The notes under the pieces: generated by a model | Told to the model about the DNA's origin: nothing | Database searches by the model: none | What the model saw: the letters and a program-made list of their open reading frames with translations, nothing else | Source of the DNA: Gnetum montanum | Taxonomy: Eukaryota > Plantae > Gnetophyta | Length of the DNA: 64,000 nt | Direction of reading: 5' to 3' | Assembly: GCA_015680685.1 (NCBI GenBank) | Contig: MNCI01002453.1 | Location: 247,710-311,709, forward strand | Position numbers and translations under genes: made by a program | Shown here: positions 1-64,000 of the stretch, one piece after another | How positions within the stretch are numbered: the first letter of the stretch is position 1 | Layout of the letters: each line of letters opens with the position of its first letter

Positions 1-760
1 TGAGGCTTTTCGTCCTTCTTACCTTTATCCTCACCTTTATGTTCATGGTGGCTATGCCCAGATGTGGAAGGAGAGGATGAGTGATGTGAATAAGGGGAAG
101 AGGAAGGTGAACCATCTCCATGATGATGTTTCTTGCCTTCTCTTTGGTTGCTACAACCCCAATTGTGGTGACGATCCAAGTGTCCATCCTTAGCATAAGT
201 GGTTGTTCCCTCTGTGAACAGTTGGTGTTCACAGGCATCAAAACCAAGGATATGTATCATTGATCATAGGTTTTGATGTCCAACCTCCTCACCATCGTTA
301 GGAGGAGAAACATCATTTGTTAAAGAACTTGTGATAAGGGGTTCCTCATCTTCTATTTCGCTAAGGACATGCAAGGCTTTGCCCTTCAAAAAAGTATGTT
401 GACACTCCTGCCTTAAATCCCTCATACGTTGTGCATTTGTGGGATAATAATCCCTCATCTCAAAGTCTTTAGCAGCGTATTCGGAAAAATGTTCTTGCAT
501 GCCAATCTGTGCCAAGGCATGGAAGAGCATATTAGAGATTGCAAAATCTAGCAGTAACATGATGTTACCTTGCAAAGCTCTCCATCACAGTTGTTCGTCT
601 TGGTGGAGGATAAAAGTAAAGTTGGGAATATACTCATCGGGATGAGTATATCTCATCTTATATTGTTTAGGACTTGGCTGATTTTGGCTATGTGTTTTAT
701 GTTGCCGACTGTCTCTAGTATGGTCCTTAGGTGGTGAGTTGCTCTTATGAGAAGAAGGAA
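1..760 (-). pseudogene. gag: N-terminal gag-like region of Athila-like unit A0 (continues left of the window)
   Basis: ORF 264-575 (QGNIMLLLDFAISNMLFHALAQ...PPNDGE) is homologous to 6790-7083. Region 575-900 is homologous to 23179-23500, so this is an uninterrupted paralog of the A1 5' end. Confidence 0.75.
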
Positions 761-884
761 GCTTTATCGGTGTGCTAATTTCACCGTTATTTAATTTTTC
801 TTATGATTAACCCTAAGGTTTTTTTAGGCTTACAACGATGTGAGTGATATCCTCTTATGTCCTACTTAGCTCACAAACACTTAG

Positions 885-902
885 TCCCTAGAAACAGTGC
901 CA
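885..902 (-). promoter_or_regulatory. Primer-binding site (tRNA-Asp type) of A0
   Basis: Minus strand TGGCACTGTTTCTAGGGA next to the LTR end; a decayed form of the Athila PBS TGGCGCCGTTGCCGGGGA. Confidence 0.75.
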
Positions 903-903
903 A

Positions 904-1905
904 TGATGAGTGGCGAGGTACCCCTACACTCAACCATACGAAACAAGCGTCGCACGCATGATCCGGTTGAACTTTATAGACTAAATGCCTATGGGCTTCA
1001 TGGATCACTTAAGGTTAATCGTTCGTTGTCTTCCCAGACTTACTTGTAGTTGTCACAGTGTATGGTTAAGTAAGTCTGAGGTATATGATTTTTATATGTT
1101 TTTCTCCTATGCTATGAGGTGAAGGGTTGAGAAGCTAACTAACTCTAACTAATGTCCTAAGTCTAAATTAACTAGCATCAGCATTCGTTCCCACTTACTG
1201 TACACATCTTGAACTATGCAACTATGGCTACCAAATGCTAATCGTTACTGGGATCACCACACGTAATGCATGTGCTTGAAGTGGTCGTACTGAGGCACTT
1301 AACTAGCCTAAATGCAATGAGTAGCCAATTCCTTGACTAGTTGTACACATCCATAGATGCTTGTAATCAAGTCATACTCATTTCATATTCTAGTAGTTGA
1401 GGGTGAGAGAATCTAATCGCGATGAGAAGCCGATTCCTTAACTAGCCGTACACATCCATGGATGCTTGTAATCAAGTCGTATTCATGCCGCGCTACTATA
1501 GGTAATAAATAACAAGTAGGAAATAACATGTAATAAACCTATTCCATGTATTACAAGGTTTATCCACAAAGCTCATCTTTATTGCTGGACACAACTTGTG
1601 TTCAGGTATAAAGCTGCTCGAATAAAGATCCATTCACTTGGGGACTCCTACTGCAGGTGCATGGAAAATATTCTATCTCTGGAGTGATCAATCTGCTAGA
1701 GTTTTTCTACTTTAAGCCTAGGATGGAAAATAAGGGGAGTGCCACCTCTTATTTATAAATTTGGCGATGGACTGCGATATCGTGTATGCGACATTGCAGT
1801 GGATGACACGATATCGCATATGCAATATCGCGTATGCAATATCGCATGGGATGCGATATCGTGACGGCTGCTATATCGCAGTGCATGCGATATTGCGTCT
1901 CATCA
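904..1905 (-). repeat. Athila-like LTR shared by A0 (as 5' LTR) and A1 (as 3' LTR)
   Basis: TGATGAG...CTCATCA inverted termini; homologous to 23505-24296; PBS on its left and PPT-like TACCCCC (1906-1912) on its right. Confidence 0.85.
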
Positions 1906-4164
1906 TACCCCCATGATTGAATGAAAACTCATCCTCAAGTTCCTTATAATAATATTGGGAAGGTATGGAATTATTGAGGGGAATGAAACTAATGGGATGA
2001 CATGTGAATGGATCATTATTACAAGACTTGACAAAACTGGTGTTCATGACAACAAGGGTGAACACCTTATTACAATGACAGCTGATGCGCTTCGTGCATG
2101 TGCATTATGCTAGGTTAATTTAGACTTAGTTGGTTAGTTGGTTAGTAGCAAAACTTCTCATTTGAAAGCTAAGAAAGAGAGAGAGAAAGAATTTTTGCTA
2201 CTACCAACGCCAAGATTGTGCCTTTCATTGTCCATCCGTAAGCACATCAACAGTCTTGCTCCTTGCATAGCTACTTTAGCGCTGCTCCATTCCAAGTATT
2301 CTCTCCAGATCCAATTTGTTGTTGCATGATTTCCATATGCACAGACAACATAATCTTATATTAGCAAGGGTAAATGAATTTCAATGTAGTTGATACCTTT
2401 CTTCGGTGTGGCTAGGTTGTGGTATGGATGATTGTGAATCTGGAGATATGATATTAGTGACTATCGAAGGTGTAGGGGTTAGGAGAAAATCAAAAAAATT
2501 GGGCCCCGTACCCCCATGACTAATCGTGAACCTTCGGTAGCGATAGAATGGAGAAAGAAAAGGAATAAGAAAGATAGATAAATAGGGACAAATAACATCA
2601 TTGAAATGGATGTCAAGATGGAAATGAACAAAATAAATTAGATTGCAAAAATGTTAGGGAAAAGAATTTAACTAATGCACCAAAGAGGAATGTCAGTGGA
2701 TCCTCCCCAAAGCAGGCTCATGCCCTTAATGCCCTGACATACCCACATTCAAAGAGTTCATAGACCTTGAGATTGTCATTTGAAACAAGAATTAAAGTCT
2801 CACCCTTAAGAATTTACCAAAAAGAAAACAATGCATCAACCAAAATATACACTAATGATACAACCAAAATATACACTAATGATACAACCAGCAATGAGGT
2901 AAGTAATGGAGAGAAGGATGGAGAGAAGAGAATGGAATGGAATCCCAAGAACAAGGTGGTGTATAGCCCCTTGTGCGTGTTTCATGATTAATGTGACTCA
3001 AAAAATATCATTCCAACTCTAGCCTCAAACAAACCACTTCTAGTGACTTCACATTAATGCAGTTGGCCAAACCATCCTCTTGAAGTAACAAGAATGCCTT
3101 CACCCAAGAGTCACCACCATTCTGACGAAACAAAGAGAAGATAATGGGAAGCGAGAAGGGCCTTAGTTAGAGGGAACATTTTTAGTTCCATAACCAGTTC
3201 TTGTAGCCCAAGGAATTATTTCGTCTAATGGGTGTGCTTTGAATTCTCACTTTTTTGTGTGTTTTATATGTTTATGCGTGAGAACCACACCATGCAAAGA
3301 CTTTGTTATTTTTATTTGCTCAGCTTCCTGATGATTGGGTAACGTCGAAACGGTAAGAAAACTTAAGAAGAAAAGCATCCAAGAACCCAAGAGAATGGCC
3401 AACACAAAAGCATCAAGTTCCCTTAAAGTCACACCCTTTTCAATTCTTGAGTCCTTCCTTAGTTTGAGAAATGCCTAGTCACCGATTCATTAATAGTTCT
3501 TATTTAGAAGGGACTGTACATTTCCAATCCGAGAGAGATGATAGAAATTGGTGGATGAATGGATGAAGTGAACTCATTACCTACCATATCAAAAGAAACA
3601 TACCTTAGTATCAACATCATGACTTAAAGGTAAAAACCAAACATTAGTAATCAATAGGAAAATAGTTCATACCATCATTTTGAACACTTATTGAATGAAA
3701 AACTTACAGGGTGGATAAAACACACACACACACCCAAAAATTGAAAAAGTATAAACAATGTTGTAAAACAAAAAAAAGAAAAGTTAAAAATATTTGTAAA
3801 ACAAAAACATGTAAAAAAAAATGTGTAAAACCAAAACTTGCAAAACAAAAACATGTAAAACAAAAATGTGTAAAACAAAAAATTAAAAAGAATTGAGGGC
3901 CCTAAATGATTAGCATAGGTGGCCATCTCTCCCATGACTGAATGGAAAGGGAGAGATCCAAAATAATGAACTTCTATTTGAATCTCTTAAAAGTGCCCAA
4001 CTTTTCCCCATTGATGTTCTTAGATTAAGGGGTGGAAGTTGGCGATGCTCATATTCCAATGTGTCTATGCCTTCATTGTTGGCATGGGTTGTTTCCTTAG
4101 CTCGTTCCATGCATATTTTTTGGTTGCTCTTATGAGTAGTTGTCAACGATGGGGTGTCTACTAC

Positions 4165-4720
4165 TTATTGTGTGGTTGCTACATACAGGCATCTTTGTTT
4201 CAAAGTTTTAAGAGCACACCTACTACATGGAGGAGATGTTGTGCATTCCTCCATGTCATCACCTGATGAGTCACTGTATGTGATGCATGGAACTTTTCTC
4301 TTCTTGATCTTTCCATAAATATTTACCTTAGAGATTTCCAAGGAAAGATCACAAATTCCTAGGCATGCGTCTACTGTACTCAGCCATTCCCTTCCCATTA
4401 TAATTGGGAAGTCCCCTTTGTCATTATTAACTTCAATCACTAGGAAATTAGCTGGGTATGATCAACCATACACAGTGTTAACAATGTCTTCTACCAATCC
4501 TAAGGGAATGGTGATGGATTGGTCTGCCAACTCTAGTTGAATGTTTCTCTTCTTAAGTTAGGGTAGGTTCCAGGCTTGATACATTTCTCGTGAGATTAAG
4601 TTGACTTTGGAACCTAAGTCAAGAAGAGCCCTATGTGGTTTGTTCCTGGTGACTTGGAGGTAGATTAAGGGACTTCCAGGGTCAGATAGTTTCTTGGGAA
4701 GGTGGCCTACATTGATCCAG
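4165..4720 (-). pseudogene. Aspartic protease of A1 (Athila-type)
   Basis: LPKKLSDPGSPLI...ALLDLGSKVNLI and FPIIMGREWL motifs; interrupted by stops. Confidence 0.85.
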
Positions 4721-4899
4721 TTGGTTACGGTATGTGTTAACATAACTGTCTGCGTTGAGCTCTGAATTTGGTTTGAAGGGTGCTCCGAAGACTTATGTGT
4801 TGGAGGTGTGATCACAAACTCAACCGCTTGTTGTTGTGAGAGCTTGTCTGGGCTTTTGGTTCTAAAGAAATATCTTTTATTTTTAAGTTTGTCAGAACT

Positions 4900-7083
4900 A
4901 GCAACTTGTTGAATGTTTATGGCTCTAGTAGCGTTGCATTGCTACGGTTGAGTGGGGAGTTTCCCTTGCATTGTTGGAGCAAGAGGTGTTATGGGAACTA
5001 CTGGTGGAAGAGGTGCAGATGGATTAGGAGGATGGTATGGGTATGGAGCATCGCCTGTAGGAGAAGGAGTCCTTCTAAGGTACTCTTGAACTTTGTAGTA
5101 AGGGTGGGGAGTTGTGTGACCCATGGAGTCATTAGAGAAATTAGCTACTGCACGTAGTAACCATATGGATCAAGTTGCCAGTAAGGGTACTATTGTTTCG
5201 ATGGTGGCATCCCCCATGACTGTGGGTATTGCCACTACTGATGCTATCTGATGGGTTGTGGTGGAGTTCCACTTAGATAATACGTCAATGGTTGGTGGAA
5301 CTATCTTTGGTTACCTTGAGGATAAGGTTACCTCTGGGGTATCTACCATCTGTTGAGTCTCAGGTTGAGTGCATACACCCCAGAATCTTGTAGATGTGAG
5401 ATGATTGGACAACATCCCTTAGGATGGTCATAGTGGCAGATCTCATATCCACTGCCATCTTCTGTGTCTAAATCCACAAACTCATCAAAGATAGTTATTT
5501 TTCCTTACCCTTGTCACGTGCAGGGCCTGAATCTCTCTACTTTTTTTTTGTCCTTGTGACTACTTAGTTCCTCCTTAGACTCAACAATCTTAAGGACAGT
5601 TTCAATTTTACTATCTAAGGAGCTTCATACTTCATCTATCTTAGCTGCTACTTCTATTGTTATTTTCTGAAGCAGCAAGGTTTTCCTATTCACCAACTCT
5701 TCGAGTGGTGCCTCGTCCTCTTCATCGCAAAATCTCACTCCCTTCTTTCGAAGAGAGGGATCACGGTGATATTATTTCGCACTAACTCTTTTTCGTAGCT
5801 TCACTTCTTCTTTGGCTACTTGTTCCAACAAGTAATGTATTTCATGGGATCTAAGTTCTGATAGTCTCCCTTGGGTGTATGTCCCAAGGGTTCTCCTAGT
5901 TTCATACCTTAGCCCATCTACGATGTGGCAGAGTTGATCCCGCTGTGCGTAACCATGGCCCAGGAAACAATGTAACAATGCATAGTAGTGGCCCATGGTA
6001 GTATCCAAGGGTTCATGAGTACCTTGCTTCCATCCTTGGATCTGCTTACGCAAATTAGACACTCTGGAGTATGTTTGATATTTATTGTTGAAGAGTTCTA
6101 ACATCTTGCTCCACTTCCTGGTGGTTTCCAGTTCTAAGGATCGGTACCAACTCTTTGCTTCCTTGATGAGTTTCTTGGGAAACAACTTTAGTTTTTTCCA
6201 CTTGTTTTCTATGTTTTCCAAGGTGTAGGCATCATGGAATGCCTATAAATGATTTTGTGGATCTGCATTGTATCCCCCTTCAAAGTGTGGGATATTGTTC
6301 ATGTCTAAGCACTTGATCCGATCGTCTTTTAAATGCCTTATTGGGATTCTCACAACCTTCGTTATATTTAGCATGCTTTGAGTGGCAAGTAGGGGTTCTT
6401 CATGATCATCTCTTTCATGACCTATGATGTCTCTGTTGTTCCCTACTTTCCCTTTGTTCATGCCTGGACTCTCTAGACTACCCTCATCCTCTCTCTTGAC
6501 TCTCTCATCAAGTTCTCTCATTTTTCTTACCTTTATCCTCTCCGTTATGCTCTCTATGATTGCGCCCTGATGTGGAAGAAGAGGGTGAGTGATGTGATGA
6601 AGGTGAAGAAGAAGGAGAACCATCGCCATGACGATGTTTCTTACCTTCCCTTCTATGGCTTTGGCCTCGATCATGATGATGATCTGAGTGCCTATCCTTA
6701 TCATGTGTTGTTGTTCCCTCAGTGAACAGTTGGTGTTCATGGGAATTAGAACTAGGGTTGTGTATCATTGAGTGTAGATTTTGATACCCCACCTCACCAT
6801 CGTTAGGAGGGGGAACATCTTTTGATAGAGAACCTGTTGTAAGTGGTTCACCATCTCTTATTTCACTTAGGACGTGTGGGACCTCTTTGCCCTTTAACAG
6901 TGTATGTTGGCTCTCCTACCTTGAGTTCCTCATACATTGTGCAGCTGTAGGATAGTAATCCCTTGAGTCAAAATCAGCCACAACATATTCAGCATAGAGC
7001 TGAGTCATGCTAATTTGTGCCAAGGCACGGAGGAGCATGTTGGTGACTGCATGATCCAAAGGTAACACTATGTTACCTTGCAA
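4900..7083 (-). pseudogene. gag: gag of A1 (capsid-like domain, Cys/His motif near 5410-5450, Pro/Gln-rich tail)
   Basis: NIPHFEGGYNADPQNHL...KLKLFPKKLIKEAKSWYRSL...W..M...F retrotransposon gag signature, with stops and frameshifts. Confidence 0.8.
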
Positions 7084-7088
7084 GTCTT

Positions 7089-8495
7089 TGAAACACCAAA
7101 AAATTTTGGCCTAGCACTTTTAGACAAGAATCAAGCTAAGTCATGCTACTGCCCAACATGAGTATAGCATGACAAAACTTGAGAGCCTTCAAAATGACAT
7201 GAAATAACATATAATGGAGCAAGAAATAGAGCAAGCAAGGTCCTCCTAGGGCCCATAGGCCACTGCACCAACTTTTGGCATTCATAATCAAAATTTTTGG
7301 GCTCAAAATGCTTGGTTTTGGCTAAGTGTAATTTGGCTACCTTTTCTTACGCTGCTTAGTGTAAGGCTCAGCGTCACCAAATTTTAGAGTCCTGAAATAG
7401 AGCCAAAATGACATATAGATCAGCCAAAATTTGGCACACAGAACCCTCATGACCCATAGCATGCAGATCCACTCTAAAAATGGGTCTCAGAAGTCAAAAA
7501 TGGGTTTAAAATGCACTATTTTTAGGTAAGATGTTGTTAGTGACGCTGACATTGATGCTGATGTTGACGCTGACACTGACATTGGATGTTGATGCCAAAA
7601 CAAGCTATGCACACATCAGAGCCAGATCTATGCACGCTGGAGGCTTTGGAAGCACAAAAAAAGCACAAATCTGTAGATCCAGAGGTCAAACACCAGATCC
7701 ACTCTTGTACTTTAACTTTCTTTGTACATTTTGCATTTTTCAGCTTATCAAGCTCTTACGCTATGGGTTACACACGTTAGCATAAGAGATTTTGGTCACA
7801 CTGCACACTGTACATTGTAAAATTTTTTTCATCTGGTCAACACACACACCTATTGCCCAATCCAAATTTTTCTCACCCTGCAGCCATGGATCTTCACACA
7901 AATCCACATCCCATGGATTAAACCCGTATAAATACCCTGATTTTCCACTAGATCAAGGTTGGAAAATTTAACCATAGAGCATTCTGTACACTTTTTATGC
8001 TAAACATTCCAAGCAACATTTCATATGCTGGGCATCAGACTTAGTCATGCTGAGCAAGGGAAATCTTGGTCATATTATAGAACATGCAACCAGAAACCTG
8101 TATTCCCCAGCATCCATTCACATCAGGGCTAAACGTCTGCCTTGCAATGATTCTGCAACTACATTATGATTGGTGCACTTCTTTGTAATTTTCAATCAAT
8201 ACAAACAGTTGCATTTTTGCCAATCATATTTACAGTTTACATTATTTTTTGTTTACGCTATTTACACCTTGTTTACGTTGATCCACGTTTACGTTTGTTT
8301 ACAATAACCTGGTGCATTACCATTGTGTATGCTAGGGAAAGTCCTTGTTTGATCTACGTGTAGACCATCCAAGATACTCTACCTTCGTTTATTTCCAGCT
8401 TGCCCTCGCGCGAAGGTAGGGTCTGCTGTATCTCTCCAGAGATCTTTAGGCATTCGTTTTCTTCCAACGTTACACCGACAATTTTGGAAAGTACA
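7089..8495 (+). repeat. 5' LTR of B (1407 bp)
   Basis: TGAAACACC...AGTACA; collinear with 21167-23173; TATA-like TATAAATA near 7927. Confidence 0.9.
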
Positions 8496-8500
8496 GTTAA

Positions 8501-8520
8501 TGGCACTAGAAGGAGGGTCG
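8501..8520 (+). promoter_or_regulatory. PBS of B, complementary to the tRNA-Asn 3' end
   Basis: TGGCACTAGAAGGAGGGTCG, a CpG-decayed TGGCGCTAGAAGGAGGG, 5 nt after the LTR. Confidence 0.8.
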
Positions 8521-8879
8521 TTTCTTTGTTAGATTCACCTCTTAGCATCACCAGATCCAGCGTTCACATGCTGCTGTGATTGTTAGCGTTCCTACGTTGC
8601 CTTGCTCCCAGCGTTTAGGTGCTATTTCCCGCTCATAAATCCTATTATCTAGTTCAGACGCTATTTCAGAATTTTTTAGACACATTCCTGCTTGAATCAC
8701 AGCGTCCTGCACCTTCCGTTATCAGATTCAGACATTGCCCATGGCGTCCTACACTCTCTACTGGTTTCAGACATTGTTTACAGCATACATCATCCTTATC
8801 CCTCTTTTCTGAGGCTATTCACAGCATCCAGATCTAAGTTTTCTTCTCAGACACTGCATTCAACACTTAGTTTTCTTAC

Positions 8880-9560
8880 CCAAACGTTTGATCAAGCTGA
8901 CGTTTGGTTACACTGATGTTGGTCAAGCTGATGTTTGGTCACACTGAAGTTGGTCAAGCTGTGCCTCACCCTATCTTATACGCTGTGCACATTAATTATA
9001 TGCAGCCCCTCTTGAAACTCCTTGTACACTGCTCCTAGTGTTCATACACTGCAGTACATTTTTATACGCTGAAATTCCTTTGATACGCAAGTCAACACTT
9101 AGCCATATTTTCTCTCTTTGACACTTAGCCATATTTTCTCATTTACACACGTTGACATTGGTCATGCTAATGTTGGTCAAGCTAAGATTTGGTCATGATG
9201 ATGTTTAGTTAAGCTGAAGTTTGGTCAAGCTAACGTTTGGTCACGCTGACGTTGGTCAAGTTGACGTTTGGTCAGGCTGACGTTGGTCAAGCTGACGTTT
9301 GATCACACTGACGTTGGTCAAGCTACTCCTCACCCTATCTTATATGTTGTGCACATTAATTATACGCTTCCCCTCTTGAAACTCCTGGTATGCTACTCCT
9401 AGTGTTCATACACTATAATACATTTTTATATGCTAAAATTCCTTTGATACGCAGGTCAACACTCAGCCATATTTTCTCTCTCTAACACTTAGCCATATTT
9501 TCTCTCTCTAACACTTAGCCATATTTTCTCTCTTCAATACTTAGCCATTTATTTTCTTTC
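8880..9560 (+). repeat. Leader tandem repeats of B: 15-16 bp CTGACGT(T)TGGTCAAG units, ~25 bp ACACTTAGCCATATTTTCTCTC units and a ~360 bp duplication
   Basis: Units are visible directly; block 8965-9117 is repeated at 9328-9480. Confidence 0.85.
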
Positions 9561-9585
9561 TCTTACACTATTACATATAGACACT

Positions 9586-11445
9586 TTGACAATGGACCCT
9601 GTGCACACCAACACCACCACCATGTCCATTACCAACTTTGGTACCACGATCTCGGGTCCTGTCACCGCCGTTGAGTCCATAGTTGCCCTTGGCATGATGA
9701 ATCCTCAAGGGCCATCTCACTGGTCACTGAGACTACAAGGTATAGATCCCATGTTCACCATCCTAACTCCCGAATAATATAACTTTATTTGCGTTAAAAT
9801 CCAAGCTAACCTGGCCATTGACCGAGCTGAACTAGATGCAAAGAGACACTATGAGATCATCAACAAAGGAGGTCACAAATTTTTTCCCACCCCCTACAAC
9901 ATCATCCCACTCTTTGAATACCACCATGAACCCCTATCCCAACTCCTCATGGCCATAGAGCTTCAAAACGAAGATGAGGAAGATAATTTTGTAGCTCAAT
10001 CTAAGCATCGGGATTCATACCATACTCTCAGTCTGCATACTTATGCGAATCTATTATTTCACCCTTTCATGGGGGAGACCATGTCCCTCCATTCATTTAA
10101 ACCCACTCAAGCACATGTCCGCCAATAGGAAATGCCCACTCTTATTTCCACTCTCCCTATGATCGATGCTCAATTCAATGTACCCATCCCCACTATTCCT
10201 CCAGTCACCAAGTTATCCCCTCTCTTATAAGTACAACCCCAAAAACCCCCCTCTCAAACTAATGTAGGAGCAACTTTCCCATCCCAAGTAATCGGGATAC
10301 CATCTGTGACACCCACTTCCACATCTACACACTTCATCCCACAAGTGCAAGTTCATACCACACCCCTATCTCCTCCAGTACAACACTAGGTACAAAGTCT
10401 CCCTTCACAACCCACAATTAGCCAATGGCCCACTCCTATTGCTCAACAACAACAACAACAACAACCTACACCTTACAGTATGCCTCCCTTAGTAGCACCC
10501 ACTGTAAATATTCCACAAGTGCAACCTCCGACCACTTAACTCTCTTCTTTCTTGCCCACTGCATAGTAGTCTAATTTGTATGGTACTTAAACTAGCCAAC
10601 CTACTGCTCCACCAAGTGCCCAAGAATGGGCCGAAGCAAAAAAGATGATGCAGGAGCTCACTGATGAGGTAAAACGTCTCAAAACTACTAACAATGAAGA
10701 GCTTAAAGTATTATACTTTTACCAAGACGATCCTATTAGCTCTTTGGTACCACCATTAACCTTGCCCAAAGGAGTTTCTTTGCCTCAACTAATCAAATAC
10801 AATGGGGAAGGAGACCCCAACGCCCATCTAGTCACATTTAGACTAGAATGCTTGTTGCTTCAAGCTTGGCCCCATGCAATCTTGCATGTGTTCGCCATGT
10901 CCCTCACTGGCAGAGCATTAGACTGGTACCGAGCCTTGCCTCACAACTCCATATCCTCTTTGGAGGATCTCTTATACCAGTTTGTTACCAGGTTTAAATA
11001 CAACCTGAAACTTGAAGCAACCTTGGATAGTCTGATACAGGTAAAACAAGCACCGCTTGAACCTGTACAAAAATTTATCCAAAGATAGAGTGTTGCACTC
11101 AACGAACTTCATGAGCCAATCCCAGAAACATACCTTCTTACCATTCTTAAGGGAGTTGTGAATGATTTTGTGAAATCAAAACTATACTATCTAAATGTGC
11201 ACACTCTAAGCCAAGCTTTTGTATATATTAAAAACATAGAAGAGGTAGCCCAAAATAGTCATGACCCTGCTTACTCAGCCTTCAAAAATCAACACACTAA
11301 AAAAGATAAAGAAAAGGCTAAAGCAACAGTAGTAGCAGTAGTAGAGACTTAGCCTACCAACATGGGACAGCAAGGCAGACCACCTACTACTCCTGTCAAC
11401 TATGAGAGAACCACTCCTGCACATACACCTAAAACATCTACCATG
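9586..11445 (+). pseudogene. gag: gag of B
   Basis: LPQLIKYNGEGDPNAHL...FAMSLTGRALDWYRALPHNSISS is a Tat/Ogre-type gag motif; in-frame stops present. Confidence 0.85.
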
Positions 11446-11969
11446 TAGGGGACCGATTCCCCACATCAACTAAATTTGTAGTAGTAGAAGAGATGTCTGG
11501 TTTTAACTTGATATTGGGACGACCATGGTTAGCCCAGTTAAAGGTGGTATCCTCACCCATCCACCAAGAGATTCACCTGCCTTACGAGGGCAGTGAAATA
11601 ATTATACATGGTGATGCAACTACACCCAACACCTCTACACACGTAGGCACAAACCAAGGCTTAGAGGTCGAATTTGATGAGCCTAAACAAGATGACACTA
11701 CTCTCGAGCCTAAAAAAGACACAACACCCATTGATAACCAAAATGATAACCAATCTCCATACCATGATCCCCCAGAAGATATGGAAACATTACAAAACAT
11801 GGAAACATCGGAGCATGTTGACATAGGAATTATTTCCCCAAACGTCTCATGGTCAGAATTACCGTTTAACATAATTAGCAAAGGAGACGCTGATATGCCC
11901 AACACACCCAATCAATCCTCGAAAATTAAAGAAGCTACTCAACTATTAAAAAACTATCGTCTGAAATGA
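11446..11969 (+). pseudogene. C-terminal half of the protease plus tail of B (catalytic half deleted)
   Basis: FVVVEEMSGFNLILGRPWLAQLKVVSSPIHQEIHLP...IIIHGD; no D-x-G motif upstream. Confidence 0.8.
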
Positions 11970-12149
11970 CGTTAAACTACTATTTTCCGAAATGACATTA
12001 AACTATAGCTGTCTGAAAAGACATTAAAATACCACGTCTGTAATGACATAAAACTAGCCACGGTCAGGAATGACTGGTTTATTTTAAAACCCATTGAAAC
12101 AGTTCAAATCTCTCTTGTTTTCTTGTGGCCCGAAATGGCTTTAAACTAG
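11959..12149 (+). ncRNA. Cluster 1 of coremin-like (putative xrRNA) hairpin-TAAACT motifs, ~6 copies
   Basis: GTCTGAAATGACGTTAAACTAC (11959-11980) and variants at 11985, 12011, 12036, 12062 (partial) and 12128. Confidence 0.6.
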
Positions 12150-12382
12150 AGCGAGTTACGTTTCCATTTCTTTAAAATTACATTCTTTGTTTGCATGCAT
12201 AGTTACATCCTTGCTCTACCAATTATTATTCCCCCTACATTTCTTCTACACAGTTATCATTTCAGTACATTCATACTTATATTTACAAACAATTAAAACA
12301 ACAAAAGGAAAAAAATATAATAATGAAAATAAAAATAAAAAATCTTTTGTGTTTATGCTTGTGTTTATCAAAAGTTTGGACA

Positions 12383-13025
12383 NNNNNNNNNNNNNNNNNN
12401 NNNNNNNNNNNNNNNNNNNNNNNNNNNNNNNNNNNNNNNNNNNNNNNNNNNNNNNNNNNNNNNNNNNNNNNNNNNNNNNNNNNNNNNNNNNNNNNNNNNN
12501 NNNNNNNNNNNNNNNNNNNNNNNNNNNNNNNNNNNNNNNNNNNNNNNNNNNNNNNNNNNNNNNNNNNNNNNNNNNNNNNNNNNNNNNNNNNNNNNNNNNN
12601 NNNNNNNNNNNNNNNNNNNNNNNNNNNNNNNNNNNNNNNNNNNNNNNNNNNNNNNNNNNNNNNNNNNNNNNNNNNNNNNNNNNNNNNNNNNNNNNNNNNN
12701 NNNNNNNNNNNNNNNNNNNNNNNNNNNNNNNNNNNNNNNNNNNNNNNNNNNNNNNNNNNNNNNNNNNNNNNNNNNNNNNNNNNNNNNNNNNNNNNNNNNN
12801 NNNNNNNNNNNNNNNNNNNNNNNNNNNNNNNNNNNNNNNNNNNNNNNNNNNNNNNNNNNNNNNNNNNNNNNNNNNNNNNNNNNNNNNNNNNNNNNNNNNN
12901 NNNNNNNNNNNNNNNNNNNNNNNNNNNNNNNNNNNNNNNNNNNNNNNNNNNNNNNNNNNNNNNNNNNNNNNNNNNNNNNNNNNNNNNNNNNNNNNNNNNN
13001 NNNNNNNNNNNNNNNNNNNNNNNNN
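12383..13025. other. Assembly gap (N run)
   Basis: Ns. Confidence 1.
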
Positions 13026-14659
13026 AGATCACACAAAACAAAAAATTATATTCCAACCATACTCTCCGCATCCCAACATATGAACAGTTGCGGTCCAAGG
13101 TGGACTGCCTATACCTTAGTATTCAAATTAGTAATAACTTATGGAAGGTCCGATGGAAGGTCCGCATGAAAGATCTCAAAGAAGAATTTCTATATAAAGC
13201 AAGAAAAGCAGCAAAGACACAGATATTTGGACTGTCTACCATGAGTCAGGAGAAAGTGGTAGAATTGTATTTAATGTACTGTAATAATTATTCTGAAAGT
13301 ATCACCAATGAAAGTATAACCAATTATGATGAAAGTATCCAATGATGATGAAAGTATCTTATTATGAAAGTTGTAAGTATCTAATTAACTACAAACTCAA
13401 GCAACATATGCGGGAATCGTGTAAAGGTAACGTTTCGATGTCAACTAGCCGATGTCAACTAGCCGAGTAGGTATTGGTGAACGAAGAGACAAAATGGTAA
13501 TGACGAAGGTCCGAGTAGGTACTGGTGAACGAAGAGACAAAATGGTAATGACGAAGGTAAGAATCGTAACAGCATAAGCAAATTGAATTTTACGAGTGTC
13601 AGTCAACCCTGTGGCACGAAAATGACTAAAAATTAGAAAGAGATGATAACCCAAACATTGGTACGGAAAGTGACCACGGAAAAGCAGGTAATGCAGGTAG
13701 TAAAAGTAATCAGAACAAATTGGTTATGAGTGATATCCCGAAGGTCAGAAGTGAGGGTCCAATATAGGGAAGTGTAAGCTGGAAGAGCAAATCGAGCTTT
13801 TTAAGTAGATCGAGATTTTTAAGTAGAAGCTCCCCCGTATGCATGACAGTGAAAGCGTATCCCCCGAACAAAGGTTGATCTCGGGTATATGTACATCTGG
13901 AAATGGGAGGATTTTCTGGAAATCAATATTTCTATTCTCTAATATGGACCTCTCACCTTGAAATCAATATTTCATTTAAAATGGACCTATCACCTTTGCC
14001 AATAACTAAACTGGTAGGTCAAGCTCTGTGATCTACCTTCGCACGTAGCAAGCGCTGCAGTGGTGAGTCAGCCCCCCGGGAGGTCATGTCAAGGATCGAA
14101 AGCTCCGCAACCCATGACGATGACCCTGTTTTGTTTTTTCTTTTTTCCACCTCTGATGTTGGAAAATCAAATGATGCCCTCCCTCTGTTAGTCACCTCCA
14201 TAAATTGCGTACGGAAAAATAGCATAGGTATGGCGATATGTACGATTTGGGATATAATGCCAGTAATATGTTAATCAACATATAATTAATCTGTTGCATG
14301 AACCTCATTCATATACGATTAATGAGGGGTTACTGCCAGCTCATTAATCTAGCTAGAAGGATTAATGCTCCTACATAATAAACTTAGTTGATTAATGGGA
14401 TGATAGCGTCATGAATCATTAATCATATTCCATCGCCATACGGGGTATCGCAATTTGTTAGTGTTTGTACACCGGGAGCCATGACCTGCTTGGTTACATG
14501 TATAGGATGGACCGAGAGCCATAGTACGGTACCTTCTTATTGCCATGGTTTAACCCTTCTACGGCGAATCTACGCTAGAATATTTTCAATGGGAGTACTG
14601 TCCCTTCGCTGAGTATGGAGGATAAATCAGCAACACCGAGTATCAACGACAATACCACT

Positions 14660-15790
14660 GCACACGCTGCACAAATAAGAGGCCTGACTCATGTTGACAG
14701 TTTTACAACACTCACGCTTGACAGCCCAAACCGAAAAACTCACGCTGCAACACAAACGAGGGCAACAACTCATGCTCATGCGGCACACAAGACGACAACA
14801 ACTTGACATAAATAAAAATAATTCATAATAGTGCCGTAAGGCCCAAATCAAGTTATGCCTATCAACACTGACGCCCACATCTGCTATTCACGCCAAATGG
14901 TAAGAGATACTCACGCTGCAACTAGGGTATCGCACTAAAATACACTGCCAAGTATGGTGCTAAAATACACTCACCCAGCAAACAAAAATGATTCATGCCA
15001 TGAGTACGGATATAAACAAAATGATTCACGCTGTGAGTATGGGTATAAACACTCACGCTGCACATTCAAAACTCACACTGCATATACTGAAATCAGACGA
15101 GGGAGGCCAAAGAGACCAAAGAATATCCACTCATGTTGATTTTGGCCCTTCATTCAGGCAGAAAAACTCACGCTGACGTTGGGGCAGACACTCACGCTAA
15201 TGCTTGCTGCTGTACTCATGCTAACCCTGATCTTAACATCACATTCATGCTAATCTTTGAGTCATGTACTCATGCTAGATGAGGCCTTGTACGCACAATG
15301 CGGATAATTCCATCTATGAACTCACGTTGATTGAGGCAAAAAACGTCCACGATCTCAAAATTAGGCATTCAAACCCTCATTTACAGACCTTAGAAATGCA
15401 ACTAACTCTAGAGATGCAGACCCTACAAATCACAATGAGTAGAAATTGCAAAAACCTAGTCCTCCCCGAAACAAAATACACCATTCACGCTGCCTATGGA
15501 TACGCATCACGTACGCTCATAAGTCAAAACGATCAGGCCTCAAGAAAAATGCACATCAGGGATAATGCAGTCCAGAAATTAGCTACTCACGTTAAGGAAA
15601 TTAAATTATGCTGGAAGCTACTCCAATCCTCATGCTAGAAGAAACACTTGTCTTCACTCATGCTGCTCAATATTTGCAATCACTCGTGCTGCTCAATATT
15701 TGCAATCACTCACGCTTGTCATCTTTAAGGTGCTCATGCTAAGCACTTGTCTTCAACTCACACTTCGACCAAATCACTCACGCTTGCATC
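14660..15790 (+). repeat. Dispersed array of ~25-30 ACTCACGCTG-like 10-mers with variable spacers
   Basis: Copies near 14710, 14738, 14909, 15051, 15166, 15190, 15214, 15320, 15483, 15584, 15656, 15707, 15776 and others; many show CpG decay (ACTCATGCTA). Confidence 0.8.
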
Positions 15791-16026
15791 CCGTCTTTCC
15801 CTTTGTATCGCCTATCCACACGTGGTGCGTTATCTTCATCCTTTATCTTTTATTTTTATTTTATTTCAGTTCATTTTCACTTTGTATCAATATGCTTCCA
15901 AGGTAAATAATTTCTTATGCATGTTTAAATATCCTTCTTTTCCAAAAAAATATATGTATGGCTCAGGTATCTAAAAGCTAAAACAAAACAAAACGACAAC
16001 ACATATGAAAAGTTTAAATTACTCAT

Positions 16027-16139
16027 GGCCTAGTAAGGCCTTAAACTGCCACACATGGCCCGATATGGCCTTAAACTACCAACCTCCAACTTGATATGGC
16101 TTTAAAATATCATACATCTAGGCATGATGGTAAACTGCC
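16027..16139 (+). ncRNA. Cluster 2 of coremin-like motifs, 4 copies
   Basis: GGCC-TAGTAA-GGCC-TTAAACTG; GGCC-CGATAT-GGCC-TTAAACTAC; one decayed copy; CATC-TAGGCAT-GATG-GTAAACTG. Confidence 0.55.
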
Positions 16140-16185
16140 CCTGGTGTACCATCAGTTACATTTAAACATAAAATCAATCTCTTAA

Positions 16186-17890
16186 GAAAAAAGAAAACTC
16201 ACCCTCGCTAACATAGCTCCCTGTTTCATTGGCAAGAGCAAACACATAGATAGCAAGCAACTCTTCATATTGTTGTTTATCAATGGACCACATGGAGTGA
16301 TTAAACGAGAAATCAATCTAGAGTCCATTGATTTAGACTCCCCAACATACGACAATTTAGTGGCATCAACCCAAGAAACATTAGATTGCTTTAAAGGAAT
16401 GACAAAATCTCTGGACTTAGAAGCCGATAACATCACCGAAGATCCCCTAGCTGAAGTCCCCATAACTACGTTAGATGACAAAGTTAAAATTTTAAAACTA
16501 AGTACTCTGTTAAATCTACAACTTGCCACTGACATAACTCAAGTGCTAAAAGACAACATGAAAGCATTCGCTTGGTCTTACATTGACATGCTTGGGCTCA
16601 ACCCTCAAATAGTCCAGCATAACATTATACTTGATCCAAAACTAAGGCCATTAAAAAAAAGCACACAAGGTCAAGCCTGAAGTCACATTGGTAGTTCACA
16701 ATGAGATCACGAAGCTTTATCAAGCTGATTTCATCTGAGCTATGGATTACGCTGATTGGGTATCCAACATGGTTATAGTCCTAAAGAAGAACGGAAGCAT
16801 TCGTCTATGCATTGACTTCCGAGACCTCAACATTACAACCATAAAAGATGACTTCCCACTACCTAGCATCGATCAACTTGTTGATTCAACCGCTGGGCAT
16901 GCATTGTTATCCTTTATGGATGGATTTTCAGGATACAACCAGATTAGGATCAACCCCAAACATCAACTTAGGACAACCTTTATGACACCATGGGGTACAT
17001 TTTTTTGTACAATGATGTCATTCGGTCTCAAGAATGCTGAGGCTACGTATCAACGAGCAATGACATTCATCTTTAGTGATTACATGTTCAACTTGCTCAA
17101 TTACTATGTAGATGACATTGCGGTCAAATCAAAAATAACTGAGCAACATGTACAAGATCTGGATTTGGTACTGAAACGTTGTGTAAAATATGAGCTTAGA
17201 CTCAACTCAAAGAAATTTGTCTTTGGGGTTAAAATAGGCAAAATGCTTTGATTCATCGTGTCTGAGATAGAGATATGGGTAGATCCGGATAAGGTTAAGG
17301 CAACAACAAATCTGAAACCACCTAGAAACCTTACTGAAATTTGCAGTCTACAAGGTAGATTACAGTTCATCAAACGTTTCATTGAAAAACTGACAGACAA
17401 GTTGAGGCCTATGCAGCACTTATTACACAAGAATGTTCATTTTGAATAGACTCCATAGTGCCAAGAAGCCTTTGACAACATCAAAACGACACTAGCTCAA
17501 CTACCGACAGTTTATCCAACCACAGAACAATAAACCATTTTACATCTACCTTGCAACATCCCAATCATCTATCGCATCTATGCTTTATCAGAAACGCAAT
17601 GATGGAACTAAAATCCCTGTTTAGTACTTGAGCCATGCATTAGTAGCCTACGAACAGTGTTACAATGATGTGGAAAGATCATGCCTTACCCTTATCTTTT
17701 CTTTAAATAAGTGGTGACATTATCTCTTCTATAACCAAGTGAATATCATCCTGTAAAGACAACGTGCTTAGAGCTATCACAAACAACATATACGAATCAA
17801 GCAAGATAGCTAAATGGAAAGCGATGATTGCTGAGTTTGACCTGCACTACATAGCTCAATCATTAGTTAAAGGTTAAGCTATAGTCAATC
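16186..17890 (+). pseudogene. pol: pol of B: reverse transcriptase and RNase H
   Basis: FAWSYIDMLGL, WVSNMVIVLKKNGSIRLCIDFRDLN, SFMDGFSGYNQI, YVDDI; RH motif Y...E.SCL.L at ~17650-17700. Confidence 0.95.
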
Positions 17891-17979
17891 AAATGACCGC
17901 ATCACCGACACAAGACCAAGCAACGATCAACCCAGAGTTTCCCGATGAGAACGTAAACACAATAGATACAGTACCTGAT

Positions 17980-18370
17980 AACTACGATGTAATTTTAAAC
18001 TTTGATGGAGCATCAACCTCCCAAGGAGGAAGTGCTGCAGCAGTTATCACATATCCCTTTGGGGAGATCCGACCCTTTGCTTATCGTTTAAACTTTCCTT
18101 GTACTAACAATGTGGTAGAGTACGAAGGTCTTCTTAGAGGTATCATGGTAGCACTAATGTCAGAAATCATATGGCTTGTAGTTAGAGATGACTCAAAGAT
18201 AGTCATCAATCAGGCCACATACGTATATGCATGTAAAGCTTTACATTTACAACCATACTGTGACTTGACAAAACACCTATTGAAACAATTCACAAACATA
18301 GATGTGCAACATGTTTCTAGAAATAACAATACCATTGCAGAAGAACTTGCAATACTAGCCCTAAACATTT
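17980..18370 (+). pseudogene. Additional archaeal-type RNase H (aRH) of B, between RH and INT
   Basis: LNFDGASTSQGGSA...CTNNVVEYEGLLRG...RDDSKIVINQ...HVSRNNNTIAEELA. Confidence 0.9.
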
Positions 18371-18479
18371 CACCTGACATGTTTCATTTGTTGCCCAGTT
18401 CCATAATGAGTTGTCCCAAGCCCATAAATAACGCTCTTGATGAACTACCCATAGCATCCGTTAGCACAACACATGTTGT

Positions 18480-19722
18480 GGAATGGTATGATGACATAAA
18501 TGAGTACCTTCTACATGGTGAACCACCTCAACATCTAACGAATGCTAAGAAGGACGCAGTGTAGAAACGCTCTTGGCAGTATTCACTAGTAGGGGACATG
18601 TTATGTCGTAGATCCTATGAAGGCATTTTGTTAGTGTTCGTTAGTAGCATCGATGGCTAAACCATCATAGAGCAGGTTCACGAAGGACTTTGCAGAGGGC
18701 ACATAGCACCCAAGGCAATGGCAACCAAAATCAGATGTTTAGGCTACTATTGGCCACACATGGAGTACGATTGTTTCTCCAAAGTCAAAACATGCAACAT
18801 CTGTCAAAAACATGGTGATCTTATACATGTGCCACATAATGAGTTGCATACAGCTCAAATCACATGGCCTTTCCAGAAATGGGGGTTAGACATCATAGGA
18901 CCAATAACTCCCCCATCTTTCGCAAGACATAGCTTCATTATAATTGCAATGGAATATTTCACAAAATGGGTAGAAGCTATTCCTCTTAGGAAAACCACAT
19001 CAAACCAAGTATGAAACTTCATCCTTGAAAACATTGTGACTCGTTTTGGCATTCCAATGACAATAATCATTGATAACAAGCCATAATTCAGCAATGTCAA
19101 ATCCAAAACCTTTTGTGATAGCCTAGGAATCAAACATTCATTTTCATCACCATACTATCCTCAGAGCAACGATCAAGCAGAATCCACAAATAAAACAGTC
19201 ATCACGGTGCTCAAGAAAATGCTTAATCAAAGCAAAAGAAGATGGCACAAACAACTAGTGTACGCGCTATGGGCATATCGAATGATGCACAGAACATCCA
19301 TAGGTAAAATACCATAAAGTCTTGTTTATGGTTCAAAAGCTGTTTTACCTTTGGAGTTGCAGGTACCTTCGTTGTGGATCATACTCTCCAGACTCCTCGA
19401 TGAAAGTCAAAACAATGACTCGCGCATTTTTGACCTTGACTCGGTTGAGGAGGAACGAACATGCACACTATATCAAATCGAGTGGTACCAGAAGCAACAA
19501 CGACAACGATATCAACATGACATTCACAAGCGCCTGATCACGGGAGGTGACTTTGTCCTTAAGGCAATCCGTGAACACTTGGACAAATTCTCAGCCAACT
19601 GGAAAGGTCCTTACTTGGTCACCAAAGCATATGAAAATGGAGCATTCAAACTAACCGATATGGACGGTAACAAGCTTGCTCATCCAACAAATCACATGTA
19701 CCTCAAGTCATTTTACATCTGA
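18480..19722 (+). pseudogene. Integrase of B
   Basis: HEG.C.GH, GYYWPHM..DC...VKTCNICQKH, WPFQKWGLDIIGP, YFTKWVEA, KFSANWKGPY; stop at 19722. Confidence 0.93.
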
Positions 19723-19743
19723 ATAAAGCTTAAGGTATGCATT

Positions 19744-20049
19744 CGTCCTGGAATCACGATGGTAAACTGATACCACAGACTTGTCCAGGGATCATGATGA
19801 TAAATTGATACCACAGAACGGTCCTGAAAAAATGACCAAAAATCGATACCACAGATCATCCAGAATGACAATAAACTATCACACTCTCATCTGACAAAGT
19901 CCGTCAAGACTATAAACTAGCTTGCCTCTCCATAGTTTGCCATGACTATAAACTAGCATTGCACTATCTACTATGATGCTAAATTAGCAATGTCCAACAG
20001 GTTATGATGTAAACCTAATCCAAGATAGTCCATCAAGACTATAAACTAG
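19744..20049 (+). ncRNA. Cluster 3 of coremin-like motifs, ~9 copies
   Basis: For example AGTC-CGTCAA-GACT-ATAAACTAG (19898-19920), TAGTC-CATCAA-GACTA-TAAACTAG (20026-20049) and CGTC-CTGGAATCAC-GATG-GTAAACTG (19744). Confidence 0.6.
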
Positions 20050-21151
20050 CAACTTCTTCACTGGTCTACTAATCTATTGTTGTAATCAAACACCATGTCT
20101 TCATCAACCTACCGCATGAATTCATCACATGGACTCTAAAAACATTTCCTATTGCTAAATGTTGTTTGCCTGTAGTCACACATGGTGTCTTCATTCCATC
20201 GGTTGCATCCATGTTTAAAGTGTTAAGCTAACACATTCAATCGTGGTTTTCTTGTCTTCTTGGAGTTGTGTTTGCAGGATGACACCCAGAGGTGTTCATA
20301 CACGGATGCACTTCATCATGGCAACAAGGTACCACATTGTTCCTCATGTATGTAACCAGGTTAATCAAACTATTCACAAGTACATTCCTAGTTTCCCAAA
20401 TGTCCCTCATTCCATAGCATGTGCTCTATTTAGTTACATTTCTCAGATACATCCCAGTCACCCCAAAACTCTGAACACATGGTTGCACACTATAACTCTC
20501 AAAGTGATTGCAACACACAGCACAACCCATGATACAATTACAGGCACACGAGCACGTGTACAAAAAAAATGCTCTTCCCACAAAAAAAAAAGAAACAAAG
20601 AAAAAAGAAAAAAGAAGAAGAAGAGAGAAAAATCCATCACAAAACCCTTGGTACTTCCCATACAAGCCCTAGGTAGGAAGGTACTTGTCTTGGAAGAAAA
20701 CACTCATGTCTCAAACAATCATGTTGCATCCCACCACATGGATTTGGCTATTGGACAACAGGTTCCTTTTGACACTCAACAAGGATCTTGTTTCTCCAAA
20801 GAATGCACCACCTCATCACGTGGCTTTGGTTGTGACAACGAATTCTATTAAATAGGACATAAGAGTCTCGTTCTTCCAAAGGATGTACATTCCATGCCTT
20901 GGTCCCAAGTCCACTAGATACTAGCTACTGAAAAGGACCAACATGATGTGTTCACACAAGAGCATTCCTCTTCTCACAGTCACAAATCTTCTCCCTATAC
21001 ATCTCAAAACCTCATTTCCTAATCCCATGTACTTCTGAACACGGTGCGATGACATTTGGCCAAGTGCCAAAGAACAATGCTGGATGCTAAGTTGTTTGTT
21101 GTGTTTTATACCTCTTTGTCGATGCTACTTAGGTAGATTCTTCCAAGAATC

Positions 21152-21164
21152 AAAAAAAGGGGCC
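21152..21164 (+). promoter_or_regulatory. Polypurine tract of B
   Basis: AAAAAAAGGGGCC just upstream of the 3' LTR. Confidence 0.8.
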
Positions 21165-21166
21165 AA

Positions 21167-23173
21167 TGAAACACCATAAAATTTTGACCTAGCACTTTTA
21201 GACAAGAATCAAGCTAATTCATGCTACTGCCCAACATGAGTACAACATGACCAAACTTGAGAGCCTTCAAAATGACATACAATGGAGCAAGAAAGGTCCC
21301 CCCAAGGCCCATAGGAAACTACACCAACTTTTGGCATCTAGAATCAAATTTTTTGGGCTCAAAATACTTGGTTTTGGCTAAGTATAATTTGGCTACCTTT
21401 TCATACGCTGCTCAGCGTAAGGCTCAACGTCACCAACTTTTGGAGCCCCAAAATTGAGTTAAAATAGCCTAAAATAAAGCATAGGGATTCCCCATGAACT
21501 TCACCAAGGTCCCTAGTAGCTCCCAGCCTCTAGAAAATCAAGATTTGGGCCTCAAATGTGCCACTTTGACTTGGTGACGCTGGGGTTAGTTTTCAGACGC
21601 TGGTCAACGTAAGGCTCAATGTCACTAAATTTTGGAGCCTTGAAATTGAGTCAAAATAGCATAAAATCAAGCATAGAGATCCTCCATGACCTTCATCAAG
21701 GTCTCCAGTAGTTCCCAGCCTCTAGAAAATCAAGATTTGGGCCTCAAATGTGCCACTTTGACTTGGTGACGCTGGGGTTACTTTTTAGACGCTGCTCAGC
21801 GTAAGGCTCAGCATCACCAACATTTGGAGCCCCAAATCTGAGTCAAAACAAGCTAAAATCAAGCATAGGGACCCCCATAACCTTCACCAAGGTCCCCAGT
21901 AGCTCCTAGCCTCTAGAAAATCAAGATTTGGGCCTCAAATGTGCCTTTGACTTGGTGACACTGGGGTTACTTTTCAAATGTTGCACAGTGTAAGGCTCAA
22001 CGTCACCAAATTTTGGAGCCCCGAAACAGAGCCAAAACGACATCTAAATCAGCCCATATTTGGCACACAGAACCCTCATGACCCATAGCATGCAGAACCA
22101 CTCTGAAAATAGGTCTCATAGGTCAAAAATGGGTTCAAAATGCACTATTTTTAGGTCAGATGATGTTAGTGATGCTGACGTTGGACGCTAACACTGACGG
22201 TAGATGCTAACGCTAGACATTGACATTGATGCTGGATGCTGATGTTGGATGCTGATGCTAGAATGGGCTACACACACATCAGAGCTAGATCCACATACAT
22301 TGGAGGCTTTGGCAGCACAAAAAAAGCACAGATCTGCAGATTCGGAGGCCAAACACTAGATCCACTCTTGTACTTTAACTTTCTTTGTACATTTTACATT
22401 TTTCAGCGTATAAAGCTCTTACACTATAAGTTACACATGTCAGTGTAAGAGAATTTTGTCATGCTACATGCTATACATTGTAACATTTTGTGCATCCAGT
22501 CAACGCACACACCTGTCACCTGATCTGAATTTTTCTCATCCCGCAGCCATGGATCTTCACACAGATCCACATCCCATGCATCAAAACCGTATAAATATCC
22601 TGATTTTCCACTAGATCGAGGTTGGAAAATTTAATCATGGAGCATCTTGTACACTTTTCATGCTGAACATTCCAAGAAACATTTAATACATTGGGCATCA
22701 GAATTAGTTATGCTGAGCAAGGGAAATCTTAGTCATACTGCAGAACCTGTAACCAGAAACCTGTATTCCCCAGCATCCATTCACATCGGGGCTAACGTCC
22801 ACCTTGCAATCATTTTTCAACTATGTTCTGACTGGTGAACTTCTTTGTAATTTTCAATCAATACAAACAGTTACATTTTTTCCAATCATATATACAGTTT
22901 ACATTATTTTTTGTCTACGCTGTTTACACATTGTTTACGCTAATCCACATTTATGTTTGCATTTGTTTACATTTTTTTACAATAACTCGATGCATTGCCA
23001 TTGCATATGCTAGGGGAAGTACTTGTTTGATCTGCATGCAAACCATCCAAGGCACTCTGCCTTCGTTTATTTCCAGCTTGCCTTCGTGCAAAGGCAGGGT
23101 CTGTTGTATCTCTCCGGAGATCTTTAGGTGTTCGTTTTCTTCCAGCCTTACGCCGATGATTTCGAATAGTACA
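21167..23173 (+). repeat. 3' LTR of B (2007 bp), containing a ~191 bp tandem unit x3 plus a partial copy (21404-22030)
   Basis: Same termini as the 5' LTR; units start near 21405, 21597, 21789 and 21980. Confidence 0.9.
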
Positions 23174-23178
23174 GTCTC

Positions 23179-23362
23179 TCCAACGCATCTGTTCATCTTG
23201 ATGAAGGATAAAAGTAAAATTAGGTATATACTCATCGAGATGAGTATATTCCACCCTATATTGTTGAGGAACCAATTGGTTTAGGTTATGTGTTTTTGAT
23301 TCCCGACTATTCTTTGTATGATCCCTAGGTGATGTGCTCTTGTGAGAAGAAGAAGAAGACAT
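23179..23362 (-). pseudogene. gag: 5' end of A1 gag ORF (MSSSSSHKSTSPRDHTK...MRWRD), cut by the B insertion
   Basis: In frame with 7083 downward across the TSD; homologous to 575-760. Confidence 0.75.
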
Positions 23363-23485
23363 GATGTCTTATCGGTATGCTAATTTTACCATTATAAAAT
23401 TTTTTGTTGATTAACTCTAAGGTTTGTTTAAGCTCCCAACGATGTAAATGATCTCTTATGTCCTACTTAGCGCACAAACACTTAG

Positions 23486-23503
23486 TCCCCGACAATGGCG
23501 CCA
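23486..23503 (-). promoter_or_regulatory. PBS (tRNA-Asp type) of A1
   Basis: Minus strand TGGCGCCATTGTCGGGGA. Confidence 0.85.
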
Positions 23504-23504
23504 A

Positions 23505-24296
23505 TGATGAGTGGCGAGGTACCCCTACACTCAACCATACGAATACGAGCGTAACACGAGTGATTCCGTCAAACTGCATAGACTAAGTGCCTACATGCCT
23601 CATGGAACACTTAAGGTTAATCATTTTTTGTCTTCCCAGACTTACTTGTATTTGTCACGGTGTATGGGTAAGTAAGTTCGAGGTATATGATTTTTATATC
23701 TTTTCTATTTTATCTCCTATGCTATTGAGGTGAATGGTTGAAGAAGCTAATTTCTAACTTTAACTAACCAACTAAGTCTAAATTAACCTAGCATCAGCAT
23801 TCGTTCCCACTTACCATTCACACCCTGAACCGATGCAACTGTGGCTACCAAACGCTAGTCGTTGCTGGGATGACCATGCGTAACACACGTGCTTGAAGCG
23901 ATCATACTGAGGCACTTAACTAGGAGAGAATGGTTGAGAGAGATTTAATTACTAATAAAGCATGTAAATGAATAATAGTAAATAACAATAAATAAAATCC
24001 TAATTAGCCTATTCCATGCACTGCAAGGTTTATCCAAGAAGTTTGTCTTTATTTCCATACACAAACTTGTGTTCAGGTACAATGTCTGCTTGAATAATGA
24101 TCCGTCCACTTTGGAGTTCCTACTACAGGCACATGGAAAATATTCTATCTCAGGAGAGATCAAACTACTAGAGTTTCCCTACGGTCTAGGCTAGAATGGA
24201 AAACAAGGAAGAGCCACCTTTTATTTATAGATATTGTGATGCCATATTGTGGGGGATGACACGATATCGTAGACCATGCGATATTGCATCCCATCA
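23505..24296 (-). repeat. 5' LTR of A1 (792 bp)
   Basis: TGATGAG...CCATCA; followed by GGAGT, where the integrase of C1 resumes (compare intact CATAGGAGT near 33941). Confidence 0.88.
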
Positions 24297-27200
24297 GGAG
24301 TAAACTTAATTTGAGGGCTGGTTTGACTAGATGCTCTATCTCTCTTAAGGATTAGGTCGACTACTTGAAACACTTTGGCAACATATTTCTTATCAAACCA
24401 TTTTTTGACAATGTATTAATGACTAAATAAATTTTTGATTGCTTTGATCCTTTTCAGGTCTAAATTCCAAATATCATATGTACATGATATTAAATATTCG
24501 TTAGTTGGTAAATAGTCTAAGAAAAATTGATATGTCAGAATTTGAAAATTTATTGGCAATATTGGTTCTTGTCCATACACTAAATCATATGGTGTTGTTT
24601 TAATGAATTCTTTATAATGAATCCTATTCATCTAGACTACCCATTTTAGTTGTTCATGCCAAGTTTGTGGGTTTTGGGCTATCATTTTCTTAATTTCATT
24701 CAATATAATTTTGTTGGAGGACTCAACCAAACCATTACCTTGTGGATAATATGTAGTTATAGCCTTGATCATAACATTATGCTCTCTAGCCCAATTTCTA
24801 AACTCTATGGAGATGAAGGTGGGTCTGTTGTTGACTACTAAAGCGTAAGGATACCAATATATAGAGATTATATCATTTTATAATATGTGAATAACCTCAC
24901 AAGATGATATGGTTTTAGTTGCTTTTTCTTCTAACTAATGTGTGCAATCATCAATGGTTGTTAAGATAAATTTGTGTAGGGTAGTGGACAAAGGATTAAT
25001 AACTCCAATAAAATCTAAAGCCCATTATGCAAATGGTCTAGTTTCTATTATAGGCTGTAAAGGGGATAAACTCTTGGGGTCTTTACCCTTAAATATTTGA
25101 CATTGGCCACAATTTCTAACTAGGTTGTAAGTTTTATTGATCATAGTGGGCCAATAATAACCAGCTCTCATGATTTTATGAACTAACGATCCTATATGTC
25201 CTTCCTCATGGAGCTATTTTAAAGCATTGTTAGCTTCATCTTGGTTTAAGCACTTAAGGTATATTCTTTGGAAATTCTTTCTAAAAAGTTCACCACTAAT
25301 TAGAGTAAATTTAGAACATTTCAATACTAAAAGCTTTCTTTTATATCAAGGTAAACTCGAAGGATAATGATGAAAGGTTAAATAAAATTTAATATCATCA
25401 TATCATGGATCATGCAAGTGATTGGGAGCAAGTGGAATATCATTTTCCTCATCAATGGATAATATGTGAAGAGGAATTAATTCTTCATCTTTGGGTGCAT
25501 CACAATTTTCTAAAGTTGAGGCTTTGGTAATTAGCTTGGAAAGACTAGTTCCTCTAACTAACTTGGCTACCTTTCATTGAATATCGCATTCTTGCAACTT
25601 CATAACCCATTTAGCATGTTTTTCACTAGGATCTTGTAATTTAGCTAAAGCAATGGTGGTTGGGTTAGGGACAATGACAAAAACCTTTGCATTTAATAAG
25701 TACTAGTGAAATTTCTTTAAGGCTTTTATCACAACATACAATTGCTTTTCTATGGATAAGTATTTTAATTCTGCATTCTTTAAAGGTGTAGACATGAAAG
25801 CTATGGATCTCTCACCTTGATCAAATACATCTTGGGTTAAGATAGCAGTGGTAGTAATAATGCTAAGAGAAAGTAATTTTTGTACCAAGGAGAAGCTATG
25901 ATAGGGGCATCTATAATGGCCTCTTTAATAGTAAGGAAAGCATTCTTTCTTTCATTTGTCTAGTGCATATTACTATCCTTCTTAAGCATCTCATTCAATG
26001 GTCTAACCAATTCAACATAGATAGGGATAAATCATCTAAAAAAGTTAATTTTCCCAAAGAAAGCCCTTAGATCAATATTAGATAAAAGGTAAGGTACTTC
26101 TAAAATTTCATTGACCCACTCAGGATCAATCGCAATCCCTTCTACTACATGACCTATAAATTTACCACTTTGAACGTCATAGATGGATTTCTTTGCATTC
26201 AAAGTGATGTAGAATTGACTACATCTTATAAAAATATTTTTAAGGTCTCTAAGGTATGTACCCTGATCCTTGGAGAAAATGGTTAAATTATCTAGGTAAA
26301 TAATAATGCACTTCCTAATTAGCCCCTCAAAAGTTTTGTCCATAGCTCTTTAAAAGGTAGAACTAACATTTATGAGACCAAAGGGCATTTTAGGGAATTG
26401 AAAAGTTCCCCATTTTGTCTTAAAAGCTATTTTATACTAGTCTTTCTTATTCACTAAGATTTGATTATATCCTAAATATCCTTCTAAAAAGAAATACATT
26501 TAAGCACCATTCACGATTTGTAATATCTCCTCCATAAGAGGGACTAGATATAATTATCCTTAATGCAATAAGTATTAAGGTTACAAAAATTAATACATAA
26601 CCTTAACTAACGAATTCATTTGCTAATAGGCATGAAGTTTCATATCCAACTTGAATGTATCACGGGGTAAATAATTTTGGATTCTAGGAACTTATCAAAT
26701 TCTACTTTCATGAGGGCTTCAATCTTTGGATTTATAGGTCTAAGTTTTTGCCTAAATGATTTCATTTTTGGCTTAAGGGGGATCATATGTGTCATCGCTA
26801 ATGGATTGAAAGTTCTAAGATCTTTGTAAGTCCAAGACAAAACATCATTAAACTCATGTAGTAATTTAACTAAGCTTTGCCTTTCATCTAGATGTAAACA
26901 AATCCATATTTTAATAGGGTATTATCATCCTTTCTTTTGAATCTAAATTGTTTTAGTTTTAGCTAACATTTGTCAATTAGTATTTTTAGATAAGTCTATG
27001 GTGTTGGTATGTAAGTCATCAAATAATGCTTCCCTAGCTACTATTTTAGGAGATATTTGTTTAAGAGTATAACATCCTTTGATATATCTCCTTGATCACT
27101 AAATTCTCTTTCAAAAAATAAAAATTTACAAACATGATTATCATCATCAAATACTAAAAAAAGAAAAGACATTATCAGGAATACAACAAGACTTAACTTT

Positions 27201-29261
27201 TTCAATAATAATTTCTAAATCCCAAGAATTGTGTTTTAAAAGAACATCCAAAGTAGTGGTCATTTGGGCTAGTGCATCGGGAACATACTTTTCTTCTCTT
27301 AGTATATGTTCAATGGTTATGTGTTCGAACTCTTTAAAGAGTTCAAGAATACAAGCTTTATATGCTTTCATGATGACATCTTTATTGTCAAAGATTCCAT
27401 TGACTTGATTTAGTATTAGTTGAGAGTCACTATAAATTTTAAGTTTGGGTAGGTCATAATGTTGAGCTAGCTTGATCCCATATATAAGTGCTTCATATTC
27501 AACCATGTTTTTAGTCATAGGTTGTGTGAAATTGATGGCTTTAAGGATAGGGACTTTGCTAGGAGGTACAAGCATTATTCTTGCTCCACATCCTTTTTTG
27601 GAAGAGGCATCATCCACTCTTCATATCCAAGTGTTTCAATCCTTTGATTATGGTAACAATGATCATAATCAAAATTTGGCTCATTTTCTAATGTTTCATT
27701 GGTTAGAATCTCATTTATATCCTTATAATTTCCTAATGATGGCGGGTCATTGAAAAGAAATGTTCTTTCATCATGTTGGTGGTATGGCAAGGTATCTTCA
27801 TAAACTTCTTCGCACTCTCTAAAAGCTTGGTAATATTGGATAGAACATGTGTACGCAAAAGGGTTTATGCCTAAAGTTTCACCTATATCATCATTCATCA
27901 CATATTCATCAAGTCCTAGCTCAACAACTCCAACAAAAATATTAGTGTTTTGATTTCCCAAAGAATTATTCTGTTGATTGAAAGTTGTTACCACTTTTTT
28001 ATAAAAAGGTTCTCTTGGTATAATCATATATTCAGATTTTCTTTTGATAGGGATTAATAATTCTAAGAAATTTGACCTAAAAAAGCCTCCAAACTTGGCT
28101 CCAAAAGTCTTATATAAGAGCACATCATAAGTGGGTGACATATCAACTACTAAGATATTCGTATAACATATAAATGCAGGGTATTGTTTAAGTTTTACTT
28201 TCACTCCTTTTAATGATCCTACTATAGGTACATTAGATCCATCAAGTTGTATCACACGTCTTGCTTATGGGAGCATTCATGCCCCTAATATTTTACATAC
28301 GTCAAGTGGCATGAAACTAATAGTTGTGCTAGAATCCATTAAACAATTATAAACATTCTTTCCTAAAATAATTAGAGTTGTTAGAAAAGGAGGTTGATAT
28401 TTCTTGTTTGACATGGAGTTGCTCACATTTTGTATTGACAATGCATTAGGACTTTTTGTAAAATAAACTTGCCTTTTAGTTGCTGGAGATTTTTCTATAT
28501 TGGTTTCAAATTTATGAGCTATCTTTTGAATCACATCTTTCATTTCATTAAAATGTAGAAGGTCATACATTGAAATGTTGGCTTTATTTTTTTTTCAAAT
28601 CCTCAACTAAATCATAAGTCTTATGTTCATTCTTGGCTTCTTATTGAGGTGGGGTTCTTCCAGGTATTGAAGGGGAGTTCAGTCATTGTGGGACGTTTGC
28701 TTGGGATGGCCTAGTTTGGTTGTTTATGTTGTTTTGACTAGGAACTCTTCTATTTGGGGGAATATAAGGATTATTCCTAGTTTTCTGTTGTGTGGTATTC
28801 ATAATGTCACTAAGTCTATAGTAGTGAGTGTCATGTGGGTTGGGATCACTTACCATGACTTGTTCAAATGAAGGAACTTCCTCATTTTCTATTTCATGAG
28901 GTATGTTTAAGACCATAATTGGGGTTTTCCCATTTTGTTAACTTTGGGCATTGTCACCATATAATGCTAAAAATTTAGAACAAGTTTTCTCAAAATGTTG
29001 CTTAGTTTTGTGAAGATGAAAATAATTGTCATTGATCAATGTACTTGGTTTTTTAGATTATATAGAAACATTGTTGTTGTTTCTCTTTAGTTCAACTACT
29101 TCATTGGAAAACTTTTGAGTTCAACTACTTCATTGGAAAACTTTTGAATTGAAGTTAATATTTGGGTCATTTGATTTTGAGTTTGAGTTATAGATCCAAT
29201 AGGATTGGATATACCATTTGGGTTTATAATGGATTGGATTAAGGCTTTCAATTGGTCATCA

Positions 29262-29392
29262 NNNNNNNNNNNNNNNNNNNNNNNNNNNNNNNNNNNNNNN
29301 NNNNNNNNNNNNNNNNNNNNNNNNNNNNNNNNNNNNNNNNNNNNNNNNNNNNNNNNNNNNNNNNNNNNNNNNNNNNNNNNNNNNNNNNNNNN
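29262..29392. other. Assembly gap (N run)
   Basis: Ns. Confidence 1.
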
Positions 29393-30752
29393 AGAGGTAG
29401 AGGACTAGATTACATAGGGTTACTAACATTCATCAAGGTAATTTATTCCAACTCAATAGCTTTAGCCATTGCTCATTGTATTTCCAATATGTTAGGGTTA
29501 GATTTAATGACATAGGTGAAGAATGGATCGATGGTAGAGAGGTAGAAATTGAGGATACCATTAGGTTGTGGACACATCTCATTTGGCACATAGGGAAGTT
29601 AATGGAGGAATCTTAAGTTGTAGTCATGGACATTTTTCTTAGGTATTTTCCTTAAGCTTGTGAAATTGCTTGATGCTATGGTAGCGCTAGTGAACCTATT
29701 GAATTGACGTAGGAACTTATTTTTAAACTCTTGCCATCAGTTAATAGAGGCATTTGGGAGCATCAAAAACCATTGGGTGGCTTTGCTCATGAAAGTTCTC
29801 ACAAATGCCCTATATGCTATGTCATTTTGGATAATGTTATGGATGCCAAGTAAGGTTTCAAAACATTGTATATGTTGGCTGACATCACTAGTAGGGGTTG
29901 TGGGATCATAGAACAAATTTATGTTCTGAAGTGATTTCAGAATATCATGATAGTTGGTGAAGTTAAAGGGGTTGCTTGCCAAGGGAGTTGAGGGTTGATT
30001 GGTTGCCATCCTAGTTTGAGTTCTTTTAGGGATAGAGCTTGGAAATCATGAAGCTCATTGTTTTCTTAAAGTGAAATGACATGTAACTAGTCAACTAGGG
30101 ATAGAAGTAGAAGCTCTATGTTGAGATGTTCTATAGGAAGATTCGCTCATAAAATGAAAATTAACAGGAAATGTAAAATGCTAATAAACTATAAAAAGTA
30201 AAGAAACTAGAAAAATATTTAAATGCTATATTTTTAATTTTTATTTTAAAAAGAAAATTGAAATTGCAAATAAAACAAAAAATGAGGAATTTTTGAAAAG
30301 TAAATTTTTTTAAAAATGATGTAAATTACCTCAGCAAAGTTGGAGTTGAGGTAAGGACCTCTAGAATATAAATATGGGGACCTAAAAATGAAACTAAAAT
30401 AGAGAAATAAAACTAAAAAATAGGTGACTATTAATTGGAACTGGTGTAAAAAATGAGCTACTAAAGGTTTTAAGTAACTTGATCAGAAATTGAAATAGGA
30501 AAATAAACTAGATTTTCGAAACAAGAAAACAAGAACTAAAGATGGATGAATGTTAACAAGAACAGGGAATAGAAATTTTGAAAAACTAGAAAATACAGAA
30601 ATTTTTAGAATTTGTAAATTGATAACTAAGAATAGAAACAAAAATGACAATAGGAAATCAAAAATGGAAACAAATAGTGCAAATAAACAGGAAAAAATAG
30701 AAAAAAATGATATTTTTAGAAACAAAAAGGGAAAATAGAGGTTGGAAAATTA

Positions 30753-30769
30753 CCCTTCTTCTAGCACCA
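30753..30769 (-). promoter_or_regulatory. PBS (tRNA-Asn type) of C1
   Basis: Minus strand TGGTGCTAGAAGAAGGG. Confidence 0.8.
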
Positions 30770-30775
30770 AAAAGG

Positions 30776-32630
30776 TGTTGATGGGTACATTTTGGACACA
30801 CTGACACCAAGAAAAAAAATCATTTAGAGAGACTATCACCTATGGTGCCTCTCGTATGGGTATGAAAACCTGGGAATAGTCTCAATTGGAAAGGGAAATG
30901 TAACGTTCAAAACATTTTTGAATAAAAAGGCCAAACAAAGTTTGAATATCAAATAGACTTTAAATTCTAAGCATTACGCGAGTTCCTTCTAATAGTGAAT
31001 TCACATAAAGGTGAGGAAAAAAAGTAGATGATGGCTAAAAAAAATCTGAACAAATAATGGAAGCAAATAGACCATAAAAAAAGAAGGTGTTAAGACTTCT
31101 TCTTGTTTAGTATCCAAGTGCAAAAACAATAGTACTTGTAAATCGAGGGCCATGGGAGATTTGCCACCAGTGTTGATGTGTTTCACACACTGTCTGCTAC
31201 CACCTACTATTGATGCACCCTCTGCTACCACTTGTTGTTGGTTATGCTTGCCAAGAGAGAGAGGCCTGGAACCCCCAAAGGTCACCTACTGTTTACATCT
31301 TTGATGTGCCATCATTTTTGCTCACCACCACGTACACATTGTTTTCTATGCCTACAGCTAACTAACTAGCATGCACATGAAAATCATTGATTATAGCTCT
31401 TGCTATTATAGTCCACAACATCTCTGTTCACACCTCTAATGCACATAACTATTTGCTCATTGTCATTTGCTTACTCCTACTACCCGCTGGCTACTGACCA
31501 CCGCACACCTATCCACCACCTGCAACTCATGTCACATCAATTCATCCATGAGAGAGAGAGAAAAAAATATTGTTGTTCCTTGCCATGCCATCAATTATGC
31601 CCATCAACACATCTATTACCAATGTGTAACCTTTGCATGATTGCCACCACCATTTGCTATTACAGCTTCTTGGTGCTCACTCTACACTATAAGCTTAATG
31701 ATTAATTAGTCATTTAATTACATCATTACTTTGTATTCGAAGGCTCCACCACTTGTTGTAGATAGTAGATACAAATGAGATGGGATTATCTTGGCAAAAA
31801 CCAATTATGAAACATCATTACCATTTCCATTCACCGTGACATGTCTAATTTGTTTTTTGGGAACAAAACTTTGTAAACCTTGTGAGTCGGATAACCAATC
31901 CATGGGCTTGATTTGTGAGTCACAAATAGGGGTTATTAAGATGTCTGCATTGAATAAAAAGGAGGAAAGGTTTATGGATATTATAGGACATGATTCTTCT
32001 ACCCACAACTACCATTTGAACCAATGTAGCAGCCTAAACTAGTGCTTTGCATCTTGGGATGCCTAACATGATATAGTATTGACTCACAAGTCATGAATAT
32101 AATCACTGGAAATTGATTTCATTTGAGTCTACTTCTTAAGGAATTAAAAAGCTATGTGATATTCTAAATACTCACTTCAGAGCAATGTGAGGTCACTTGG
32201 ATCAACATAGAGTAGAGAACCTATGATACCTAAAGAGGAATTGGTTATGGATGCATCCAACTTTTCAATGACTTATAGACTATAGTCATGATGAAGATAA
32301 GTCAATCCATAGGCTAATTCTCTAGGTACCCAAGTTTAGAGGAACTAGTAACCCATTGTTTCTACACTCTACAATGAAGTAGAGAATGAAGGGTACTATT
32401 ACTCATTGAAGGCATTATTATAGCCTCTACATTATCAAACCACAAAACCGTGATAATTTCGATAATGTTCCTATGTATAAATTGTATTAGGATTTGACAA
32501 TGTTCCTAAATTATTTTAAGAGAATGCCTCATACTAATATGGATTTTCTTTGCATGAAAATGTCAAACCCTAATGATTTTACTAATAAGTCATGGCCCCA
32601 TGTCTAGCATGGAAGATGTTGGCATTAACA
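30776..32630 (-). repeat. C-family LTR shared by C1 and C2
   Basis: TGTTGATG...CATTAACA; PBS on the left and PPT (plus strand CATAGCCCCCAAACT) on the right; collinear with 38911-40776. Confidence 0.88.
32190..32560 (-). pseudogene. Captured LRR-receptor-kinase (LRR-XII-like) kinase-domain fragment inside the LTR
   Basis: HRNIIEI...KAII..SMSN..LHSLLH...ELAYGLTYLHHDY...TNSSLGIIGSLLYVDP. Confidence 0.7.
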
Positions 32631-35600
32631 CATAGCCCCCAAACTAGAAATTACATGCAAGTGCAAGGAACAATGAAACCATAGAAATTTTAAAAGAAGA
32701 TGGAAAAGATAGAGAATCAAAAAGATCATAAAACATAGATAAATTGATATTTTAAAGTAAAATATATTGATCTAAACATGATTAAAATAACCATATAATC
32801 AAGAGAGAACTAAACGTGGGCCATCCTTATGACACCACCTTATTTAATCAAGATTAAAATGTATACTCTTTATAAATCATAACTTTAACTACATATNTGG
32901 ATGAAAAGTGATTATTTGCTTTTCTTTTATTTTTAAATTTTGAGGAAATAGGTTCAAAAGGGGAATGGAGGCTAGGGTGAGGATTGCTACCAAACCCCAT
33001 AACATTCAAGAACTTATTACACTACCAATGAACATGGTCCTTATTCTTTTTATTTTGTTTCTCTTTTTTTTAGGCAAACTTGCTCATGGTGTACTTTATT
33101 CTTAAGATAGGAATTCCAACATGAGTTTGGATGATTAGGTGCACTTCTAAAGAACATGACCCTTTTGGAAATTTGCCCATGATTTAGTTTAACCCTCATG
33201 TATGTGACTTTTAATTACAATCTAGATGGCATCATAAGAGGTCTCTTGGGTGCCTAGGGTTCTTAAGCGGAGATGAACACACTTCAACCTATAGGATAGC
33301 TATGGATCATCACACCTAAAGGTTGGGGCTTATGAGAAGGAAAATGACATTTTCCAAGGTTACCTAGTGATTGTGGCTAATCATTTTCCAACGTTACATA
33401 TCTTACATTCAAATAATCATGATGATAACATGATAGGTTAGCACAAATCCCATCCTCCATAATCCAACATAATTAATAAAACTAAAACCTTGACATAGAT
33501 TGGGAAGAATCATAACATTATTGAAATATATCATATAAAGGATATTTTATGTAATAGTAATAGGATATATCATATAAAGCATTATACTTGAATTATTTTC
33601 TAATGGTGTTATGATGACCTAATTCTTAGTAACTCAAATGACCATAATGATTAATTAAATCATCTTAAAAAGGATAAATGAAACCAAAACCATTATGCTA
33701 AGAAAGAAATGATGGAAATGCAAAGAAAATATGAAAATGCAACTATATACAAATGAAATGCAAGGCAAAGGGGAAGAGAACATGTAACTAAGGATCTGTG
33801 GGGTGTCCATGTGGGGCACCTGAGTAGAAATGCTTTTGATGAAATGCATTAAAATTTCTAGGTAACTTATATCCTTGAAAATTAGCATATTTTTAAGCAT
33901 TGGGGCCAATGACATCTATAACTTGGAATGGACCTAACCACATAGGAGTAAACTTAGTTTGAGGGCTAGTTTGGCTAGATGCTCTATCTCTCTTAAGGAC
34001 CAGGTTGCCTACTTGAAACACTTTGGCTGCATATTTCTTATCAAATGATTTTTTGATAGTTTTTTGATGACTATATAGATTTTTGATTACTTTGACCCTT
34101 TTAAGCTCTAGATTCCAAATATCATATGTACATGATATTAAATGTTCGTTAGTTGGTAAATAGTCTAGGAAACACTGATATGTCAGAATTTCCAAATTTA
34201 TTGGCAATATTGGGTCTTGTTTGTACACTAAATCATATGGTATCATTTTGATCAATTCTTTATAATGAATCTTATCCACCCAAACTTCCCATTTTACTAT
34301 CCTATCCAGTGCACATTACTATCCTTCTTAAGCATCTCATTCAATGGTTTAACCAATTTAGCATAGATAGGAATAAATCATCTAACAAGGTTCATTTTCC
34401 CAAAGATAGCCCTCATATTAGTCTTAGATAAAGGGTAAGGTACTTCTAAAATTGCATTGACTTACTTAGGATCAATTGCAATCCCTTCCTTAGTTACTAT
34501 ATGACCTAGAAATTTACCACTTTGAACACTGAATATGAATTTCTTTGCATTCAAAGTGATGCCAAATGATCTACATCTTATAAAAATATTTCTAAGGTCT
34601 CTAAGGTGTGCATCCTGATCCTTGGAGAAAATGGTTAAATCATCTAGGTAAATAATAATACACTTCCTAATTAGCCTCTCAAAAGTTTTATTCATAGATC
34701 TTTGAAAGGTAGAACTAGCATTTATGAGACCAAAGGGCATTTTAGTGAATTGAAAAGTTTCTAATTTTTTCATAAATGTCATTTTATATTGGTCTTTCTT
34801 ATTCACTAATATTTGATAATATCCTAAATATTCTTCTAAAAAAGAAATACATTTGAGCACCATTCACAATTTGTAATAGCTCCTCCATAAGAGGAAGTGG
34901 ATAATCATCCTTAATGCAAGAAGTATTAAGGATTTGAAAATTAATACATAATCTTAACTCACCAGTTCGTTTCCTAATGGGCTCTAAGTTTGATATCTAA
35001 CTTAAATATCTCATGGGATAAATAATTTTATATTCTAGAAGCTTATCGATTTTTTCTTTCATGAGGACTTCAATCTTTGGATTTATAGGTCTAAGTTTTT
35101 GCCTAAATGATTTCATTTTTGGCTTAAGGGGGATCTTATGTGTCATCACTAATGGGTTGAAAGTTCTAAGATATTAAAAATTCCAAGCCAAAACATCATT
35201 AAACTCGTGTAGCAATTCAACTAGGCTTTACCTTTCATCTGCATGTAAACAAACTCCTATTTTAACAAGGTATTGTCATCCTTTCTTTTGAATCTGAATT
35301 GTTTTGGTTTCAGCTAACATTTTCCAATTATTATTTTTAGATAAGTCTATGGCTTTGGTATGTATGTCATTAAAGAATTATTCCCTAGTTGCCATTTCAG
35401 GATATATTTTATTTAAGAATATAACATCCTTTGATAAATCTCCATGATCACTAAATTCTCTTTCAAAAAATAAAAATTTACAAACATGATTATCATCATC
35501 AAATACTAAAAAAAGAAAAGACATTATCAGGAATACAACAATACTTAACTTTTTCAATAATAATTTCTAAATCCCAAGAATTTTGTTTTAAAAGAACATC

Positions 35601-38600
35601 CAAAGTAGTGGTCATTTGGGCTAGTGCATCGGGAACATAATTTTCTTCTCTTAGTATATGTTCAATGGTTATGTGTTCGAAATCTTTAAAAAGTTCAAGA
35701 ATATAAGCTTTATATTCTTTCATGGTGACATCTTTATCATCAAAGATTCCATTGACTTGATTTACTATTAGTTGAGAGTCACTATAGATTTTAAGTTTGG
35801 GTAAGTCATAATGTTGAGCTAGCTTGATCCCATGTATAAGTGCTTCATATTCAACCATGTTGTTAGTCATAGGTTGTGTGAAATTTATGACTTTAAGGAT
35901 AGAGACTTCCCTAGGAGGTACAAGCATTATTCTTGCTCCACATCCTTTTTTTGGAAGAGGCATCATCCACTCTTATTATCCAAGTGTTTAAGTTAGTGAA
36001 ATCTAAAAAATCAACCCGTTGATCAAGGTAACAATGATCATCATCAAAATTTGGCTCATCTTATAATGTTTCATTAGTTAGAATCTCATTTATATCCTTA
36101 TAATTTCTTAATTATGGTGGATCATTGAAAAGAAAGGTTCTTTCATCATGTTGGTGGTATGGAAAAGTATCTTCATAAACTTCTTCACACTCTCTAAAAG
36201 CTTGGTAATATTGGGTAGAATATGTGTATGAAAAAGGGTTTATGCCTAAAGTTTTACCTATATCATCATTCATCAAATATTCATCAAGTCCTAGCTCAAA
36301 AACTTCAAAAATATTGGTATTTTGATTTCCCAAAGAATTATTCTATTGATTGAAAGTTGTTACCACTTTTTTATAAAAAGGTTCTCCTGGTATAATAATA
36401 TATTCAAATTTTCTTTTGATAGGGATTAATAATTATAAGAAATTTGACCTAAAGAAGCCCCAAATCTTGGCTCCAAAAGTCCTAGATAAGAGCAGACCAT
36501 AAGTGGTGACATATCAACTACTAAGATATCCATATAACATATAAATGTATGGTATTTTTTAAGTTGTACTTTCACTCATTTTAATGATCCTACTATAGGT
36601 ACATTAGATTCATAAAGTTGTATCACACTTCTTGCTTGTGGGATCATTCATGCCCCTAATGTTTTACATACCTCAATTGGCATGAAACTAATAGTTGTGC
36701 TAGAATCCATGAAAAAATTATGAACATTCTTTCCTAAAATAATTAGAGTTGTTAGGAAAGGAGGTTGATCTTTCTTATTCGACATGGATTTGCTCACATT
36801 TTGTATTGACAACGCATTAGGACTTTTTGTAAAATAAGCTTGCCTTTAGTTTTTTTTTAAATCCTCAACCAAATCATAAGTCTTATGTTTGTTCATGGCT
36901 TCATGTTGATGTGGAGTTCTTCTAGGTATGGAAGGGGAGTTCAGTGACCGTGGGGCATTTGCTTGGGATGGTCTTTTTTTGTTTTTTGTGTTGTTTTGAC
37001 TAGATTCTCTTCTATTTAGGGGAGTATAACGATTATTCCTAGTTTGTTGTTGTGTGGTGTTCATAATGTCACTACTCTACGGTAGCAAGTATGATGTGGG
37101 TTGGGATCACTTACCATGACTTGTTCAAATGAAGGAACTTCCTCGTTTTTTGTTTCATGAGGTATGTTCAAGACCATAATTGGGATTTTCCCATTTTGTT
37201 GACTTTGGGCATTGTCACCATATAATGCTAAAAATTGAGGACAAGTTTTCTTAGAATGTTGCTTATTGTTATGAAGATAATAATAATCATCATTGATTGA
37301 TGTACTTGGCTTTTCAGATTGTATAGGAACCTTGTTGTTATTTTTCTTTAGTTCAACTACTTCATTGGAAAGCTTTTAAAGTGAATTTAATATCTGGGTA
37401 ATTTGATTTTAAGTTTGAGTTGTAGATTCAACAAGATTGGATATCCCATTTGGATTAAGACTTTCGATTGGTCATCATTCAAACCAATAGTAGATGATAG
37501 AAATGAAGAAGACATTGAACTTTAAAAATAATTATTTAAGGTTGAGTCGGTTGAAGGAGTGGAGAAGTCTAAAACATAGTATTGGTCATTGGAAAAGTTG
37601 ATAGAGATAGAGGACTATATTGCATAGGGTTACTAACATTCATCATCCCAAATTGAGTTTGAATGCTATTCATGAAGGTAATTTATTCCAACTCAACAAC
37701 TTTAGCCATTGCTCCTTGTATTTTCGTTATGTTAGGATTAGATTTAATGGCATAGAAGAAGAATGGGTTGATGTTAGAAAGGTAGAAATTGAGAATAGCA
37801 TCACGTCTCATCACTATCGAACTGAAGTAGGAACTTATTTTTAAACTCTTTCCATGAGTTGATAGAGGCATTTAGGAGCATAAAAAACCATTGGGTGGCT
37901 TTGCTCTTGAAAGTTGTTAGAAATACCCTACATGCTATGTCATTTTGGACAATGTTAGAGATGCCTAATAAGGTTTCAAAATATTATATTTGTTAGCAGG
38001 CATCACTAGTAGGGTTTGTGGGATCAAAGAAAAAATTTATGTTTTAAAGCAATTTTAGAATATCATGATAGTTGGTGAAGTTAAAGGGATTTCTCACAAA
38101 GGGAGCTAGGGGTTGATTGTCTACCATCCTAGTTTGAGGTCTTTTAGGGATAGAACTTGGAAATCACAAAGCTCGTTGTTTTCTTAAAGTGAAATGACAT
38201 GTAGTTAGTTGACTATGGGTAGAAGTAGAAGCTCTATGTTGAGATGTTCTATAGGATGATTCAATCATAAAATGAAAACCAATAGGAAATGTAAAATGCT
38301 AATAAATTGTAAAAATTAAAGAAAATGAGAAATTATTTAAATACTATATTTTTTAATTTTATTTTAAAAGAAAAACTAAACATACAAATAAAACAGAAAA
38401 TGCAAAATTTTAGAAAAGTAAATTAAACAAAGAATGATGTAAATCACCTCACCAAAGTTGGAGCTGAGGTAAAAACTACCAGAGTATAAATTTGGAGATC
38501 TGAAAATGAAATTGAAATAGAGCAATAAAACTAAAAATAAGTGATTGTTAACCAAAAATAGATGATTGTTAATTGGAACCAATATAAAAAATGAGCCACT

Positions 38601-38910
38601 AAAGGTTTTAGGTAACTTAATCAAAAATTGAAATAGGAAAATAAACTAGATTTTTAGAACAAAAAAAAAAGAATTGAAGATGGATGAATGTTAATAAGAA
38701 CAGGCAATAGAAATTTTCAGAAACTAGAAAAACATAAATTTTCAAAATCTATAAGTTGGTAACTAAGAATAGAAATAGAAATGAAAATTGGAAAGAAAAA
38801 ATAGAAACAGATAGTGGAAATCAATGGGAAAGAATAGAAAAATTGATATTTTTAGAAAAAAAAAGGGGAAAAAAGGTTGGAAAACTACCCTCCTTCTAGT
38901 GCCAAAAGGG
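32631..38910 (-). mobile_element. Internal region of C2, a paralog of C1 with RH and the INT N-terminus deleted near 34300
   Basis: INT C-terminus 33893-34279 (KFTPMWLGPFQV), RT 34310-35270 (YLDD), aRH 35499-35966, PR, gag; PBS 38888-38904 (TGGCACTAGAAGGAGGG). Confidence 0.9.
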
Positions 38911-40776
38911 TGTTGATGCATAAATCTTGGACACATCGACACCCCTAAAAAAACTTGGTTTAGAGAGACTATCACCTAGGGTGCCTTCTGTATGGATATA
39001 GAAACACATGAATAGTCAGCTAGAAAGGGAGATGTAGCATTCCAAAAATTTTTGAATAAAAAGGCCAAACAAAGTCTAAATATTAAACAAACTTTAAATT
39101 CTAAGCATTATGCAAGTTCCTTGTAATAGTGAATTCATGTAAAGGTGAGGAAAAAAGTTAGATGATGGCTTAAAAAAATTTGAATAAAAAATGTAAGCAA
39201 ACAAACCATAAAATAATAAGGCATTTCAAAATTTTTCTTGTTATTTATCTAAGTGCAAAAACAACATCACTGGCAAATCCAAGAGCATGGGAGATCTACT
39301 ACTAATGTTGACACATTGCATGCACTGTCCACTATCACCTATTGTACATGCACCACTATTGGCTATGCCTACTAGGGGAGAGAGGCCTGAAACCCCCTAG
39401 GATTGCCTGTTTTTCATATCTCTGATGCATTGTTGTTGCCATTGTCCTTGACACATATGTTGTTGTTTGTGCCTATAATTGACAACTTGCCACAAGCATG
39501 TCAACCGCTGGTTGCAGCTCCCATTATTATAGTCCACAACATCTCCATTCACACCTCTAATGCATGTCACCATTTGTTGCTATCTTTTGATTGCCACTAT
39601 TTTTTGGCTCTTGCTGCCCTCTGGCTGCTAACCACCACGTGCTTATTTGCTACTTGTAGCTTAAGCCATGCTACTCCATCCACGAGAGAGAGAAAAAGTG
39701 CCACCATTCCTTGCCATGTTGTTGGTTATGCCCATTAACACATTGGTTACCAATGCATAACCTTTGCATGATTGCCACCACCACTTGTTGTTATTGCCTC
39801 ATGGTGCTCACTATGCACTATAACCTCAACGACTACTTAGTCATTTAATTACATCATTACAGTATCTTCAAAGGCTCCACCACCTATTGCAGATAGAAAA
39901 TACAAATGACATGGAATTATCTTGATAAAAAGCAATTAAGAAACATTGTGACCATTTCCATTCACTATGACATGTATGATTTGGTTTTTTGGAAACAAAA
40001 TTTTGTAAACCTTGTGAGTCAGATAATTGATCTGTGAGCTCAATTTGTGAGTCACAAATAGGGGTTATTAAGATGACTACATTGAATTTTGAGGAGAAAA
40101 GGTTCATGGATATTGTAGGACTTGATTATTCTAGCCATAGTTGCTATTTGAACCAAGGCAATAGCCTAAACCAATGCTCTACATGTTGGGATGCCTAGCA
40201 TGATATAATATTGACTCACAAGTCATGAATGTAATCATTGGAAATTGATTTCATCTTAGTATACTTCTTAAGGAATTGAAAAGCTATGTGATATTTTGAA
40301 TACTCACTCAAGAGCAATGTGAGGTCACCTAGAGCAACATAGACTAGAGAACCCCTAATACCTAAAGAGGAATTGGTTGTGGATAAATCCAAATTTCCAA
40401 TGACTTCTAGACTATAGTCATGATAAATATAAGTCAATCTATGGGCTAATTCTCTAAGAATTTTAAGCCTAGTACCTAAGTTCATAGGAACAAGTGATCC
40501 ATTGTGTTTGCACTCTGTAATGAAGAAGAGAATGAAGGGTTTTGTTACTCATGGAAGACATTATTGTAGCCTTTACATTATTAGACCATAGCACCATGAT
40601 AATTTTAACAATGTTCCTATGTATAAATTGTTTTAGGATTTGATAATGTTCCTAAATTATTTTAGGAGAATGTTTTAGACTAATATGGATTTTCTTTTCA
40701 TGAAAATGTCAAACCCTAATGACTTGACTAATAAGTCATGGCCCTGTGCCGGGCATGGGCGATGTTGGCATCAACA
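38911..40776 (-). repeat. C-family LTR shared by C2 and C3
   Basis: TGTTGATG...CATCAACA; PBS on the left, PPT and 3'-UTR sequence on the right. Confidence 0.88.
40320..40700 (-). pseudogene. Captured LRR-XII-like kinase fragment inside the LTR (second copy)
   Basis: FIHRNIVKIIMVLWSNNVKATIMSSMSNKTLHSLLH...LGTRLKILRELAHRLTYIYHDY...TNSSLGIRGSLVYVAL followed by GGTGAC. Confidence 0.75.
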
Positions 40777-41934
40777 CCTAACCCACAAACTAGAAATTGC
40801 AAGAAAGTGCAAGGAACAATCAAACTATAGAAATTTTAAAAGGATATGGAAAAGATAGAGGATCAAAAAGATCACAAAACATAAACAAATTGATTTTTGA
40901 AAGCAAACTATACTGATCTAAACATAATTAAAATAATCATATAATCAAGAGAGGACTAGATGTGGGCCATCCTTATGACACCACCTTATTTAATCAAGAT
41001 TAAAATGTATACTCTTTATAAATCATAACTTTAACTATATATATAAGCTCTCATTCCCAATCTTCTCACAAGGTAAGAATAAAAAGTATGTGGACTATTT
41101 TGAGTGCAAGACTCATACCAAACTTAATACAGAGGACAATCTTATCTTAGATCAAAGCTAGCCACAATGTTTGGATTTTTCTTTAGGACTCTTCTTTCTT
41201 TTTATTTTTTGACATTTAAGAAGGGAATGGGTGAAAAGGGATTATTCACTTTTTTTCTTTTTTCCTTTTTATAATTTTGGAGAAATAGGTTTAAAAGGGG
41301 AATGACGGATAGGGTGAGGATTACTACCAGACTCCATCACATTCAAGAACTTATTACACTGCAAATGAACAAGGTCCTTGTTCTTTTTCTTTTGTTTCTT
41401 TTTTTTTAAAGGAAAATTTGCTATTTTCTACTTCATTATTAAGATAAAAATTCCAACACAAGTATGGCCAATTAGCTACATTGTTAAAGAACATGGTCCT
41501 TTTGGAACTTTTCCCATGATGTAGTTCAACCCTCGTGTATGTGCCCTTTAATTACAATCTAGATAGCATCATAGTAGCTCTTCTAGGTGGCTAAGGGTTC
41601 TCAAGTGGAGATGAACACACTTCATCCTATTACTCATAGGATAGCTATGGATCATCACACTTGAGGTCTAGGGCTTATGAGAAGGAAAATGACATTTTCA
41701 AAGGTCACCTAGTGATTGTGGCTAATCATTCTCCAACATCACATATCCTACATTCACATAATCGTGATGATAACATGATAGGTTAGCACAAATCCAATCC
41801 TCCATAATCCAACATAACTAATAAAACTAAAACCTTAACATGGATTGGGAAGAATCATAGCATGATTAAAATATATCATATAAAGGAGATTTTATGTAAT
41901 AGTAATAGGATATATCATATAAAGCATTATATTG
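40777..41934 (-). mobile_element. 3' non-coding region of third unit C3
   Basis: Collinear with 32631-33590. Confidence 0.85.
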
Positions 41935-41939
41935 AACTC

Positions 41940-42990
41940 TTCATGCATCCAATTTTTTTTAGAATCATGCCACTCATGCAGTTGTGGCTCTGATCCAATA
42001 GTTGCATGTTTTTACAAGAGCCCAGCTTCAATGTAATTGGCTACTAAGGTAATTGTCATTTAACTATATCTTGTTAATGTTTTGAAATGATTTTCCTAAA
42101 ACAAGTCTAGTCAGTTTGTTCATGGAAAAATTTATGTACCTACAACATGGCTAGTGAGTCGATTGTCTGTGGCACAAATCCAAACAATAGAATCATATAT
42201 GGATTCAAGTGCTTAAACTTGGAATCCAATCTGATGTTCTACTAGGATATCATTGAAAAATAAATTACTATTGTGGTCTTGGAAGTAGAGATTCTTGAGA
42301 TTCTTGATCTCCATCTAGATTCTGGTGTTGAGAAAATTGTTCTCCAATCGAATGCACATATGCTAGTTTTCAACAATAGCAAACCCATGAGATTGTTTGA
42401 GAGTAGCGGTAGCTTCTTTAGATTGCAGAGCCAAAAAAGATCCTCTAGAATCTTTTTGAGGATATTGTTATCATAGATATTGAGGAATTGCAAATTGGTA
42501 TAGTCATGCAAACTCGTTGGAATTTGGTTTCCTAGGTTGTTTTACCATGCATAGAGCAGCTTTAGTCTTTTCATGACACCTAGCTTCTCTAGAATAAGTC
42601 TATTATATTGATTCATACCAATCATTATCTAGGCTAGTGTTGAGTAATTGGACTAAGTTGCCAGAATTGATTCAGTTAACGAGTTGTTACTAAGTTGAAG
42701 GAATACATGATTCTACAGCCATCAAAACAACATTGGAATGCTACTAGTTAATAAATTTATTGATATATGGACTAAGATGAATGAGGAATAGTTTCCTAGC
42801 TCCCATGAAATGCTACCTATCAAACTATTCTACTACTTAAATATCCTTTGCAACTTCCATAACTTACCTATTTTATTGGGGATGAAGCCTAATATAGTGT
42901 TCTAGTAGAGGTTTAGATTTTAAAGCTTTGAGTAGTCCCCAACTCTATAGGAATTGATCTATTTATATCAACATTCCCATGCTAATGCAA
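41940..42990 (-). pseudogene. Decayed plant-specific LRR ectodomain (LRR-RLK/RLP) fragment
   Basis: Repeated motifs: SIPIELG, GFIPNKIGKLWKLQ, LQLSNNSLT, GNQIPTSLHDYTNLQFLNIYDNNI, LCNLKKLPLLSNNLMG, GFVPQTIDSLAML; many stops. Confidence 0.8.
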
Positions 42991-44524
42991 GTCATTAATT
43001 TTTTGAACAACTAGGGTATAGTTTTACCATTTTAGGCCATCACCTCTATTTGAAAAAAATTACATACATAAGTGTGTTTGAGAAACATTATTCAACCTTT
43101 TAAATCATTAATTATTGTATTATTATCTAACAAAAGTGTATTCATTGAGTTCCAAATTGTTTGTAGTATGTACCAAGAACATTGTAGATTGTGTGCCTAG
43201 AGTAGCATAGACCAAGATCAAAGTATGGAAGCAACAATGAAAATAAGGCTTACTAGTAGTTGTAAAGCTGGCATATGTTTCAATGTCAATCATCATCATC
43301 ATGATGTTAATTTTATTAGCAAATCATTGTGTAGAAGTTGTAATCTTTTTTTGTCATCTTCATATTCATGTAGGAGGCCTCTAGCAGAAATTCACTTATC
43401 ACTTGAAGCTCAATCTCAATACTACTCCACTCCAAGTCCAAGCATCTCTATATCAATTCTAGCTCAACACTTTACCATAGGTGATAAGGGAATAAAAAAT
43501 GTTTGCACTCCATTTTTTAAACATGAACAACAAATGAAATTCTTGGAATATCTCATCTTTGAAATTAAGAAAATGTTGATCAAGGAATCATTGTTATCGT
43601 CTCCATAATAGACAAATTCCATTGCCTTGACATATCTTACCATTTTAAACTAGAAACCTATCAGTATCTTAACTCAATTGATAGAGCATGGAATGTGAAT
43701 CAAGGATAGATCCATGATGTACATGGCAAGATGGATGTGTGACACATGGTATTAGCCTTTGAGCTTTTACATGTGCATGGATATTAGTGATTCATAAATT
43801 TGGATGGTAGGAAACCCACCTTCTACAATTTGTTTAAAGAGACTATCATCTAGGACGTCTTTCATATGGGTATAGAAACCAATTGAATCATATGGTGTTA
43901 TCTAAACATTAATCCTATTAGAGCTAGGCTACCTAGACCTCTAAGAGATAAACCTTCTTTAGGAGGTACTTCTATTGGGCCTCCTCTTCCTTTGGTGATT
44001 TAGTAAAAAATAAAATATGTTTGGTTCTAATAAAATTCTATATTTAGTTCTTCATTATTCACTTGGAGTGCTTTGAATTGTTCTAAGAAAGAAGGGGAAT
44101 GAGTAGGCATAGTCAGAGATATGAAATCATTTTTTTGAAAAGTGACTAGTAATGTAAAGTTGTTCATACTAACATTTTTAAAGCAAAAATCCTCTACTAA
44201 CCTAGGATTGTGGACAAAGAAATCTTGTTCTTATTTTGGAAGTTTGCAATTCTCCCAAAAATTATCCTTTTTTTCTCCTCCCTCCCTTGTGTCTTTATTT
44301 TTATCAATGCCTTATATATTTTCGAGCCTGGATCCTTTAGATGGTTTAGATTCCTAGCTCTTTTACCTTCTTCCATATGTTCTTCATTGTACCTTCACAT
44401 AGAAAAGCAACATTATTGTTTTAAAGAGAGGTGGTTTCCTTGCATTCTATGCTACATAGATAAGGTTTCCTCACAATCCTTTATTGCATATCTTGTAACT
44501 TCAATGTGGTAGCAAATACCCTAG

Positions 44525-46232
44525 TATTTATGCATAAATTTTGGACACATAAACACTTGAAAAACTCATTTAGGGAGACTATTGCCTAGGTGCCTCTTGT
44601 ATAGGTACAAAAACCTAGAAATAGTCTTAACTAGAGAGAACTATGTTAAATGATGTTAGATTAGGGAATTTTAAAGAAATAGAAATTAATTAAGGAAAGA
44701 AACCTTTGAAGATAATATAAAAGGATGAGCTACAATAGCTCTTGAAAATGAAATCTTACATAATTCAATTTTCATAAATAGATGGAATTCTTAATGTCTG
44801 ACGTGTAATAAAGATTCACATTCATAATCACTTGAATATAAATAAAAAATTGCAATGGAACTTAGCTTAAATGAGCACAACATCTAGTTACTCTAACGGA
44901 GTGAAAGCTACCTCTGACAACTAGTCTGCATGGTTTTCCTATCGTCGCCAAAGGAGGAGGAGGAGGTGACTGTGGTTGTGGTAATGGTGCTAGTGTTGTT
45001 CACTATCATTGCTTACGGTGTTGCCACTGGTAGTGTCCACTACCAATTAGAGAACCCTTCTCTACAAGAATGAAAATCCTACTACTGAAGAATGAACTAC
45101 AACATGTCATCATTAGTTGTCATCGTTCATGCTGCTGATGTACATCACTATTTGTCACCATGCACTGTTGCTGCTCACCACTGCTAGCATCACCACTGCT
45201 AGCATCACCACTTACTATTCACAAGCAGTGGTGGCTAATGATGGTGCATTGAGAGAGGCCAAGAAAGATCCACTATCCCACACTTAGGTGCATTGAGAGA
45301 GGCTAAGAGAGATTCACTATCCCACACTCAGATAGAGAGTGAGAGCCCCTAGATTCCTTGGATTGATCTCCCCTTATGACTCTTGTCTATTGTTTCTTTT
45401 ATGAGTTGCTCCTCGTTGATGCCTTTAAATACCCATGTTTACTTGTTCACCACCACCACCACGTTGCCCATGTCTGTACATTCGTAGCTCCCAAGGCATA
45501 ACACTCACCACCACAATGTCCACTTGCCATCTCCCACCACATGTTCATCCAAGGTGCACACATATGGTTACACAATGTGAATTACTTGTGGTCTTCCTCA
45601 AAGAAGGGTCCTGGAAAAAATGGGCTATCCTGAAATTTCTTGTTTGCCTCCTCATTTAGCATCAATTCTGAAACATTGCCCTAGCCTTCAATGGTGTCTG
45701 TGGTGAGTGTAGAATCCTCAACAAAAATGACTAATCTGACATCAAACATTCTAGCCCTAGCAATTCTTGCTCATATTAGCCAATTACAGTAGCTAAAGGT
45801 GCTTCAACTATCCAACAATTCTATGTACAGAAAAATTCTTGTGGGATTGAAATCCTATCCCAGCCTGTAGATTTATGTCCAACTTCACTGATAGAACAAT
45901 TTGATGAAATTTCTACCATTAATGGAATACCCTACCTGTTTATTGTAGGAGGTCCACTTCCACACATTTTTGAGTGAGCATACTTTGCATTTGATTTTTG
46001 AAAAATAGAAGCATGATTCCCATGAACCCCAATAATTGTATCCTTGGATATCCCTTTCCCTCTATAAATTCTTCAAGCATACTAGCTTCTTGCATTCCAA
46101 TGTTTGGTCTTATGTTTTGAAGGTTCTTACTGTTTAAGGACAAGGACCCTAATGATAATTCAAATTTTACCCTATTGATTACACTAATAAGTCATGGCCT
46201 AGAGCCTAGCATGAGTGATGTCGGCATCAACA
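44525..46232 (-). mobile_element. C-related solo LTR with TSD CCTAG/CCTAC
   Basis: Ends TATTTATGCATAAATTTTGGACAC...CTAATAAGTCATGGCC...GGCATCAACA match C-LTR ends; the middle is unrelated to the C1/C2 LTRs. Confidence 0.75.
45760..45890 (+). pseudogene. LRR-repeat fragment inside the solo LTR
   Basis: ILAHISQLQ*LKVLQLSNNSMYRKILVGLKSYPSL fits the plant LRR consensus IPxxIxxLxxLxxLxLSxNxxxGxIPxxL. Confidence 0.6.
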
Positions 46233-48859
46233 CCTACCCATGCATGCATCATGCTCATTATCCATCCTACTTCTCTCTCTCTCTGATACTTTTGCATTTT
46301 ACACTAACATTCCATGCAAACTAACTCTGCTTCCTACACTTGGCCAATTTTCTGGTTGTTCTATTCCAAACTTCATTTTCTTGATAGAGAAAATTTGTTA
46401 TGCGGTTTTTTGCTAGGCATAACAACGATGTTTCAAAAATTAGTAGTAAAATAGTATAATCTTTTAGAAAATGTGTGAAATAATGACCTGGGTACTAATG
46501 TATAGGCTAGCCAACACTCTTGATGGAGATGCTATATTCTAAACTTTAACAAAAATGCTTATTTCCTTTGTTTTTTTTACTGTTTTACTTTTGTCTAGCA
46601 TAATTTCCTCATAATGACTCCAAATGCACCTTTTCTGAATATGTGATTGGATGACATTAATAACAGTAAGTTTTACCATTGAATGGTTAAAATATGTGGA
46701 AGAGATCCACTATGTGTTAGTATAGTGCATGTCCCTGAAATTGCAGGTTTTCCATCTTAAAATGCACACATATAAAGGATATTTCATAATATGCCTTGCA
46801 AAATATGATCCACTCTATTATGTTGGTAGCAATGTTTTATATAATATAGTAATTATTTAAATTTGATAATTTGACACACTTGGTGACCACATATGCAACA
46901 ATTTTAGATATTTATATGGTTTAAGACTTTCTCTCCACAATCTCCTTAATAAGGATTAAATAAGATGAATAAATAATTAAAATTAAAGGTAGTTAAGAGC
47001 TTGCATTATGCCTATGTCAACAAGTATGGTGGGAATGAGCAAAAGAAGCAAGAAGAGACAATACCATCCAATGTATTGGATATGAAGGTTTCTATGGGTT
47101 CAAGGATAGAGTTGAAAAAAAGAAGAATATCAATATCAATTAATAATTAATTATTTAAATTCTTAAAATGTATTGAAAACCTATCCCTACTCTTAGAAGT
47201 TCAACTTGTGGTTGATGACCATGAAACTATGAGCCTAGGTTTCAATGATAAAACTTATAAATTATGGCCTCATGCTAAGCATGAAAATGTTGATGTCAAC
47301 ATTTAGTCCCCAAAATTTAAGTTGTATGCAAGTGCAAAGATACCAAAATTAATAAAAATTTTAAAAGCACAAGAATATGTAAAATATAAAGGATAAAAGA
47401 GATGAAAAAATCATGACATGAAATGAAACTTCAAGTAACCTATAATGTTTTAATCATGATTAAAGTAATCACATAATCAAAAGGTGTCTGAACATGGACC
47501 ACTCTTCACACCACCTTGTGAAATTATTTAAAATTTAATTTATCATATATCCCTATAATTTATATTTAAGATTTCATTTCTTATCATTCTTAGATAAAAG
47601 TCATTAGTATAGAGGATACGTTTGAGAATAGGACTTATACTAAACTTTATGAAGAGGAAAAGCTTCCTTTAGATCATGGCTAGCCATAACTTTCAAATTT
47701 TTGCTTAGGTTCTTTTTTTTTTTCAATAATAGGGGAAAATTAAAAAGGGGTAATAAAAATTAGTAAGGGAAAATGAGATAAATAGATGAAAATTAGGAAA
47801 ACCTATGAGAGATTTTTTATTTTTTTTTGATAATGGATCAAAAGGGATGGAGGGTAGGGGAAAATTAAAAAGGGGTAATGAAAATGAGTAAGGGAAAATG
47901 AGATAAATAGATGAAAATTGGAAAAGGTATGAGAGATTTTTTTTATAATGGATCAAAAGGGATGGAGGGTTGGGGTGAGGACTGTGACCAGGCCCCATCA
48001 CACTTTAGAACTTATTACACTACCAATGAATATGATCCTTCCGTTTTTTTTTCATTGAGGAAAATTTGCCCATAGGAATTCTACTTTAGAACATTATTCC
48101 ACATTGTTGGTTGTACCTATACATCTCTAATTCATGTGGTATCATGGACTTTGGTAATAATGTGATATTTCTATTATTACTTATTTTATGAATGTCATGA
48201 ATTTGGTTATAAATAGTAAAGCAATGTTATTAATCTTCATATTAAGTTTAAGGTATAGTGTTAAAGATTTGGTGTGTTCTAGTAAGCTTAACATGCTAGT
48301 TGATGTTTATATTCAGTAACACCATGAATACTTGTATATACTATCATGATGTATAATACTATCTATGGTGTTTTGTATTTTCCAACTTAAAGTTTATAGT
48401 TAGTTATAAATAATTATATTTCTTATGTTTTTAAACTACTATTAACTATCCATCATGTCCATTCACTCTATGGAAATTTTTGTACAATTGCATCTATATA
48501 AGAATTAATTTTGGTTTTCCAAGTGGAAAAACAATACAACAAAGTACAATACAATAATGGAGACACTTAATATTATTCTTCGTAGCTGCATTTTTTGTTT
48601 ATTTTCAGGTATGATACATATAAAATTATGGATTATATTATATTTACAATGGATATTTATCTTAATTTAAATAGTCATCAAACTATTTCTAATATCTTGG
48701 ACTTGGTAATCTAAACATCACAAACCTTAATAATTTGGACATGACAAAACACCTGAAGTCATAAAGATCAAAACATAAAGCACTTCTTTTGGAAGATGTA
48801 AAACATAATAAGCATACCTAGTAGGAACTAAAAAACATCAAAATGGATACCCCTTGCAA

Positions 48860-51202
48860 AATCTTAGGCTTCCCTTGAGCTTATGAATCCCTCTTATTTT
48901 CTTCTTTTTTGATTTTTGCTGCTTATATTATCTTCCCCTTATTTTGCATTTGCTAAAAAATATAAATGAATGCTCTCAAGGCACAACGGTAACCTTGGAG
49001 AGATGTGAATTACTAAAATAATATGCTAAAAGTGAGAAAACAACTCTTAACTAAATTAGTATAACTTAACATAAGAAAAATTCAAGCATGTTGTTGTAAT
49101 AATGTATTCACAAAATAATGCTACTACAACTTATGTTTAGCAATTGTAGAGAGAATATGCAAATAAAATATAGTCATTAAAAAATCATACCTAAAATAAA
49201 CAAGCTATAATAATATATTAACCAAAAGACCTAAAGCAAGTATGAAGAGCAGTATAAATTATGATATCAACAATAAGGCCTGTACTAATACCACATCAAT
49301 AATTGAGTTGATAAGGATAATGATGAATTAAAACTAATGCACATATATCACTATTTCATAACAACATACTAAAAGATAATAAAAAGATAAGACTAATTAA
49401 AATGCAATGATAGACTATCCTATTCAAAGGGTAATCCTCAACCTAAATGTAGAATGCGGTACATACATACTTCAATTAGTTGGGATACGACCCAACTTCT
49501 AACCCTCTTTTGATTTCTTTAAAATGATTAGATGGGAGTGGCTTTGTTAAAATTTTTGCAAGCTGATACTATAATTTAATATACTTAATTCTAAGACTTC
49601 TTTTTAGACCTTCTCTTGAATAAAATGTTGTCTAATCTCAATCTTGATTCTAAAGTGCTACATTGGATTTTTTGCAATATTAATAGCACTCATCTTATCA
49701 TAAAGCATTAACACCTTACCTTATTTATGCTTGTAATCTTTAAGTATTTTTTTTACCATCCACATTAGTTAGGTACAATAATTTCTAGGTACTAGGTATT
49801 CTACTTTAGTCATTAAGATGGAGGTAGATGTTTACTTCTTGGTCATCTAAGATACAAGCTATTATCCTAAAAAGAAGAAATTCCTAGTTGTACTCTTTCT
49901 ATCATCAATCACTTCAACCCAATCTTCATTTAAATACCAAACAAGATCAAAGCATGTGTCCTTGAGATACTAAAGATCATGTTGTATAATAACTTTTAAA
50001 TATTTGAAAATCTATATAACAACAATATAATGGCATTCTATAGGTTTGGATTGATAATTTGCACATATCCCAACACTTAAGGCAATGTTAGGTCTACTTG
50101 CAATAAGATATAGCAAACTTCCAGCTATACCTCTATATAGCTTTGCATCAAAATTCTTACCTTGCTCATCTTTACATAGTTTAAGTTAAGTTGAGGACTC
50201 GTAGGGTTGGAAGTTTCTTTAGCATTCTCCATACCATACTCTTGAGAATCTTCTTGGCATATGAAAATGGCATTCTTACTTTGAATTATTTGAAGTCCCA
50301 AGAAGAAGGTTAATTTAATCATGAGGCTTATTTCAAATTCAACATATATGATTTTTTCAAATTTTTGGCAAAAAAGGGGTTAGTAGTACTAAAAATAATG
50401 TCATCAACATAAATTTGAACTATTAAAATATCCTCATCATTCTTTAAAATAAAAAGAGTATGATCAAAAGAACCTCTTACAAAGCCATTGTGTATCAAAT
50501 TTTATGAAAGCCTTTCATACCAAGTCCTAGGGGCTTATTTGAGTCCATATATTATTTGGAAGAGCACAATGTTATTGTGGGAAACAAATGAAACTATAAT
50601 ACTAATGGACTCTAATCCTGCAACTAGTTTAAATGTTTCATCATAGACAATTACCTCTTGTTGATTGTATTTTTTTACAACTAGTCTCTTCTTAGTCTTT
50701 ACAACTATTCCATCTTCATTCATCTTGTTTCTAAAAATCCATTTTGTTCCAATAACTTTATGCTCAATGGCTATAGAGATAAGTCCCCAAACATCATTCC
50801 TTAAAAATTGATTTAGTTCTTCATTCATATCTTGAATTCACGATTTATCATTAGAGGTTTCTCAATGTTATTGAGCTTAATTTGGAAAAAAAAAAAAAAA
50901 ACATGCAAAACCAAAAAATCCCTATCTTCCTCTACTTATTTTCACCTTAACTTGGTAATTTCCTATGATCTTGTCAAGAGGGTAACTTTTAGCATACATT
51001 GATGGAGTTTTTGATGTGAAGGAAACTATTTGATCCTCTTCATTTGGGTTCTTTTTAAGGCTAGAATAAAGTTGTGATGGCATTTGTTCATCATCATCAT
51101 CTTGAACTTGCTAGATTAGCCTAGGATTTGTCTAATAAAAAAACTACATTAACCACTTCCTCAATCATTAGCATGTATTTATTATAAACTCTATAATCCT
51201 TT
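48860..51202 (-). mobile_element. Ty1/copia (SIRE-like) remnant E: INT C-terminus, RT, RNase H and 3' region
   Basis: YRVYN...IEEVVNVVF, MNEELNQFLRNDVWGL, VIGTKWIFRNK, QIYVDDIIF, RQHFIQEK; PPT-like tracts near 48870-48950. LTR not delimited. Confidence 0.8.
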
Positions 51203-52249
51203 TGAAGAGGGTTCATTCCATAATTAAATCAACTTCAAATACTAAATCTAGATATTATGCAAAGAAAAAACTTTTTGCTAGAAAATAAGAAAACTAGATA
51301 TATTTAATTAAATTATTAGAAGATTAAAATAATGTTCTCAAAACCCACAAATATCCAAAATCTATCACATTTCATGAGGCTCTACAACCATACAATGGTT
51401 GTTCTCAATGCATGATACAACCAATAGAGAATCTCTTTCACAACTTGGGACTAAGATCTCAACTCATAAGTAAGATAAAAGAGAATAGAACACAAGGATC
51501 AATAGACCAGAAGTTGGTCTTAGAGCTATAACCACCAATTGCACTCACTCAATGTTCTCACACACACTCTCTTTCTTAACTCTTCATTCTTAAGAGCCCT
51601 CTATCTTACTCATCCCCATCTACAATGGTTAATACAATAACTTTTATGTTAAACCAAAAGATAAAGAACCTATAAACCTTTCCTTACCTCAACATAAATA
51701 TATTTATATGTTTTCCATGTCTTCTTATCTTATCCCTAATTATTTACATCTTTTTCCATCACATTTTAACTATATTCTGAATTGGGACCAATGCTTTTGG
51801 AATTTTCCCCATTTGTACAAGCCATATCTAATCTTGGAAAGATGTCTCTATGTCAACCTAGCTCTCAACCAAGACATTTTTCATTTTTCCAAGATGTCTC
51901 ATCTATATGTCAAGACATCTCCACAACTAGGAAGACATCTTGCCTGAGAAATCTCATTGACAATGGAGACATCTCATCTAAGGTGTCTCATGTTTTGGGA
52001 AGATGTCTCTCCTGAGACATCTTCTTCTTAGTTAAGACATCTTGTCCAAGATGTTAGTCCAAATAGTGAGACATCTCCTCTAATCTTTAGATGTCTCCTA
52101 TAACTCCTAGGCTTTAGCTAAGATGTCTTATAGCCCTCTAGGATGTCTCTCCAGTGTTGAAAATCTATAAAACATACATGTAGTGAGGAATAAGAGATTT
52201 AGAAGAGTTGTTCTTACACTAGCTCTCCCATCCTTCAAAAAGTGAACTC

Positions 52250-52420
52250 ATGTGAATAAGGGAGTAGGTGTGGAAGTGAGTCCCCACTCATGTAGTTTGG
52301 TCTCATGGATCCATATAGCATCATCAGTAGATTGATCCTTCCAATGGATCAAATATTCATGTCTATTGACTCCCCAAGTGCTAGAAGTTTTCCTATGCTT
52401 AATAGCCCCCTTCAACTCAT
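52250..52420 (-). pseudogene. Chromodomain at the integrase C-terminus of D
   Basis: IKHRKTSSTWGVNRHEYLIHWKDQSTDDAIWIHE. Confidence 0.75.
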
Positions 52421-53521
52421 TGATGCTACCCTATATGGTCTTCTCATCAATTGGTCCATGATAGAACATAAGATTTGAAACATTAAAAATAAAATACATA
52501 TTAGCATTGTTCGGTAAATCAATCTCAAAAGTGTTATCATTGATCTTAGCCTTTATTTTGAAAGGCCCCATATTTTTGGCTTCCAATTTTGAGAATTTAA
52601 TACCTTTTAATCACTTCTTCTTTAAGTGCACCCAAACTAAGTGATCAACAACAAAATCAGATGTCATTTTACCCTCATTCCTCTTGAGGAATCTCCCTTT
52701 AGCCTTCTTTTCAAGATTTGATTTTACTTTTGCATGGAGATATCTCATCTCTTGTACAAAATCAACATTGTTATTCTTCAACATGAAAGCTCTTCAAAGT
52801 ATCCACTATCTTTGGACAAAAATCATAGTTCATGTCAAAAGGGCTTTTGCCAATAGCAACATGAAAAGCATTATTGTATGAAAGCTTAGCACGACACAAT
52901 AAGTTTTTCCACCTATTTGACTATCCATCATACAAACATCTCAATATTTTTAGTAAGGATTTATTTAACACCTTTATTTAGCCATTAGATTGTGGATGAA
53001 GTGCACTAGAAAAATTCAAATATTTTCCTAACATCTTTAAAAATGACCTCTAGAAATGACTTGTAAACTTGGATTCTTTGTCACTGACAAAATTTAAAGG
53101 AATACCATAAAATTTCACTACATGCTAGAAAACAAAGTTGCCACATGAGAAGCATCACTGACCTTCTTGCATGGAATAAAATGTGTCATCTTGGAAAATC
53201 TATCCATAACAAAAAAAATTGCATTATTTCTACTCTTTTTCTTTGTAATACCACCCATAAAGTCCATTGACATGCTTTTCCATGGACCTTTAGCAATTGG
53301 CAAAGGCATATAGTGTCCATTCATACCTTTACCTTATTTGAACTTTTGATATGTCAAGCATTCCTTCATAAATTTTGAAACTTTTCTTGCCATACTAGGG
53401 CAAAAAAATATGCATATCCACAAGTTCCAATGTTTTATCCCTACCCATGTGACTTGCCATGTTACTACAATGTTTTCCAAAAAAAAATATTTTTTCTAAA
53501 ATAATAATTAGGAACACATAC

Positions 53522-54390
53522 TAATGAGCGTCAGGTGCTCCCTACGCCCAACCATATGAATCACAAGAGTTCATGCATGATTCGGTCAAATTCCTTGGAT
53601 GGAACTAGTTGTGAAATCTAGATTACTAAGTATTGATCAAAAGACATTGTCTTCCCACTTGGACTAGTGGTAGCTTTGTCATGTATGGTTTAGTCCAAAG
53701 TGAGACATGATAATTGATGTTATTAGGCTCATTTTACTCTTAGTGATAAACATAACTGAGAATGAAATTTAATCCTAAGTATAAGTAATGGTGGTAATGT
53801 AAATCTACTCTAGACTAGGCTTACCATATATACTTTAGGCTCATGTAACCATTATCGAGTTATCAAGCATTATGCTACTGGGTGAACCAAGCTATAATAC
53901 TTTTGGGATTACCAAACAATTACACTTAATTTGTACCCATTTTTCTTTATTAATGAACAAGAAATTAAAGTAATTAGCAATGTAAATGATTAAACTAAGA
54001 AAACAATAAAAACTATGCTAAGTGAAATAGTATCACTAAGTGGGTGCTGCAATGATGAAAAGCAATCTTGATCTTTATTTTTGGACATGAACTATGCCCA
54101 AGTACACTTCACTCAAATAAAAATTTCATACAACTACTCATCATCACATTGTGAGCATTTACTTTCTATTGCTAAGTTATGAAAACAAATTGATAGAGTT
54201 CTATTACTAATTGACCAAAAGGTGTCCAATACATTGCAAAAGTCTTGTATTTTTAGGCATTTCTTATAATTGTGACATCACATTTACAACATCACCAAAT
54301 AGATGTGACATTGCATCTACAACGTAGTAGATGTGATGTAGCATCTACGACATAGCATCTATGATATCATAGCTAACTTATGACTCATCA
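53522..54390 (-). mobile_element. Athila-like (A-related) solo LTR in the D integrase
   Basis: TAATGAG...CTCATCA termini; start homologous to 904 onward; probable TSD CATAC; host frame LFKNRKV|CVP rejoins. Confidence 0.8.
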
Positions 54391-54877
54391 TACTTTTCTA
54401 TTCTTAAATAATGGTTCATCTTGAATATGATAGTTTCTCCATTGGTCTATCCTACTCATAAATGGCTCTTTGAGACTCCTTTGAACCTACCCAAAATTAA
54501 CATCATGTTTGTACAAAGAAGAAAAATCATATGTACCTTCCACATGAGGTATGCTGAAATTCACTACATGCACCCTATATAATGTATGATCCACCATATT
54601 GGCTTTCTAATTTTTGTGCTTCATCACAAAATTGAACTCTTGTAACTGTGCAAATTACTTTGTGTGCTTTACACTTATTTTGTGAGTTTAGATATTAAAG
54701 TGCTTTGCAGTCTGTCATCAAGGTGTTCTTGGATAATATGTAATGCCTCTAATGCTTAATTACTTGAGGAAGAGCATACAACTCCTCATAAATGCTATAT
54801 TTTTTCCTTCACTCATTCAAATTCTTGAAAAAGAAAGTAACAGGTCTATCTTCTTATGAAAGTACCCCACCAATGGC

Positions 54878-57800
54878 TGTAAACTGAGAACTCAGAAGGG
54901 ACATTGAATAGGTTCTCCAAATTAAACAACCAAGATAACCAAAATCACACATAATTTTTACATACTTCCCCAACTTGGGTATGCCCACACTTTAAGGGGA
55001 GAATCCTTGTACACCTCTTGACTTTGTTCCTTCAAAATGTGGTTTAGATGGCACCACAAACTTTAAAAAGTTTGATCTCTACTTTGAGTGTTTTCTCACT
55101 AGAAAAACACTCAACCCCACAAGGTCCCAACAAGATCAATGCCTTTCCACAAGAAGCACATCAAACCCACATGGCTTACAAGAAGAGAGAAAGAGTCAAG
55201 AAAAGAGTGTAACTCACTTTACAAATTCCTTATAATAAATCTCTCAACACATACAAAAATTCACAAATAATGAACATAATAAGGAACAAAGCCAATTTAC
55301 TTGATATACAATAATGGGATTGATCAATGAACAATGATTATACATTTTCCAAGAATACCACTTTTTTTATACCCTTTTAAGTTTCAAAAACTCCTCAAAA
55401 TTCTTACAACGGCTAGGAAATGACTAGCTATGATGTCGCATTCGAGCTTGGGATGTCTATCTAAAAACAACCTACATTCAGGTGGGAAATCCCACTAAAA
55501 ATTGGGACATCTCACTTGGGATGTCCTAACTAGGACATCCTAGCAACAATTGGGACATCTACTATTTATTTGGGATGTCTAGCCTACAACTGTACTTTCA
55601 ACTTTGGAACATTCCTCTAACATTTTGACATCTCTATAACACCTTCATTTGGATTGTAGACTTTGTATTCTAATTTAAAATTTGTTTCATCTCTGATTGA
55701 CATCCTAACTCTCATTTTGTCATCTTACCTTAGCTATTTTTTTACCATCTTAGCTCTCATTTTTTCATCCTAGATCTTAATTTCATCATGCTTTTGATTT
55801 GCTCTTGTTCATGCTTTGTTCTTTCCTAGTCCTACCAGACCATAAAAACACACTTTTTACATTCTCCATTTTTTAAGGTTTTGACACACCAAAAGGTTAA
55901 CAATCTTTCCCATTTTGGTAATGTCCAAAACTTGGAAAATGGATTAGCACAAAACATAACATAAAAGTATAACTTAATTAAATCCCCCTTTTTGGGCATT
56001 AACAAAAATAAGTTTACCTAGGGAAACTCCCCATAAACATATGCTAGAAATTTTTTTGTATGAAATATATATATATATATATATACACCTGAGAGGATAA
56101 GGTCCTATCCCCATGTCTTTACATAAGGTAGTTAGTCTTCATTCATCAAGAGACTTGGTTAATGCATCAAAAAGTTGAATATCTATCCCAATGTGTTCTA
56201 GCTTTATATGGCCAAGTTGAGTATGTTCTTGTATGAAATGATGAAAATTTTCAATGTGTTTTGTACAAAAATGTTCAATAGGATTATTTGTCATGTTGAT
56301 AGCACTATTTTTGTTGTAGAAGATAGGTGTAGAATTTGATTGGATCCCTAGATCCTTGAGAGTTTCCTTCATCCATAAAATTTGCACACAGTAGCTTCCA
56401 ACTAAAATGTATTCTACTTCTATCATAGAAAGTGTTTTAGATGTTTGCTTCTTTATTGCCTAGACATGAAACTTTTTCCTAGAAAGAAGCAATTACCACT
56501 TGTGCTTCAATGATCATTTGTATCACTTGCCTAATCTACATCAAAATACCCAAGAAGATTAAGTGAGGAGTCCTTTGAATACCAAAGTTTCCAATCAGTA
56601 GTACCTTTTAAGTAATGAAAAATTAATTTAACAACTTTTAAATGTGATTCTTGGGATTAGGTTGATACTTGATACAAATTCCAACACTTAATGTTATAAT
56701 AGGCCTAGTAGCAATTAAGTGGAGTAAACTACCAATCATACCTCTATAGCACTTTAGATCAAGAGACTTTTCTTGATCATCTTTGATAAGTTTAAATTTT
56801 ACAGCAATAGGTGTATTTTCTTCCTTCATATTTGCTAAGTTGAATTTGTGTAAAAGATATTTGTTGTACGTGGTTTTACAAATGAAAGTTCCACCTATCA
56901 TTTGATTGATTTGAAAGCTAAGGAAATTATTGAGTTCTCCCATCATGCTCATTTCAATCTCTTTTTGCATAATATTTGAGAATTTCTTGCACAAAATCTC
57001 ATTAGTAGCTCCAAATATAATATCATCAACATAAATCTACAGAAAAAGTAAATCTTTACCTTCATGTTTAAGAAATAAGATAACATATTTCCTACCTCTT
57101 TCAAAACCATTAGATATAAGACGATATAAGAGTCTATCATACCAAGCTTTAAGAGCTTGTTTGAGCCCATAGAGAGCCTTCTTTAGTTTGAAAAAATAAT
57201 CTAGATGAATTGGATTCATAAATCCTTTAGGTTGTTCAACATAAACTTCTTCTTGAATAGTCCCATTCAATAAAAAACTCTTCACATCCATTTGATAAAA
57301 CTTGATGTTTTTAACACTTGTATAGGCTAAGAGAAGTCTAATGGATCTAAGTCTGGCCATAGGAGCAAAGGTTTCATCAAAATCAATTTCCTCTTATTGA
57401 TTATATCCTTTGGTAACTAACCTAGATTTGTTCTTATAATGTTGTTATTTTTGTCTGTTTTGTACTTAAAAATCCATTTGGTTCTAATAATTTTTTTTTG
57501 ATTGGATTTAGGAGTTAATTCCCATGCATCATTTCTAGTGAATTGATTCAATTTTTCTTACATGGCTAAATTCCACCCTTTAATTCTACCACTTTAAAAT
57601 TGTTAGGTTCAAGTTGTGAAAGATAGATAGCATAAGCACACATTTCTTTTGTTTGGATCCTAGTTGGATTCCATCTTTTACTTGTCCAATAACATCATTG
57701 AGAGATTTTTATCTATGAAGTCTGGGCATTTTGGGCTAAGTTAAAGACATAACCTCAATTTGAATAACTTCTTATTTCTGAATCTTTATCAATTTGAACT

Positions 57801-60800
57801 TGGGAAGTGTTAGATATATTTTGGATATGAACTTCTACATCATCAAATTATGGAGTAGAATCATCACTATCATCTATATTAACATTTATAGTTTCCTCCA
57901 TAGTATTAGTTATTTTGTTAAAAACATGAGAAGCCCTACTAATAGTTGAATATCCTAGAAAAAAAAATTTGATCAGTTTTGGGCCAAAATTTTTCTCAAA
58001 GCATCTTTGTCATTAAGAATATAACATTTTGAACCAAAAACATCAAAATAACCAACATATGGCTTTCTACTAGTCCATAATTCATAAGGATTTTTAGTAG
58101 TGAATCTTCTTATCAGAACTTTGTTGGAGACATAACAAGCAGTGTTGATCACGTTAGCCCAAAAGTGATAAGGAAAATTTTTGTCATTCAAAATAGTTCT
58201 TTCCATTTCATTCAAGATCCTATTTTTTCTTTTCAAAACACCATTTTTTTGAAAATTCATGAGGGTAGAAAATTGATAAATATATTTTCTTTCCCCAACT
58301 AAGAGTTTGAGTAGGACTAATCAAATCCATGTGAAGTAAATCTAATGGATGATAGGTATATATGCATTTTTTCTTACCAAATCTTACCCTTGTTTTCTTT
58401 CCTTTCTGAAAAGCCTCAAAAGTATTCAAAGAGAAATCCTTGAGCTTTTGGTAATCCTCAAACCATCTCTTTTAAGACAAGGATTTGAAGATTTTCTTTG
58501 TTTCCATAACCTAATTTTATGTGCCACATACAAACATGATTTGTACTCTTGATCAAACAGTTAGATTAAAGGTTAGGGTTATCCCAAAAAATAATAGTAT
58601 AAAATTTTTCCTTTTTATTCCCTTTAATAATTATTTTTCCAAATATCAAATTTTTTACTTTACAAGTATCTTTACAAAATGTAACATCAAAATTTGAATC
58701 ACAAAGTTGACTAACACTAAGAAGATTATGTTTTAGTCATTTAACAACAAAGATTTGATTGATAGTAGCTTGACCCTTACCTTTACCTCCATTAGTATTA
58801 ATACCTTTGATTGGAGCTTTTATGTCATCTCCAAAGGTGATAGTTCCACAATTCTATTATGAAAAGTATAAGAATTGAGATTTGTCTCCTATCATCTATC
58901 CTGAACAACTGCTATTAATGTACTATGTGCTTGTTTTAACAACAGAGAGTGTACCTTGTGTAATCATTCATTGTTTAGAGTTCTTCTCTTTTTTCTTTAA
59001 ACTTTCTTTTCCTGCAAAGCACCTTTTCTAGGCTATTTTGGAAAAGACCAAGTATAGTATTTTAACCATAAATAACAACAAGCTTGAACATGTCCAATTT
59101 TTCCACAATAGAAACAATTTATGTTTTTAAATTTAATTGCATTATGAAACCTAGGAGAATATTTCTTTAAATTTTTAAAACCTAATGATGATGCTTTGAT
59201 GTGTAGATGTCTTCGGTCTTGACCTCTATCTTCAATGTGTCTTTCAAAGTTGAGCTTTTCATCTAATAATTTCTTGTTAGTTTGCTCAACAACACTAAAC
59301 CCTAAACCCTAAACCTCAAACATTAGATATTAGTTTTTTTCTTAAGATATAAACATTTATAATTAAGAGTTAGAATTATTATTTCCTTATCATGCAAAAT
59401 CTCTTTCATTTTAAAGCATACATTTTGAAAGGAAATAACCTCATTACAAAGTAAACCATACCTTTCTTCCAAAGTAATTTCATCTTCTTCACCTTTACCA
59501 TAAGATGTTAAATCATTGATGGATTCTTGATTTGTCATGGAAAGACATAAATAATGAGTATTTGTATGCATAGCTTGCTTATCATTTTTCATCCCACTTA
59601 GTATTGATGTTGGTAGTCCTTATTTCTTTATTAAAATCTTCTTCATGCAACTTGAAAGTATAAGATCTTTTGGAGGCTATATGGCCTCTTCCATTGCATA
59701 TCTAACATTACATAGAGGAATCATTATGATCAAAAAATGTACATTACTTACCTCTTACCTTACCTTTGTGGTAGATGAATTGAATGCAGCTCTCCAATGA
59801 ATTTGATGATTCTTGTCAATCTAGCTCTTCAATTTGTAAATTTGAATCCATTTGTTATTGGTGGCTTGGTGTTTTATGCCCCTTCCATTATTCACTCTTA
59901 AGAAGGTAAAACTTCAAACTTGAGAGTATTGGGCTCTAATACCACTTGTGCAGCAAGAACTTAGAAGACAGGTTGAATAAGTTCATTAAATTAAACAACC
60001 AAAATAACCAAAACAACATACAATTTTTATGTGGTTCTCCAACTTTGGGTGTATTCACACTTGGAGGGTAGAAGCCTTGCACACCTCTGGACTTTGTTCC
60101 TTCAGAATGTGATCTAGAAGGCACCATAATCTTTATAAAGTTTAAGCTCCTCTTGAAGTGTTTTCTTGCTGGAAAAAAACTCAACCCTTAAAGATCCCAA
60201 CTCAAAATGTATTTTCAAGGATCTCAAAACATTTATAAAATGTGAGCTCTGCACTAGAGTTTTTCTTCACTATGAACATACTCAACCTCACAAGGTGCTG
60301 ACAAGCTTAATGAAGATGCCTTCCTACAAGAAGCACAACAACCCTATAAGGATTATAAGAAGAGAAAAAGAATCAAGAAGAGAGTGTAACTCACTTTACA
60401 AATTCATTACATTAAAGTTCTCAACACATACAACAATTAATAACAATTCACAAATGATGAAAAAAATGAGGAACAAAGCCAATTCACTTGATATACAATA
60501 ATGGGATTAATTAATGAATAGTGCTTGTACATTTTCCAAGAATTCCACTTTGTTTAATAGCCCTTTACTTTTTAAAAACTCCTTGAAATTAGTGCAACAA
60601 CTAGGAAATAACTAGTTGGAATGTCCCATTCAAGCTTGGGATATCTATCTAAAAATAGCCTACATTCAGATGGAACATCCCATTGAAAATTAGGACATCT
60701 CACTTGGAACATCCTAACAACAATTGGGATGTATGTTTCTTATTTAAAAAGTCTAGGCTACAATTGTACTTTCAACTTTGGAACGTTTTTCTAACAGTTT

Positions 60801-61065
60801 GACATCTTGGAAAATCTTGTAACACCTTCATTTGTCTTGTAGACTTCATTTTCTAATTGAAACATTATATCATCTCAGATCAGCATCTTAGCTCACCTCT
60901 TGTTTTGTCATCTTGGATCTCATTTTGTCATCCTAGCTCTAGATCTCATCATGCTTTTGGTTTGCTCTTATTCATGCTATGTTCTTTCCTAGCCTTGTTA
61001 GACCACATAAACACACTTTCTAGATTCTCCATTTTCTAAGGTTTTGATATACCAAAAGATTAACA
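54878..61065 (-). mobile_element. SIRE-like Ty1/copia element F (LTRs 54878-55902 and 59947-61065), decayed gag-pol, no env seen
   Basis: TG...CA LTRs; PBS TGGTATTAGAGC (tRNA-iMet, 59933-59944); multiple PPTs 55903-56035; two zinc knuckles; LDLLHMDL; FYQMDVKSF; LYGLKQA; TKHIE; flanking ATGGC repeats. Confidence 0.9.
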
Positions 61066-62457
61066 AAAAGATCAATAATGGCAAGTCCTATTGAATCCAC
61101 CTCCACTTGAAAAAGCTTTTGAAAATCTAGAATTGTAAGCATTAGTTCACTAGTAATCTTTGCTTTTAACAAGTCAAAGCTTCCTTGGGTTTCATTATAC
61201 CATCTAAAATATTTATTTTTCTTTAATAGAGTAAACATAGGCCATTAAATATCACTTAATTATTTTATGAACCATCTATAAAACCTTACTAAACTAAGGA
61301 ATGATATTAGCTTCCTAACATTATTAGGAGTTGGGCAATCCCTAATAGCCTTCACCTTGGTATCTTCCATCTAAATCTGATTTATAGAAACCACATGTCC
61401 CAAATATGTGATTTCACTCTTGAAGAAATGAATTTTCTTCACATTGATCAATAGTTGTACCTTCTCCAACTTAAGACACACCATCCTTAAGTAATTCCAA
61501 TGCTCTTCCTCATTAGAACTATATACCAAAATATCATCAAAAAAGATAATATAGCACTTACCAATCAAGTACTTCAATACATCATGCATCAGCCTCATGA
61601 ATGAATGTAGCAAGTGCATTCATGAGCCCAAATGACATCATTAACCATTCAAACAATGCATCTGGTGTTTTGAAAGCTGTCTTCCACTCCTCACCAAGCC
61701 TGATTTTATTTGATGGTACTTACTCTTCAAATTAATTTTCCTAAAAATATCTACATTGGTAAGAAAATTAAGGATTTCATCCATCCTTGGAATAGAAAAC
61801 TTGTACCTTGCTAGTATCCTATTCACTATCCTAGAATCAATACATTCCTCCATTCATTGATGTTCTTCTTTGACACAAGTATTGCTGGAATTGCACAAGG
61901 TGAAATGGACTCCCTCACAAAGCTATTTTCAAGTAACCCCTTTATTTGCCTTTCCAATTCAACCCTATGATTTAGTAACATTTGGTAATCTCTCTTGTTT
62001 GAAATGGTAACACCAAGAATGAAACGAATTTGATGTTGTACATTCCTCATTGGTGGTAGTCCATTTAATTCTCCTTTGAAAACCTTGGAAAACTTCTCTT
62101 TTAAGTCTCTCATACTTGTAGGAAGTTCAACATGCACATCATTATGATTAGTAGCAACTATTATCATAACAACAAAACCAAAATTAGTTTCATCTTATTC
62201 CTCAATATATTCCCTCTCTCCTAGAAGGATAAAGAAAGCATTAAGTAAGTTTTGCTAACTCACTTATTCAATATCCATAAGAATCAAATCATGTATTCCA
62301 TTAGGTCTAGCAACACTCCATACATTTCTTCCTCCATTAAACTAAGCACCATTATCAAAATTCCAATATCTACCAAGAATTACATCAACACAATATATTG
62401 GAAGTACATCACACTTCACAACATGAAAATCTTTAATTTAAAATTTTAAAGTACATT

Positions 62458-64000
62458 TGATGAATCCTTAGTTGGCTAGGTTATCTAATAAACATTCAAC
62501 TTTTTGATTGGCTTCAATATCTTAGCCTTGATATCCTAGCTCAAATAACAAGGCTCTAATAATAAGGCTTTGATAATAGGCTCTGATAACAAGGCTATAA
62601 TAACAAGGCCCTAATGTTGGGTATTCAATGCTGGAGCCTTGACATTGGGTATCTGATGTCAAAGCCTAGGATGCGATGTTGGATATCTGATATCGTGGGG
62701 TATACGTTGGCCTATAAATATAGTACTTAGGCTTATGATTTGGGAATAGTTTTTTCATAGTTTTATTAATAAAGTAGCTGAATTCTTGCAATTTTATTCT
62801 GTAATCTTAGAGAATAGTCAATGAATTCCCACAGAGTGAATTTGAGTCAATTGTACAAAGTCTTATTCAACTGGCAACGTACCTGAACATATTGCATGAG
62901 CAGCAATAAGATTGAGATTGATTCTTATTCATTGTAGCACTTTGACTTAGATTATATTTACTTTCCATGTAATTTACTTTTCATGTACTTAGTTAATATT
63001 TACATTTTCATGCATGTTAATTAATTAGGCACATAAGTATAATCACTTCAAGCATGCATATTACTCTTGGTAATCCCAGCAACGCATAACATTTGGTAAC
63101 TCAGCAACATTATATGTGTTCAGGATGTACATGGGAAGTGGGATCAGATACTTATGTTATAGTAGTTGATTATTAATTAGCAATTAGATTAGTTTAATTG
63201 ATTATAATGTGAGTTTTAGCCTATTGTTAATCATAGAATAATAAAATATAAAATAATAAAAATCATATGCATCACTCTATTCTAAACCATACATGACAAA
63301 GCTACCACTAGTCCAAGTGGGAAGATAGTGAACTATGATCAAGGCATAGCCATCTAGATACCACAACTAGTCCCATTCACAAAATTTGACCAAATCATGC
63401 ATGAACGCTTGTGATTCATATGGTTGGGTATAGGGGTACCTCACCACTCATCGTTGGCATCATTGCTAGGGATGATGCTAGTTCTCTAGATTAGTTATAT
63501 TATATAAGATCATTGTAAAGGTATTAATGATCTATCTCTTAGAAAACATTAATATTTTAAGTCACACACATTTTTAGACAAAACCACATCTTCTTCACAT
63601 AGGATCAATAATACATTGTATGATGAGAACATTTGTAGGAGAAATGATCAAATATATATTGAAGAAAATTGGTGTTAAAAACCTAGAGAAGGGATTTCCT
63701 ATGCTCATTTAGACCCTTACTACACTTAAAGACTACATTCAACTAGTGCAAACAATCCTAGAGGATATGGAGTAAGTCCTAGATCAAGAAGGGCATCAAG
63801 GCCTAAGACCCCCTCCAAACCTAGACAAGATAAATCAAAGGACCAAAGAGAGAACTATAAGAGCCATGGTGATTCTCCCAGTTCTTCATATTCCTCTTCC
63901 TCTTCAACATCTAGTTATGATGAAGATGAATGTAGGTATAGAGATAGAGCTCCAGTACGAGGTCAAGACAAAGATAGAAATTGAACCCAAGGGAAAAATC
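62458..64000 (+). mobile_element. 5' end of another Athila-like element: LTR 62458-63453, PBS 63455-63472 and start of a gag-like region
   Basis: TGATGA...CTCATCG; the 3' part is the reverse complement of the A-LTR end; PBS TGGCATCATTGCTAGGGA; HGDSPSSSYSSSSSTS resembles A1 HGDGSPSSSPSS. Confidence 0.8.

Follow-up and report, generated by a model that had tools for sequence, protein, structure and literature searches.

One decayed Ogre-type Ty3/gypsy retrotransposon in the 64-kb window, by which we mean the whole stretch of DNA that was analysed, contains arrays of the hexaloop coremin motif (xrRNA_C) in three clusters, all of them on the sense strand of the element. Cluster 1 (11959..12057, + strand) is made of four tandem hexaloop copies, at 11959, 11985, 12011 and 12036, with a spacing of 26, 26 and 25 nt. 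It is followed by a partial copy (12061..12076, +), which consists of the hairpin only and is placed as the second hairpin for the copy at 12036 (-5.8 kcal/mol), and then by a copy with the compensated stem GCC/GGC and the loop CGAAAU (12128..12162, +), after which there is a weak 4-bp second hairpin. Cluster 2 (16028..16145, +), with copies at 16028, 16058, 16089 (decayed) and 16116, lies upstream of pol, at a distance of about 45-160 nt from its open frame at 16186. Cluster 3 (19745..20049, +) starts 23 nt behind the integrase stop with the long-loop copy at 19745, and includes a second long-loop copy at 19783 and hexaloop copies at 19858, 19899, 19935, 19966 and 20028.

Coremin arrays and their host element

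Part of this picture had been drawn in an earlier note on the same DNA. The five copies quoted there, from 11959 to 12128 on the + strand, were found exactly as claimed, the partial copy is present, and the stop codon TGA (11967-11969) of the ORF at 11433-11969 does sit inside the first motif copy. The note had put the total at about 19 copies; the arrays exist, and a recount with relaxed rules brought the number down to 17, made up of 13 copies in the hexaloop register, three with a longer loop (16116, 19745 and 19783) and the partial one. It had also claimed that the clusters bracket ORF boundaries; clusters 1 and 3 are at stops, and cluster 2 is not behind a known stop.

A degenerate pattern drawn from the note has 9 matches in the window against 0.41 expected, and none of 100 shuffles reached 9, although this test is circular. 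Circularity is avoided by a weight matrix whose training set was 65 distinct copies from viral contigs. At more than 14 bits it has 10 matches in the window, none of them on the minus strand or outside the three clusters (clusters 1, 2 and 3 have five, one and four, respectively); shuffled controls (n=40) gave 0.0125 matches per strand above 12 bits. The same 10 matches, 7 of them with E<0.05, were returned by a covariance model built from 34 viral copies, along with one weak match on the minus strand (E=3.2). The random scatter over strands and positions that the note had named as evidence against its claim is thus not what is seen, since the 10 strong copies are all on one strand and all clustered. 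The first 21 nt of the copy at 12128 are identical to a copy in an RNA-virus contig (L056). A search of the region 6000-24000 with Rfam 15 at E<=10 gave no relevant match; a hammerhead or retrozyme reading was dropped, as it had no Rfam support.

The host is a complete, decayed element of the Tat clade (7089..23173, +; 16.1 kb), assigned from its LTR pair, its domains and a reverse transcriptase (RT) tree, with a gap of Ns at 12383-13025. Its ends are TG..CA and it is flanked by a 5-bp target duplication with one mismatch. The 5' LTR (7089..8495, +) is 1407 nt long and has a K2P distance of 0.144 to the 3' LTR (21167..23173, +), which is lengthened to 2007 nt by a 192-nt tandem repeat; this unit, repeated 3.3 times at 21397-22021, makes the 3' LTR 600 nt longer than its partner. 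A PBS-like site (8501..8517, +) begins with TGG 5 nt behind the 5' LTR, and a polypurine tract (21152..21166, +) directly precedes the 3' LTR. The 5' leader has tandem repeats of its own, of 16/31 nt and 26 nt (8886-9569), which are unrelated to coremin.

Every reading frame of the element is broken. The gag fragment (10591..11088, +; Pfam Retrotrans_gag, E=2e-06) contains stops and frameshifts. The fragment behind it (11433..11969, +) is a protease-like C-terminal ORF fragment, recognized by tblastn to P0048 (E=6e-09) and by blastx; it had no match in Pfam and none in the PDB. Word-index protein searches gave no match. The pol region (16186..19722, +), also broken, has RT at 16739-17248, followed by RNase H (RH), an additional RNase H (aRH; Pfam RVT_3, 17878-18561, +) between RT/RH and Integrase_H2C2, and integrase up to the TGA at 19720-19722. 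On the protease side, relatives cease to be similar at about 11615-11730, and similarity picks up again at about 16315-16420. The Tat/Ogre context given in the note holds on the strength of the aRH behind RH, the Pfam domain order (gag, RT, second RNase H and integrase zinc domain) and the RT tree; Ogre and Retand are recognised by an aRH that sits between RH and integrase (PMC6317226). The closest relatives of the RT are angiosperm polyproteins, with 47-57% identity, and in the tree it groups with proteins of Hibiscus, Vitis, Fagus, Punica and Ulmus with a support of 97/93, the rows of this tree being without clade labels. The viral collection contains no relative of the element's RT or integrase.

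How pol would be expressed deserves some attention, given the position of cluster 2. In the Ogre subclade an intron between protease and RT fuses gag-protease to pol. No splice donor with at least 5/7 consensus matches was found before the stop at 11967 of our element. There are a strong splice acceptor at 15870 and a donor at 15903, both upstream of cluster 2, and the 33 nt between them, which include an ATG at 15893 and lie 125 nt upstream of the cluster, could be a micro-exon. Judging from these sites, pol might come from a separately spliced RNA in which cluster 2 is intronic. Coremin can stimulate frameshifting (PMC10321173), and an in-frame A AAA AAC is found 4 nt before copy 1, yet a role in -1 frameshifting was rejected: the -1 frame closes 13 codons on, and pol is 4 kb away.

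Coremin rules and the long-loop variant

The requirements for coremin have been published: two hairpins, the first with 3 bp or more and the second with 2 bp or more, a loop of the form YGAD or YGNNAD on the first, and the spacer bases A16-A20 (PMC10520033, PMC6546385). In the assays described there, hexaloops of the form YGNNAD stall Xrn1, those beginning with U being resistant but weaker, and the loop CGAAAU was itself assayed and found resistant (PMC10520033); in the tetraloop context C21U or C21A lowers resistance more than three-fold (PMC6546385). According to this literature Xrn1 stops one base before the first hairpin, and the small second hairpin is needed.

Measured against these rules, the identification of the window motif as coremin-type holds. 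Outside its loop, copy 1 is the same as the BNYVV motif given in PMC10520033, and the loop itself, UGAAAU, fits YGNNAD; the worry expressed in the note that a 6-nt loop may abolish activity is answered by the published YGNNAD assays (PMC10520033). The note had described coremin as a hairpin plus spacer, both of which are present, and had missed the required second hairpin. Among the 13 aligned copies, the first hairpin (at least 3 bp, closed by C-G) has three Watson-Crick pairs in 9, the loop follows YGNNAD in 9, including all five copies of 11959-12128, and the spacer AAACUA is of full length in 9; stem, loop and spacer are intact together in 5/13 (11959, 12036, 12128, 16058 and 19899). All four loop failures are G>A at loop position 2. 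The best local second hairpin has an energy between -5.8 and -0.2 kcal/mol for 8/13 copies and a positive one for the other five, which are copy 1 (+2.0 kcal/mol) and four of the five hexaloop copies of cluster 3. A C at position 22 is present in no more than 4/13. The poor second hairpins and this position speak against activity today.

Of 208 constrained positions, 15 (7%) deviate from the rules, 11 of them by C>T or G>A. This rate is half the LTR distance, and post-insertion decay may thus explain most of the damage. Between copies of cluster 1, the essential positions are 85% identical (128/150) and the 8-nt flanks 24-26% (19/80 and 21/80), a contrast that is inflated because the copies were picked by their likeness to the motif. 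The co-variation of the stem reported in the note, from GTC/GAC to GCC/GGC, is borne out, as the middle pair changes on both sides: over 27 rows taken from the window, retroelements and viruses, which are not independent of each other, this pair is U-A in 21 and C-G in 6 and is never broken. Three of the six C-G rows are from the window and possibly descend from one event. Folding z-scores of clusters 1 and 3 are non-significant (-0.66, -0.16, -0.37 and 0.16), and so is that of a viral array (-1.0); minimum-energy folding is uninformative for a motif this small.

Some copies depart from the hexaloop form in another way. In the copies at 16028, 16116, 19745 and 19783, AAACU (or what decay has left of it) is followed by G instead of A, and pairing is possible between the loop and the bases downstream, in runs of 3-4 pairs. 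A search for such variants, which demanded a pyrimidine at loop position 1, gave 90 distinct cases with a canonical copy no more than 400 nt away; in these the paired run between loop and tail averages 3.23, against 2.64 +/- 0.07 when partners were exchanged (maximum 2.88 in 2000 shuffles), with the caveat that the 90 cases are not independent and many come from one family, that of L132 described below. The mean run is 1.81 in 47 cases far from a canonical copy.

Arrays in other retroelements, viruses and prokaryotes

The note had named a lack of conservation in other members of the family as evidence against its claim; recurrence is seen outside the family, in unrelated retroelements that carry the same arrays. 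Metagenomes have the tandem pattern at 126 loci, of which 76 have long flanks; contigs without an ORF were checked by tblastn with retroelement proteins only. Three chromovirus families (L088/L092, L063 and L079), with 32-45% protein identity among themselves, and a LINE (L121) have two to seven tandem copies each, and on the coding strand the distance from the last stop to the array is 10 nt in L088/L092, 14 in L063, 85 in L079 and 76 in L121. The LINE is an intact two-ORF element with seven copies at a 34-nt period in its 3' UTR (L121:427-654, minus strand).

A different kind of carrier is L132:202-4574, a complete non-coding LTR element with LTRs that are 96% identical, a 5-bp target duplication and a polypurine tract. 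It has 38 model matches, all between the LTRs and all on the strand that the polypurine tract marks as sense. Its interior of 3.3 kb is packed with canonical and long-loop coremin copies. At least 15 further L132-like loci come from the same assembly; the related loci are L065, L066, L068, L070, L096, L127, L147-L149, L155, L156, L158, L159, L166, L172 and L174. L132 alone has an independent mark of strand; the strand labels of the other ORF-less loci were derived from the motif and are not evidence.

Two further loci are mentioned as observations in their own right. At L076:216-299 (minus strand) the stop of an ORF is located inside the first copy of the array, at the same offset as in copy 1 of the window, and decayed and long-loop copies follow. 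At L060:832-2089 and L090, the contig is eukaryotic and has five copies next to part of a dynein heavy chain; no transposon protein was detected on it.

It is worth pointing out that the array-positive elements were found through the motif, and that the four found otherwise have no arrays. Three of the four are the remaining elements of the window with a gypsy RT, of which two are Tat and none has a cluster; the fourth is L207, a gypsy contig from the RT alignment and sister to L063 in the tree, which has no motif on a contig whose 3' end may be missing. The two Tat elements, related to each other and found at about 24300-33600 and 33900-41900 on the minus strand, have aRH before RT, the TatI/TatII order, which is the order given for club-moss and gymnosperm clades (PMC6317226) and may point to a host outside the angiosperms. 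Near them there is one weak motif match, at 23624-23641.

The viral collection has 58 loci with the tandem pattern. Of 50 ORFs scanned from a subset of them, those that could be identified mostly encode polymerases or capsids of RNA viruses, besides some genes of tailed phages; a giant-virus bin accounts for one contig. In contigs of the small DNA virus type (L086:160-187 and L105:1097-1124) tandem copies are found 9 nt behind a circovirus-type capsid ORF. Well-paired hexaloop copies are also present in L010, L012 and L051, which have terminase, portal or head genes, in L013, and in L007, the giant-virus bin; these phage and giant-virus copies are single except in L007, and the one in L010 has a ribosome-binding-like purine run directly after it.

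The placement of the arrays was counted over 84 clusters in L001-L134, from which near-duplicate contigs had been removed only in part. An upstream ORF of at least 200 aa on the same strand is present for 45 of them, and the cluster starts within 30 nt of its stop in 28/45 and within 100 nt in 39/45; the opposite-strand control yielded 3 cases, none within 30 nt. Copies are spaced by 26-29 nt in 94/158 intervals, compared with the 26, 26 and 25 nt of the window. In prokaryote genomes there are 22 loci. All 17 distinct matches there pair properly, and a full upstream copy is present in 1/17, as compared with 34/52 viral and 116/171 metagenome matches; the bacterial loci (L185-L206) are properly paired single hexaloop copies, L196 alone being tandem. 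The fold is therefore widespread, and its tandem arrangement is a feature typical of the matches in viruses and metagenomes.

Proposed role and comparison with known systems

What could these arrays do for a retrotransposon? We think it rather probable that they acted as roadblocks to 5'-3' exoribonucleases (XRN4/Xrn1) on the RNA of the element. The observations behind this reading are the identity of the motif, the sense strand, the position behind stops, and the recurrence in unrelated retroelements. Once the RNA had lost its cap or been cut within its translated portion, the nuclease would halt on reaching the first copy still intact, and what remained would be 3'-coterminal RNAs that carry pol if the block was at cluster 1 or 2 and are non-coding if it was at cluster 3. 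Elongating ribosomes would not run into a fold placed right after a stop, and within an array each copy could borrow the hairpin of the following one as its second hairpin. The likely benefit would be slower decay of the RNA, or a decoy fragment like the ncRNA3 of benyviruses. This benefit is the weakest step of the proposal. The gain is not obvious, since a 5'-trimmed RNA without the primer-binding site is not reverse transcribable alone, and for the Arabidopsis copia element EVD, which may lack the motif, the loss of xrn4 was reported to change neither expression nor copy number (PMC8892269).

A broader reading is that several kinds of retrotransposons (plant Ogre-type elements, chromoviruses, LINEs and non-autonomous LTR elements) have repeatedly adopted a 22-nt xrRNA shared with viruses and amplified it behind stops for stable 3' subgenomic or decoy RNAs, including the long-loop pseudoknot variant. 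To this we would give an even chance.

The folds could also be real coremin folds with a mainly translational role, stopping scanning or re-initiating 40S subunits behind the stops, with cluster 2 throttling pol so that Gag exceeds Pol. In reticulocyte lysate, scanning ribosomes are stalled by hexaloop motifs, CGAAAU included, at least as strongly as by the wild type, and the results in wheat-germ extract were essentially no different (PMC10520033). In favour of such a role, arrays in general begin close behind stops, and cluster 2 is found just before a pol frame that is more than 4 kb from gag-protease. In L092, L063, L079 and L121, however, the array comes after the last gene, and the interior of L132 is geneless, so that these elements have nothing downstream to regulate. 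We regard a mainly translational role as unlikely, and it is in any case compatible with the blocking of nucleases. Some other job at the RNA level seems quite improbable to us, whether as a Gag-bound signal for packaging or dimerisation or as a block to the XRN2/XRN3 "torpedo" that lets Pol II pass cryptic poly(A) sites. Non-autonomous elements keep cis signals for their mobilisation, and the dozens of copies kept by the non-coding LTR element L132 and its family are in keeping with packaging; as for the nuclear variant, xrRNAs can delay XRN2-driven termination. Both have to contend with the same arrays behind stops in cytoplasmic RNA viruses with unrelated capsids, and packaging in addition with the array in a LINE (L121), which is without Gag.

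The last possibility to be weighed is that of neutral tandem repeats, in which a viral motif was gained by template switching, amplified by slippage, and is functionless in the element. Tandem arrays are common in the expanded non-coding regions of non-chromovirus elements (PMC6317226), this element has many unrelated tandem repeats, the distribution among retroelements is patchy, and the folding z-scores of clusters 1 and 3 are non-significant, although the last point is offset by the equally non-significant score of the viral array. Neutral repeats would have to account for three clusters 4 kb apart whose stems and loops differ, for conserved cores between unrelated linkers, for stem changes on both sides, for a loop-tail complementarity that tracks the individual copy, and for the same position in four unrelated families of coding retroelements, and we find this quite improbable as well.

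Should the roadblock reading be right, the wider meaning would be considerable. A 2021 review stated that xrRNAs had been characterised only in viruses and posed xrRNAs in eukaryotic genomes as an open question (PMC8374639); the arrays, with their 22 nt and published rules, are direct candidates for these. If they work, retrotransposons hold a counter to host decay at the RNA level, in a setting where XRN4 and RDR6 compete for transposon RNA (PMC8892269), and large genomes may contain many such roadblocks. We searched the literature by title and the start of abstracts, with most subscription journals outside this range, and found no report of coremin or xrRNA in natural retroelements; the papers that came up on coremin with Xrn1 and on resistant RNAs of BNYVV all dealt with viruses, and six motif strings had no match in the literature.

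Compared with known systems, the arrays are closest to viral coremin. They share with the hexaloop form (PMC10520033; the tetraloop form is described in PMC6546385) the first hairpin of 3-4 bp, the loop YGNNAD and the spacer AAACUA, and they share with the viral motif the sense strand, the tandem arrangement, the location in 3' UTRs or intergenic regions and, sometimes, a stop codon inside the motif (PMC10520033). Coremin is described from RNA viruses only in the accessible text of these two papers, whereas the carrier here is an LTR retrotransposon in a eukaryotic genome; the window arrays, known from sequence alone, further differ in their three clusters, their decay by transitions and the weak second hairpin behind several copies. 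Ogre and Retand elements are like our element in the position of the aRH, the 5-bp target duplication and the large non-coding regions with tandem arrays, which are mentioned without an RNA function in the accessible text of PMC6317226; the RT of our element branches beside, and not within, the sampled angiosperm group. The tandem xrRNAs of flaviviruses, which yield sfRNA, are similar in that serial exonuclease blocks open the 3' UTR and a 3' fragment is left, while their fold is different and much larger and has no sequence likeness to coremin (PMC8374639).

The long-loop variant is best compared with xrRNA_WCC, in which the loop pairs behind an A-rich spacer to form an H-type pseudoknot anchored on the penultimate loop A and the spacer U (PMC10321173), as the window loops may also do. 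Published WCC has a 4-nt loop with G first and the pair G8-C18 (PMC10321173), whereas the loops of the window variant are 6-10 nt long with a pyrimidine first and U, C or A last, their last base is unpaired with C, and the putative pairing runs 3-7 bp further in the 3' direction. As it departs from the rules of G5 and G8-C18, the variant is WCC-like and not a member of that class. The 2023 papers, in their accessible text, gave no solved structure, and such natural loop-tail variants supply covariation evidence for the coremin pseudoknot. On these comparisons the motif itself is known, and what appears to be new is the class of element that hosts it, together with what looks like a new variant of it.
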